DNA of 64,000 nt from Heterodontus francisci. Its lineage: Eukaryota. The translations under genes and the position numbers were made by a program. Within the stretch, counting starts at the first letter, position 1, and every line of letters begins with the position of its first letter. The stretch covers positions 63,179,559 to 63,243,558 of the forward strand of contig NC_090390.1 in assembly GCF_036365525.1 (NCBI RefSeq). The letters run 5' to 3'. Under the pieces are notes generated by a model, which was given only the letters and a program-made list of their open reading frames with translations, did not search any database and was not told the origin of the DNA. Shown piece by piece: positions 1 through 64,000 of this stretch.

Positions 1-515
1 GATACATTACATATAAGTGAATCTGATCCACGCAGTACTTACATGTGAACAATACTTAATTCATGTAGCCCGGAAGATTAGCAGTAATAATGCAATATTT
101 GCAATTACATTTGCTACTGTAAACTGATTCCGACTGTATTTCAAACAACACATATTACACAATATGCCAAATCGCATGAGTGCTACAAAGCATAATTCAC
201 TTAGAGTCACTGCATCATATAATGAATGGCAGAAGTCAACATCTAAAACTATGCAAGAGTGTCTTCTTACATAAAATTACTGTCTTTAAAGTGTTTTATA
301 GCTCCAAACAATTGTATTTTGTACAGGCGTAGAGTGTTATCACTAGAAAATCACACATACCATGCAATGGTTCCGAGTCGCCCTACTTAACCATTAACAC
401 TATTATCGACATAGAATGGTATTTGCACTGGAATCAAAACTAGTTACCAAGCAAAAGTACCACAATAGTGAATTTAAAGATGAATTTGAAGCTTGGTACT
501 TTTATTTCTACTTAC

Positions 516-623
516 ATCACTTGCCAAGCTTCCAACTTTCATACAATGTAGTGTTCGGCTGTCCATACCAATTCCTTCATAGTGGCCTTTCACTTGGTTT
601 TGGTAAGTTTCTTTGTATTTGAG
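516..623 (-). CDS. NRAP: NRAP nebulin-repeat exon (human exon 13 equivalent); gene continues beyond window start
   Basis: 108 nt, cag|LKYKETYQNQVKGHYEGIGMDSRTLHCMKVGSLASD|gtaagt. Confidence 0.95.
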
Positions 624-1096
624 CTGCACAGGAAATAGAACAAGTTAATTCATTTCATTTTCCCTTTAGGAATTACCTAAACAGCATAAATTGCTTGGGT
701 CTTTATTTAATTGCTTTTTATCTTTGGAAATGCAACAAATACAGTATATAGCACCACTTATGCTAACTTTACTTGAACTGTATAAGTTAAATTTCAGTGC
801 CAGGGAGGTTGTTTCACAATAATTAAGACTTATCGCTCTGTTAAAAATTCACTTACATTTGAATTAACAAGCCCTAACTTTTTCTGGCATGTTTAGTGGG
901 TATCTAGTGGGCAAGTACCACAAATTCACACCCTTCCATGAATGCCAAGTTTCTCGGCTCGTTTAACACAGCTTCTGAAAGTAGCTGTCCGATTTACTCC
1001 CTAATATAAGCACAGATAGCTTCTCCGTTACTTCAACCGCAAAATCTGGCCACGTCTGACCAAAGTAGAGGCATCTGACTGAATTGTAACCTCTGT

Positions 1097-1445
1097 CAGT
1101 TCAGTTCAGTTCAGAGATACAGCACTGAAACAGGCCCTTCAGCCCACCAAGTCTGTGCCGACCATCAACCATCCATTTATACTAATCCTACACTAATCCC
1201 ATATTCCTACCACATCCCCACCTGTCCCTATATTTCCCTACCACCTACCTATACTCGGGGCAATTTATAATGGCCAATTTACCTACCAACCTGCAAGTCT
1301 TTTGGCTTGTGGGAGGAAACCGGAGCACCCGGAGAAAACCCACGCAGACACAGGGAGAACTTGCAAACTCCACACAGGCAGTACCCAGAATTGAACCCGG
1401 GTCGCTGGAGCTGTGAGGCTGCAGTGCTAACCACTGCGCCGCCCC
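1097..1445 (-). mobile_element. tRNA-derived V-SINE (HE1-like)
   Basis: A and B boxes (GGCGCAGTGG, GGTTCAATTC), V-domain GTGGGTTTTCTCCGGGTGCTCCGGTTTCCTCCCAC, (CTGAA)n tail. Confidence 0.9.
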
Positions 1446-1924
1446 ATATAATCATTGGAGGAAAGCCAAAAAATACAAGTGACAGTCACAATAAAAGATG
1501 GGAGGTTTAATCTAGGGTAGGAGTATTGGTGAAAATATTAGATACACCATTTTTGTGTGGAATATCAAATTTAAGTCAATGAATAAATGCGAATCTTTAT
1601 ATTTCCATGTTATCTTTCAGGAAGCCAGTTGGTGAAGCATAGAATTGGAGCCAATCTTTACACAATTTTATAAGCATTTATTTACAGAGTTACACATTAC
1701 AAACATGCACCTCCTCACCCAACAACCACAGTTTCAATCTGTGTCTATTTATAGGGGCACATGTGAATCCCCAGTTAGTGTCCACCACCTGCGCACAATT
1801 AATATACAATTCACAATTACTACTAAATAAAAATGTAATTATCAACCTATCAAACTGAATTAATATTAGTCTCAGCACCAAACGATTTTAGCCCTTAAAC
1901 CAACACAAAGTTGAGATGACTCAC

Positions 1925-2029
1925 ATCACTAGTAAATTTAGACATCTTTGCAATATTCTTGAATTGAGGTGTCTCGCAGTAGTTAATGCTGTAACCTTTA
2001 GCTCTGTCTAGGTCCTTCTTGTACTCTAT
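1925..2029 (-). CDS. NRAP: NRAP nebulin-repeat exon (human exon 12 equivalent)
   Basis: 105 nt, cag|IEYKKDLDRAKGYSINYCETPQFKNIAKMSKFTSD|gtgagt. Confidence 0.95.
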
Positions 2030-2089
2030 CTGAAAAAGTTATAAATAAAATAGTTAAGTAACAGGAATATAAAAAATGATCAGGTCATT

Positions 2090-4340
2090 GGGCAGAATTT
2101 TCCCAGCACAGTGGAGGCGGGTTACGGCGTGTGCTGGGTGCAAAAATCCCTGAAATTGATGTCAGGTCGGGATCCCAACATCATCGCACCATCTTCTGGC
2201 TGTCCCCAGGGTGGGATTGAAGGACAGCATAAACACCCTTGGATCTGTAAGGTGTGTAATTAAGAAGTGGTTGGCATAGTTAGGAAGTCAATTAAGACCT
2301 GCTTTACACAGGAACATACGAAACAGGAGCAGGAGTAGGCCATTCGGCCCCGCTCCACCATTCAACTAGATCATGGCCGATCTACTATCTCAACGTCATT
2401 TTCCTGCACTATCCCCATATCCCTTCATAGCTTTAATATCTAGAAATCTATCAAGTTCTGTCTTGAACATACTCAATGACTAAGCCTCCACAGCCCTTTG
2501 GGGGTAGAGAATTCCAACGATTCACCAACCTGTGAAGAAATTCCTCCTCATCTCAGTCCTAAATGGCTTACCTCTTATTCTGAGCTTGTGTCCCCTGGTT
2601 CTAGCATCCCCCCCCCAAATCAGGAGAAACATACTTCCTGCGTGAACCTTGTCAAGCCCTGTAAGAATTTCTTATGCTTCAATGAGTTCACTTCTTATTC
2701 TTCTAAAGTCTAGAGAATATGGGCCCAGTCTCCTCAATATGTCCTCATAGGACAATCCCGCCATCCCAGGAATTAGTCTGGTGAACCTTCGGTGCACTCC
2801 CTCTATGGCAAATATATCCTTCCTTAGGTAAGGAGACAAAGCTGTACACAATACTCCAGGTGTGGTCTCGCTAAAGCTCTATACAATTGCATCAAGACTT
2901 CTTGACTCCTGTTTTAACACTGAATCCTGAATTTCCCAGCCAGGGGACCTGTTTGCCCACCTGTCAGCAACTCGCCAGGGTCACCAAGGCGAATGCACAG
3001 TGATAGGAGCTTCTTCAGTGAAACTGACAAGCTTCGAAGGCTTTGATCAGTTACACTGAAGAGCTCCAGCCATGGCCATTGAGTGATTAAAGCCCATCTC
3101 CTCTCAGAGAGTGCTTTCAAAGCTTGACAGGTGATTGCCAATTTCTTGGAAGCCACCTCACCTGTCCTACACTTCACACACCTTTAGTTGCACTTACCTG
3201 CTGCCAGCCTTCAACACTGCATGGGAGCAGCTTACACAGGGGCAGAAGCACCAACTGCCTTCTCCTCAGTCGCATGCCCCTCCACAGGGCAGATGGGATG
3301 GGCTCCACAATCCAGCTGGAAGGTGCAGGACCTCCAACACAGGGTCTACAAGCAGATGATCAGTTCCCTCGACATGTCTGAGCTGCAGTGCCTCAGGGGT
3401 TCACAGCAAGTTGCTGCTGACATTTGCAGTCACCCGGAATATGACCTCCTTTCCAGTGGAGCAGGTGGGCATGCATTGTCAATGGCCGTTACAGTGCTCG
3501 TCACTGGAGGGCAACAACACCACCATACCACTTCAACCCCCAGGTCTCTGCCTCTCACTAAGTTCTGTGCTCTCCACCACAAGGAGAGAAAACAGAGAGG
3601 TGTGAGTATTCATAATGGCTTGTGTGGAGGAGGAAAGGGCATCAGTTGCGGAGGGTGACTGTAAGGCATGGGTGCAAGAGTGCAATAGGCTGAGGTTAAG
3701 TGTTAGTGTTGACTGTTCAGATGGGGATGTGAGGTACATGCAGGGACAGGAATAAGTGGAGCTGCAAGGTGTGTTGCCCTGATGAGTGATGTGCGGGAAA
3801 ACGCTGGGCAAGTCAAAGTGTGGGGCTTGGCAGCTGAGAATGTTATGTCATTCCCTGTCTTGCCCTCCTGAGGTGGTGGATCCTCTTGGTGCGCAGTCTC
3901 CAAGTTGGAGGGAACACACTTTTGCTGCTGATTTCCTCGGCCACTTCCATCCACAGGGCGGAGGGGGGAGGGGGGTTGCCTACCCAGGTGATCTCTCCAT
4001 TCCTGTGGTTGCTGCCGCCTGAAAAATCCAAGTCCTGGTGAGCTTTTCTGAAACATGTCGTGGTTCCTTTCATTTATAAATCCTTCCTTTGACAGAATGG
4101 TTGGGGAGCCCGGAGAAGGGATGACCATCAGCTTGCTCTCGTAAAGAGCAACGGCTGGGCACGCAGATCAGTGAGCCAGGTTTCCGACCCAAAAATGGTC
4201 AAGTAGGGACTAACTGCATTATTAATGCAGGCAGATGAGATTAGTTTAGATAGGCATTATGATCGGCATGGACACGGTGGGCCGTAGGGCCTGTTTCTAT
4301 GCTGTACGACTATGACTCTATAATGTGAGAAGATTCTCCC
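2090..4340 (-). mobile_element. Degenerate Harbinger-type DNA element with Myb/SANT remnant, containing nested CR1 3' fragments
   Basis: Ends GGGCAGAATTTT ... AAGATTCTCCC; minus-strand WMEVAEEISSKSVFPPTWRLRTKRIHHLRR; CR1 3' end at about 2310-2912 (-) and tail at 4222-4321 (+). Confidence 0.6.
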
Positions 4341-5708
4341 ATAAGAATATTTCTCATACTTTATGAATAAAAATAGAGTTGTGATTTTCCTGACATTATA
4401 AATAAGTGTACCTTTTGTAAATAGAATAAGACTATTTTTTTCAAAAATCTAGTTTCCATAACCTTTCTGGACATTTTGTAAGAAATGTCAGTGTGCACTT
4501 CAGTTTAATGGTAATTGGGGAATAATTGCTGCATGAATGTTTGTACTTTCTTCACGCAATATGACTTGAACTGTATTTTCTTCCAGTTGGTTATTTATTA
4601 TTTCTACCCTCCTCCAAGTTGCTTGCACACCATGGGCTCTTACACAACTGATTAGCTGAGCAGCCAAATTGGGCAAATGCCTCTGGCAATACCACTGTTG
4701 AGCTGGTCCTATAAGGTGAACAAGAGAGGTTAGGGTCACTGGCCTTAAATTTCTCTTTTCTCCCATGAGGAAGCAGCTGCCATTCTAAGAAAATTGCAAG
4801 AGTCTTGTTATATGCAGTGTCTGCCATAGATTTGTGAACTAATAGCATGTAATTGTTTGCCAAACTCAGGAACTATAAATCAAAATAAGTTAACTATTTT
4901 GGCCCAGGTACCACCATTGGTTCCTTGGGAAGATAAAAGGTATTTCATTGTTTCTTCCTTTAAATATATGGCATTCTTTCATCATAAATAATTATTATTA
5001 TTTTAAAAATCATCCATTTCTCAAATGTTCTTCTGAAGGGTTGAGACTCCACACTTATAAAATTAGTTTTTCAGGGCCAGAGAGGTTGTTCAACAGTAAT
5101 TATGACTTGGTATGCCATGAAAAACTCAGTTACTCCTGATAGAACAAGGCTTACCATTTACATTGGTTTTCACAGGGAAAATAGTGCGTAAAAAAGTTGA
5201 ATTTCACATCAAAACACTGATTCCATTTTGATTACATCTACAACAGTGCAGCCTGTGGAAGAGCAGAGTACCACTGACAGAAATTTCTGAATTTCCGCAT
5301 TTAACTGCGCATCCCAGGCCATAGAATCTTATATATTATGTTTGCTAGAAATAAAGATTAAAATTACAGAGATAAAAGCATAACGTACGAGTAATTCTGG
5401 CGCACATTGCTATTATTAACAACAGAAGGAAATGTTTACATGGGGGTTAGAGTTTCACATTCATAATCAACGGGTAGAAAATCCAGTAATATACATACAC
5501 CCAATAAAATCATGCTGTTTAATGTAAATACCAGATCACACTGTAAACCATTTTATTTTTAATTCATTCACAACAAATCAATAAAACTGTAAAATGTTCA
5601 TCCTTTAAAGAAAGACAATGAATTTGGTTGAAAATTTTAAACACTTTGTTCAAGGTTCTCACCAGTAGTTGTAAGAATGGTTTTCACAATTAATTACAAT
5701 TCCTTTAC

Positions 5709-5825
5709 CTCACTGACAAGCTTGTTAACTTCCTGGGCACGCTTCATCGTTAAGTTCTCTTCAGCAGATAGTGTGTGGTATTGGGCTGTGCCTTTCATCT
5801 TTGTAAGGTCTTTTTTGTATTTTAT
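5709..5825 (-). CDS. NRAP: NRAP nebulin-repeat exon (human exon 11 equivalent)
   Basis: 117 nt, cag|IKYKKDLTKMKGTAQYHTLSAEENLTMKRAQEVNKLVSE|gtaaag. Confidence 0.95.
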
Positions 5826-6199
5826 CTGTAATCATAAAACAATTTGGCTCTTAAGAGGGGTATTGATTAAAGTGATATCAGCTATAGATTATAGAAGATA
5901 ACAAGAAGATATCAAGAATAAGGAAAGCAAAGAATATATATATTACATATATAAATACATATTTTAGCAAAGGCAGTAGGAAAGATTTTGTTTCAGACTT
6001 TAAAAAAGGGTACAATATCAGAGATATAGAGAAGACTAGGTAAGGGAAAATTTTTGATGGCACTAGTGTTAACAGATATAAATGAATGAGAATTGAAGCC
6101 AGATAAATGACCAGGCCCAAGTATAGTAAAATAAACAAGGAAATTAGGGATAATTAGTTATTAACTTCCAAAGCTCATGCATTTGGAGGTAACATCAGA

Positions 6200-6975
6200 T
6201 AATTTGAAGGTAGCAAACATTATACCATTACTCAAAAAAAGAGGAAGGGCAAACCAACTGTACAGACCAGTGAGTTAACACATTAGGAAAAATTGCAAGA
6301 ATCCATGATCAGGGACAAAGCAAATGAAGAGTTGAAAAGTGTAAACTTGTTAAGGAGAGTTAAGATGGTTTTGTGAAAGGGAGGTCATGTCCAACTAACC
6401 TAGTAGTATTTTTGGACAGAGTAACTGAAGTGGTATATAGAGGCACTTCAACAGATGCAGGATTTTCAGAAGACATTTGATAAAGTGCAACATAACAGAT
6501 TGCCAAACAAAACTGAAGCACACGGAATTTATGTAATTTCATGGCATGGAAACTGATTGGGAGTCAGAAGAGACCAAGTGGACATTCTCAGATGGGAAGG
6601 CCACAACAAGTGGGACATGACTCCAGTTTTCCATTATATGGGCATAACTTTGCAAAAGCTGCTTTCAAAAGTTCAGTTTCCTTTTTTCATGTCAAACATT
6701 TCTTTGCTTCACAACAATCTTTTTCATGTTTTACAAAGCCCAAGGACATCCAAGTTTAGTGTTGTCTCCAAACATGAACACCCCTCTATTTCCAATCCTT
6801 CTTCACTCAGAGGGTCGTGAATCTTTGGAATTCCATACTTGCTAAGATTGTGGTTGCACCATTGTTGAGTTTATTCAAGGCTGAAATAGGTAGATTGATC
6901 GTTGGTGTCTCAGGGAATCAAGGGATAGAGGGAGCGGGTGGGAAAGTGCAGTTGAGACAGAAGATCAGCTGTCCA
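6200..6975 (+). mobile_element. Old CR1 LINE fragments
   Basis: Decayed YRPVSLT, GFVKGRSCPTNL and DFQKTFDKV motifs, plus CR1 3' region. Confidence 0.6.
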
Positions 6976-7347
6976 CCCTATGGGTTCCACCAGTCTCCCA
7001 CTAGAATTACAATGGGAGATGAGGCAAGTCCTCATGAAATTTCAGGGCCATGGTTTCTATGGGAAAGCGTCAATTCCAAGAGTGTGGGGAAATAATCTGC
7101 TTCCAATGTTGCCTTCAATTGTCAGGAAGGATGCAAAAGTAATCTTCCAACCACCCCTTGGAAATTCCCTACACTAATGTGGCTGAGATTGGGAACCTAG
7201 TGTTGGTAATCATAGACACAAATTCATATCAGCTTCAGAGCAGCTGTCTATCAATTTCTGAGCATGCCATCTAATTCTGGAGTATTTTCATTTTCGCCCC
7301 ACAGCAGTATCTCAATGAAACATTTGTTTATTTCCTCTGATACTTAC

Positions 7348-7455
7348 ATCACTTGCCAGTTCATTAGCTCTCTTGGCATTGTAGTATGCTGGTGTGATCA
7401 TAGCAGGGAAACTGCCTTTCCCTCTGGTTTCCTCATAATCAGCAGAGTACTCAGG
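7348..7455 (-). CDS. NRAP: NRAP nebulin-repeat exon (human exon 10 equivalent)
   Basis: 108 nt, tag|PEYSADYEETRGKGSFPAMITPAYYNAKRANELASD|gtaagt; RGKGSFPAMITPAY is an NRAP hallmark. Confidence 0.95.
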
Positions 7456-7583
7456 CTACAGAAGTAGGAGAATTATAGCAATCAAAAATAAAATATTCCT
7501 ATTTGGAAGGTTATATTTAAGGATTATATTATCTGGCACTTCACTGAGAGACTGAAAATCAACCTAATAATAAAAAAGCCATA

Positions 7584-8336
7584 GGGCTGGAATTTACTAA
7601 ACCCTCCAGGCGTGATCCGTGGCGGGGGGCCCAACCCGACCCTCCGGATGATGCCCGCCACAGACCTTGTCGCTGGGAGGGCCCAGCCCGATCCTCCTGG
7701 CAACGGCGAGGCTCCGGGGCAGCCCACCTGCTGCTGGGCGACAGGACCACAATTTAAATATGCAAATGAATAAAATGAATGAAGTTACATACACTTACCT
7801 CCAATCTTCCAGGTACTCCCGTGCCTTGAGATCCCCGTATGGGGAAATGCGGCACCACACTGTTGGGGAGGGGCGAGGAGGTATGTGGTCAGTGCTGGGG
7901 AGGGAAAACGGGGTCAAATAAATGTAATGGGTGTATAGGATGGTGGGAAGGGATGAACCTTAAACTTTCTGCGGGGGTGGGGGTGAAATATTAAAGCTAA
8001 GTGTTTTAGGGGGAGGGAAAATAGTTATTGTAATTGTTATTGGGATGGTGGGAAAGAGGTGTTAGATATTTATTTCTTAAATTTGGAGAGGTTAGGACTT
8101 TAAAAACTTAAATTAGGCAGCAGGGCTGGCTGCCCTTTAAAAAGGGCGCCAGCACGGGCACACAGGCAGCTGACACCATTGCTGGGGTCAGACAGCCTGC
8201 CCCCTCCACGAGATTTGGAGGGGTGCGCGGGCCGCCCCAGCTAGTTAAATGAGCCGCCGCGCTTGAGATTGCGGTGGCTCTTTGGTGTGCAGCCCGCACT
8301 TTTTGAGCTCGCCACCGGGCTCTTAAAATCCAGCCC
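7584..8336. mobile_element. Non-autonomous Harbinger-like DNA transposon (MITE)
   Basis: TIRs GGGCTGGAATTTA / TAAAATCCAGCCC (12 of 13 match); 3-bp TSD ATA on both sides; CpG-rich. Confidence 0.85.
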
Positions 8337-8815
8337 ATAAAAACTATTAAAACATGTTGCACATAATCAGAATCTTATAACTCCCACCTAGGTATTTATT
8401 CTCATAAATATGGAAACCTGGCATAGCTCAATGAAAGGCCTTGGCTGTTTCTCATAACAGCTGTAATGGCTAGTTCTTATTGAATCAGCAATCCTACTGA
8501 AAGTTCTTAGGAGCTCAGACCGAGTTCATTTACTGACTTCCCACTCCTGACGGGGAGATCATGTGCACTATGTACTCTAATTTCTGACCCTTCAAAATAT
8601 AATTGGGAGATTATGCATGGCCTGGATCAGAACTTGCAATGTGCACTCTTGATGGGGGAAACTCCCCACTCGAAGCCAAAGATGGAAAATTTCTCCTTGC
8701 ACGTGCTTCTCTCTGAAATAGATTTGGGCAGCTTTGCATCATGAGACAAATGTCACAGTGTCAAATTAAACTGAAGAGTTCTGAGACTTTGAGTGCAGGA
8801 TATTATAAACTCTTG

Positions 8816-9446
8816 GGTAGAAATTCATCAGCATCTGGTTTTAGATGCAAAGGCAGCATCGTAACCACAATGCATGCCTGAAACAGAAGGCCCAAGGCCA
8901 GCCCAACATTGTTAGTTAATTATTAATTGGGCGAGCTGCCAGTTCCTGTTGCATCTCCACAGACAGTTCGCCCATCTGAAGAAATTAATATCAGCCGCTT
9001 GCCTCACTGATCTGCAAGCAATGGCGAGTCCCAGCGTGGGGTGGAGGGAGACAGACGGAGTAGCAGTGCAAGGGTTGAGTGAGGCAAATAGAATAGAGTC
9101 AGGGGAACACTCCTGCTTCTCTGGCCAATGATTTTTTTTTTATATGTACCTTTTTGTGGCAGTCACTGCTTAGGCTACAGCAGCTGTTTACTAATCTAGA
9201 GCAGAGCAAGCCCAGCTCCTGCTGCACTCTGCAATATCCAATTTGGCAGAGGCAGCCTAAAATAGCTGGGTCGGAGTCTTATTTTAGGAGGCTGTCAGGA
9301 ACACCTGAAAAATGGCCAAATCCAATATTGGGTTAGACATATTTTGAACGTCCTTCAAAGGCAGGATGTTAGCCCCTGAAATTGGGTCTTGTTGCACCCA
9401 TTTTTTTACCAGCTAAACAAGCTCACCAAGGTTCAATTTCTACTGC
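8816..9446. mobile_element. Degenerate MITE
   Basis: Ends GGGTAGAAATT ... AATTTCTAC. Confidence 0.4.
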
Positions 9447-9835
9447 TTTGTTTTAATAACTAAATATTCAAACAGAAGTCTTCCTCACTGAAGTCTATAT
9501 ATAACTGTGTGACTTACAAAATGTTATTTTTAGCTGGAGAGGGATGGGTACAAGCAGCCTATGTATATAGGATGACTCTTGTACAGAATGGATACTGATG
9601 TAAACTGAAACTAATTTAATCTCCCACTAAGGAGGGGTGTGAGACAGAATAGCAAGAAAAACATTAATTTTAAACATCAATTTAAAATATTATTACTGTT
9701 GATTAATGCTTCACTTATATTTTATTAACTATCTGATAAGGAATCACCAGGTAAATAATTCAACAATTCAGGTGACAAAGTGAGTATCAAGACAGCTATT
9801 TCAGCAGCCATATTGCCTTTTGCTATTTAACCAAC

Positions 9836-9940
9836 CTGACTGTATTTCACCGAATTCTCTCTTGTCATGGCAACTTGAGCACCAGCCGCTTGGCTCCATT
9901 TTCCCTTAATGTTCTTCTCATATTCTTCATGATATTTAAG
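9836..9940 (-). CDS. NRAP: NRAP nebulin-repeat exon (human exon 9 equivalent)
   Basis: 105 nt, cag|LKYHEEYEKNIKGKWSQAAGAQVAMTRENSVKYSQ|gttggt. Confidence 0.85.
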
Positions 9941-11454
9941 CTGACATACAAAATTCAAAAGAAAATGAGCAAAAACATGCAATGTTAAAATTTTTTTAAT
10001 TACATTTTTGGTGGCAGACTCCAGCGGTCTCTTTAAGGACTGTTGGTTTGGTACCTGATACCTGAAAATACTGTCCACAATGTGCATAATGCAATGAGCA
10101 ACCAGGCTAAATCCAAGTTGGGATAGGGGCCTGACTGGCACAGGCAATGGGCTTACTGCCTGTTTCAGGCGGGCACCCTGGATGAATATGGCCTGAGGTA
10201 TATTTCCAGCGTGGACTGAGCATACCAATGCTGCATGCCATAATAAACCCTTCAGTGGCATTTCCTGCTTGAGATACACATGCTCCATAATCAAATTTCT
10301 GGGCTACCTTCCCCTAAATATAAATGTACAATACTGTGGCCGGAATTTTAGGCCCCCCAAAACAGCAGGCTGGTGGCGGAGGGGGGGGTGGGGCGTAAAG
10401 TGGAGTGGGAAGCTCTCCTAAATGGTGCTAAAGGTGTTAAAAAAGATGTGTCTAAGCAATAGTAAGATTACCAAATATGGGTATATGAGTAACCAGCTGT
10501 ATCAGTTCTGTATGAAACTGTTGTATAAATAACTGCTGTAACTGAAGATTTTCTGAGAGACTTTGGTACACTGAAGGCTCTCCCCTGCATGCTTGCAATA
10601 AAGATTTCCTGATTTCAACTCACTCTTGACTCGGAAGTGGTTTTGGCCCACAACACTGTCACAACATTCACAATCTTAAAAAGCTAGCTTTGAACTACTG
10701 AGTACACCTCAACAGAGCTGATATTTTTTAAACTTTTGTTTTTCTATAAAACGAATTACTAATAATTGCCTATTTAATTGGACAGAGAAAAAAAAATTAC
10801 AAATTCTGCAGTCTAAATTTTTACTCTAGTATAGTCCTGATTTTAAATGTACATGTATTAGTAACCCAGAATGTAATAATGATACAATATATAATCTACA
10901 GTTCCTGAATAACAGTCACAATCTGGACAACCTCAGATTGACATAAACCATAGCATTATGATGGTCAACTGCCAAAGCCAGAAAAGATTCCTGAAAACAG
11001 TGTTAGAAAGCAGCTACTAACAATTCCTAGAATTACAAAGTGCATTCCCAGGGAGTGAGCTAAGCATTGTCACTGTTGCTGCAGATTATTGATTTAAGGT
11101 GGTTCAAAGCTCTGGTTATCATTGGGCACATGTTGGTTAACATCAGCAAAGAACCAAATTGGACAGCTGATTCTTGTTTACATATTTTTTAAAGTTTGTT
11201 TTGCATTGGTTGCAATTAAATTGCAGCTATATTGAAGGTAAAGAGCAATGAAAGGGGACAATTTTTGTCTCATTATACCTTGGGAAGCACTTTGGGATGT
11301 TTTGCTATGTTAAAGGTGCATTAGAAATGTAAGTCTTCACTGGTGTTGTTGCTCACACCATGTGCTCGAATTCAATGTCAGTCAGCAAACGTAACTCTGT
11401 ACTAACATGCAGGGTTATAGAAAAACTGCTGTACAACTAGCCCAAAACACCAAA

Positions 11455-11855
11455 TGGCTACATTTATATATATATATATAAATATCCTTTAATGTACAAA
11501 ATACAATACCAGGCAGTTCACAGAGGCTTAGTCAGAAGAAAATGGACACTGAACCAAAGGAGGAGATAATAAGAGGGATTACCAAAAGCTTGATCAAAGA
11601 GGTGGGTTATAAGGATGTTCTTAAAGGAGGAGAGGGAGGTGGAGAGACATGGCCTCAGGTGAAGAATTCCAGAACATGGGGCCTAGATGGCTGAAGACAT
11701 GACCGCCAATGGTGAGGTGATCAGGGTTGGTTGGAGTGGGGGTGCAGGGGGATGCACAAGAGCCAAGACTTAAATCAATGGAGAGATCAGGTTAGGGTTG
11801 CAGGGCTAGATGAGGTAAAAAAAAAATAGAGGGGGGGGACAAGGCCATGAAGGTC
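11455..11855 (-). mobile_element. L2 LINE 3' fragment
   Basis: Reverse complement resembles the L2 3' end at 33400-33780. Confidence 0.6.
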
Positions 11856-11859
11856 ATCT

Positions 11860-14825
11860 TAGAAGGTTCCTCAAGTGAGGCCATATGGGTAGAAGTCAAA
11901 GACAAAAAGGGGGAAATCACTTGGCTGGGAGTGTACTACAGGCCTCCAAACAGTCAGGGAGAGAGAGGGGAGCAGATATGTAGGCAAATCTCAGAGAGTT
12001 GTAAAAAATAATTGGGTAATAATAGTAGGGAATTTCAACTTCCCCAATATTAACTGGGATAGTCTTAGGGCAAAAGGCTTAAAGGTGGCAGAATTCTTAA
12101 AATGCATCCAGGAGAGCTTTTTGAGCCAGCACGTAGAAAGTCCTACAAGAGAAGGAGCAGTACTGGACCTAATCCTAGGGAATGAAGCTGGACAAATGGT
12201 AGAATTGTCAGTGGGGAAGCATTTTGGGGATAGTGACCATAACTCTTTAAGATTTAAGGTAGTTATGGAAAAGGACAAAGATGGACTGGAAATAAAGGTA
12301 CTGAATGGGGGAAGGCCGATTTCAATATGATAAAACAGGAATGGCCAAAGTGGACTGGGAGCAGCTACTTGTAGGAAAGGCGGCACAGTGGCGCAGTGGT
12401 TAGCACCGCAGCCTCACAGCTCCAGGGACCCGGGTTCGATTCCGGGTACTGCCTGTGTGGAGTTTGCAAGTTCTCCCTGTGTCTGCGTGGGTTTTCTCCG
12501 GGTGCTCCGGTTTCCTCCCACAAGCCAAAAGACTTGCAGGTTGATAGGTAAATTGGCCATTATAAATTGTCACTAGTATAGGTAGGTGGTCGGGAAATAT
12601 AGGGACAGGTGGGGATGTTTGTTGGGAATATGGGATTAGTGTAGGATTAGTATAAAATGGGTGGTTGATGTTCGGCACAGACTCGGTGGGCCGAAGGGCC
12701 TGTTTCAGTGCTGTATCTCTAATCTAATCTAATCAGACCAGTGGGAGTCACCAGTGGGAGTCATTCAAAGAGGAAATAGTGAGAATTCAGAGCCAACATG
12801 TTCCTGTAAAGATGAAGGGTAGGACCAACAAGTCCAGGGTACCCTGGATGTCAAGGGATATAGAGGATTGGATAAGGAAAAAAAAAAGGAGGCTTATTGC
12901 AGATTCAGAGCACTGAAAACAGCGGAGGCCCTGGAGCAGTACAGAACGTGTACAGGGGTACTTAAAGTAGTTAGAAGAGCGAACATGAAAAAACACTGGT
13001 GGGCAAGATAAAGAAAAATCCCAAGGCGTTTTATAAGTATATTAAGGGCAAGAGGATAACCAGAGGAAGAGTCGGACCCATTAGGGACAAAAGTGGCAAT
13101 CTGTGTGTGGAGCCGGAGGACATAGGTGAGGTTTTAAATGATTACTTTTCATCTGTGTTCACTATGGAGGAGGACGATGTAGGTGTAGAGATCAGGGAGG
13201 GGGATTGTGATATATTTGAACATATATTAGCTGTTTTAGCGGGCTTAAAATGCATAAATCCCCAAGCCCAGATGAGATGTATCCCAGGCTGTTATATGAG
13301 GCAAGGGAGGAGATAGCAGGGGCTCTGACACAAATTTTCAAATCCTCTCTGACCACAGGAAAGGTACCAGAGGACTGGAGGACAGCACATGTGGTACCAT
13401 TATTCAAGAAGGGTAGCAGGGATAAACCAGATAATTACAGGCCGATGAGTCTAACATCAGTGGTGGGAAACTAACTATTGGAAAAAATTCTGAGGGACTG
13501 GATTAATCTCCACTTGCAGAGGCGGGGATTAATCAGGAATAGTCAGCATGGCTTTGTCAGGGGGAGATTGTGTCTAACAAACTTGATTGAATTTTTTGAG
13601 GCGGTGATTAAATGTGTAGATGAGGGTAAAGCAGTTGATGTAGTCTACATGGACTTCAATAAGGCTTTTGATAAGGTCCTGCCTGGGAGATTGGTTAAGA
13701 AGGTAAGAGCCCATGGGATCCAGGGCAATTTGGCAAATTGGATCCAAAATTGGCTTTGTGGCAGGAGGCAGAGGGTGATGGTTGAGTGTTGTTCTTGCAA
13801 GTGGAAGCCTGTGACCAGTGGTGTACTGCAGGGATTGGTGCTGGGACCCTTGCTGTTTGTAGTGTACATTAATGATTTAGATGTGAATACAGGAGGAATG
13901 ATCAGTAAGTTCGCAGATGACACGAAAGTTGGTGGTGTCATAAATAATGAGCAGGAAAGCCTTAGATCACAGGACGATATAGATGGGCTGGTAAGATGGG
14001 CAGAGCAGTGGCGAATGGAATTTAATCCTGAGAAGTGTGAGGTTATCCATTTTGGGAGGACTCACAAGGCAAGGGAATATACAATGGATGGTAGGAAACT
14101 AGGAAGTACGGAGGGTCAGAGGGACCTTGGTGTACTTGTCTATAGATCTATAGGCAGCAGCACAGGTAGATAAGGTGGTTAGGAAGGCATATGGGATTCT
14201 TGCCTTTATTAGCTGAGGCATAGAATATAAGAGCAGGGAGTTATGATGGAGCTGTATAAAATGCTGGTTAGGCCACAGCTGGAGTACTGTGTACAGTTCT
14301 GGGCACCACACTATAGGAAGGATGTGATTGCCCTGGAGAGGGTGCAGAGGAGATTCACCAGGTTGTTGCCTGAGCTGGAGCATTTCAGCTCTAAAGAGAG
14401 ACTGGAAAGGCTAGGGGTGTTTTCCTTAGAGCAGAGAAGGCTGAGCGGGGACCTGATTGAGGTATACAAATTTATGATGGGCATTGATAGGTTAGATAGG
14501 AAGAAACGTTTCCCTTAGTGGAGGGGTCAATAACCAGGGGGCACAGATTTAAGGTAAGGGACAAGAGGTTTCGAGGGGGTTTGAGGAAAGGTTTTTTCAC
14601 CCAGAGGGTGGTTGGAATGTGGAACGCACTGCCTGAAGGAGTGGTAGAGGCAGGAACCCTCACAACATTTAAGTAGTATTTAGATGAGCACTTGAAACGC
14701 CATAGCATACAAGGCTATGGGCCAAGTGCTGGAAAATGGGAATAGAATAGTTAGGTGCTTGATGGCCGGCATGAACATGATGGGCCGAAGGGCCTGTTAC
14801 TGTGCCGTAGAACTCTATGACTCTA
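11860..14825 (+). mobile_element. 5'-truncated CR1 LINE (partial endonuclease, RT, 3' end), frameshifted
   Basis: GNFNFPNINW, LDLILGN, SDHNS, YRPMSLTS, QHGF, DFNKAFDKV, KFADDTK, RPQLEYC; tail CTCTATGACTCTA. Confidence 0.95.
12379..12734 (+). mobile_element. V-SINE nested in CR1
   Basis: Same family as 1097-1445; A box TGGCGCAGTGG, B box GGTTCGATTCC; (CTAAT)n tail. Confidence 0.92.
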
Positions 14826-15229
14826 GGAAGAGATTTAAACATGAGGATGAGAATTTTAAGCGGGAGGTGTTGGGTGACGAGTGTGATAACTTAGTAGGGC
14901 TTTTAGCAAGACTGGGTATGGGTTATAGGTGTTAATAGTTACTGCAATATTTACCATTATTATGGGCAAGAGTTGGAAGAGATAGAAATTTTAAAAGTTG
15001 GGGTAAAATTCTGGTACGAGAATAGACACTGGGCTCAGTGCCTTTTTTTTGCCTAGATTATTTAGCACACTGCCAGGAGTACTCAACTTCCTTTTTGGAA
15101 ACTCAGATGCATTAGAATGTGTTAAACTAATGAATAATTGAGCAGGCAATCCAAAATCACCTGCAATAATGCAGCGAAACTGCCACTTAAATGGTACATA
15201 TATAAAACACTGTGGGGCAATCCAGTTGT

Positions 15230-15490
15230 AAAATGGAAGAAGAATGCTGCCAACATAAATTTAGTGATGATGATCCATAGCTCATAATAGATGGCACGAA
15301 GGCACAAAAAAATGCCCTGCACAGTAAAGGAATGCAGTCAACCAACAAGCAGAGTGTTCTGCAAGCCTGGGAGGTCATCACCCTGGCTGTGAACATGAGG
15401 TCACGACTTCCCTTTGTTTTGCAACTGTAGAAACTGGAAGAATGTGTTTAAAAGTGTGTTTGACTCAAGAGAAAATTGCTACAGTGAACA
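15230..15490 (+). mobile_element. Old Myb/SANT-like (Harbinger) remnant
   Basis: KFSDDDP*LIIDGTKAQKNALHSKGMQSTNKQSVLQAWEVITLAVNMRS resembles a Myb/SANT-like helix pattern. Confidence 0.45.
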
Positions 15491-16050
15491 CAATGTGACA
15501 AAAACAGGCTGCAATTTAAGCAAACTGCTTTATATTTAGGAACCAGTTATATCAATTAAAGTTAAAGGTGTTAGATGCACTGTTTTGAATAGCTTAACAT
15601 ATGCAACCTAAATTTGTCCAGTAGCCTGCTGCAATTGCAACACAAAATAATCAAAGATGATTGAGAACAAGTGCCACTAACCAACAAGGGTAGCCTAAAA
15701 TGACTGAAGATTATTACCACTATTTCCACATACATCTGAAAGCTCAATGCACTCAGTCAAATCTCAAACAATCTTACATTCAGGTAAAACTATGCATTAG
15801 GCAATAAAATCACACTGTTGCCTGAAATACATAGTACAAAATATCCTTTCTCCTTGCAGATAAAAACTGAAGCAAAACAAGCAGTGGCAAGCACTTTGAG
15901 AAAGGTTATGATAGCGGTCTCTGGTGTGCTGGCCATACACAATGTATGTGACGTACACGTTGGGAAGAGGATAGTGCACAAAACAGAAGCAATCATTGCT
16001 GCAAACCTCATCTACGCAAACGTACTTCAGCAGATGTAAAGTTGTCATTT

Positions 16051-19000
16051 TGGAAGGATTTTCCTTCCAGGGTCGGGAAACAGACGTCGGGACTGTTTCT
16101 GGGTCCCAATCCCGCCCCGGGGGGGGTAGCAGTCACAGGCCCCGATTTTCATGGGGGCATCCAGTTAATTGGCTGGAGGGCAGGTTGGCAGCTAATTAAT
16201 GGCGGAGGGGTCAAAATGAAAGGGGGACTGAAAGCATGCTGGCCCAATTTACTCAGTGAATTGCTGCAGCAGTCATGGAAGAGCAAAGGCAGAGGGATGG
16301 AACTTGGGGCAGGGCTGCCCCTCACTTCACAAACACTGACCTGAGGGTCCTCCTTGAGGCAGTGAGGGAGAGGAGGGAGGTTGTCATTCCAGAGGGTGGC
16401 AGGAGAAAGCCACTCTCCTAAACGAAGCAGGAATGGATTAGGTTTGCTGAGACTGAGAGCAGCCGAAGTGTGGTGTGGAGGGACTGGGTACAGCGCCAGA
16501 AAGGCTCAATGACTTTATTCGCTCTGGCAAGGTGTGTGTAATCCCAGACCCTCATGACGAGCCTCTGGTATTTAACCTCTGGCAGACACACCAGCTGAGG
16601 AGCGTGAGTGCTGCTCTTGAACATGGGAAGAATGTATACCCAGGGTACCTACTCATCCCTCAGCAAGGCTCAGAGCCCGAGCGCACTTGAGGACTTGCCA
16701 GGACTGATACATGCAGCTTGCTATCTCAATGAGCCAATGGCATTGGCCAAAGAGGCCAGCAGTGCCTTAACTCTCTTTCATCCTTGCAGGAGAAAAGAGC
16801 TCATAATGCCCGAGAAAGGGTGCTGAGCAGAGCCCCATCTCCACATCGTGACTGCCATGGAGGAGGGAGCTATGGAAATTGCCAGGGTGGCCACCCCACC
16901 CCTCCTCCCCACCCCACAGCAAGTCGGGAAGGCAAGATGAGGATTCCTGGTGGAGAGGGTGTAAGTATTTTGAAATCAGTAAGTGAAGGGATTGCATTGC
17001 ACTCCACCCCATCCAACAGCATGCCAAAGACTCAGCTGCATTGGGAAGCCGCCGCAATGCTGGGGCTTCTGCTTTTGAGTTACTCACAGGTTCTGACGTC
17101 GAGGGAGAAGGACAGATTCCTGAGTCCACACCAGGGCAACTGCTGGCACAAGAGCGAGCACCATCACATCTTACAAATGCACCCTCCACCAGCTCAGATG
17201 CACAGCCACTTTGGTGGTGCCTTGTGCTCAATTAGAAAGAGTGCCACTGGGTGATGAGCAGTCATGAGTGAGCAGGAGGTGGTGAGAGAGGCAGAGGCAG
17301 CTGTGGACAGTTCCCCTCAGAGGATGCTCAGTTGGGCACAGGTGTCAGTCACAAGAAAGGAGGTTCTACTTAGACCAGCAGCAACAGATGTGTCCTCACA
17401 TGTCAGAGCTCCCTGGAGCAGTACACAGTCATGGGATGAGAATGGAGGCAACTCATGTGCGTGACCCTGGCTCAGGGCTTTGAACGCATGAGCTCCTCCA
17501 TTGAGAAAGTGGCCAACCTCATGGACAGCCATATCCATGGCACTCAAGAATGGATGCAGGGGCAGTGCACTCACATGCACAGAATGCATTCCACACTCTG
17601 TAGCCTTGACTGGTCATTAGTGCTGATGTTGCAGAGATGTTTGGACTGGATGCCAGTTACTCCCCAGCTGGGGCTCCCCTCTAGCCATCTGAGCACCAAC
17701 CAAGGGCTGAGGCAGTCACTGAGCAGGATGAGTGTGCCACCTGTCATGGGGCGTCATCATCAGCACCATCAGCCTCCTTGGCCCCTCTGACTGAGGGACC
17801 ATCTATGCAGCAGGACCCAATGATGAAGGCTGCCCCTGTATTGATGCCGGAGAGCAGCCTCTGGAGCTGCCCCCTAGGCACCTCCACAATGAGGACGACC
17901 GCCACATGCATCTTCAGCTGCAAGCCAAGGCAAGCGAGCAGGCTGCCTCCACCTCATCCAAGTCCTCAATGGGAGCACCAGATAGAAGTGTCCGACAGCA
18001 GACGCCGCCATTTTGGGCAGAGCACTGAGTGGGTCACTGGGGTTTGCCTCACCTGTATATGTACACCACTTTTTCTACACTATGTAAATATCGACACATG
18101 ATGCTAGACGTACGAGCTTCCATTCTTTAATGTCAAGAGAGGAAACAAGGGACAAGATGGTGATGGGAAGCAATGGTCCTTGAAGCGGGGCTATGAAACA
18201 TCTGGACAGATGTGCATCCCCTAATGGCAGTAAGAGTTGATCTATTCCAGTCTATGTCTTCAAATGAAAGCATTGTCACAGGCAGCTCAGACCATGTCGT
18301 CCTCCAGGGTTAGAAGGGCTCAGTTGAAATGCACCTGGATCAGATGATCCCTGGCGTTGATGGTATCCTGAAAAGACCCTCGAGTCCTGCGCAGCCCCAG
18401 CTACCTCCCTGTGCAGCTGGGGCACCTCTGTATTCTGCATCTTCCTCCTCCTCTTCTATGTCCTCCTCCTCCACGTCCTGCTGCTCCTCTTCCTCCAATG
18501 AGCTGTCATTCCAGGGTCTCACCATCAGGGGCATGCAATGGACAGTGCAACAGACCACCACAATGTGCAAGACCCTTGCAGGAGTGTACTGCAGGGCACC
18601 ACCCAACTGGTCCAGACCCCAGAACCATATCTTCAGATGCCCGATGGCCTGCTCGATGGGTCCTTATGAGCAGATGGATTTGAATGTAGCACCTCTGTGG
18701 CTCTGTCTTGGGGTCTTGTAAAGGGGTAGGTAGCCATCTCTTCAAGGGATATCCCTTGTCCCCTAGAATCGATCCACGTAGTTTGGGGGGTGGGGTGGAA
18801 TGAAGAGCTGTGGTAGTCCAGACTGGCGGAGGATGAAGGAGTCACAGCAGCTGCCAGGAAAGTGAACACACACACGTGCAAGCAACTGTTGTTGTGGTAG
18901 TAGAGCAGCTGAATGTTGATAGAGTGGAAGCCCTTCCTGTTGATGAATCTCACTGGCCAGTCACTGGGTGCCTTGATGTCCGCACAGGTGCAGCTCATGA

Positions 19001-20022
19001 TACCCTGCACCCGAGGGAATCCAGTGATGAGGAGAAACCAACCACGAGGCCCTATCTGTCTGAAATTGGATGTACTGTCCAGCTCTCTTGCAAAAGAGGC
19101 ATCAGTGATCTGCGAGATGCAGTGATGTACAGCCATTTGCAAGATTCCACCAAGGTCCACAGCTGATCCTTGTAAGGAGCCAGTGGTGAAGACGCTCAAG
19201 GCCACAGTGACCTTGATGGCTACTGACAGGGAATGGTGGACAGTGCTACGAGACGTGATGTTTTCCTCCATGAGGGCACAAATCTCTGTGACCATCTGCC
19301 TGCAGAGTCGCAGTCTGCTGCAGCACTGGTCCTCTGATATCTCAAGGTAGCTTCATCTTTGGCGGTAGATCCTGTTCTGAAGGTATGGCCTCCATTGCCT
19401 TTATGCCCCTTGTCCCTCTCCACCACCCTCCTCATATCCAGGGCTCTGCCTTTCTTTCAGAGCATGTTGCTCCTCATTGCCACTGGACCCAAAATCCGAG
19501 ATTCAAGCTCCCTTTGCCAGCTGTTGCCGTCCTTGTATTCAGCTGGACTCCCAATAATATCTGGAATCCTTACCCCCTTCTTTTATGTCCCGCAATGCCA
19601 GGAGGGCGACGACCCCCTGCACTGCCTGACGCGTAGTGACCACTCTGCCAACAACCTGTGCACACCCAATGGTACCTGTGTGCCAATGGCTGAGTGCCCT
19701 GCTCGGCCATTCTCCCTTTTATGAGTCCACCTAATTTCAGGGGAGGCCATAACTATCTTCCATTGTTACTGCCTCCATGCCTGGTCTGCCCCTGATGCAG
19801 TGTGCAGCCCAGGCCCCTCACTAAAATCCCTCTCAATGAGCTCCTTAGCTAGCTTAATTAGCCTTATGGCTGAATCAGGCAAGTTTGCGAGACCATCCTT
19901 CCCCCATCCTAATGAAACTCACCGGCGATGGAAACAGCGACAGGAAACCGTTTTGCCGGCACCACTATTTTCAAATGTCCACCTCCGTTCCCTGCCCCTG
20001 GCAGGACCTAAAAATACATCCC
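16051..20022. mobile_element. Near full-length degenerate Harbinger (PIF) transposon: Myb/SANT gene (+) convergent with HARBI1-like transposase (-)
   Basis: Plus strand about 16300-16530 FTNTDLRVLLEAVRERREVV...WVQRQKRLNDFIRSGK|gt; minus strand about 18330-19300 GFPRVQGI, FINRKGFHSINIQL, GDKGYPL, GGALQYTP; degenerate TIRs, TTT flanks. Confidence 0.85.
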
Positions 20023-20324
20023 TTTATTGACCCAAGAAATGTTTCATCTATTGTCTGTGCACTAACATGCCTAACTTTTCATACGTACCTATCACTTGTA
20101 ACCTACTTCTTGTTACAGATATGCCAGATCCCCAGGAGTAGCAAGCTAGGCCTTCTCATCAAGAAGGTTCACCTCAGCATTTAGCATTAATTAAAACAGT
20201 TATCAGCAATGGGATTCATATACCAGAGGATTTCAGTAAATTAGAGGAAGATTCCATTAGAAGTTGAAACATTTCATGCAGCTATTCCTCATACTTAAGC
20301 AGGACTGTCAGATTCTAAAGCAGT

Positions 20325-20963
20325 TAACTGGACCAGCCACATAAATGCTGTGGCTACAAGAGCAGATCAGAGGCTGGCGACCCTGTGGACAGTGACTCAT
20401 CTGCTTATCCTGTAAACCTTTCTACCATCAACAAAACACAAGTCAGGAGTGTTGGAATGCTCTCCCTTTGCCTGGATGGGTGCAGCTCCCAAACTCAAGA
20501 AGCTCAACACTATCCAGGACAAAGCAGCCCGCTTGATTGGCACCTCTTTCACCATATTAAACACTCACTTTCTCCACCATCACCACACTACAGCAGCAGT
20601 GTGCACCATCTACAAGATGCATAGCAACAACTCGCTAAGTCTTCTTCGATAGCACCTCCCAAACCCGTCACCTCTTCCACCTAAAAGAACAAGGGCAGCA
20701 GACACATGGGTACACCACCATGTGCAAGTTCCCCTCCAAGTCACACACCATCCTGACTTGGAACTATATCACACTTCCTTCATTGTAGCTGTGTCAAAAT
20801 CCTGCTACTCTCTCCATAACAGCACTATGAGAGTACCTTTACCACACAAACTGCAGCGGTCCAAGAAGGTGGCTCAACACCACCTTTTCACAGACAATTA
20901 GTGATGGGCAATAAATGTGGTCCTTGCCAACGGTGCCCACAACCTATGAATGATTAAAAAAAT
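20325..20963 (+). mobile_element. 3' fragment of the tRNA-headed LINE family (older copy)
   Basis: KLNTIQDKAARLIG, AAVCTIYKMH; ATGAATGA-poly(A) tail. Confidence 0.85.
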
Positions 20964-20987
20964 ACTTTGAGAGTGGCAGCCAGTACA

Positions 20988-22375
20988 GGGGAGGCGGTGG
21001 CGTAGTGGTATTGTCACTGGACTAGTAACCCAGAGACCCAGGGTATTGCTCTGGGAACATGGGTTCAAATCTCACCACAGCAGAAGGTGGAATTTGAATT
21101 CAATTAATAATTCTGGAATTAAAAAGCTAGTCTAATGATGGGCATGAAACCATTGTCGATTGTTGTAAAAACCCATTTGGTTCACTAATGTCCTTCAGGG
21201 AAGGAAATCTGCTTTCCTTACCTGGTCTGGCCTACATGTGACTCCAAACCCACAGCAATGTGGCTGACTCTTACATGCCCTCCTAAATGGCCTAGCAAGC
21301 CACTCAGTTGTATCTAACCGCTACAAAGTCAATAAAAAGGAATGAAACCAGACGCACCACCCGGCATCGACCTAGGCACCGGAAACGACAACGGCAAACC
21401 CAGCCCTGTCGACCCTGCAAAGTCCTCCATACTAACATCTGGGGGCTTGTGCCAAAGTTGGGAGAGCTGTCCCACAGACTAGTCAAGCAACAGCCTGACA
21501 TAGTCATACTCACGGAATCATACCTGACAATGTCCCAGATACTGCCATCACCATCCCCGGGTATGTCCTGACCCACAGGCAGGACAGACCCAGCAGGGGT
21601 GGCAGCACAGCGGTATACAGTAGGGAGGGAGTTGCCCTGGGAGTCCTCAACATTGACTCTGGACCCCATGGAGTCTCATGGCATCAGGTCAAACATGGAC
21701 AAGGAAACCTCCTGCTGATTACCACCCTCCCTCAGCTGATGAGTCAGTACTCCTCCATGTTGAACAGCACTTGAAGGAAGCACTGAGGGTGGCAAGGGCA
21801 CAGAATGTACTCTGGGTGGGGGACATCAATGTCCATCGCCAAGGGTGGCTCAGTAGCACCACTACTGACCGAGCACTAAAGAACATATCTGCTAGACTGG
21901 GTATGAGGCAGGTGGTGAGGGAACCAACAAGAGGGGAAAACATACTTGACCTCGTCCTGACCAATCTGCCTGCCGCAGATGCATCTGTCCATAACAGTAT
22001 TGGCAGGAGTGACCACCACACAGTCGTTGTGGAGACGAAGTCCAGCCTTCACATTGAGGATACCCTCCTTCGTGTTGTGTGGCACTACCACCATGCCAAA
22101 TGGGACAGATTTCAAACAGATATAGCAATGCAAAACTGGGCATCTATGAGGCGCTGTAGGCCATCTGCAGCAGCAGAATTGTACTCAACCACAATCTGTA
22201 ACCTCATGGCCTGGCATATCCCCCTTCCTAACAGCACTGTGGGTATACTTACCCCAAATGGACTGCAGCGGTTCAAGAAGGCAGCTCACCACCACCTTAT
22301 CAAGGGCAGTTAGGGATGGGCAATAAATGCTGGCCTAGCCAGCGACGCCCACATCCCATGAATGAATAAAAAAAA
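20988..22375 (+). mobile_element. tRNA-headed LINE, internally deleted (Pol III head, endonuclease, 3' end)
   Basis: A box TGGCGTAGTGG 20998-21008, B box GGTTCAAATC from 21062; endonuclease motifs TNIWGL, PDIVILTES, GDINVH, LDLVLTN, SDH; jump to 3' end near 22222; poly(A). Confidence 0.9.
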
Positions 22376-22922
22376 TGTAAATAGCTCCTTAGGAAACTTC
22401 TCAGGAAGCCTTTATATCTAGTCTTTCTAGTAGTATATTTCTTCAAATTGGATGGGCCTATTACCACCACCTATTAATTCAAAGACCACAAGAGGGAAAC
22501 CAACAACAGCTTTGTCATAAACAAATGCTATAGATTCACTGTTTCTGAAATAGAGATAAAATGCAACCAATAACATTGCCCCATGCAACATTAGTGCCAG
22601 CACATTTCAAACGCTCTATCAATCTGTGTGAGAATGCATATTTTTCTGGCACAGCAAATACATCACTCAACTGAGAGCATTAGAGGTGGAACCAGAATTT
22701 TGGCTGCCTGCAGCAAGTGAAGGACTGCTAGCTGCTCATGCAGCACAGTCAGGATGAAGGGAGGAGAGAATAAAGTAACAATTGACCAGGGAGGAAAAGG
22801 GGAAAGGGAACTGCCAAGGGGGAAATAAACTATTTTTTTTAAGAGAAGTGTCCATTCTACATAAAATCACTCCATTCTCTTAAAATTATCTTCCCAGCAG
22901 CATCATTATGAAAAACACTTAC

Positions 22923-23027
22923 GTCACTGGCCAATATTCCTCCTGCTTTGGCATGTAGTAATTGTGGAGTGTCCACCACTGAAGTATAGTGAGAAATGTG
23001 CTCTCCATGTCCACGTTTGTACTCCAC
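22923..23027 (-). CDS. NRAP: NRAP nebulin-repeat exon (human exon 7 equivalent)
   Basis: 105 nt, aag|VEYKRGHGEHISHYTSVVDTPQLLHAKAGGILASD|gtaagt; human VEYKRGHDERISRFSTVVDTPELL. Confidence 0.93.
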
Positions 23028-23652
23028 CTTCAGCAATTTAGAAATACAAAGGTTTTCATTGTGTCGAACTTTAACAATTAAGAATAGGCTCATTAAGTGA
23101 GAAGCCCTAAGCTCTTTAGTACCTGCTTAGATTTATCCCTGATGAACTTAGCTACCTTCTGATCATCAACTAATAGCTCACTCTTTGGCAAGCCTGGATT
23201 CTCTTCAAGTGAGTCCGCTTGACAAGAACTCGGCCTATGCTTCTGACTTGAAGGTCAATGAAGGAGAATGCATAATGTTTGCTCAAGCTAATGTGGTTAG
23301 CCAACTTTAACTTGGAGACATGTGGCAAGATTGTCAGTCCTACACAAGATCAGAACTGAAGTAGCACCAAAATATCCACTAACTTGCAAGCCAAAAATCC
23401 AGGAACATAACAGTTGTTGCTCAACATTTTCTATCAATTTAAAACATCTGCATGAAATGCTGGTAACAAAGTTTTCCTTTTCCTCCCAAATCAATTACTT
23501 CTTTTGGATCACTGGCTCAAATGTCTGTCCTATTACTAATAGCACGGCAGATGTTACAGCCCCGCATAACATTATTGTCGACCACATATAAATTAAACAT
23601 TCAAACCATTTACTGTTTCAAATTTAAGCTAAGTTATTCTTCTTTCACTTAC

Positions 23653-23757
23653 ATCACTGATAGCCTTTTGAGCCTGGGCAACTCGTACAAGCTCTGGACT
23701 TGTAACACAAGCAGAGTACCAACTTTTGTCTTCTTCATAGGCAGCCTGGTAAGCATG
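23653..23757 (-). CDS. NRAP: NRAP exon equivalent to human exon 5
   Basis: 105 nt, cag|HAYQAAYEEDKSWYSACVTSPELVRVAQAQKAISD|gtaagt. Confidence 0.9.
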
Positions 23758-23907
23758 CTGTAAAATTAAAACATGGGAGACCCACTTAAAAAAGGCACAG
23801 AGGTATTAGCTAATCACTTTAAACCACAGACATAACCAATGCCTGATGTTAAAACACATAAAATAAACTACATCTAAAGTAAACAAGAGCAACTGGTCAT
23901 ATTCTAC

Positions 23908-24012
23908 CTTACTGACAAGCTCCATATTTTTCTGTGCTTGAAGAATAGAGGGCATATCTGGTGGTAGGTGATATGATTCCTTTGTTTCATCCCATGCTTT
24001 AGTATATTGTAC
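23908..24012 (-). CDS. NRAP: NRAP extra nebulin-repeat exon (no counterpart recalled in human)
   Basis: 105 nt, phase 0/0, cag|VQYTKAWDETKESYHLPPDMPSILQAQKNMELVSK|gtagaa; typical nebulin module. Confidence 0.85.
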
Positions 24013-24821
24013 CTGTAAACCAGGGCATTTTAGTTCAATGAGGCAGCTTCTTTATATTTGTTTATATTTAAAAGGAGAATCACAGAGGAATAAGAAGGGA
24101 AACTTTCTTGGACAAAGCGAGCATCAGAAAATTACAGAGGTCACATCCAATATACATCTTTAATGCCTTTAACACTACCTGGCAGGAAAATCTCCCCTAA
24201 ACTATTTTATCACATTTTTATAAAACTTGTTATTAAAAACACTTATTGACCTTATTTTTATTTCAAAGCAATTGTTACATGTAAAATATATACATGTAGA
24301 TCTTGAATTTGTGTAATAACAGTGATTGCGAGTCAACAGCCCACTTTACATCTCTCCTGATTTTTACTTCCAGTGAGCCCACAGGGCTAGAAGATCCACT
24401 GAGATGTACCTGCCCTTACCTCCGCTGCTGACTCTGCCAAGGTTTGTTGAGTCATTTGGGGGGCCCTCAAATTAGGAGGCTTCAGCACACCCCACCCACC
24501 TACCACAAAGGCTGAATGTCCAGGTGGGCCTCACATCCACCCCCTGGTCTCACCAGGCATAGCTGCACAAACCATACGCCAGATTCCAAAAAAGCCTGTT
24601 ATGTGCCTTTGTCCCCCATTTCCCACCCCCCCCCCCCCCCCCAAACCTTTATGTCGATGGCTTGTAAAGGATAGGCAGAGGTTCTGCCCCACAAGGCTGT
24701 TGTGGTGCATTGCCACCAACGTTATGGCAGAATAGCCATGGATTTTCAGGACCATAATGTAATTGAGCATTAATTTTGTTACACGTGGCACTTCATTGGA
24801 CAATACCATCAGGCTGCTTAC

Positions 24822-24926
24822 CTTACTCGCAAGTCGCCCAACCGTACAGGCATGCTCCAGTTGCTTCGACTTTATATCCCAATGAAAAACTGATTTGAAT
24901 TTTTCGGCTTCCTCACGGTACTTAAT
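24822..24926 (-). CDS. NRAP: NRAP coding exon 4 (nebulin repeat)
   Basis: 105 nt, phase 0/0, IKYREEAEKFKSVFHWDIKSKQLEHACTVGRLASK; KSVFHWD also in human NRAP; tag acceptor, gtaagc donor. Confidence 0.92.
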
Positions 24927-26527
24927 CTAAGTGCAAAAGTTCAGTTTATGATGTTGAATTTTAACCTGTACCATATTAGTACTTGAAGGGATCTAAGCCA
25001 CAGTAATGCAGTTGTCTCATTCATTATCTAATTTTCTTTTCATTTTTCCTATTTTTTTTAATGAATATTTGTACTTAATTACAATGCAATTTCCTTTTCC
25101 TAGTCAGCCGGCTCAAAGTTAGAGTTTCACATCGAGAGCAATTAAATTCCCCTCCTCAAATGATGCTGGTATCAAGCTGAGTGAGGGCAGGTGAGCTGGC
25201 TTTACAGATAAACAGATTCATTGGTGACAACATCAAGTTTTCCCCAATTATAATTACAAGTACATCATGGTACCCCAGGAGACCCAAATAAGGGAGTTCA
25301 GACTGCACTCACTAAAGCAGCTAGAAGCTGTAGATAGACTAAATACAGAATACACTGCGACTAAAGAACTGCTATCAGCAGTTATATTTACTTCAACTTT
25401 AAAGTGCTGGTTCACGCAGTTTATCAACTGTTTAAAACTGAAGTGTCATAACTATAAAATAAAATGGATCTCATACTCATGGTATTCAATATTGTACACA
25501 GTCACTTGTTTTTATGAATAGAAAGTTGCAGGATAGCATTCAGAAAAGATTATTTTTCAGAAAAACAATAAGCTGTAGGGTCATAAGTCTCTCAGTATAT
25601 TCCTTTTAAATCCATAAAAAGACACAGTTAATGTTGTCAATATAACATATTCAGTTACTGGTATCAATCAGAATGCAAAGTTAAATTGTGATTATTTTTA
25701 TGTTTGTCACAAATAAAACCTGGTCATTTAATAACACAGAAGGAGAATGGCTATTAACTGTTAAACTCTTATGCAAACTAAAATGTTCCTTCATGCTGCT
25801 GAAGTACAAATTCAAATGAACCAAAAATAAAACACAATTGCAATGTTAGGATATAAACACATTAACTTGATAAACATCGTGGTAAAATACAGAAAGTACT
25901 GCCATGCAAGGGTGATTTTAATAGTAAAAACCATCTTATATATAATTATATATATAGGTTTATATATACTGTGCCTGGCAGAAAAAGTTACGGACAATTT
26001 TTTTTTAATTATTCAACTTTCATAGCCACAAGACTAGCTTAATAAGGGTCGGTTTAAATATAACATACCATGCAAACTTTAACATCCTTGGACCAGTTTA
26101 TGGCTTGTGATTGAAAGCAACAGAATATGGTGGTGGGATGGGGAAAATGGACGACAGACTATAATTTTAACCTCTACATGAAGTCGGAGTACAAACAGTG
26201 TGGTGTCACATCACAGTTGCTCTCCAGAAATAGATGTTGCTGTAACACAGACTTCATTCCAAAGCTTGGCTGTCACCAAAAATAATCAAAAGTTTACTGA
26301 ATTTACTGTAAAACTTGTCAAACATGCCCATTAGTTAATTATGGTTAAATAGTCACTTTATTGATTAAATTGGAATACTCACGGCCTATTCTTAAAAAAA
26401 AAGTGCATTTCAACTGATTTAGTGACTACACTTCTGATTGTTTAGTCCACTGGTTCCTCCAGTGATCTCTGAAGATGGTTTATGTAGATAATGTGCGTTG
26501 TGTCCCTTTATAACGCTGTTTACCCAC

Positions 26528-26612
26528 CTCACTGGATTCGCTTTGTTTTTTCACATTCAGGTTCAGGGGTGTATCTAGTATACTGGTGAATTTGTTGACT
26601 TTGGGGTTGTGC
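26528..26612 (-). CDS. NRAP: NRAP coding exon 3 (LIM end, first nebulin half-repeat)
   Basis: cag|(A)HNPKVNKFTSILDTPLNLNVKKQSESSE|gtgggt; phase 2 matches exon 2. Confidence 0.92.
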
Positions 26613-26952
26613 CTGCGAATTAAAATAAATATTGCCAGGAACTTACAAAAAGATAATTGACCGAATTTTCTATCGGTTTGAGTCAGGCTATGCAGACAAG
26701 GTTCTTCAATCATACAGAGTGCTCTTACTATGAATAATTTGAAGAATTTCAATGGTATAAATCTGTAATCTAAAATTAGAAAAACCGTGGTACTTCAGTA
26801 TACACAGTCAAAACAGAAGCAACATTCAATATTACGCTTTTAATTGCCTGATTTGAATATATTTTAAGGATACATTAATATTATTTGAGATGGAAACGCC
26901 TCTTAATGAGAATAGTTCAATAAAGTTGTCATTAATGTTAAAAATGACTTAC

Positions 26953-27047
26953 GCCTGGCAATAAGGTTTCTTCTGGTGACTGATAAAATTGTTGACTGTA
27001 AGGATCATTTTGCAGACCTCACAGTGAAAACAAGACTTGTGCCATGT
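26953..27047 (-). CDS. NRAP: NRAP coding exon 2 (LIM domain)
   Basis: tag|[31 protein letters not shown](A)|gtaagt; LIM zinc ligands; 95 nt, phase 0 to 2. Confidence 0.95.
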
Positions 27048-27151
27048 CTATGGATAGCAAAATGTACACGTTATTAACTGTGCAAAATCTTCAATTGAAT
27101 AGCAGTCTAAAATACTGACATTTTAATAATGTTTCAGCAATATTCACTCAC

Positions 27152-27220
27152 CTGGTCTATACAAACTATTTTCTCCGCGGGATAAACGCCAAAACCACAG
27201 CGAGCACACGGTGTGTTCAT
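27152..27220 (-). CDS. NRAP: NRAP coding exon 1 (LIM domain start)
   Basis: ATG at 27220; MNTPCARCGFGVYPAEKIVCIDQ resembles remembered human NRAP MNVQPCSRCGYGVYPAEKISCIDQ; donor CAG|gtgagt. Confidence 0.95.
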
Positions 27221-27289
27221 TTTGAATTGGATTTATTTGTAAGAAAACAGCAAAAGTTTTTTATTGTTTTCTGCGTTGAGCTTCGTATC

Positions 27290-27720
27290 TCCGCCCCCTT
27301 CCTGATACTTCGCCTGTACTGGAACCTGCCACAAGCAGTCAGCCGCTTCATAGCTTTACAGGTCTCGCCTCCGCTCCTCAACCATTGGTTCAAACCGCCC
27401 ATTACTGGGTGCTAATCTCCAGAACTCGACTGGGGTATGGTTACCGGAGCTGTCAATCACAAAGCTCACATGTCTATGACTTGTATCAGGTTTAAGTTTG
27501 GAGAGTGACTGGTGTTCATGAATGTCTCGTCCCAAAATAGGAGGGAGCATTGCTACTAAATGCATCTTGACGTCAGCCCTAAGGTAAAAGGGAACTGACA
27601 ACATTTTATCAATCTATACATAAAAGCTTCGATCAGCAAAACAAGTAGGACAATAATTTTTGAAACACAATTCAGTTTCCTGTGGATTTTCTGTTAGTAA
27701 AGTCGCAAACTATTTTTACT
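27290..27720 (-). promoter_or_regulatory. Putative NRAP muscle promoter: GC box, CArG, CRE, near-consensus MEF2
   Basis: CCGCCCCC near 27291; CCAAAATAGG (CC(A/T)6GG) 27532-27541; TGACGTCA 27568-27575; CTATTTTTAC 27710-27719; all within 500 bp upstream of the ATG. Confidence 0.55.
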
Positions 27721-28124
27721 AATTGTTCAAAATTACTCAAACTATACTATATACTGTTGTTTGTTTAAATTTCTTAAACTAAAATGAGTATGTATAGTAA
27801 ATTAATTCATTTTTATAGTCGTCTTTTTGGTTATCAAGTGGGCATTATCATAAACTTACAATAATTACTCCTGTGTTAAAGTTGTTAATCAGCGTGTTAG
27901 AACACATCAGACATCAATGTTGCATGGCAGTGCCGCCCACAACATCATCACTCAAAGCAAAGGAGTGAACTAGGAATAAAGAATTTTAAAAAGTACATGT
28001 CTTCCCTATGTTTTACTTTGTTCTTAAAATGTTTCCATTTATATTCTGTAGTGATTTCATCACCACACAGCAGGTTAACCAATTTACCTTTTCCGCATCT
28101 TCTGCCATGTTAGTGTTCACCCTT

Positions 28125-29432
28125 CTATAATTTGTATTTATTAAGGACTTGGATGATGGGATGGAAAGCCACATATCCAAATTTGCCAATGACACAAAAA
28201 TAGGTAGCATTGTAAGCAGTGTAAAATGACAAAGAGATACTGATAGGATAAATGAATAGGGAAAACTGTGGCAAATGAATTTTAGTGTTTGCAAATGTGA
28301 GGTCATCCACTTTGGACCTAAAAAGGATAGAACGGGGTATTTTCTAAATGAAGAAAAAAAAAGACTTGCATTTATATAACGCTTTTCACGACCACCGGAT
28401 GTCTCAAAATGCTTCACAGCCAATAAAGTACTTTTGAAGTGTAGTCACTGTCGTAATGTAGGAAACGTGGCAGCCAATTTGCACACAGCAAACTCCCACA
28501 AACAGCAATGTGTTAAGGACTAGATATTCTGTTTTTGTGATGTTGATTGAAGGATAAATATTGGCTAGGACACTTGGGATAACTCCCCTGCTCTTCTTTG
28601 AAATAGTGCCATGGGATCTTTTACATCCACCCAAGCAGGAAGATGAGTCCTCTGTTTAACACCTATCTGAAAGATGGTTCCTCCAACGGTGCAGTCCCTC
28701 CTCAGTACTGCACTGGAGCACTAGAGTGTTAGCTTGTGCTGGTGAAAAGCTAGAAATAGTGGCAGTCCAAAGACATTTAGGGGTCCATCATTTAAATGTC
28801 ATGATAGCTACAGATAATAATCAAAAACACTGGCCTTTATATCTAGAGGACTAGAATACCAGGGAATAGAAGTCATGTTTCAACTATACAAAGCTCAGGT
28901 TAGACCACAGCTGGAGTACTATGAGCAGTTCCGGGCACTACACCCTAGAAAGGATATATTGGCCTTGGAAGGAGTGCAATGTAGATTTACCAGAATGATA
29001 CCTGGATTGCAAGAGTTAAATTACGAGGATAGATTACACAAACTATTCCCTGGAATTTAGAAGGTTAAGAGGTGATTTGATCAAAGTTTTCAAGATATTA
29101 AGGGGAACAGATAGGGTGGATAGACAAAAACTATTTCCACTGGTTGGGGAGTATATGACTAGGGGGCATAGTCAAAAAATTAAAGCCAGATCATTAGGAA
29201 ATTAGAAGTCACTTCAACATGCAAATGGTGGTAGAAAGCTCTTCCACAAATGGCAATTGACACTAATGTTAATTTTAAAACTGAGGTTGATAGATTTTTG
29301 TTAACCAAAGGTATTATGGGAAATGGGGCAAAGGTGGATATATGGAGTTAACTCACAGATCAGCCATGGTCTCATTGAATGATGGAACTGGCTCAAGGGG
29401 CTAAATGATCTCTTCCTATTTCTGCGTTCCTA
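28125..29432 (+). mobile_element. CR1 3' fragment split by a Deu-SINE
   Basis: SKFANDTKIG, VRPQLEY motifs; interrupted at about 28351-28740. Confidence 0.8.
28351..28735 (-). mobile_element. Deu-SINE (SacSINE1-like)
   Basis: Deu domain GTAAAAGATCCCATGGCACTATTTC...GTGTCCTAGCCAATATTTATCC; L2-like 3' tail. Confidence 0.8.
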
Positions 29433-29713
29433 AGTGATTAATAAAGCTGTTATTTAACTTTGAAATTCATATGATATCTGTAAGCCATTTAAGCTTCACT
29501 TTTATAGTATATGATGTCATCAGAACCTCTAGAGTCACTTTACTCATCCAGGTGTCTATAATAATCCTATGCTGCACACAGATAAACCTTAAATTATTTC
29601 TCAAAGAACTAACTAGTGATTTTAGAAACCTAATATCTTCTTATCTCCATTATATCATGCTACTTTCAGCAGTCAACTTACAACACATGCTGAAACAAAC
29701 CTTGAATTAAAAT

Positions 29714-30726
29714 CGTCAAGAAAACACTCAATGCTGAATGAGGACTTTTTAATTCATCGGTTGGAAACCTACATTAAACTTTTAAAAAGGAAAGCTGGGA
29801 TTCTACATTTAACTTTTAAAAAGCTGGCAGCCAAGATGGCCACCACAAATTGCATTGAAATACCTCACATTCCAGGACATCGAATTGGAGATGCATATCT
29901 CACAAGGCTCCCATCCAGGACAATGGCTTGGATAACTGAGTCGATTATCCAGTATTACCCTCGTTAGCGGACATTCAAAACCATCTTGAAGCATTCATTA
30001 GTGCAGATGTACCTCCAGAGAGAAAACATTGAAACCCGAGAGAGATTGAGAATTCCTAGACTTGAATCTAATTAAATTGCAAATGAGGACACTGGACAAT
30101 CATGTGGCCACCTGCCCATCTGTGAAAAACTAGCAGCTTTTTGCTACAAAGGGACAAGCTCCTGAGACTCTAGGGGGGCATCTATCTCTCTATCTCTCAC
30201 TTCAGGTGACCTTGTGGCATTCAAAGCTTGTCTGCTGGCTGGAAAAGATCCAAGACAAAGACCTGGGGAAGAAGACCACCTGTTCTACTGTCTCCAAGAA
30301 CATCTACCAACCAAGAACGTCAGGAATCCAGATACAGCCAGAAGACAAGCGAATTCACAGACACCACAGACTGTATATTATTTTTATTTGTTCTGGACTC
30401 TAATCCAACCCAAACTATTCCTCTCCACTCTGTAATCTATTTGTGTGTGTTATTCTCGTTTGTGTATGTGAGTGAACATGTAGCATTGTTTATTATTTTA
30501 TCTGGATCATATTTTTGGTTAAATACAATTAACTCACCTCTTTCATATTTAAACTCAAGAAAACCTGTATGATTGGTTCTTTTATGATCACAACAAAGGT
30601 AAAAGGTTAAACACTCACTGAAGTGGTAAGCACATCCACTGTTTAAAAAGAAATTAAACATGTTGTGGTCAAACAAGGAGAAAGACAAGAGGGGAGTCTT
30701 GCAGCCCTCCTCACCAGAACATAACA
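29714..30726 (+). mobile_element. Solo LTR (probably Gypsy)
   Basis: (C/T)GTCA...TAACA termini; both ends homologous to the reverse complement of 54434-55488. Confidence 0.7.
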
Positions 30727-31759
30727 GAAATAGTTAAGAATTACAAATCAATTGAATTAAATCTCAAGCATATAACCTATATTATTTTTAATATTAGATA
30801 GCAGATTGTAGTTTAAAGGCTATGATCTAATTGTGCGATTCAGCTGATGTCCATGATTTTGATTTTATTGTCTCATGTCATCCAAAACCTTGTTAAATTA
30901 CTGCCTTATGTTTCATTGCCTTCCATCTACTTTTATATGTGTAAAATTAGATTAACACTGCTGTGTTTTTTTAGCAGGAGGGAATAATTAGCAAGATGGC
31001 AAGATGCCGGCTAAATCAGACTGTATGTCAACTAGGGTAACTCACTGATTACCTGATTCAGTATTGTAAATATTTGTGTTTTGATAAAATCTGCTGGATA
31101 TGACTATAAAGATAAGGCAAGAATTAGAATATGGAAATATGGTGAATGGCAATCACTCTAATGTCATTAATAAAGATTCAGTTTTTAATGGCCTTTTCTC
31201 CATAGGCTTATAAATAGTGGGTGACTTTCTCTCAGTAAGGGGCCAGTCTGAGACTAGCAGAGACTGAGCTACACCTGTGATAGTGTTTCATCATTTAAGA
31301 TGTGAACAACCAAGTTTCAAAGTTTAATTTCTTGAAAGACAGTGCAGAAGAAGCATCTGTTATTTTCTACATTTTGAGGAGAATTGTAAAGTTTGGAAAC
31401 TACTGTAAATCGACTATTTGGAGCTCAGAGAAGACAATAGACCTGTGGTCTGACGTTTCCAAGAAAAGGCAAACACTTTAATTGGAAAGAAACGGTTAGA
31501 ATTATGTATCACAGAAGTGCTTGTAACAGCTCTCCGAAAGAGTTACCAAACTGTCCCTCTCCCCTGCCATTTCCCCACAGGCTTGCCATTTTTCACTTTC
31601 AAGTATATATCCAATTTGCTTTTGAAAGCTGCTATTGAATTTGCTTTCACCGCCCTTTCGGGCAATACATTCCAGATCATAACAACTCACTGAGTAAAAA
31701 TATTTCTTGTTATCTGCTCCCTAGCTTTTATGTCAAATTATCCATGAGTAATTGATCTG

Positions 31760-33780
31760 GCTATCCCACGTCAATGCCATGTAGTTATCACTGGCATGGA
31801 AGCACAATACACAAATAATGGAAGGATTTACAACTGCACGTTCAAAATCCCAAATGTCTAGCCTTTGGAACACCCCATTCACCAATGGCACTTCTGCAGC
31901 TACCAATATACTCAACCACAACCTCAACTCCACCTTTGATAGCCTAGTTCCCACTAAAACCATTATTCCTCTTACTAACTATTCCCCCTGAACAGTCCAC
32001 ATCTCTCCCTTAAGTCCAAGGGATGCAGACTTCAGCAAATATGGTGAACAACTGGTTTGACCACTTACCACCATATCTGGCTAGACCTCTGCTCTGCCGG
32101 AACTGCTCAATATTCAGGATCACCCTGGAATTCAAAGATAACCCTTGGCTTCTTTCCTCTATTTCAAACTGTCTTCTTAAAACTCTTTCTCCTGTCTCCT
32201 CCATCTTCACCTCCAACAAGTGTGACGGGCTCATGGACTTCATTGTCACTAAGACTGAGACTATCTGATCAGCTGCCTCTGCTATTTCCCTCCCTTCCTT
32301 TAGCCCACCAGGCCAAGCTTCCTCTAAGGTTCCCCCTGCTCTAGCCCTGAACTTGCATTTTTCTTTAATTTCTCTGCTATCTCCTTTCATGCCCTCCCCA
32401 AGCTTATCATGTCCACGAGACCCATCCCCACAACCCTAATTCCACTAAACTGCTGCCCATCCAACTTCCCTTCCTGGATGCCATATTGGTTGCTGATGTT
32501 AATGGTTCTGCCTCCTCAGGTACTGTCCCACTTTCATTCAAATCTGCCATCATTAACCCTCTCCTCAAAAAAAAACACTTGATCCCTTTGTCCTGGAAAC
32601 TACTGCCCCATCTGCAACCTCCCTTTCCTCTCCAAAGCCCTTGAACTTGTTGTCACCTCTGAAAGCAATGGCTATCTTTCTCGGAACTCTACATTTGAAT
32701 CCCTCCAATCAAGTTTCCTCTCTGCTGCAGTTTCTTATCAAAGTCACAAATGTCATCCTATGTGACTGTGACAAAGGTCCTTCCTCGTCTTTCTCGACTT
32801 GTCTGCAAAGTTTGATATGGTTGATCACACCATCCTTTCCAATGCCTCCCCACTCTCATCAACTGGGTGGGACTGCACTTGTCTAATTCTAGTCTTATCT
32901 ACAGTTGTAGCCAGAGAATCACCTGCAATGACTTCTCTTCCTGCTCTTGCACCATCACCTCTGATGTCCCCCAAGGATCTAGCTTTGGCCCCCTCTTATT
33001 TCTCATCTAACATGCTGCCCCTCAACAACATCATTTGAAAGCACAACAGTTTCCATATGTAAGCTGACGACACCCAGCTCTACCTCACCATAACCTCTCT
33101 CAACCCCTCCACTGTCTTGACTGCATCTTCTCCCTGGCTACCGTCTGTACAGACTGTTTACGACCTTGGTGCCATATTTGACCTCAAGATGAACTTCTGA
33201 CCTCATATCTGCACCATTGCTAAGGCTGCCTGTTTCCACCTCCATAACATCGCCCGAATCCGTCCCTTTCTCAGCTCATCTGCTGCTGAAACCCAGATCC
33301 ATTACTTTATTGCCACTAGACATGACAATTCCAACACACTCCTGGTTGGCCTCCCAAATTCTACCCCTCATGTATTTGAGGTTGTTCAAAACTCTGATGC
33401 CCCTCACTCCTGTGCTCACTGACCTACATTGACTCCCGGTTAAGCAATATCTGAATTTTAAAATCTCATCCTTGTTTTCAAGTGTCTCCATAGCCTCATC
33501 CCTCCCTATTTCTGTAATCTCCTCCAGCCATACAACATATCTGCACTCCTCCAATTTTGGCCTCTTGAGCATCCCTGATTTTGATCACTCCATGATTGGT
33601 GGCCATTCCTTCAGCTGCCAAGGCCCTAAGCTCTGGAATTCCCTCCCTAAAACCTCTCTACCTCTCTTCCTTTCTTTCGTCCTTAAGAAGCTCCTTAAAA
33701 CCTACCTCTTTAACCAAGTTTTTGGTCACCTGACCTAATATATCCTATGTGGTGCCATGTCAAATCTAGTCACTGATCAT
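31760..33780 (+). mobile_element. L2 LINE, degenerate 3' 2 kb
   Basis: FDMVDHTIL, ADDTQLY, FHLHNIARIRP, KLWNSLP, KKLLKTYLF. Confidence 0.85.
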
Positions 33781-33944
33781 TCCACATTTTTCCTGATGCA
33801 AATCCATTCCTGAGAAAGGAAGGTTCAAACTCAGGGTTTGTTTTGCTAACTTATGTTGATGTTAGGGATTGTAAGAGAGACACCAGAGCAGATGGGTACA
33901 GCTGCATCAACACTCAAGAAGCTTGGCATTTATTGCAAGGGGGA

Positions 33945-34540
33945 GGGAGTATAAAACTATACATGGAATTGGTAAGACCACAACTAAAGTATAGTGTGCA
34001 GTTTTGGTCTCCTTACTTAAGGAGGGATAAACTTGCATTGGAAACAGGTTCACTAAGATGATTCCTGGGATGAAATGGTTGTCTTATGAGAAAAGGCTGA
34101 GCAGGTTGGGCCTATACTCATTGGAGTTTAGAAGAATGAGAGTGACTTTATTGAAACATATAAGATTCCGAGGGGGCTTCACAGGATAGATGCTGAGAGG
34201 ATGTTCCCCCTCATGGGGAGCCTAGAACTAGGGGGCACAGTTTCAAAAAAGGGGTCTTCCTTTTAAAACAGAGATGAGGAGGAATTTCTTCTCTCAGAGG
34301 GTCATTAATCTTTGGAATTCTCTTGCCAGAGAGCAGTGGAGGCTGGTCATTGAATAATTCAAGGCTGAGTTAGACAGATTTTTGATCTAAAAGGAAGTCA
34401 AGGGTTATGGGGGGGGTGGGGGGCAGGCAGGAAAGTGGAGTTAAGGCCACAATCAGATCAGCCATGAACGTATTGAATGGCAGTGCAGGCTAGAGGGGCC
34501 AAATGGTCTACTCCTGCTCCTATTTCTTATGTTCTTAGGT
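33945..34540 (+). mobile_element. CR1 3' fragment
   Basis: LVRPQLKYSVQFWSP; tail TTCTTATGTTCTTA. Confidence 0.8.
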
Positions 34541-34571
34541 TGACAGTCTCCAAGACAAAACTGTCTGCTTG

Positions 34572-35860
34572 ATTTTTTAAAATTCATTCATGGGATGTGA
34601 GCATTGCTGGCAGGGCCAGCATTTATTGCCCATCCCTAATTGTCAGTGAGAAGATGATAGTGAGCTGCCTTCTGGAATGACTGCAGTCCATATGGTGTAT
34701 GTATACCCACAGTGCTGTTAGGGAGGGAGTTCCAGGATTTTGACCCAGCAACATTAAAGCAATGGTGATATATTTCCAAGTCAGGGTAGTTTGTGGCTTG
34801 GAGGGGAACTTGCAACTGATGATGTTCCCATGCGTCTGCTGCCCTTCTTCTTCTATGTAGTAGAGGTCACGGGTTTGGAAGGTGCTGTCAAAGGACCCTT
34901 GGTGAGTTGCTGCAGTGCATCATGTAGATGGTACACAGATGGTGCCAGTGGTGAAGAGAATGAATGTGGTAGATGAGGTGTCAATCAAGTGGGCTGCTTT
35001 TTTCTGGATGGTGTCCAGTTTCCTGAGTATTGTTTGAGCTGCACTCATCCTGACTTGTGCCTTGTGATGGTAAACAAGCTTTGGGGAGTCAGGAGGTGAG
35101 TTACTTGCTGCAAATTCCCAGTGTCTGACCTGCTCTTGTAGCCACATTATTTATATGGCTGGTCCAGTAAAGTTTCTGGTCAATGATAACCCTCAGGATG
35201 TTGATGGTGGGGGATTCAGTGATGGTAATGCCGATGAACGTCAAGGAGAGATGGAAGGTTAGATTCTTTCTTGTTGGAGAAGGTCATTGCCTGGCACTTG
35301 TGTATCGCGAATGTTACTTCCCAGTTATCAGCCCAAGCCTGAATGTAGTCCAGGTTGCTGCACGCGGGCACAGACTGTTTCACTATCTGAGGAGTTGCAA
35401 CTGGTACTGAACACTATCCAATCTTCAGTGAACATCCCCACTTCTGACCATATGATGGAGAGAAGGTCATTGATGTAACAGCTGAAAATTGGCAACTCAT
35501 CCACTTGCCTAAACATTTACTCACTCCACCACCAGTATATCGTGGCTGCAGTATGTACTATCGACAAGACGCACTGCAGCAACTCACCAAGGCTTCTTCA
35601 GCAGCACCTCCCAACCCTTTAACCTCCGTCGCCTAGAAAAACAAGATCTGTATGGAAACACCATCACCTCTAAATATCCCTCCAAGTCACACACCATCCT
35701 CACTTGGATATGTATCATTGTCCCAACAACATTGTTAGGTCATTATCCTATTTAACAGCATTGTGTGAGTATCTACACCAAGACACTTAGGAAGAAGGCC
35801 AATCACCACCTTTTCAGGGTAATAAATACCAGCCTTGGCATCGTGCTGAGAATGATTTTT
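34572..35860. mobile_element. Two decayed 3' fragments of the tRNA-headed LINE family in opposite orientation
   Basis: 34572-35485 (-) and about 35490-35860 (+) both match 43575-44520. Confidence 0.75.
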
Positions 35861-35944
35861 TTAAAAATTGAAATGAGAAACAGTTGAACCCGTGTCTATC
35901 CCAGCTAATGTCTTTAACTGCATTGCTCAGTTATGTTCATTGTC

Positions 35945-36390
35945 AGCTCCAGCTCACTTGGCAGTATCTCACCTCGGAGTAAGAAAGTTGTGGATTCAAG
36001 TCCAGGGAGTCGAGCACAAACATTTAGGCTGACATTCTAGTGCAATAGTGAGGGAGTGCTGCGATGTTGGAGGTGTTGCCTTTTGGATGAGATGTTAAAC
36101 CAAAGCCTCATCTCCTCTCTCATATGGATGTAAAAGATCCCATGGCACTATTTCGTAGAACAGCAAGGCAGTTACCCCTGGTATCCTGTCAATATTTCTC
36201 CCTCAATCAACATCACTAAAGATGCAGATTATCTGTCCATTATTACTTGCTGTTTGTAGGGGTTTGCTGTGCATATACTGGCTGCTGTGTTTCCCACTTT
36301 ACAACAGTGACTACAATTCAAAAGTACTTCATTGGCTGTAAAGTGCTTTTGGATATCCTGAGTTCATGAAAGGTGTTATGTAAATGCAAG
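35945..36390 (+). mobile_element. Deu-SINE (SacSINE1-like)
   Basis: B-box-like GGATTCAAGTCC; Deu domain GGATGAGATGTTAAACC...AAAGATCCCATGGCAC. Confidence 0.8.
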
Positions 36391-36392
36391 TA

Positions 36393-38103
36393 CCATAATC
36401 TTTGGGGGTATAATACATATTTATTCCTTAAAAATTGATCTAGAAGTTAGGATGCATGTTATACATGGTAACAACTGAAAACAGGTTTTTTGTAGCTTGT
36501 ATTAAAAACCTAATTTTTGAAAGAAATTATCAAGAGGCTATTCGTATGTCTTGAGATTTTTTACATTTATTTACATATATAGAAGCCTTGAAATGTTTCT
36601 GAACCGCTGCCCTCAAATACTTTACACAGCTCCTTTACTGCCTCATCATCTCTCTCATTGTCACCATAAATGGCATCACCACAGACATCATCTTTATCTT
36701 CGTTATCCCAGAGGATGTTGTGCTGGACAATCATGGCGTTTGTGAGGCAACACTTCTGAAAGCCGCACTGGATCAGGGATGGATCATTGGCATCCTAAGC
36801 TTCTTTGATCTATTGAGCAATGAGCCAAAGGTCTGGTTTCTTCTGGTTGCCTGATGGTGTAAACACATGTGCTCCAGAGTGGAGCCACATTGGTGCACCT
36901 GTTGTTTAAATGGTCAGCTGCAGCTATGTCCATCACTTGCTACTAGCCTGTCATATCCCTGGGAATAATGACAAGATCCGTAAGATTATCATCTGGGATA
37001 TCCTTGATGTGTGAAATTTGCTGACACCTAAAAGCATCCAAGACCAGCAAATGACATTCCCGAGTGGGGCCTTTGCACCACACGCTACACAACCAGTCTT
37101 TGATCAAACCTTATTCATCCAATCTTTTTCACCTTCACGAATGATCACGCCTTGTGGCCATGTGATATTCTTTGGAAGGATTTTTAGTTTTAAGATAATA
37201 TATGACTGCATCTTTGTTCCATCCCATACATCCCAAGCATGAAAGTGAAATGGTTTTTTTGTTACCAGTTGATCTTAAGATGATCGATTTTTTTCCTTTG
37301 ATAGCCATGGTTTAACTGCACGAAATGTCAAAAGGAGGGGTGTCAGATCTTCCTTGGCAATATGGGATGCACTATAGTGGTGTTGCTTTGACAGCCTTAT
37401 GATATAAAGCTGGTACTCACATAACCCATCTTCAAAACCATCAGGCATGCCTTACACCATTGAGTGCATCAATATATGAATACGTCATGTCTTTGCATGA
37501 AGAGGTAGCACCATCTTGGAGATGCTTTAAAGGTGCTTTTGGGGTCCAAAACTTTCATGATATAAAGGGCTTTCAAACAAATTTCTACACTGCTGACTGT
37601 GCATCCACTTGCTTGAAGTTATTGCTTGAGCTGTAGGTGCTGAGTCTTTCTTCCACATCGAGCGGCCATGGCTTGCTTACCGTGGGACTTTAGCTTGCTC
37701 TTTCAGTTTTGCCAAAGTCTAATCTTTGCTTCATAACATGAAATTCCCATGCTGCTGCTCTATTACCATGCTTTTCAGCAACTTCTATCACCTTAAGTTT
37801 GAAGGCTGCCATGTGACTTGCTCTTTTCTCTGCCATATTAACAGTTAGTACAAAGAATCCCGCCTCATGTGTGTCACATGCTACGTTTGATCGATCGATA
37901 AACATGTGGGACTGGCCACTCAGCAGAATAGGCTGGATACAGACCCTTTAGCTTAGCCAGATTGGCTCACTACTTTTGTCAATAAAGGGTCACTTTGAAT
38001 GTAGCATTGTAAAAGTCTAGGTGCATATTATACCTAGTGATAAGGCAAATTTGTCTTTTCATTCACAAAAGTCTAGCTGTGTATTATATTGAGAAAATTA
38101 TGT
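36393..38103 (-). mobile_element. Degenerate pogo-like (Tc1/mariner superfamily) DNA transposon
   Basis: Brinker-like DNA-binding domain AAFKLKVIEVAEKHGNRAAAWEF; DDE_1 remnants; ends TA|CCATAATCTT ... AAAATTATGT. Confidence 0.7.
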
Positions 38104-39793
38104 TTTTTTCTTTATCTTTCTTGCATTGAAGTTCCATCCCGCTTTCAACAAATATTAAGCCAAACATTTTGAGGTCTTCATGCGCGGCAATGGCAACAAA
38201 AGATGGATTTTGCTAAGTAATCCTCATCAGTGAGCATCCAAAGACACCTATGAACATTTCTCTCACTTTGGTCAGTTGAAGCTTTTTGCTCACTCAGGTA
38301 AAAGCCTAGCCTGGATATCTAATCCAGTGTTCCACTCAAATTTCACTTGGGTACAATTTTTATAATGAAATCTGTCTGTCCAATGCAGACAGGGGTTGCA
38401 AGACTGCAATTTTCTCAAAACTTCCTGTTGCTTGCAAGCTTGTATTTTTGCCCAGTTAACAGGCCAGTTTAATGAGCAAGTATATTACCTGCCTCACATA
38501 TTCAAAGTTCCCCCTATAGCAGAGGCATTGGCTCATTTGATTTTACAGTAGAAACATAATAATCACCTTGACCTAATTAGCATCTACACAGAGTGGGCTC
38601 ATCTCATGTTAGCCATCTGGGTTATGGGGGATTTGGGCTTTTTTTTGCCTCAATCAGAAGCGTCTGAGAGGTGGTATGTATAACATAGTAAATAGTAAGC
38701 AAAAGGTACATGTGACAGTTTGCAAGAGTAGGTCAAGGAGAACAGATTCAAACCAGTAAAAGGCAAATTCAGGACTGATAACAGGATATTTTTCACATAA
38801 TGAATAATAATAAATGCAACGAATTCCCAGGTAATGTAGTACAGCCAAAACCCTGAAATCATTTAAGAACCAATTGGATACTGCAGTGGATGGATGAACT
38901 GTAAGACTGGCCTTCTTCAACTGTAAATACCTTGTGATGCTACCAGCTACAGTGGTGTTAAAGAAAGTTGCATTTGGAAGCTTCACATCCATACTTCCTG
39001 TACAGAACAAGCATGGGCATGATGTGACTTAGTTAAATTAAGAATGAATAAACCATATCTTGAAATTCTTCTTGAGATCAAGTCTAACTTGTGTCTATAT
39101 GGGGCCGTTGTGGGAGATTAATTTAGATAATTAATTATGTTTTTAAAGTTCTGTTCTCCACCATCTGCAAGTTCCGCTCACATCATGCACCACGCTGACT
39201 TGGAAATATATTGCCGTTCCTTCTCTGTCGCTGGGCCAAAGCCCTGGAACTCCCTCTCTAACAGCACTGTGGGACTACCTTTAACACATGGATTGCAGCG
39301 GTTCAAGACAGTGACTGAGCACCAGGGATGGGTGAAGCAACTCAAGTTCTGTATGGAAGGAATCTGATCTCTATTGCACTTTCTGAAATGTCAAATTTGA
39401 ACTGTTTTGTAATGTATTTTTTATGAATAAAATATATTCATGGGCAATGCCCAGATCCCATGAACGAAAGCCCGCCCCCCCCCCAAAAAAAGCCTTCATT
39501 TGCTAGGACGACCGTCAACTAATTATTTCAAAATTAATTACCAGTTAAGAATTTAAATAGGAGAAAACTAGCCATTGGCGAAAATTTATGTTGTCATTAT
39601 TTGTCGACCTGGTTTTACCCAATAGTATCGATCACAGCTGTGTGTGTGTGTGTGTATATATATCTATTTAGAAAGCTGCTCTGTAAACGGATATAGAGGC
39701 GGTGCTAGAGTTTAGTTGAGTGCATAGACTGTGCGTGTGGGGGTTATTCCGTGTTATACTTTGTGTGCAACTGGTCTCTCGTGATAAAGCAAC

Positions 39794-39845
39794 ATGGCGT
39801 GGAAGGTCGGTGTCGCTGCAATTGTATTGTGTCTCATCATAATTG
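39794..39845 (+). CDS. TGN38/TGOLN2-KCT2 family gene, exon 1 (signal peptide)
   Basis: Kozak gcaacATGG; MAWKVGVAAIVLCLIII(G); donor G|gtaagt, phase 1, matching the acceptor at 47167. Confidence 0.85.
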
Positions 39846-41138
39846 GTAAGTTTTTAAATGTAAAAGTCGTGTTAAGATTGCTGGGGTTTGAAAGCGACAA
39901 ACTATCACCTTTGTATTTGCGGGGGAATTAAATTCTTAATGACAGCAGGTACATAGATGCAATGTCCTGTGGGAGTAGTTATCCAACAGCCCAGGTTAGA
40001 CTGTTCAAGCGGTAAGTGGGTGATACTCGGGTGTTGGGAATCTTCACTCCGGTATTGGATTGTAAAGACTTTGTAGAAATGCCCAAAGGAGGAAGTTCTG
40101 ATTCCACTGTAACCAAAATGAGGTCATTTATCCTTCAGTGAGAAGTGGAAGGGCCGTAATTTAAATATTGAGTGGGAAGGGGGTTATATTCGCTTGAAGT
40201 TGTCATTTCTTAAATATCCAGTGTTATTTGGAGCTAATTTAATGTGATCTGACCTCTCTTGGGCACGTGGTTGAATGGAGAGGTTAGGAACCAGTTTCAC
40301 AATATCCAACGCCTAAAATTTTGGTTTCATTTCACTTTCCTTTCACTGCTTCCTGTTTTATTTTGGAAGAGAAGGCTTTGTTTTTGTTCATGATGTGGGT
40401 CTTAAATTTCCGGCATATTTGCACCAGAGATGCGCGCAAGTAATGTACAGCCTGAAAAAGTGGGGAATGGGGGGGGGGGATTGTGGTCACAACTGAATTA
40501 TGTGCGAGTGCAATACGTGCTCTTCTCAATCCTTTGGTCAGTAATCGCTCCACCCATAATAATGGTCCCGCCCCTAAACTCCGAAGCTTCATGAGTTTCC
40601 TGCTTACGCCAGTTCGGGGGTTCTGTTGAGAGTTGAGACCAGGTTTTCAGGTGTAAACAAATTTCATTGCAATTTTTAAACGTCTCATTTATTCTCACTT
40701 GAGACATGTATTGCTTTCTGTATAAACCACATTAAAAATTGAAAAGCTTCCCCGATTACAAGTTCTTGCACCTGCTGTTAATGGTTAAATGAGTTCAAAC
40801 TTTCAATATAATATGGTGAGTTTGGTGCTTTGGTTCCTTATTTGTACTGTTTTGCACCCATTTTACATTTGGGAGTATTCTAATGAGATTCACCAGAAAA
40901 TTAGTGGCATTTTCAAGTCTAACTGCTGGATTTTGCCCAATGAGGAAAATCCAGACTATCAACATTCAACATTGTACTTTAGTTTGTCCAGTACTTGTCA
41001 ACAAAAGGGTACCCATTCGAAATACAAGTAGACCTTGTATGATAGAAACAATGTACCCAAGTAAAATTGGTCATAACATTAATATGCAATCTCATTTCAG
41101 CTGATTTCAATTTAATTCCTGACTTGTGCAGTGCAGAT

Positions 41139-41508
41139 CTTTTGTTTGTGGGATGTGAGCATTGCTGGCTAGGCCAGCATTTATTGCCCATCCCTAATTG
41201 TCCTTGAACTGTGGCTCGCTAGGCCATTTCAGAGGGCAGTTAACAGTCAACCACATTGTTGGTCTGGAGTCACATGTAGGCCAGACCACATAAGGATGAC
41301 CGATTTCCTTCCCTAAAGGACATTAGTGAACCAGATGGGTTTTTACAACAATCAACAATGGTTTCATGGTCACCGTTAGACTAGCTTTTTTATTCTAGGT
41401 TTATTAATTGAATTCAAACTTCATATACCATGGCGGGATTCAAACACTTGTCCCCAGAGCTTTAGCCTGGGCTCTGGATTACTCGTCCAGTGACATTACA
41501 CCACTGCA
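41139..41508 (-). mobile_element. SINE made of the 5' ~300 nt and 3' ~70 nt of the tRNA-headed LINE
   Basis: Head and body match 20998-21309; tail matches 22300-22375. Confidence 0.88.
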
Positions 41509-43495
41509 AGTGTACTACAGCCCTCCAAACAGTCAGGGAGAGATAGAGGAGCAGATATGTAGGCAAATCTCAGATGTAAAAGTAATAGGGTGGTAATAGG
41601 GGATTTCAACTTCCCCAATACTAACTGGGATAGTCTTTGTGCAAAAGGCTTTAAGGGGGCGGAATTCGTAAAATGCATACAGGAGAGCTTTTTGAACCAG
41701 CATGTAGAAAATCCTACCAGAGAAAGGGAAGTACTGGACCTAATCCCAGGGAATGAAGCCGGACAAGTTGTAGAAGTGTTGGTGGGGGAGCTTTTGGGGA
41801 TTGTGACCATAACTAAGATTTAAGGTAATGATGGAAAAGAACAAAGATGGACAGGAAATAAAAGTACTGAATTGGAGGAAGGCTGATTTCAATATGATAA
41901 AACAGGCCAAAAGGGACTGGGAGCAGCTACTTGTAGGAAAGTCTACATCAGACCAGTGGGAGTCATTCAAAAAAGAAATAGAGTTCAGGGCCAACATGTT
42001 TGCGTAAAGGTGAAGGGTAGGACCAGCACTCCAGGGAATTCGATGTCAAGGGATATAGAGGATTGGATAAGGGAAAAAAGGCTTATGGCAGATTGAGTGC
42101 TGAAAACAGCAGAGGCCCTAGAGGAGTATAGAAAGTGTAGGGGAGTATTTAAAAAAAAAAGTACTTAGAGCTAAGAGGGGCCATGAAAAAACACTGGCAG
42201 ACAAGATAAAGAAAAATCCCAAGGCATTTTATAAGTATATTAAGGGCAAGAGGATAACCAGGGAAAGAGCAGGGCCTATTAAGGACCAAAGTGGCAATCT
42301 GTGTGGAGCTGGAGGACAGGTGAGATTTCAAATGATTACTTTACATCTGTGTTCACTTTGGAGAAGGATGATGTAGAGATCAGGAAGGGGGATTGTGATA
42401 TACTTGAACAAATTAGCATTGAAGTGGAGGTAGGGGGGGAAAGAAGTATTAGCTATTTTAGTGGGCTTAAAAATGGATAAATCCCCAGGCCTAGATGAGC
42501 TGTATCCCAGGCTGTTGAGGCAAGGGAGGAGATAAGGGCTTTGACATGAATTTTCAAATCCTCTCTGGTCACAGGAAAGGCACCAGAGGACTGGAGGACA
42601 GTGAATGTTGTACCATTAATCAAGAAGGGTAGCAGGGAGAAACCAGGTAATTACAGGCCAGTGAGTCTGACATCAGCGGTAGGATAAGCAGAGCTGTGGC
42701 AAATGGAATTTAATCCTAGGAAGTGTGAGGTGATGCATTTTGGGAGGACTAACAAGGCAAGGGAATATGAAATGGATGGTAGGACCCTAGGAAGTACAGG
42801 GGGTCAGAGGGACCTTGGTGCCCTTGTCCATAAATCACTGAAGGCAGCAGCACAGGTAGATAAGGTGGTTAGAAGCATATGGGATACTTGCCTTTATTAG
42901 CCGAGACAGAATATGAGCAGGGAGGTTATGATGGAGCTGTATAAAATGCCAGTTAGGCAACAGCTGGAGTACTGTGTACAGTTCTGGTCACCACACTATA
43001 GGAAGGATGTGATTGCACTGGAGAGGGTGCAGAGGAGATTCACTGCCTGAGCTGGAGCATTTCAGCTATGGAGAGAGACTGGATAGGCTAGGGTTGTTTC
43101 TCTTTGAGCAGAGAAGGCTGAGGGGGGGGGACCTGATTGAGGGATACAAAGTTGAGGGGCATTGATAGGATAGATAGGAAGGAACTCTTTCCCTTAGTGG
43201 ATGGGTCAATAACCAAGGTGCATAGTTTTAAGATGAGGGATAGGAGGTTTAGAGGGGATTTGAGGAAATTTTTCAACTAGAGGGTGGTTAGAATCTGGAA
43301 CACACTGCCTGAAGTGGTAATAGACGCAGGAACCCTCACAACATTGAAATATTCAGATGAGGGCTTGAAACGCTATAGCGCAAAGGCTACAGGCCAAGTG
43401 CTGGAAAATGGGATTGGAATAGTTTAAGTGCTTGATGTCCGGCACAGACATGATAGGCCAAAGGGCCTGCTTCTGTGCTGTATAACTGACTCACT
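41509..43495 (+). mobile_element. CR1 LINE (same family as 11860-14825) with the RT core deleted
   Basis: Colinear with the 11860 copy but jumps from YRPVSLTS to WQMEFN near 42685. Confidence 0.9.
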
Positions 43496-43571
43496 CTACT
43501 TTCTATGGAGGAATTCTATGCCTTCTCTAGCTGGAGTATTTATATTGCAAGTTTGCTTTGGCAGTAAAGGA

Positions 43572-46265
43572 GTTTTTTTTATTCATTCACGGGATGTGGA
43601 CGTCACTGGCCAGGCCAGCATTTGTTGCCCATCCCTAATTGCCCTTGAGAAGGTGGTGGTGAGCTGCCTTCTTGAACCGCTGCAGTCCATGTGGGGTAGG
43701 TACACCCACAGTGCTGTTAGGAAGGGAGTTCCAGGATTTTGACCCAGTGACAGTGAAGGAACGCGATATAGTTCCAAGTCAGGATGGTGTGTGACTTGGA
43801 GGGGGACTTGCAGGTGGTGGTGTTCCCATGTATTTGCTGCCCTTGTCCTTCTAGTTGGTAGAAGTCGCGGGTTTGGAAGGTGCTGTCGAAGGAGCCTTGG
43901 TGCATTGCTGCAGTGCATCTTGTAGATGGTACACACTGCTGCCACTGTGCGTCGGTGGTGGAGGGAGTGAATGTTTGTAGATGGGATGCCAATCAAGCGG
44001 GCTGCTTTGTCCTGGATGGTGTCGAGCTTCTTGAGTGTTGTTGGAGCTGCACCTATCCAGGCAAGTGGAGAGTATTCCATCACACTCCTGACTTATGCCT
44101 TGTAGATTGTGGACAGGCTTTGGGGAGTCAGGAGGTGAGTTACTCACCTCAGGATTCCTAGCCTCTGACCTGCTCTTGTAGCCACGGTATTTATATGGCT
44201 ACTCCAGTTCAGTTTTCGGTCAATGGTAGCCCCTAGGATGTTGATAGTGGGGGATTCAGCGATGGTAATGCCGTTGAATGTCAAGGGGAGATGGTTAGAT
44301 TCTCTCTTGTTGGAGATGGTCATTGCCTGGCACTTGTGTGGTGCGAATGTTACTTGCCACTTATCAGCCCAAGCCTGGATATTGTCCAGGTCTTGCTGCA
44401 TTTCTACACGGACTGCTTCAGTATCTGAGGAGTCACGAATGGTGCTGAACATTGTGCAATCATCAGCGAACATCCCCACTTCTGACCTTATGATTGAAGG
44501 AAGGTCTTTTATGAAGCAGCTGAAGATGGTTGCGCCTAGGACTCTACCCTGAGGTACTCCTGCAGTGATGTCCTGGAGCTCAGATGATTGACCTACCACA
44601 ACCATCTTCCTTTGCGCTAGGTATGACTCCAGCCAGTGGAGGGTTTTCCTCCTGATTCTCATTAACCTCAGTTTTGCTAGGGCTCCTTGATGTCATACTC
44701 GGTCAAATGCTGCCTTGATGTCAAAGGCAGTCACTCTCACCTCACCTCTTGAGTTCAGTTCTTTTGTCCATGTTTGACCAAGGCTGTAACGAGGTCAGGA
44801 GCTGAGTGGCCCTGGTGGAACCCAAACTGAGCATCACTGAGCAGGTTGTTGCTAAGCAAATGTCGCTTGATGGCACTGTTGATGACACCTTCCATCACTT
44901 TACTGATGATTGAGAGTAGGCTAATGGGGCGGTAGTTCGCCGGGTTGGATTTGTCCTGCTTTTTGTGTACAGGACATACCTGGGCAATTTTCCACATTGC
45001 AGGGTAGATGCCAGTGTTGTAGCTGTACTGGAACAGCTTGGCTAGGGGCGCGGCAAGTTCTGGAGCACAGGTCTTCAGTACTATTGCTGGAATGTTGTCA
45101 GGCCCCATAGCTTTTGCAGTATCCAGTGCCTTCAGTCGTTTCTTGATATCACGTGGAGTGAATCGAATTGGCTGAAGTTTGGTATCTGTGATGCTGGGGA
45201 CTTCAGGAGGAGGCCGAGATGGATCATCAACTCGGCACTTCTGGCTGAAGATTGTTGCAAATGCTTCAGCCTTATCTTTCGCACTGATGTGCTGGGCTCC
45301 CCCATCATTGAGGATGGGGATATTTGTGGAGCCACCTCCTCCAGTTAGTTGTTTAATTGTCCACCGCCATTCACGGCTGGATGTGGCAAGACTGCAGAGC
45401 TTAGATTTGATCCGTTGGTTATGGGATCGCTTAGCTCTGTGTCACATGCTGCTTACGCAGTTTGGCGTGCAAGTAGTCCTGGGTTGTAGCTTCACCAGGT
45501 TGCCACCTCATTTTGAGGTATGCCTGGTGCTGCTCCTGGCATGCCCTCCTCCACTCTTCATTCAACCAGCGTTGGTCTCCTGGCTTGATGGTAATGGTAA
45601 AGTGGGGGATATGCCGGGCCATGAGGTTACAGATTGTGGTTGAGTACAATTCTGATGATGGCCCACAGTGCCTCATGGATGCCCAGTTTTGCATTGCTAG
45701 ATCCATTCGAAATCTATCCCATTCAGCACGGTGATAGTGCCACACAACACGATGGACGGTATCCTCAATGTGAAGGCAGGACTTTGTCTCCACAAGGTCA
45801 CTCCTACCAATACTGTCATGGACAGATGCATCTGCGGCAGACAGATTGGTGAGGACAAGGTAGAGTATGTTGTTCCCTCGTGTTGGTTCCCCCACCACCT
45901 GCCGCAGACCCAGTCTAGCAGCCATGTCCTTTAGGACTCGGCCAGCTTGGTCAGTAGTGGTGCTACCGAGCCACTCATGGTGATGGACATTGAAGTCCCC
46001 CACCCAGAGTACATTTTGTGCCCTTGCAGTGCTTCCTCCAAGTGCTGTTCAACATGGAGGAGTACTGAGTCATCAGCTGAGGTAATCAGTAGGAGGTTAC
46101 CTTGCCCATATTTGATCTGATGCCATGAGACTTCATGAGGTCCGGAGTCGATGTTGAGGACTCCCAGGGCAACTCTCTCCCTACTGTATACCCCTGTGCC
46201 ACCACCTCTGCTGGGTCTGTCCTGTCGGTGGGACAGGACGTACCCGGGGATGGTGATGGCGGTGT
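43572..46265 (-). mobile_element. Long 5'-truncated copy of the tRNA-headed LINE (CR1 superfamily ORF2, endonuclease plus RT)
   Basis: GDFNVHH, GPDNIP, NYRPISLLS, QFGF, GVPQG, MFADD, MEYSPLAW; poly(A) tail; few frameshifts. Confidence 0.93.
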
Positions 46266-47166
46266 AGTTATTCAGTGTTTACACACACTTCCTGTGAACA
46301 ATGAAAAAACTGGTGTGTAAAAGCAAAAAGGCAAGTCTGAGAATCTTTCAGATATTTTTAACTTTTTATGCGCCTATAATTTTTATTCTTGCTTCCCTGA
46401 TGTGCAAATCTACTGAGTTCATAAGCTTGAGGCCAGTCTTGCATTTTGTAACATGGGCAAGTTTCTTTTTTAAAACAAAAAAAAATCTATTTCATGTTGG
46501 TTTCAGAAAATCACACTTCTGATCTCTCAATTTGCCCAAGAGCAACTAGCGACAGCAATTAGATTCTTTAATTTGACATTGGTAGACATGGCTTTCCTTT
46601 TTTAAAGACTATATTCTTAGCCTGCCATGAACAATATCATGATACATACCTAGTATCAAGATAACACTATGTGAGGAGGAGAAAATGAAGCAGTGAGATG
46701 TGTATTATTTATGTTGAATACATAGACTCTTGATCTGCTTAATTTAGCCAAACTGCCAGATTTTACATAACTAAAATAAGGGATCCAGGAGGAGAAAACT
46801 TTTCCTGTAACTTAATCCAGTGGCATAATTCAGAGGAGGATTTTTGGATTCCTGGCGAGCATTTATTCAAAAATCACCAAAGTTAGTCATTTACCTCATT
46901 ACTGTTTGTAGGAGTTTCCTGCACATATGTTAGCAGCTGTCTGATTACATTGCAATTATTACATTTTGCTGGGAATTTTTTGGGGCGCCTGAAAATGTGA
47001 AAGGCAGTGCCTTATTGTGAAAAACAGTAACCCACTTTTTGCTCTTAGACTTGACTTGCAATATTAGTAAACTCACTGAATTGAATAATGGGATCTTTCA
47101 TATCTATGAATTGCATTAATCTAATTAACTAAACAGATTAACACAGATTACTCTTTGCTGTTGCAG

Positions 47167-49097
47167 GTGCTGACACGGACAAGGCCCCCGAGGGGGAGGG
47201 AGCCGCCAGGGACAAGGCCCCCGAGGGGGAGGGAGCCGCCAGGGATAAGGCCCCCGAGGGGGAGGGAGCCGCCAGGGATAAGGCCCCCGAGGGGGAGGGA
47301 GCCGCCAGGGATAAGGCCCCCGAGGGGGAGGGAGCCGCCAGGGATAAGGCCCCCGAGGGGGAGGGAGCCGCCAGGGATAAGGCCCCCGAGGGGGAGGGAG
47401 CCGCCAGGGATAAGGCCCCCGAGGGGGAGGGAGCCGCCAGGGATAAGGCCCCCGAGGGGGAGGGAGCCGCCAGGGATAAGGCCCCCGAGGGGGAGGGAGC
47501 CGCCAGGGATAAGGCCCCCGAGGGGGAGGGAGCCGCCAGGGATAAGGCCCCCGAGGGGGAGGGAGCCGCCAGGGATAAGGCCCCCGAGGGGGAGGGAGCC
47601 GCCAGGGCTAAGGCCCCCGAGGGGGAGGGAGCCGCCAGGGCTAAGGCCCCCGAGGGGGAGGGAGCCGCCAGGGCTAAGGCCCCCGAGGGGGAGGGAGCCG
47701 CCAGGGCTAAGGCCCCCGAGGGGGAGGGAGCCGCCAGGGCTAAGGCCCCCGAGGGGGAGGGAGCCGCCAGGGCTAAGGCCCCCGAGGGGGAGGGAGCCGC
47801 CAGGGCTAAGGCCCCCGAGGGGGAGGGAGCCGCCAGGGCTAAGGCCCCCGAGGGGGAGGGAGCCGCCAGGGCTAAGGCCCCCGAGGGGGAGGGAGCCGCC
47901 AGGGCTAAGGCCCCCGAGGGGGAGGGAGCCGCCAGGGCTAAGGCCCCCGAGGGGGAGGGAGCCGCCAGGGCTAAGGCCCCCGAGGGGGAGGGAGCCGCCA
48001 GGGCTAAGGCCCCCGAGGGGGAGGGAGCCGCCAGGGCTAAGGCCCCCGAGGGGGAGGGAGCCGCCAGGGCTAAGGCCCCCGAGGGGGAGGGAGCCGCCAG
48101 GGCTAAGGCCCCCGAGGGGGAGGGAGCCGCCAGGGCTAAGGCCCCCGAGGGGGAGGGAGCCGCCAGGGCTAAGGCCCCCGAGGGGGAGGGAGCCGCCAGG
48201 GCTAAGGCCCCCGAGGGGGAGGGAGCCGCCAGGGCTAAGGCCCCCGAGGGGGAGGGAGCCGCCAGGGCTAAGGCCCCCGAGGGGGAGGGAGCCGCCAGGG
48301 CTAAGGCCCCCGAGGGGGAGGGAGCCGCCAGGGCTAAGGCCCCCGAGGGGGAGGGAGCCGCCAGGGCTAAGGCCCCCGAGGGGGAGGGAGCCGCCAGGGC
48401 TAAGGCCCCCGAGGGGGAGGGAGCCGCCAGGGCTAAGGCCCCCGAGGGGGAGGGAGCCGCCAGGGCTAAGGCCCCCGAGGGGGAGGGAGCCGCCAGGGCT
48501 AAGGCCCCCGAGGGGGAGGGAGCCGCCAGGGCTAAGGCCCCCGAGGGGGAGGGAGCCGCCAGGGCTAAGGCCCCCGAGGGGGAGGGAGCCGCCAGGGCTA
48601 AGGCCCCCGAGGGGGAGGGAGCCGCCAGGGCTAAGGCCCCCGAGGGGGAGGGAGCCGCCAGGGCTAAGGCCCCCGAGGGGGAGGGAGCCGCCAGGGCTAA
48701 GGCCCCCGAGGGGGAGGGAGCCGCCAGGGCTAAGGCCCCCGAGGGGGAGGGAGCCGCCAGGGCTAAGGCCCCCGAGGGGGAGGGAGCCGCCAGGGCTAAG
48801 GCCCCCGAGGGGGAGGGAGCCGCCAGGGCTAAGGCCCCCGAGGGGGAGGGAGCCGCCAGGGCTAAGGCCCCCGAGGGGGAGGGAGCCGCCAGGGCTAAGG
48901 CCCCCGAGGGGGAGGGAGCCGCCAGGGCTAAGGCCCCCGAGGGGGAGGGTGCCGACACGGAAAAGGCCCCCAAGGGGGAAGGTGCCGCCACGGATAATGC
49001 TGTCGAGGGAGAGGGTGCAGGCAATTTCATAATTTATCTTATAAGTGGATCACTGTTTGTCGCCGTCGTATATATCCTATACCACAACAAAAATAAG
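47167..49097 (+). CDS. TGN38/TGOLN2-KCT2 family gene, exon 2 (repeat lumenal domain and TM helix)
   Basis: ctctttgctgttgcag| phase 1; (G)ADTD-(KAPEGEGAARD/A)53-...EGEGAGNFIIYLISGSLFVAVVYILYHNKNK|gtaagc; TM plus HNKxK matches family motif VAVLYIAHHNKRK. Confidence 0.9.
47181..48995 (+). repeat. 33-bp coding minisatellite, 53 near-identical units plus 2 degenerate units
   Basis: Unit AAGGCCCCCGAGGGGGAGGGAGCCGCCAGG(GAC/GAT/GCT); unit 1 ends GAC, units 2-12 GAT, units 13-53 GCT. Confidence 0.97.
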
Positions 49098-50381
49098 GTA
49101 AGCTGCTGAGTTTTGTGATTCGTGTACCAAGTGCAATAAATTTAGTTTAAGGTGTAAAGGGTTAGAGCCAGTATACTATCCAAGTTTGTCTTGATTCTCA
49201 TGCAAATGTGCTTTTGAGTGAGGAAGAATAATTGTGCATCTGTTAAAATAGAATATTTGGAAGAGACACTGCAATGTTGGAAGTGTGAAGTATAAAAAAT
49301 GACATGCAACTTAATGTGTAGTCACTTTCCTAAGTCAAAAGCCTGGTTGGGAGAAGTGACCTTGAACTCTAGAGGGAGGGGTCAAACTTTGAGGTCAATT
49401 TTATGTGAAAATTGTGTATAGTTTAAATAGTGCTTGCAATTCACCTGGTGAAATGCTACTCATGTAAAATAAAACTGGAAGATAAATTTAATTCCATCAG
49501 TTCTAATTTAACATTGTAGGCCTTACTTTAATAGTATTGCAGATGTACTTTCTCTGGCTGTATACTGGTAGAACTGGCAGGATTTTTGGCAGCAATGGTC
49601 ATCCTGCTAGTTCATTCCTCCATCCCCTGCCCAACTCCATGAGGATAGAAGGCCCAATATGAGATTTTCTTATCCTGTTGGAATTTTGGAACATGGCTAG
49701 AAGTGGATTCTGCCTCATTGTTCCTTCCCTTCCACCCCACCCACTTTGCACCACTTCTGTGCCCAAAATGGATGCAATTCACTGGATTAAATATTCTTGC
49801 AAACCTAATTAACTCAAAGTAACATCAGATTCCTAATCCTAGGTGAACATGAGATTAGCATGCATGGAAATTGCATTGGTACAGATCACGTAGAAAAATG
49901 TGATATGAAATGAGGTTTACAATATTGCTATTTGTAACTGAACTTGTTTTATTATTTGGTAGTGAATGTGGCAGATTATTTGTCAATTGATCATTATCTT
50001 TTCTATTATGATGCAACTTTACTTGCATCAAGTATTTAAGCTGACTTTGGAGTGGGCTAAGGGGTGAAGTGGAATTTTAACTTAACGGGCCTATCAAGAA
50101 ACAGACTGTCAAGTGCAACACTGGTTTTACGCCGTCTGATTTTATAGTCCATTTTTGGAGTCATTGGAGAGTAATGCTGGCAGAGTATTAACTGGTGTTC
50201 CACCTGGCAAGAAGTTAAAATTACCCCCTTGGTTATTAGAAAATGAGTCATAGACTCAGCTGATGATCTAAGATTAAATCTTTAAGTTGTATTATGTCAT
50301 GGTAGGCAGGATACTTCAATGATGGCCAGAGACTCTGTTTTAAGATGAGCTATCTATATACTATGTACCTGATTATTCCAG

Positions 50382-50507
50382 ATCACTGCCTTGTGTCAGA
50401 AAAATGGGCCCAGAAGAGCTAGACGTCCAAAGGTATCTGAATATCAGCGGCTTGATCAGAATTTAAGTGAAGTCATCACCAGTCTGAAAAAGAAAAATCT
50501 TGATTGA
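50382..50507 (+). CDS. TGN38/TGOLN2-KCT2 family gene, exon 3 (cytoplasmic tail)
   Basis: ttccag|ITALCQKNGPRRARRPKVSEYQRLDQNLSEVITSLKKKNLD*; RRPKxSxYQRLDQ as in TGN38/46. Confidence 0.92.
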   Translation: MTALCQKNGPRRARRPKVSEYQRLDQNLSEVITSLKKKNLD

Positions 50508-52210
50508 GACAAGTTTTGAGGTATGTTCTTGAAATGTTTGTCTTCTTATAAAGTATCTTTGACTTTTTACCTAATGGATGACACCTAATGTGCTCAATGG
50601 ATGTATCAGTTTATAGTTGGCTTTATTCAATACCTTCATTTGGGGACCTTGGACCTAGTTTATTCTGCATTTTGTGTAATGAACCATTCATAAAAGCTTA
50701 CTGCTACTTGTCTGGAGTTGTTTATAATGCTGTAGTGCTTTTTTTTTTGCCCTGAGATTCATGCTCCGACCTGGAAGCAAAGGAAAGCCCTGGCAAAAAA
50801 GCAAAGAGATTTGCTCCATTTTGATGTCTTCTGAAATCCTATTCATGGTTTTTCATTGTAATTGCTCATTCAAGATCAGAGGTTAAGTTAGCACTGAGGT
50901 GCCCTTTAAATAGTGTGATAAAACTGCAATAGCTGCTTTGGTAGTTATAGGTGACTCTTGCTGAGCTTAAGTAAACTCTACCACTTTAATGTCCTTGTAT
51001 CATTAGCTATCAGCATGAACTGGCAGATGTACCCCTTACCAGCTTTTGGTTCCTGAATCTCATCTGTCCCTTCTAACTGGGATTTGTGAAGGGAAGAGAA
51101 TTGTCTCCCTGGCTGGAACACATTCAAACATATCAAGTTGCTTGAGAAAAGCAAGCACTATTTTTACACACGACTGCCTCCACTTGCATCCCTCTTAACA
51201 CATCTTTTTAAGAGGTGGGATGAGATCACTTCTACTGGCTGACATGAGTAATATTGATGTAATCCATACTCTAGGGGTGAGAGTATTTATCAGCTTTTGC
51301 ACTGTTTGTCCCAAGGTGAGTAGGCCAGAATTCTGAGTCAGGTGGCTGGTCGGCTTCTAGATTAAAATACAATTCTCCTGGTGGGCAGTTAACAAATGTC
51401 AATTGTGTAATAGAATGAAGTAGAATTAATCTAATTGCATTAATGTGTTCTCTCTCTAAAAGGTTTACAACATTGTGTAAAACATTCCACCAAATTAAAG
51501 CTCTGAAGCCACAAATCCTTGAAAAACTGGAAATGGAGGAAAAATGTTGACGCAGTTTTAAAAAAAAACCCAACATAGGAAGAAGGTCCTCTTTGAAGAT
51601 TTCAGTCCACTTGCAGCTTTGCTTACCAGTAAACCCAATGGAAGAAACTCATGTTAACACTGTCCACGTGTAATAACAAAGTGCCTTTTTATCCTATGGT
51701 TTAAAACTTGATTTATTTTAACTCAGCATCTCTTTGTACAAAGCTGCCCCTCAAACATATTGTAAAACTTTGGTTGAATTGTAACTTGTAGGCAGAGTTG
51801 GTCTATTTTGTACATGCATTTATAAAATTGTGATTCTTTAAGATAATTCTGTTCTACTTGCAGACAGTTTTTTCAGATAATTAAATAAGCTTGATATATA
51901 TCCAAACTACAATAGTTTTCTATGATCAGATCTAGGTATAGATTGGATCCAAGGCCATAGTATCATTTGGCAATTTGTACAAATGCAATTTTGAATATTT
52001 ACTATTTTTTTTAGCTCTCCAGAATTTTCATGTGCCTTACTTGCCCATGCCCATTACTTGTATTGCAAGTATTGAAATTGTATCAAAATAGTCTCAACTG
52101 TTTTCATATTTAATAGGTTGCTGCTTATAAGTAAATACATGTTCTATTTTTGTGTATATTCACTTTTTATGGAGCCATTGTACACTGATTTTTACAATGC
52201 TTGAGTGAAA
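50508..52210 (+). other. Probable 3' UTR of the TGOLN2/KCT2-like gene
   Basis: AT-rich stretch with no recognised repeats after the stop codon; only variant poly(A) signals seen (ATTAAA, AGTAAA), so the end is uncertain. Confidence 0.4.
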
Positions 52211-52394
52211 TAGATTACTACATCCAGGTCTCTTCATCTGGTTGTGTACTTGTGCTGGGATGAGTGCAGGGCTTGCTTAATTCATGTTCTTAGTTTTGAT
52301 CTGTTAGCCCTGGGTGAAAGAAGGAAATAGTCCTACTTAGTAAAAGGAAAGCAAAATACAGAAAATCTTGAAACAAAAAAATGCTGGAAATGCT

Positions 52395-54310
52395 TGGTGT
52401 TCCTCAAGGGTCAGTGCTAGGATCGTTCCTTTTTTAAAAAATATATAAATGATATTTGGAATACAGTAGAATTTCTAAATTTGCTGCCAATTATAACAAA
52501 CTTGGAGTGGCAGTGAGGATGATGCCAACTATCTGCAACAGGTCATCAGCTAGCAGAATGGGTAGACAAGTGGCAGATGGAATTTAATACATGTGCAAGG
52601 TGATGCAGTTTGTCAGAAGGGAGAGATAGGGCGAGGCTATATAGACTTAATGACAGTTTTGAAGAATGTAGGAACAAGAGGGCCTGGGCGTTCGTGTGCA
52701 TTGATTTTTGAAGGTGTGGGACATATTGAGTAGTTAAAGCATATAGGATCTTGGGCTTCATAAATGGAGGCATTGAGTACAATGCCTGGTCAGACCCCAA
52801 CTGGAGTATTGTCCCGTTCTGGTCACTACACTCCTTTAGAAAAGATGTGAGGTTCCTTAAGAGGGTATAGAAGATTTACCAGAATAGTTCCAGGGATGGG
52901 GGATTTTAGTTACAAGGTTAGGTTGGAAAAGCTGGGATTGCACTGAGTAAAGGTTTTGGGCAAGAGAAGCAGGGGCAATGTGAGGAAAAACTTTTTTACA
53001 CAGCAACTGATAATGACCTAGAACACTTTGCTCACAAGGGTGATGGAAATGGAGAATCAATGATTTCATAAGGAAATTGGCACTTGGAGAAAAAAAAAAC
53101 TTGGAGGGCCATGGACTGAGCAGAGCAATGGGACTGGCTAGATTGAGTAATCAGCTGACTGGCCTCCTCCTGTGCCATAAATGACTAGTGCAACCTGACC
53201 TGAAGATTTAGTTAATCATTTAAATGAGGGCAGCACAAAATCTGCATGCCACCTGCCTCAATAGGCGCCAACATTGTGAATCACGACTCCCTGCGCTCAA
53301 GTGGACTTTAATGAATCTTAAGCCAAACTTTTCCCAATAGTTGAAAGGTTAATAACCAGAGGCCACAGATTCAAGGTGATTGAAACCAGAAGCAACATGA
53401 AAAACCTTTTTATGCAATAAGTAGTTAGGATTTGGAATGCACTGCCTCATGGGTTGGGGAATACAGATTCTATAGAAGCCTTTAAAGGGGAAATTGGAAA
53501 AATACTTAAGAATTGTAGGGATCTAGGAATGAGCTGAGGTGCAAGACTCACTGGATTGCTCTTTGAAAGGGTCAACAGAGACCAGATGGGGCAAATGACT
53601 ACCTCCTTTGCTGTGCTACTCTGATTCTATGATTTGAGTTGAGAGAAACAGAATAAACATTTCACGTCAGTAACCTTTCATCAGATCTACTTTACTTACC
53701 AGTTGTTAGGATCATTAGCAGTAGCTAGATTGCAGTGCTGGAAGAGTGGAGAAGTAAGCCTCCACTCCGTCCCAGACTGTGCTATCTTAAATCAAACAGA
53801 TGCTTTCCCCAGCAGCCCCCACAGCCTCAATTCTTTATAAAGACAGATACATGTGAACATACAAATTAGGAGCAGAAGGAGCCATTCGGCCCCTCTAGCC
53901 TACTCCACTATTCAATAAGGTCATGGTTGATCTGTGTCTCAAATCCCACACTCCCATCTGCCCCTGATAACCTTTGATTTCCTTGCCTAACAAGAACCTA
54001 TCTACCCCCTGCCTTAACATTATTTAATGATCCTGTCTCCACCACCTCTGAAGCAGAATTCCAAAGTTGCACAACACTCAGAAAAAAATTCTCCTCATCT
54101 CTGTCCTAAAAGGGCGGCCCTTAAGTTTAAAACAGTTTCCCCCTAGTTCTGGATCCCCCCTGAAGAGGAAACATCCTTTCCACATCCACCTTGTCAAGAC
54201 CGTTCAGCATCTTATATACTTCAATCAAATCTCCCCTTATTCTTCTAAACTCCAGTGAAAACAAGCCCAAACTGTCCAACCTTTCCTTATAAGACAGATG
54301 TCCCAGCATC
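52395..54310. mobile_element. Cluster of old CR1 3' fragments
   Basis: GVPQGSVLG...WQMEFN at 52395-53190 (+); 3' ends at 53330-53635 (+) and 53850-54310 (-). Confidence 0.7.
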
Positions 54311-54433
54311 TATAGTGGGGCTGCATATGTTTTATGGTGATAAGAAATGCTGGGACAGCTTAACTCCGTAATTGATAGCCCATATTTTTTCTTCTCATTG
54401 GCTGTACATTGTGTATGTAATATGTATGTATAT

Positions 54434-55488
54434 TGTTACGATCAGGTGAGGTGTGGTCAAAAGCCTCCCCTCTTGCCCCTCCATGTTTGACTGCAACAGG
54501 CCATATTTCTTTTTAAAAAGTGTGTATGCTTACCAATTTAGTGATTGTTTAACCATCTTACATGCTATGATCATAAAAGAACCAATCGAGACAGGTTTTC
54601 TTGAGTTTAACAAAGAAAGGGGTTAGCTTTATTGTACTTAAACCAATCTAAGTAAAATAATAAACTACGTTCCAACTTTCTCACACGCTCCTGAGATTCA
54701 CGGACGCAAATAGGTTACAGAGTGGGGAAGAATAGATTGGTTGGATTAGAGTCCGGAGCAATAAAAACAAAGTACACAGTGTATGGAGTTTGGTAACTCA
54801 GTTGTCCTCTGGTTGAGCGCCATGGTCCTGAGGCTTCCAGCTTGTAGATGTGGCCAGCTGGTTTAGGGCTTTCTTGGAGACAGTGATGCAGAAAGTTTTC
54901 TTCAGGGGGACGGTCTACAGCAATGATAGGCTTGGATGATTACAGCCAATAGGCAGAGTTCAAACTTGCAAGGTGGTCTGGAGAGAGAGACCCCACTTGG
55001 GTCTTTACTGGTCAGTCTCCGTTTCTTGTCTACCTGCAGAGAGAGAGAGAGCAACTAGCTTAAAACACACAGATGGTGGGTCTGTTACATGGCCCAGTGT
55101 GTATTCTCTCTCTCTTGCAAATTAATTAGTTCATGTCTAAGAATTCCAATCTCTCTCTGGGTCCTACTGTTCCAGTGATTACCTTTTGAGTGGTCCATCT
55201 CCACCAGTGTTAATGTTCCAATATTGCCTTTAATGTCTTGTTAATGAGGACAGGACAGGTAGTCCATTCAAAATTCCCAGGCCATTGTTCTAGATGGGGA
55301 CTCACCAGACCTTATGTCCCCACCTCAATACATTGGAATGTCGGGTATTTTGATGCAAAGTATAGTGACTATTTTAGCTGCTAGCAGTCACCTTTTATTA
55401 GTTTTTTCCCCTTTTTTTAAAAGTTTAATTCAGGTTTCTAACCGATGGATTAAAAAATTATCATTCAGCATAGCACATGCTCATGACA
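54434..55488 (-). mobile_element. Solo LTR with 4-bp TSD
   Basis: TGTTACG...CATGACA termini, flanked by ATAT on both sides; 1055 bp. Confidence 0.85.
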
Positions 55489-56749
55489 ATATATTAATGT
55501 CTGTGTGTGAGAGAGAGAGAGACTAGCTGCAAAAATGGTTAGTAATTTGGAGCAGTTACATTGGCACTAACAGAGCAGAGATGGGAGTATTTTTTTTCCA
55601 GAGCAGGATGCAGACGTAAGTGGGATTGGAGGAGGGTAGGGGAACATGGGTGGTGAGATACACAAGGAAGTGGTTGGATATGGCCTTATTCATCATTTTG
55701 ATGATAGGACTAGAGAGCTGCCATAGACAGCAAGGTTCAGGAGGTGACTACAAATGTGGGTAAAGGGTTTATATTCAGGTAGAGGTGAAGAGAGGACAAG
55801 GTGAGTTAAAATGGAGTTTTAAATCACCGAGTATAACGATTCACTCAGTGCAAAAGCTGAAAGGAGAGGAGGTAAAATATCTCGAGAAATTCTGGCTAGG
55901 ACAGGGTGGTAGAGAATGATTTTAAAGGAGAATCAAGATGAGTGGACCAAGGTGAGGTGCTCAAAAGAGGACAAGGTGTCAGAGGAGATGGGCAAGGGGA
56001 CGAGAAAGACTGAGATGTGCCTTAGTGATCATGGCCGCACTGCCAATGTGGCAGTTTGGGGGAGGAAGATGGTGGAAAGTATAACCAGAAGTAAGTGTTG
56101 CCACCAGTAACACAAATGTCAGTCAAAGCCAAAATGACAATGCAATCGCCCTTAATAGTTACAGATGTAAGGTTTGAGTGAACTGACATTCTGGAAAGAA
56201 ATGCCGAAAGGGTGGTTATTTTTGATTCTCCAATAGAGCAAAGGGGTAGTGATAGGTGAGGTGAGCAGGGAAGGGAATGAGCTCCATTGGATACACTGGC
56301 TGCAAAGGTCAGGAAGAGAGGAAGACGGGACATCAGAGCTGTTGCTTATGAGGAGTCAGCAATGGATGACTCAATGGGACCTTTGGAGAATGGCAGGAGA
56401 GGCACAGACATAGGCTTGTCGGGGTGGGGGTAGGAATACAAGCCTGGGAATGCAGCAGAAGGGTATGTAGAGAAGTAGTGATGGGTTGGAGGGAAAAATA
56501 CCTAAGAGGAGACAAATGAAAGATGGCATGACTGGGTGACAGGAAAGGAAGGAGACAGGACAGAATGGTCCATGAGAAGAAAGAAAATGGAGATCGCAGA
56601 AATGGGTTCAGGACCTTTGCAGCAGCCAAAACGTGCACAGGTAATTCAGGTCACAGAGGCAAGACAAAGATTAAAGATATGTTCTGGCTGTAAATTGATA
56701 AGGACCAGATGACATGTAATAGTTAACGATAAAGGACACAAAAACGCCT

Positions 56750-57315
56750 ATTTCATCCTCTGCTTCCACCCCTACTTCAGCCCATTAGCTACTGAAACCC
56801 TTATGCATCTCTTTGTTCCCTTCAGACATGACTATTCCAGTTTTCTCCTGACCAGTCTACCATTCTCCACATTCCATAAACTTCAGCTCATGCAAACCTC
56901 TGCAGTTCATATCCATCCCGCACCAAGTCCCACTCACCCATCACCCCTGTCCTTGCTAACATACATTGGAGCTGTTGGGGGACTGAAACCCAATTTAAAA
57001 TGATCAGCTTTGTATATGAATCCCTTCATGACCTTGTCCCTCCCCAACTCAACCGCCTCCAGCCCTACAACACCCCAAGAATTCTCCACTCTGCCCATTT
57101 AGGCCTCTCTGGTCTTATCTTTACTCCATCATTGGCAGCTGTGTCTTCATCCAGGCCTCACGCTCAAACTCCCTCTCCTCCCGGAAGACCCAGTTTACCC
57201 ACCCCGGGCTAGGTTTTGGTCACCCCTCCTAACATTAGCTGAGTCAACTTTTGTCTAATTAGGGCGTTCTAAAGCACTTTGGGAAGGACGTCAAAGGTGT
57301 TGTATTAATGCAATT
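56750..57315 (+). mobile_element. Old L2 3' fragment
   Basis: Similar to 33250-33780 (HKLQLMQTSA...). Confidence 0.6.
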
Positions 57316-57759
57316 TGTGCATTTGTTTCACTCAGAATTATACGTGAAGCTTTTTAATCGTTATCTTGCTGCAAATGTAATGTGTATACATAGTCTCTCC
57401 TCGAAAAAAACTAAGAGGGAGTGAACGTGCACACTTCATCAAACCTGCGCCCTGTACAGACTACAATAGGAAATGCAGGATGTTCTCAAAGCGCCACTTC
57501 GTCTTTGTTCGTGGGTGGGGGGAAAGGAAGCTGAATTTTCCGAAAGTAGATGGTTCCCAATAAATTGGAAGTTCGGTATCAGCGTGTTATCGGACTGGGA
57601 GCCGAGGGATCTAAATTTACCCCTTGCATCCTACACAGGAAATGTGAGGAAACACCCAGTGAAAACTCGCTAACTTGAGCCATTTCCAGAACTCCGAATA
57701 AAACTGTCCTTCAAATCTGCGAGATCAGGGATTCCGCCACTAAATCCGAGACTGGGAGC

Positions 57760-58035
57760 TAATCCTATTTGCCGTACAATTTTGAAACGATATATAGATG
57801 TAAGTACACACTTCAGCCACAGCCATTGAAGTGCTGGGTTTATTGAAGTGAGTGCAGGGGGCGGAACTGTAACTGGTTACTCAGAGCCTTCAGTTTCAGA
57901 TCCAATCATTTCCTCAGCTCACTGCGTCGAACACAATTTGTCAATTTCAGCGACAACCGACCAACTGTGAAGAAAGGTTCTTCCTGTTGTTTCACTCTGC
58001 TGCTTCTAATCGCTTAGGCCGAAGGTACTGGTAAA
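57760..58035 (+). promoter_or_regulatory. Candidate CASP7 promoter / non-coding exon 1
   Basis: Locally CpG-retaining sequence, GC box GGGGCGG near 57857, possible donors AG|gtactg or G|gtaaaa near 58024-58031; the coding exon has an acceptor 2 nt before the ATG, so an upstream exon is needed. Confidence 0.35.
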
Positions 58036-58351
58036 ACTTTTCTCATGAATTTAATTCGATTTTGGATTTGGAGGGTAGAAAGACATCTCTTTTAGATAAG
58101 TGTGCGATCTGTCTCGCAGATTCCACATAAATACTTTGATCCAATCATTTTCAGTTTGATGTGATGTCCTTTGTTTCAAAATTATTAATACTTAAAAACT
58201 AGTTCCACGACAATATGCTCAACTGTGTAGATAAAACTAAATATTAATGGAAATACTTGTTGCCCTATTTTTAAGTACCGATGGTGACTTTTAGCTTTTT
58301 AAAATATGACCATCTTATTTGTAAGCAACTGCCCTGGACAGTGGCATATAG

Positions 58352-58638
58352 TTTTTTTCTATGTCAGAGGATGTGGGTGTCGCTGGCCCATCTCTAATTG
58401 CCCTTGAAAACTGATTGACATATTAGGCCATTTTAAAGGGCAGTTAAGAGTCAACCACATTGCTGTGGGTCTGGAGTCACGTGTAGACCAGGTAAGGACG
58501 GCAGATTTCCTTCCCTAAGGGACATTGAACCAGATGGGTTTTTATGACAATCGATAGTTTTATGACACCAATACTGAGACTAATTTACAATTCTGAATTG
58601 TTAATAATTAATTGAATTTAAATTCCACCAGCTGCCGT
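58352..58638 (-). mobile_element. Second, truncated copy of the LINE-derived SINE
   Basis: Matches 41139-41430. Confidence 0.75.
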
Positions 58639-58639
58639 G

Positions 58640-60810
58640 TAAGAGTAAATCAATAGATAAGGCTAGAGGTTACAAAAATAATAAAAGGACAAAAATAATT
58701 AAAGGGCAAAATTAAAGGCTCCGTATCTGAATGCAGGTAGCATTCAAAACAAAACAGATGAACTGAGAGCACAAGTAGAAATAAATAAGTACGAGCTGAT
58801 AGCCATTACAGTGACATGGCTGCAGGATGACATAGATTGGGACCTGAATATTGAAGAGTATATGGCATTTAGGAAGGACAGGAAGCTAGGAAAAGATGGA
58901 GGGGTAGCTCTGTTAATTAATGATGGTATTAGTGCAACAGAGATGGATGACCTAAGTTCAGGAGACCAGGATGTAGAAGCAGTTTAGGTAGAGATGAGAA
59001 ATCATAAAGGCAAGACGCCACTTGTGGGAGTGGTGTACAGGCCGCCTAACATTAACCACGCTGTAGGATGGGGTATAAAAGGAAGAAATAATGGCAGTTT
59101 GTCAGAAAGATACAGCGATAATTATGGGGGATTTTAACCTACATATAGACTGGAAAACTCAGATGGGCAGAAGTAGCCTAGATGAGGAGTACAAAGAATG
59201 TTTTCGGGATAATTTCTTGGAACAATACATTCTGGAGCCAACTAGAGAGCAGGCTAAAATAGACCTGGTATTGTACAACTAATAGGATTAATTAATGACC
59301 TCATAATTAAGGTGCCCCTAGGTAGCAGCAATCATAATATGATTGAATTGTACATTCAGTTTGAGGGAGATAAGAGTGGGTCCAAGACTAGTATTTTAAT
59401 CTTAAATAAGGGTAATTAAGAGGGCAGAAAGCAGAGCTAGCTAAAGTGAACTCGCAAATTAGGTTAAGGGATAGGTCAATAGAGATGCAGTGGCAGACAT
59501 TGAAGGGGATATTTCAGAATACACAGAATAGATACATTTCAACACGAAAGAAAAATTTCAAGGGTGGGACCCGCCATCCGTGGTTAACTAAAACAGTTAA
59601 ATATAGTATCAAACTTAAAGAAAAAGCCTATAATTGCGCAAAGATGGGAGGAAGGTCAGAAGATTGAACAGAATATAAAAAACAGCAAAGAATGACTAAA
59701 AGATTGATAAGGAAGGTAAAATTAGAGTACTAGAGAAAGCTAGCTAGAAATATAAAGATAGATAGCATGGGTTTCTATAGATACTTAAAAAAGAAAAGAG
59801 TTACCAAAATGAGTGTTGTCCTATAGAAAGTGAGTCTGAGGAATTAATAATGTATAATAAGGAGATGGCAGATGAATGGAACAAATATTTTGCATCATTC
59901 CTCACTATTGAGGATACAATTAACATCCCAGTATTAGCTGTAAGTCATGAAATGCAAGGGATGGAGGAACCCAAGAAAATTACAATCATCAGGGAAGTGG
60001 TACTGAACAAATTGTTGGAGCTGTGGGCTGACAAGTCTCTGGGTCCTGATGGACTTCATCCTATGTGTTAAAAGATGTGGCTAGTGAGATAGTTAGTTTG
60101 AATTTTCCAAAATTCCCTAGATTCGGGGAAGATTCAGTTAGATTGGAAAATAGCAAATAAAGCTCCTTTATTCAAAAAGGGAGGGAGACAGAAAGCAGGA
60201 AACTACAAGCCAGTTAGCTTAACATCTATCTTGGAGGAAATGTTAGAAGCTATTATTAAAGATGGTACAGCACGGCATTTAGAAAAATTCAAGGTAATCA
60301 GGCGGAGTCAACATGGTTTTGTGAAAGGGAAATCATGTTTAACCAATTTATTGGAGTTCTTTGAGGGAGTTACATATACTGTGGATAATGGGGAACCGGT
60401 GGATGTATTGTACTTAGATTTCGAGAAGGCGTTTGATAAGGTGCCACATCAAAGGTTATTGTAGAAAATAAAAGATCATGGTGTAGGGGGTAACATATTG
60501 GCATGGATAGAAGATTGGCTAGCTAACGGGAAACAGAGTAGGCTTAAATGGGTCATTTTAGGACAGAGATGAGGAGAAATTTTTTCTCTGAGGGTTATGC
60601 AACTTTGGAACTCTCAGCCTCAGAAGGTGGTGGAGGTGGAGTCATTGAATATTCTTAAGGTGGAAGTAGATAGACTCTTGTTAGGCAAGGGTTATCGGGG
60701 GTACATGGGAGTGTGGAATTCGAAACACAAACAGATCAGTCATGATCTTATTGAATGGCGGAGGAGGCTCGAGGGGCTGAATGGCCTACTTCTACTCCTA
60801 ATTCATATGA
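58640..60810 (+). mobile_element. CR1 LINE (second family), endonuclease plus N-terminal RT, internally deleted
   Basis: YLNAGSIQNK, MGDFNLHIDW, GPDGLHP, QHGFVKGKSCLTNL, DFEKAFDKV; jump to 3' end near 60558. Confidence 0.88.
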
Positions 60811-62789
60811 TCATATTTAATTGGCTGTAAAGCATTTTGAGACATCTGGCGGTCGTGAAAGGCACTATATAAATGCAAATCTTTTTTTTTTTCTATCCAA
60901 TCAGTCGCATTTTCTTGCTTGTTCCCTATATCTCCACAAATTTGTCTATTTCCAAGTATTTGTGCAATTCCCTTTTTGAAAGTTACTTTTTACTGCTTCC
61001 ACCACTCTTCCAGATAGTGCAATCCAGATCATAACTTGTGTCAAAAATGTTTTCCTCATGTTGCCTCTGGTTCTTTTGCCAATCATCTTTTAAAGCTGTA
61101 TCCTCTTCTTACCTACTCTTCTGCCACTGGAAACAGAAGTAATAAGGAGAAACCAGCAAAAACCTTAAATTTCTATCAAATCTCCCCTGAACCTTCTCTG
61201 CTCTAAGGAGAACAACCCCAGTTTCTCTAGTCTCTCCACGTAGCTGAAGTACTTCATCCCAGCTACTATTCTGGTAAATCTCCTCTGCATCTTCCCTAAG
61301 GTCCTAAGCCATCTTAGATATTTTACTCAACTTATTTTATATTTTCTGAGCTTCCTCTTCAGAATCAACTGCTCCTCCTAGTTTAATGTCATTTGCAAAT
61401 CAGATTATTTGAGTTTCTAAGTCATTATTGAATATCAGAAACTGTAGTTATCCCAACGCTGCTCACTGGCACCTCACTCAGCAATCCTCCCACCACTTCA
61501 ATATGACTTATTTAACAAGTACCCATTGCTTTCTAGCCTTCAGTCTATTTGTTACCAACTCCCAAGATTTATCCTGAATCTTTACAACTCTCCCAACAAT
61601 GCCCATATCTTAAGAATGCATGAATTAAATTGATTGAAGTTGGCTGTTAAAATAACTTTGCTATTCTCACATATCCTTCTCTCTTTAGAACAGTACTTAT
61701 TTGCATTTAATCTCTAGACTGTGATATAATACTATTAATTTACCTCAGTGCCCTTGCTTAAGGAGTGGAAATTTGTCCAAGGTTCTTATTCCCAACTGAT
61801 ATTCAGGGACCCATACTGGAAAAGCATATGTATAGGCTTTGGGTGAGGAAAGAATCATGCTCAGCTGTGATGTTTGGGAGGGTAGTTAAATTGTCTGCTG
61901 ATTATTACTGTTTGTAGAATCATGCCCAGCAATAAGCCATTACCCTCAGGCAAAATGGAAAGGGAATGGTTGACAAGAAAAAAATTAGTAAATTAAAAGC
62001 ATTTCGACTTGTGTAATGAGCCTATGTGAGCTCCACATAAAGATTTGGGTCAGTAATTAAAGCCATCATTATCTACAAGTACTGTTCACAGACTGGTTCC
62101 AATAGAGTGAGTTATGTTTCTGGCAGCATGTCACATTCTGTTCAGAAACCAAGGAGCATGAGAGTAAATGATACATTAAACTTAAATGATCACTTTAATG
62201 TTATTTTTAAAAAGCTCCATTAAGCTTATCTTTATAGTGGACCAACTCCTGAAAGTGGCCTCACACCTATTGGCTTTAGCGCACTTTGGAGCCAATTCAC
62301 TTGCATGATTTCCATGTTTTGGATCATTGCGTGTCCAAAGCCACTTCGCATCAATACTAAAGTGATTTTATATTATCCGAGGTTTCGGCCTTTTTGGTTA
62401 CTTAAAATTGCTTCCTGCTTGTGGCTGTCCACAGTGGATTTGTTCTTGCTGATGTGTACTAATGTGCAAGTGTCACGTTAGTATACTGATGTTTACAAGA
62501 TACTGTATTCACATTTGATACTGCTCTATTAACAAAGGTGAAAAACTAACGGGGTTTGGGTATGATTAGTGACCACATCATTTATTGAATGCATCTAGCT
62601 CTTGGGGCAAACCAAATACAGTGGACCCCATATAATTGTAGGATATTTACCAGTAAATTTCGCTTAGCTAAGGTGGTCTAAAATAATTTTCCATTGTCTC
62701 CATTACTTGAAATTAATATTAAAAATGCCCTCAGTCCGAACAAAATCGGATTGTTTTAAACCGACACCGCAGCAGCCATTTTATATCTG

Positions 62790-63110
62790 TACAAAACAGC
62801 AATCAAATCCTACAAACAGCAAATGTCTGAATTGCCAATTAATTCATTTTGCTCCTGTGGGTTAAAAGAGAAATGTAGGCCGAGACAGCAGAAAAAATTC
62901 CTGCTCGTCTTTGAATAATCCGGTAGGATTGTTTACATTCACCTGAACGGACAGATTCATCATCCAAAAGAGAGAATCTCTGGCATTGCAGCATTCCCTC
63001 AGTATGGAACTGCAGCATCAGCCTAGATTGTGTGTTCAAGTCCCAGAATGGGGCCTAAGTCAACTACCATCCGATACAATCGGAAGAGTGCTACTGACTG
63101 ACCCAAGCCA
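62790..63110 (-). mobile_element. Decayed Deu-SINE
   Basis: Similar to the reverse complement of 35945-36300. Confidence 0.5.
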
Positions 63111-63642
63111 TGTGAACAGCCACACTATACAGATCAGGCAAGAATGAGGAAATTGGCTAGAATTCCAGCTGATTGCTATGCATTGATACCTGCTGGAAGG
63201 ATGTGGGTGGATGTCAGCTCAGAACAAAATTAGTCTCTTGAAAAATATAAGAATATACGAAGAAGTAAGCCTTAGAAAAAACTGATCCAAACTTTATTTG
63301 AAGAGACAATGTACTAAGTAGTGTATACAACTCTTTGCTCTAGCTAGGTTAGCATTAGAGGTGTCAATCTGCATTATACACTTACATATTTATGAATATG
63401 ACTAATTTACTTCTTTTGCTAAACTTCCTGAATGATTTGGTTTTAACAGTTGTTGTTTGGATTCTATATTTGAATGATTTTAATTATTTAACCATTTAGT
63501 GAAGTTTATTCCATTTCTCAGTAAGTTAAATATTACCAGCTTCAATGATCACGCATTTCTGGATATTTGCATTAAGTTCAGAGTTTAGTTATTCAGGCAT
63601 GCTCATTAAATTATAGTAAATAACTCTTGTCATGTACTAGAT

Positions 63643-63758
63643 ATGGCTGAACAGGAAGATGGCTCCTCTGCTGTAGCAGCAACAGAGGAAGATGACAAAG
63701 CAGCGGGAGATGTTACTGATGCCAAGCCGGACAGGTCAATGAGATTTCTAAATTTCAA
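63643..63758 (+). CDS. CASP7: Caspase-7 first coding exon (N-terminal peptide); gene continues beyond window end
   Basis: tag|AT-ATG; MAEQEDGSSAVAATEEDDKAAGDVTDAKPDRSMRFLNF then phase-2 gtaagt; DxxD-AKPDRS as in human DSVD-AKPDRS; synteny with NRAP. Confidence 0.88.
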
Positions 63759-64000
63759 GTAAGTTTTAAATTTCCAGCACCTCTTGGAACACCACCAAAA
63801 TAATGAACGGTCAAAAATGGAAATTAGTATTACCATCTTCAAGGTAGGGTGTAGGTTTACAGCTTGTAAAGCTTGTCAATTCTTAGTAAATATTTACAAA
63901 AATTTACATATTTATCTTTTGTGTGAATTATGTGCTCGTCAAGGTGAGGAAACAGACTACAATACAAAAAGGACAAGGAATGTAGGAAAGATCAGAAAAA

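Follow-up and report, generated by a model that had tools for sequence, protein, structure and literature searches.

A third TGN38/KCT2-family gene between NRAP-like and CASP7 neighbours in Heterodontus francisci, likely a TCF7L2-linked genome-duplication copy

A spliced gene of the TGN38/KCT2 family, composed of four exons, is present on the forward strand of a 64,000-nucleotide stretch of the Heterodontus francisci genome (contig NC_090390.1, positions 63,179,559 to 63,243,558; hereafter the window, in whose numbering coordinates are given). Vertebrates are credited with two genes of the TGN38 family, which are treated as poorly connected. The reading favoured here, to which we assign a probability of roughly 0.7, is that this third gene is likely the TCF7L2-linked copy from the second vertebrate genome duplication, that it was likely lost by bony vertebrates, and that its product is predicted to cycle through the TGN (trans-Golgi network).

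The coding exons (39794-39845, 47167-49097 and 50382-50507) are separated by GT..AG introns in phases 1 and 0, and when spliced they give a stop-free protein of 702 residues with the architecture of a type I membrane protein. Exon 1 (coding part 39794..39845, plus strand) encodes a predicted signal peptide and ends in a phase-1 donor, as judged from translation, hydropathy and orthologue N-termini; it was the sole candidate in 27300-47100 to combine an ATG, a hydrophobic run and a phase-1 donor under our own filter, and the orthologues P0001, P0247 and P0013 open with MAWK or MAWR followed by a hydrophobic run. Upstream of it lies a CpG-rich stretch (39501..39793, plus strand), the likely promoter and 5' UTR; the CpG observed/expected ratio of 0.87 in 39501-40000 was the highest of the 500-bp windows listed across the 64 kb. 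Exon 2 (47167..49097, plus strand) runs from phase 1 to phase 0 and holds the luminal repeat domain, a predicted transmembrane helix (residues 638-656, 49026..49082, plus strand), which aligns with that of all family rows, and the motif HNKNK. The two most hydrophobic 19-residue windows of the protein begin at residue 1 (signal) and residue 638 (helix). Exon 3 (50382..50520, plus strand) encodes the cytosolic tail with Cys666, a basic cluster, SEYQRL (Tyr682 encoded at 50442) and the extension DQNLSEVITSLKK, followed by a TGA stop at 50505-50507 and 13 nt of UTR. The third intron (50521-51462) accordingly begins 13 nt past the stop, and exon 4 (51463..54680, plus strand, end approximate) consists of 3' UTR only. 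A broken LINE-type retroelement with endonuclease and reverse-transcriptase pieces is located within intron 1 (43586..46048, minus strand; PF14529 and PF00078 matches on three of four frames tested). The original prediction of a 702-residue protein with signal peptide, repeats, helix and tail, encoded by three phase-compatible exons, held at these coordinates, and so did its observation that exon 2 has no start codon in the true frame, which likewise contains no GTG or TTG; its count of three exons, however, has to be raised by the fourth, untranslated one.

Transcript support was drawn from RNA-type contigs of four runs, which represent one sample of one study and whose RNA status was guessed by software. 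Of the two coding junctions proposed earlier for checking, 49097/50382 was recovered in all four runs (depth 2584, 1462, 1709 and 95; shorter side 28, 115, 85 and 115 letters), whereas 39845/47167 was absent among the 15 of 230 joints listed, which were swamped by repeats of intron 1; depth in the bin containing exon 1 was 72, 2.9, 3.7 and 23, low in two runs. The joint 50520/51463 (GT..AG) was found in three runs, with matching loose ends in the remaining one. Contigs of exon 4 extend to 54618-54619 (listed pieces of three runs, and X4), and AATAAA occurs in this 3' region at 53652, 54659 and 54760. The gene is genuine, and it is spliced from four exons.

The greater part of exon 2 is a 33-bp tandem array (47181..49015, plus strand; 55.6 copies, 99% matches) coding for KAPEGEGAAR[D/A], laid out as one unit ending in GAC, 11 in GAT and 41 in GCT, followed by diverged units. 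A non-coding minisatellite was rejected because the array is in frame with the transmembrane helix and spliced, and a mucin-like Pfam match of the domain was set aside as an effect of composition, the domain being devoid of Ser. The 616 luminal residues of 11-aa repeats contain no Ser, three Thr and no N-glycosylation site, and their composition is nearly neutral. Orthologue luminal domains, by comparison, comprise 123-380 residues and are mucin-like with 21-35% Ser/Thr in all 11 rows, which makes the Ser-free domain the oddest feature of the gene. It is quite improbable that this length and the glycan-free domain are artefacts of an array over-expanded or homogenised in assembly, or of a missed Ser/Thr-rich exon. 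Such an error would agree with the shorter, Ser/Thr-rich orthologues, with the uniformity of the array (two exact 33-mers, arranged in two blocks, account for 52 of 56 units), with the finding that no contig spans it, and with the exon 1-2 joint missing among those listed; yet RNA-type contigs of all four runs form loops at the repeat unit, in two of them at 16 and 33 times the unique-joint depth, the unique flanks of the array within exon 2 are likewise Ser-free as far as the helix, intron 1 offers neither an in-frame cassette exon candidate nor an orthologue match, and the unit itself is without Ser, Thr or Asn at any copy number.

On the minus strand, head to head with the third gene, an NRAP-like neighbour begins with two coding exons (26952..27220); its LIM exon (PF00412), the nebulin repeats further along that strand and its position fit the name NRAP. 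Downstream, CASP7 (57960..63760, plus strand) shows a non-coding exon ending at 58024, joined in one of four runs to the first coding exon (63641-63760). A downstream exon reaches 82-86 bits with caspase-7 chains, compared with 74-77 for caspase-3, and it is caspase-7 that the later exons past the window's end match.

The same genome (G000) contains a separate TGOLN2-type gene on C47 and a separate KCT2-type gene on C12, as had been expected, and a translocated orthologue of either was rejected because both exist elsewhere. Each of the three family loci has a different TCF gene nearby, the first exons of these being 45 kb, 500 kb and 1.11 Mb away. The TCF gene on C20 best matches TCF7L2 and the one on C47 TCF3/TCF7L1, with canonical TGOLN2 at a distance of 45 kb, while on C12 VDAC sits between TCF and KCT2. 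The identities of C12 as TCF7 and of C1 as LEF1 rest on elimination, neighbours and motifs; the first exon on C1 gave 63-66 bits for LEF1 and the other TCFs alike. The predicted linkage of the three paralogues to TCF7L2, TCF7L1 and TCF7 is borne out insofar as each lies beside a different TCF gene. A fourth family copy near LEF1 was not found in searches of this genome, whose sensitivity was weak, since the window's own gene reached only E 7.3 (PF17818) and E 0.39 (TGOLN2 exon). The third gene shares the strand of TCF7L2 and is situated 3' of it, whereas TGOLN2 and KCT2 lie 5' of their TCF genes and point away from them, so that a local rearrangement must be assumed.

Signal peptide, luminal domain, single transmembrane helix, HNKxK and a YxxL tail place the protein in the TGN38/KCT2 family. 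It is set apart from TGOLN2 by a tail that lacks EG[RK] and is not cut one residue after DQK, and by the linkage of canonical TGOLN2 to the TCF7L1-type gene; from KCT2/C5orf15 it is separated by the W[RK]D..CSR tail and the C5orf15-VDAC-TCF order on C12. Tail characters surveyed in 247 proteins fell into 31 with RP, a long extension and LC, 45 with a long extension and W[RK][DNE], and 166 with RP, a short tail and EG; three outgroup rows combined EG with the long extension, and two were unclassed. YxxL was found in all 15 third-clade rows checked, and from elephant shark to rays the tails retain it together with RP and the basic cluster. The third gene's tail had been described as a mosaic of TGOLN2 and KCT2 parts retaining an ancestral state. 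The ancestral part of this description stands, both parts being present in invertebrate-type relatives, but a recombinant mosaic is not needed because the outgroup rows carry both. Judged by these motifs, the tail is the unreduced ancestral state minus EG[RK], the motif common to TGOLN2 and the outgroup rows. The ancestral tail would have comprised EG[RK], RP, YxxL and a DxNLxEVM-type extension, of which TGOLN2 would have lost the extension, KCT2 EG and RP, and the third gene only EG. In all three paralogues the signal exon is followed by a phase-1 intron and the tail exon preceded by a phase-0 one, so a retrocopy was rejected.

In trees resting on 76 columns, with KCT2 rows taken from species other than H. 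francisci, the window's protein and those of 11 named species, among them sharks, rays, skates and the elephant shark Callorhinchus milii, form a clade distinct from TGOLN2 and KCT2, as the original prediction implied, with support of 100/98 without and 100/99 with outgroups. None of three rootings was preferred by the AU test, and the TGOLN2 clade received only 39/5 in the tree with outgroups. Grouping of the third clade with chondrichthyan KCT2 was rejected with outgroups (p 0.028) and not without (p 0.094).

An origin by whole-genome duplication is likely, though unproven. Three copies stand beside three TCF genes, although in differing orientation, and they are DNA-level duplicates with shared introns; in the skate, the TCF7L2 and TCF7L1 chromosomes (LER15 and LER35) are given as an alpha/beta pair in SI Table 3 of PMC10115646. 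The proposal of a TCF7L2-linked duplication paralogue thus keeps its linkage, its own clade and its ancestral tail, against which stand the AU result for a shark-TGOLN2 origin and the differing side of TCF. These latter points would suit an alternative we regard as unlikely, namely that the third gene is a TGOLN2 duplicate from the chondrichthyan stem, moved next to NRAP and evolving fast, which bony vertebrates never possessed: union with shark TGOLN2 was not rejected with outgroups (p 0.167), the stem branch is long (0.99), and matches listed were confined to chondrichthyans. Without outgroups, however, that grouping was rejected (p 0.040), and a random copy would land within 1.11 Mb of either free TCF locus with a chance of about 0.07%. 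The short tail is moreover common to shark and bony TGOLN2 (the 166 rows), the donor of the C47 gene lying right after DQK, and the long extension of the third gene recurs in the three outgroup rows, so that a late TGOLN2 copy would require either two losses of the extension at the same position or its return. Tail characters favour a duplication before the split of cartilaginous and bony vertebrates, and the genome-duplication copy, likely kept by cartilaginous fishes and lost by bony vertebrates, remains our preferred reading.

No third-type member from bony vertebrates was present among the protein-collection matches listed (best 120 of 422 and 150 of 658), so the earlier expression "lost in mammals" is right as to absence and understates its extent, which seemingly covers all bony vertebrates sampled. 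Eight elasmobranch species with KCT2 or TGOLN2 show no third copy in the protein collections, and annotation gaps or further losses must therefore occur; catsharks and lamniform sharks are groups for which none turned up. The gene was also called hidden, which applies at most to this genome, because RefSeq annotates orthologues in 11 species. PF17818 is carried by 13 of 13 orthologue rows (Callorhinchus 37.5 bits); the window's exons taken singly gave 16-20 bits against a cut-off of 26.2. A first homologue search with the transmembrane exon yielded none of 14 candidates, a PDB search with the tail gave chance matches only, and ESM Atlas feature matches were all below 0.9.

As for function, exon 1 is predicted to supply a cleaved signal peptide and the single helix an anchor, and the repeat domain, a long, nearly neutral chain that is probably disordered given its composition, would project into the lumen. 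As in TGN46, YQRL in the tail would bind adaptor medium chains and direct the protein into endocytosis and back to the TGN, and the clade-specific juxtamembrane cysteine may be palmitoylated; the product is thus predicted, from sequence, to cycle between TGN, cell surface and endosomes. Because its sequence changes freely from one species to another, the luminal chain would likely act as a spacer or low-specificity cargo holder. A doubtful but conceivable alternative accepts the same origin and sees a protein no longer resident in the TGN, tissue-restricted and likely of the epithelial surface or of secretory granules, with the luminal chain as hydrated spacer and YxxL serving turnover only. 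The loss of EG[RK], the mucin-like luminal domains of orthologues and a roughly 15- to 27-fold difference in spliced-contig depth among runs of one sample, a poor measure, would be compatible with it. Tables of PMC10115646 contain a skate PF17818 gene, "Tgoln2-2" (LE23029), whose id falls among genes of skate chromosome 15; probably this paralogue, it shows a log2 change of 4.64 between fin regions in SI Table 5, with Tp63, Kdf1 and Krtcap3-2 shifting the same way, but its identity is drawn from the id block alone. Retention of the basic cluster, RP and YxxL across cartilaginous fishes speaks against such a departure from the TGN. So does a Ser at the second position ahead of Tyr, which TGN38 requires to get back to the TGN and which is present in the window's protein and 11 more of the 15 rows checked.

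A bolder version of TGN cycling, which we consider improbable, holds that the ancestral-tailed ohnologue is now a glycan-free TGN cargo sorter, its Ser-free 11-mer polyampholyte still sorting secretory cargo in place of a mucin-like domain, and that its 3'-UTR intron marks the ancestral donor of TGOLN2. If so, TGN46-type luminal sorting would rest on generic chain properties rather than on sequence or glycans, and an upstream shift of the ancestral donor would have cut the TGOLN2 tail. A third lineage, its tail close to the ancestral one, reveals how signals were partitioned, TGOLN2 having kept EG and RP and KCT2 the extension, and supplies ready tail swaps to probe the function of the KCT2 extension, which is uncharacterised. 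Because other ohnologues retained in sharks are already known, the gene is only moderately surprising. The Ser-free domain offers a natural test of what luminal glycosylation contributes to cargo sorting, an open question according to PMC10928510, and misnamed chondrichthyan proteins can be unified as one paralogue group. No paper discussing a third TGN38/KCT2 paralogue was found among the papers listed in our literature search: 12 of the 24 supplementary files of the whale-shark paper PMC8455134 held no match, PMC9897032 mentions TGN38 solely in a reference, and passages of PMC2156176 add nothing on the subject.

Among known systems, TGOLN2 (TGN38/TGN46) shares with the third gene a signal exon, a large luminal exon ending in HNKxK, a tail exon that carries RRPK..YQRL, an intron close to where the tail ends, a fourth exon, luminal repeats and a TCF neighbour. 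It differs in EG[RK], replaced by LC[QRH] in the third gene, and in its stop one residue after DQK with the third intron there, where the third gene adds 16 residues and places the intron in the UTR. According to PMC10928510, YQRL of TGN46 is an endocytic and TGN signal and the luminal domain, heavily glycosylated unlike the sequon-free repeats here, sorts cargo. KCT2/C5orf15 (PF17818) has the topology of the third gene along with its HNKxK, its YQRL and the long DQN..SLK extension, but W[RK][DNE]..CSR replaces RP and, in chondrichthyans, the juxtamembrane region is more acidic (12-14 acidic residues per 30, where the third clade has 2-8). The RefSeq chondrichthyan orthologues (XP_043568714.1, XP_051883815.1, XP_067858286.1, XP_007903846.2 and others) belong to the same clade with 73-84% tail identity, yet have 214-474 residues where complete and Ser/Thr-rich domains of unrelated repeat units, and their names ("TGN38-like", "KCT2-like", "SPT2 homolog", "MAGE-like") give no sign of one paralogue group. 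The pattern of retention and loss is the same as that described for the skate in PMC10115646.

The gene between NRAP and CASP7 was found to comprise three phase-compatible coding exons on the forward strand, at 39794-39845 (coding part of exon 1), 47167-49097 (exon 2) and 50382-50507 (coding part of exon 3, in the reading frame of the joined exons), which are separated by GT..AG introns of phase 1 and phase 0 and give a stop-free product of 702 aa. Both this structure and the lack of a start codon in the true frame of exon 2, as proposed in the original prediction, were borne out. Exon 2 is mainly a 33-bp array of 55.6 copies (one GAC-ending, 11 identical GAT-ending, 41 identical GCT-ending and three diverged units). 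Contigs from four runs, all of one sample of one study and of guessed RNA nature, skipped intron 2 exactly (4/4 runs); of the two splice junctions predicted, that of exons 2 and 3 was thus recovered, whereas the joint of exons 1 and 2 was not among 15 listed of 230 joints. Two of the runs had low contig depth across exon 1, and this putative exon rests on being the sole candidate within 20 kb, on its coincidence with a CpG peak and on the N-termini of orthologues, which are the same as that encoded here. In all four runs contigs looped on the 33-bp unit, so the array is part of the transcripts, its length there being provisional. A further intron (50521-51462, plus strand) was skipped in three runs and the fourth showed corresponding loose ends, hence the gene has a fourth, non-coding exon, extending to about 54.6 kb. 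This intron begins 13 nt past the stop codon, which under the 50-nt rule is too close to trigger nonsense-mediated decay. The gene is almost certainly real.

The flanks named in advance were also recovered. A LIM exon (26952-27047, minus strand; domain match) and nebulin repeats further on along that strand fit NRAP, and exons downstream of the gene match caspase-7. The non-coding first exon of CASP7 (57960-58024) was joined to its first coding exon (63641-63760; both plus strand) in one of four runs, and CASP7 starts only about 3.3 kb past the 3' end of the gene. Broken LINE-type pieces with reverse-transcriptase/endonuclease matches lie inside intron 1 (43586-46048, minus) and inside NRAP introns (13475-14170 and 21657-22310, both plus), and contigs of the RNA-type runs reach very high depth over them.

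A search of the shark's own 6.0-Gb genome (G000) with the family profile PF17818 yielded three loci: the gene studied on chromosome C20 (window at 63179559-63243558), one on C12 and one on C47. The transmembrane segment and tail of the C47 locus are canonical for TGOLN2, and the C12 locus was assigned by its tail exon, which is canonical for KCT2, so that the separate TGOLN2 and C5orf15 loci expected are both present. In all three an intron of phase 1 follows the signal exon and one of phase 0 precedes the tail exon. The proposed linkage to TCF genes held as well: of four TCF/LEF genes (C20, C12, C47, C1), a different one lies near each family gene, with its first exon at 1.11 Mb (C20; best match TCF7L2), 500 kb (C12; a VDAC gene in between) and 45 kb (C47; best match TCF3/TCF7L1). 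However, the family gene is 5' of TCF and divergent on C12 and C47, but 3' and on the same strand on C20, which counts against simple conservation. Own-genome searches, which were weak, gave no fourth family copy close to the C1 gene.

The TGOLN2 gene is compact (G000:C47:19389305-19392800; loci L002, L016, L020), its introns 1 and 3 being largely C/T-rich simple repeats; its 5' region holds a short tandem repeat, and the luminal exon carries repeats of the GEGKT type. Its donor directly follows DQK, and a candidate exon 4 encodes Met and a stop; the post-stop intron of the C20 gene may be the older position. No VDAC gene was found on C20, and the other two (C42, 15.85 Mb; C47, 2.54 Mb) have no adjoining TCF; C42 may be the other chromosome derived from this ancestral segment, comparable to skate LER34. 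The first exon of the C12 TCF (L025), beside KCT2, differs very little from the TCF7L2 first exon on C20, and the skate counterpart of this TCF is named Tcf7l2-1 in published tables (PMC10115646); from its name one would expect shark TCF7 to be more diverged than it seems.

In trees the protein grouped with shark sequences. In the first (76 columns; 45 rows chosen from 120 plus the window's; no outgroups) the third type (100/98), KCT2 (99/95) and TGOLN2 (96/79) were all separate; in the second (29 rows, among them Callorhinchus and three of outgroup type: a named millipede and two without a name) support was 100/99, 100/99 and 39/5, respectively. AU tests on 25 rows without outgroups gave p 0.040 for the third type with shark TGOLN2, 0.017 with elasmobranch KCT2 and 0.094 with chondrichthyan KCT2; with outgroups the values were 0.167 for shark TGOLN2 and 0.028 for chondrichthyan KCT2, and none of three rootings was rejected. 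The trees thus set the third clade apart without dating it. Tail characters add to this: outgroups possess EG[RK] (3/3), a long extension (3/3) and RP (2/3), TGOLN2 (166 rows) EG and RP in a short tail, KCT2 (45 rows) only the extension, and the third type RP plus extension. Since the short TGOLN2 tail is common to sharks and bony vertebrates, the long-tailed copy is most simply older than their split. The ohnologue origin originally predicted is favoured by the separate clade, TCF linkage and tails, and against it stands the p of 0.167 for grouping with shark TGOLN2; we put the probability of a 2R ohnologue at roughly 0.8.

A tail search gave five chondrichthyan proteins (5/7 candidates), and the first 13 of 120 listed from 422 profile matches were third type (10 named elasmobranch species, two unnamed records). 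With a third-type-only profile, run on 1.84 billion representatives, eight of 150 listed from 658 matches scored 100-151 bits and the next 68, most listed matches being classed by motif; one new high scorer, Callorhinchus milii XP_007903846.2, extends the clade over holocephalans and elasmobranchs. Among 247 fetched proteins 31 had third-type tails, plus a Narcine row with a shortened one, all named chondrichthyans or unnamed near-copies of skate sequences; no bony-vertebrate member occurred there or among matches listed. Third-type rows were not found for eight elasmobranchs that show KCT2 or TGOLN2, nor was the gene's own product among matches listed, so absence from protein collections does not equal genomic absence. 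The predicted loss is likely, but its extent was too narrow: it would lie at the base of bony vertebrates, not in mammals. Overall, the observation was confirmed and extended and its interpretation mostly right. RefSeq labels of orthologues include TGN38-like, KCT2-like, SPT2 homolog, FLO11-like and MAGE-like. For a millipede member (P0161) the annotation shows a fusion with a ribosomal protein L20 domain, probably two adjoining genes merged by gene prediction, and turtle TGOLN2 fused to ELMOD3 (P0073, P0080) likely reflects read-through models of adjacent genes.

The little skate genome paper reports 19 ohnologues retained in chondrichthyans and lost from bony fishes, which may bear on novelty (PMC10115646). 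In SI Table 3 of that paper LER15 is classed as 1-alpha, LER35 as 1-beta, LER1 as 2-alpha and LER11 as 2-beta, and its tables place Tcf7l2-2 on 15C, Tcf7l1 on 35C, and C5orf15, Vdac1 and Tcf7l2-1 on 11C (PMC10115646). From this the gene is predicted as the alpha sister of TGOLN2. 'Tgoln2-2' of SI Table 5 (LE23029, PF17818), with an id between Cyp26c1 (LE23027) and Fgf8-2 (LE23037, 15C) and far from Tcf7l1 (LE07032), is, judged from these ids, probably its counterpart; it changes by log2 4.64 between the front and rear regions of the pectoral fin, a change that shares its sign with those of Tp63, Kdf1 and Krtcap3-2, whereas Pax9 and Alx4 have the reverse sign (PMC10115646). Among the papers listed by literature searches none dealt with a third paralogue; the gene is a further member of an already known family.

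Luminal repeat units vary from species to species, so this sequence appears little constrained, and the likeliest reading is that the chain would act as a spacer or low-specificity cargo holder. A cysteine ten residues past the transmembrane segment (31/32 third-type rows) may be palmitoylated. In TGN46, endocytosis and retrieval to the TGN are signalled by YQRL, and cargo sorting resides in a disordered, heavily glycosylated luminal domain (PMC10928510). The YQRL motif is shared by our protein (SEYQRL, Tyr682; YxxL in 15/15 third-clade rows checked), which would quite probably cycle through the TGN, with adaptors driving passage between TGN, surface and endosomes. In contrast to TGN46, and to orthologue luminal domains with 21-35% Ser/Thr (11/11 rows), its residues 20-635 contain no Ser, three Thr and no N-glycosylation sequon, with 128 acidic and 109 basic residues.

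Follow-up and report, generated by a model that had tools for sequence, protein, structure and literature searches.

Loss of T-runs from the sense strand of a shark and ray Zenon-type LINE with a tRNA-like head

A truncated LINE copy and its relatives in the window

Within the 64,000-nt stretch of Heterodontus francisci DNA analysed here (the window), a 5′-truncated copy of a Zenon-type LINE occupies positions 43573-46263 on the minus strand and corresponds to approximately nt 555-3297 of a 3.3-kb family majority sequence. Remains of an AP-type endonuclease domain (45431-46263, minus strand; tblastn, with Pfam PF14529 on 45431-46048) and of a reverse transcriptase (RT) domain (44144-45441, minus strand; tblastn, with PF00078 on 44144-44692) are followed by the end of the ORF, the 3′ UTR and an A8 tail (43573-43650, minus strand), a segment common to the LINE and a related SINE. 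The reading frame is interrupted by stops and frameshifts, and the copy contains none of the weak terminator motifs described below. The preliminary description of this region had called the coding part ORF2, a label we drop because the element has one ORF only.

That description also drew attention to the scarcity of T-runs on the element's sense strand, and its counts hold. The plus strand lacks AAAA from 43405 to 46304, the longest AAAA-free gap in the window. In 43572-46265, the sense (minus) strand has no run of four or more T (T4+) and seven TTT, read as seven AAA on the plus strand, together with 13 A4+ runs (13 TTTT on the plus strand, comprising 12 internal runs and the 8-nt tail). 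As claimed, sense T4+ is also zero in the LINE copy at 20988-22375 and the SINE at 41139-41508, and a CR1 element at 11860-14825 has 13 such runs. Among 1227 sliding windows of 2694 nt, four are without AAAA and none is without TTTT. For this single copy, however, zero TTTT is a modest signal: base shuffles expect 3.5 such runs (P=0.023) and dinucleotide shuffles 1.2 (P=0.28). What exceeds chance is the deficit of TTT and interrupted T-runs across the family majority.

The copy at 20988-22375 (plus strand) retains the 5′ end of the element and carries an internal deletion: it contains the head and the start of the ORF, then jumps at approximately 22222 to the 3′ end. Its tRNA-like head (20988-21080, plus strand; A box 20998-21008, B box 21062-21072) is followed by a SINE-type body serving as 5′ UTR (21081-21309, plus strand) with 82% identity to the SINE at 41211-41499. 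This body is presumably the V domain. The SINE itself (41139-41508, minus strand) consists of the first ~321 nt of the LINE joined to its last ~75 nt, i.e. the LINE minus its ORF. Further relatives are older LINE 3′ fragments at 20326-20962 (plus strand, 80% identity, one T4), 34571-35489 (minus strand, 80% identity, two T4) and 35488-35820 (plus strand, inverted, one T4), a short LINE 3′ fragment at 39158-39324 (plus strand) and an older partial SINE copy at 58386-58639 (minus strand, one T4).

Between 41139 and 46263, the SINE, CR1 fragments (41509-43498) and the LINE copy nearly abut, as nested or adjacent insertions. The window also holds a GC-rich 33-bp minisatellite of ~56 near-identical copies, open in several frames (47125-49050), and a GC-rich stretch at 16700-19360 that served as a T-run control. 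The translation of 18633-19352 (minus strand) presumably resembles a Harbinger-type transposase.

The full-length family

The LINE family is present in high copy number, with thousands of first-look candidates in the 6-Gb genome. When copies were found by the endonuclease region alone, 15 of 29 extended upstream into the ~550-nt 5′ end represented in the window by 20988-21540. We retrieved 59 loci, of which 23 passed a full-length filter; two of these share flanks, so that the family majority was built from 22 independent copies. It is 3297 nt long and comprises the tRNA-like head, the body to nt 321, the ORF, a short 3′ UTR containing AATAAA and an A tail. The ORF is a single frame of 975 codons (308-3232). 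A natural frame of 907 aa contains PF14529 (AP endonuclease) and PF00078 (RT), and there is no ORF1.

The head is fused to the ORF at a fixed junction. Among 66 copies reaching the 5′ region, the 5′ end lies at nt 1 in 28 and within nt 1-3 in 36; the remaining ends are scattered, with no common alternative 5′ end among the 66 save that of three duplicated loci. Contigs from at least six of eight sequencing runs, drawn from six studies and covering five organisms and a metagenome, span the head-ORF junction (an RNA origin is presumed for seven of the eight runs). Target-site duplications were not consistent among family copies, and a search for relatives in viral contigs returned none.

In an RT tree built without any named Zenon reference, the family falls among invertebrate RTs, lepidopteran ones included (support 0.89), and is distant from the CR1 outgroup. 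Such elements are named elasmobranch Zenon in PMC13343379, where they are described, as here, as ~3.3 kb long with a single APE+RT ORF, no ORF1 and a poly(A) tail. Judged by eye over their first 400 letters, the published consensuses are near-identical to our family majority, head included: all seven elasmobranch Zenon consensuses, which come from five species (CarCar, HypSab, RhiTyp, ScyCan, SquAca), begin with the same head and show no TTTT there, and two hagfish and one coelacanth Zenons, compared in the same way, lack the head and contain TTTT. We therefore describe the family as a Zenon-type LINE of sharks and rays, 3.3 kb long and with one ORF. The main text of PMC13343379 uses neither 'tRNA' nor 'Pol III', and its passages on elasmobranch Zenon do not mention the head, the loss of terminators or the AUG-less frame.

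A tRNA-like head is common to the LINE and its SINE

The A box (nt 11-21) and B box (nt 75-85) are kept among copies, and the element starts ~10 nt upstream of the A box. Both this start and the spacing of the boxes fit a type-2 Pol III unit, in which the boxes lie ~55-65 nt apart. In four of eight full-length loci, ARAGORN placed a tRNA at the head, and an Rfam match to tRNA-Sec (19.7 bits, E=0.31) stayed under the cut-off. Of 80 related metagenome loci, many of them without a 5′ end, 60 gave no ARAGORN tRNA. The fold of nt 1-352 is not unusually stable (z -0.9).

The relation between the two elements may reflect either an origin of the SINE by deletion of the LINE or capture of a SINE front by the LINE. 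The head meets the ORF at a fixed point, with no SINE tail in between, which led us to reject a third arrangement, a SINE inserted before a LINE. Nor is the LINE itself a SINE, since it is 3.3 kb long and its ORF is under purifying selection (see below).

Elasmobranchs are known to carry HE1 and HER1, a tRNA-headed SINE whose 3′ tail is common to a CR1-group LINE. The LINE and SINE described here presumably correspond to HER1 and HE1. Compared with that pair, the LINE here also carries the entire 5′ part of the SINE as its 5′ UTR. The HE1 V-SINE and HER1 LINE of sharks and rays appear as a pair in a table of PMC3747384. A comparable derivation is described for Persaeus (PMC6740152), a likewise non-autonomous element in which the 5′ and 3′ ends of a lepidopteran Zenon are joined; as described there, that element shows neither tRNA homology nor a Pol III promoter, whereas the shared 5′ end here is tRNA-like.

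Like tRNA-derived SINEs, the LINE has internal A and B boxes, a start ~10 nt before the A box and no internal T4. In the T+ group of these SINEs (B2, Dip, Ves), a T-run is described as growing in the short A tail after AATAAA (PMC8466645). Unlike them, the LINE is ~10 times longer, encodes a selected protein and mostly ends without a T4: across 107 distinct tails, the median is A8 after a single T, with T4+ before the A tail in 20 and no T4 in 87. In 41 of the 107, a T-run of 2-8 stands in place of the first A's of the tail, to a total length of ~10-12 (e.g. L042, L051, L061, L205, L220). These tail T-runs are probably mutations that arose after insertion; they could supply a terminator but are not independent evidence.

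TTT and interrupted T-runs are depleted in the family majority

We then asked how far the scarcity of T-runs exceeds what composition predicts. The majority of the 22 copies contains 81 TT, seven TTT and no T4+, alongside 15 A4+, 13 C4+ and 8 G4+ runs. The absence of T4+ thus extends from the single copy to the family, so that the first refuting condition set by the preliminary description, T4+ runs in the consensus, does not apply. For its second, a depletion no greater than composition predicts, the outcome is less clear: synonymous-codon shuffles expect 2.05 such runs (P=0.086, not significant) and dinucleotide shuffles 1.63 (P=0.17), within the expectation from composition. A bias in phenylalanine codons was not significant either, with TTT:TTC at 4:14 against 62:103 in the other two-fold C/T-ending families (p=0.30).

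Shorter and interrupted runs behave differently from T4+. The ORF has four T3+ runs, against 12.7±2.5 expected (0 of 5000 synonymous shuffles), and its runs of at least three A, C or G are as expected. Because the ORF contains four TTT runs and four TTT phenylalanine codons, none of these runs arises solely across codon borders. At synonymous third positions, T:C is 4:35 (4 of 39) where T would create TTT and 158:178 (158 of 336) where T stands alone. Windows with four T in five nucleotides number one by a neutral count, against 6.6 expected (P=0.003).

In human Pol III assays, T3VT, TVT3 and T2VT2 are reported as weak terminators, and T3 and T2GT2 as nearly inactive (PMC3141230). The only two windows of the majority with four T in five read TTGTT, the nearly inactive variant in that report. 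No weak terminator motif is present in the majority, compared with 6.05 expected under the synonymous null (P=0.0006) and 6.6 under the dinucleotide null (P=0.0003), for a motif set that we picked post hoc, once the TTGTT windows had been observed. The antisense strand has 34. Selection against Pol III terminators, as originally proposed from the T4+ count, is partly supported, by the loss of T3+ and of weak motifs and not by the T4+ and phenylalanine tests. At the level of individual loci, 11 of the 23 full-length copies are without any T4+.

TT is also depleted (ratio 0.67), the loss of T3 is weaker under dinucleotide shuffles (P=0.06), and phenylalanine makes up 1.85% of the protein against 4.0±0.9% in 119 relatives, the second lowest value. 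Given depleted TT, a marginal T3 loss and scarce phenylalanine, the pressure may be broader than termination.

T-run loss is specific to this family

To place these counts in context, we compared other repeats of the same genome. The majority of a CR1 family (30 copies) has T3+, T4+ and weak motifs at 24, 12 and 17, against 26.9, 7.9 and 16.5 expected. A second CR1 family (20 copies; window 58700-60570), whose majority frame of 925 codons opens with Met, has 40, 12 and 30, against 40.5, 12.1 and 25.9. A search of the genome for L2 as a further control gave weak or duplicated matches only. A second abundant SINE-like repeat, which we take to be Deu-type (window 28350-28720 and 36036-36391), has no internal T4 but tolerates ~6 weak motifs in 410 nt.

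Among the 80 related metagenome loci, 67 ORFs of at least 450 codons were kept and 13 dropped; for comparison at the DNA level, the closest proteins P0001-P0011 were left out, except P0008. The T3 z-scores of the 67 ORFs range from -2.4 to +2.7, and that of the family here is -3.4. Its TTT ratio of 0.18 is the lowest of the 68 ORFs (median 1.17), and each of the 67 has at least 5.1 weak motifs per kb. T-runs are not avoided in the six nearest relatives with DNA (L091, L095, L096, L100, L101, L105); among these, L100, with a similar T content (0.215), has 18 T3+ runs against 17 expected. One distant CR1-group ORF of 912 codons (L157, 54-2789; 5′ end missing) also has no sense T4+, against 5.5 expected, and keeps 14 weak motifs.

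Among the sequences compared, the losses affect only T, only the sense strand and only the Zenon-type family. The preliminary description had cautioned that LINE sense strands are generally A-rich, a caveat that leaves all three specificities unexplained. For L1, what PMC5381506 describes is A-richness, not T-run loss.

New copies gain T-runs freely

In an older subfamily, whose copies extend into the head, the majority built from 14 copies shows 140 differences across 3180 nt and likewise has no T4+ and no weak motif. Of 211 private C>T changes, 30 create T3+, in keeping with the neutral rate (92 of 849 sites). New copies thus gain T-runs freely, which indicates that there is no mutational barrier and that the deficit arose in the replicating lineage.

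A polymorphism test across 130 copies was flat, in that motif-creating variants are not rarer at high frequency (2 of 140 versus 22 of 2393 sites). The high-frequency cases trace to CpG decay, to a linked pair of changes by which the motif is avoided, and to a genuine allele in the head at nt 61, where TATTT ends in 19 of 51 heads and T is the commonest allele. Because of this allele, whether the element as a whole counts zero motifs varies with the subfamily; the zero count in the ORF does not. At nt 1387-1388 (e.g. L031, L265), two adjacent synonymous changes move together between subfamilies, and the intermediate reading TATTT is rare, with the motif in two of 51 carriers.

The ORF is selected and may begin without AUG

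Variants found in at least five copies have a synonymous:non-synonymous ratio of 202:171, compared with 511:1784 for private variants, and headed copies with frames of 844-926 codons are found. The ORF of the headed lineages is under purifying selection.

The main frame has no Met before codon 285. Between nt 325 and 343, outside CpG guanines, the four commonest variants are synonymous in this frame. An in-frame TTG at the SINE/LINE junction (nt 320-322; window 21308-21310, plus strand) is nearly invariant, being intact in 70 of 71 copies, and its spacing to the downstream sequence, judged by eye, is the same in the published consensuses of three of five species and differs in two. We infer that this TTG is a candidate non-AUG start, which would fit an uncapped RNA.

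Two other signals at the start of the ORF were considered. An out-of-frame AUG at nt 354 is not favoured as a coding start, as shared variants there are 0:18 synonymous:non-synonymous in its frame and 13:5 in the main frame. A TATA-like word at nt 343-350 was rejected as a Pol II promoter, as it is not conserved in older copies or in other organisms. The AUG at nt 354 is itself conserved across species and opens a 46-codon frame over the ORF start (nt 354-494; window 21342-21482). Across species, this interval stands out for its conservation and its CpG content, a pattern that suggests constraint at the RNA level.

A Pol III transcript as the probable explanation

The explanation that we consider probable is that this autonomous LINE is transcribed by Pol III from its tRNA-like head, and that T-runs are kept out of it for read-through. 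TFIIIC would bind the internal A and B boxes, and Pol III would start at nt 1 and have to read through the whole 3.3 kb. A master copy that gained a terminator would yield a shortened RNA, lacking the 3′ tail on which target-primed reverse transcription depends, and would leave no offspring. As small termination losses would sum over such a length, even weak motifs would be purged. Transcription would stop at a T-run of the tail or flank. Translation would be cap-independent and begin at a non-AUG codon near nt 320, and the resulting protein would copy its own RNA. Pol III transcription, for which the preliminary description saw independent support in the lack of TTTT, draws indirect support from the loss of T3+ and weak motifs; the T4+ count and the phenylalanine bias are not significant. 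Results that speak against it are the TATTT motif in 19 of 51 heads, the flat polymorphism test, the weak motifs tolerated by the presumed Deu-type SINE and the T4-free L157.

In the customary division, LINEs encode protein and are transcribed by Pol II, and SINEs are transcribed by Pol III and are unable to encode protein (PMC5786205; for general context, see PMC5499810). A Pol II transcript that avoids U-runs for some other RNA-level reason would conform to this division. Cryptic splice or 3′-end signals, U-rich decay, immune sensing, or pairing of U-runs with the element's own poly(A) are candidate reasons, and the head would be the front of a SINE, captured and put to use in Pol II transcription or in translation. 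That the depletion reaches down to TT and phenylalanine content, wider than terminators need, would suit such a transcript, as would the poly(A) tail of the family, which CR1 is without. We nevertheless judge it unlikely, because T-runs are avoided neither by the CR1 families of the same host nor by the six nearest relatives, older copies do not conserve the TATA-like word, the 5′ ends lie 10 nt upstream of the A box, and the tolerated word TTGTT is a nearly inactive terminator variant. It is more doubtful still that there was no selection on T-runs at all, and that a T-poor, C/A-rich, phenylalanine-poor strand low in TT arose by chance beside an unrelated head. Nulls that keep the protein, the codon usage or the dinucleotides expect ~6 weak motifs where none is found, runs of A, C and G are as expected, the TTT ratio is the lowest of 68 ORFs, and L100 combines a similar T content with ordinary T3+. 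These observations have to be set against the P values of 0.086-0.28 for zero T4+ under codon or dinucleotide nulls, the non-significant phenylalanine bias, the flat polymorphism test and the T4-free L157, all of which chance would accommodate.

Uncapped Pol III RNA is poorly translated, and the ORF offers no AUG until codon 285. Both points would be met if Pol III made the RNA that is copied, as for a giant SINE, and the protein came from another RNA, either a capped Pol II read-through of copies lying in genes or the product of a headless partner LINE; the abundance of family sequence in the presumed RNA runs is compatible with this. Purifying selection on the ORF in headed lineages, however, means that the protein must favour its own RNA, and no alternative 5′ UTR appears among the 66 copies. 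We regard a separate source of protein as improbable, ranking it between the two alternatives above, and return to a Pol III transcript that also serves as the mRNA.

The sequences themselves are already in print as Zenon; what is new, relative to the text of that description, is the combination of a tRNA-like head and a terminator-free ORF in an autonomous LINE, and the case for Pol III transcription is strong but indirect. We found neither a tRNA-headed, terminator-free autonomous LINE nor a natural 3-kb Pol III mRNA in the literature searched, the scope of which excluded subscription papers and Repbase reports. In its fullest form, the reading is of a natural 3.3-kb Pol III mRNA: an autonomous LINE of sharks and rays with a tRNA promoter, its whole ORF recoded against termination, translated independently of cap and AUG, with the SINE body (V domain) as a ribosome entry element. 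We put this forward tentatively, as a possibility that is less likely to be right in all its parts than wrong in some.

Why SINE body domains are conserved is described as an open question (PMC6887750). If this fullest reading is true, it would assign a role to a conserved SINE domain that has long lacked an explanation, and the elasmobranch V-SINE would be an ORF-less derivative of a Zenon-type LINE. The element bears on three questions: the length over which Pol III can read, the means by which uncapped RNA is translated, and the reason for the conservation of SINE body domains such as V. A dominant, long-lived family would then break the split between Pol II LINEs and Pol III SINEs, and Pol III would be able to make a functional multi-kilobase mRNA in a vertebrate germ line.
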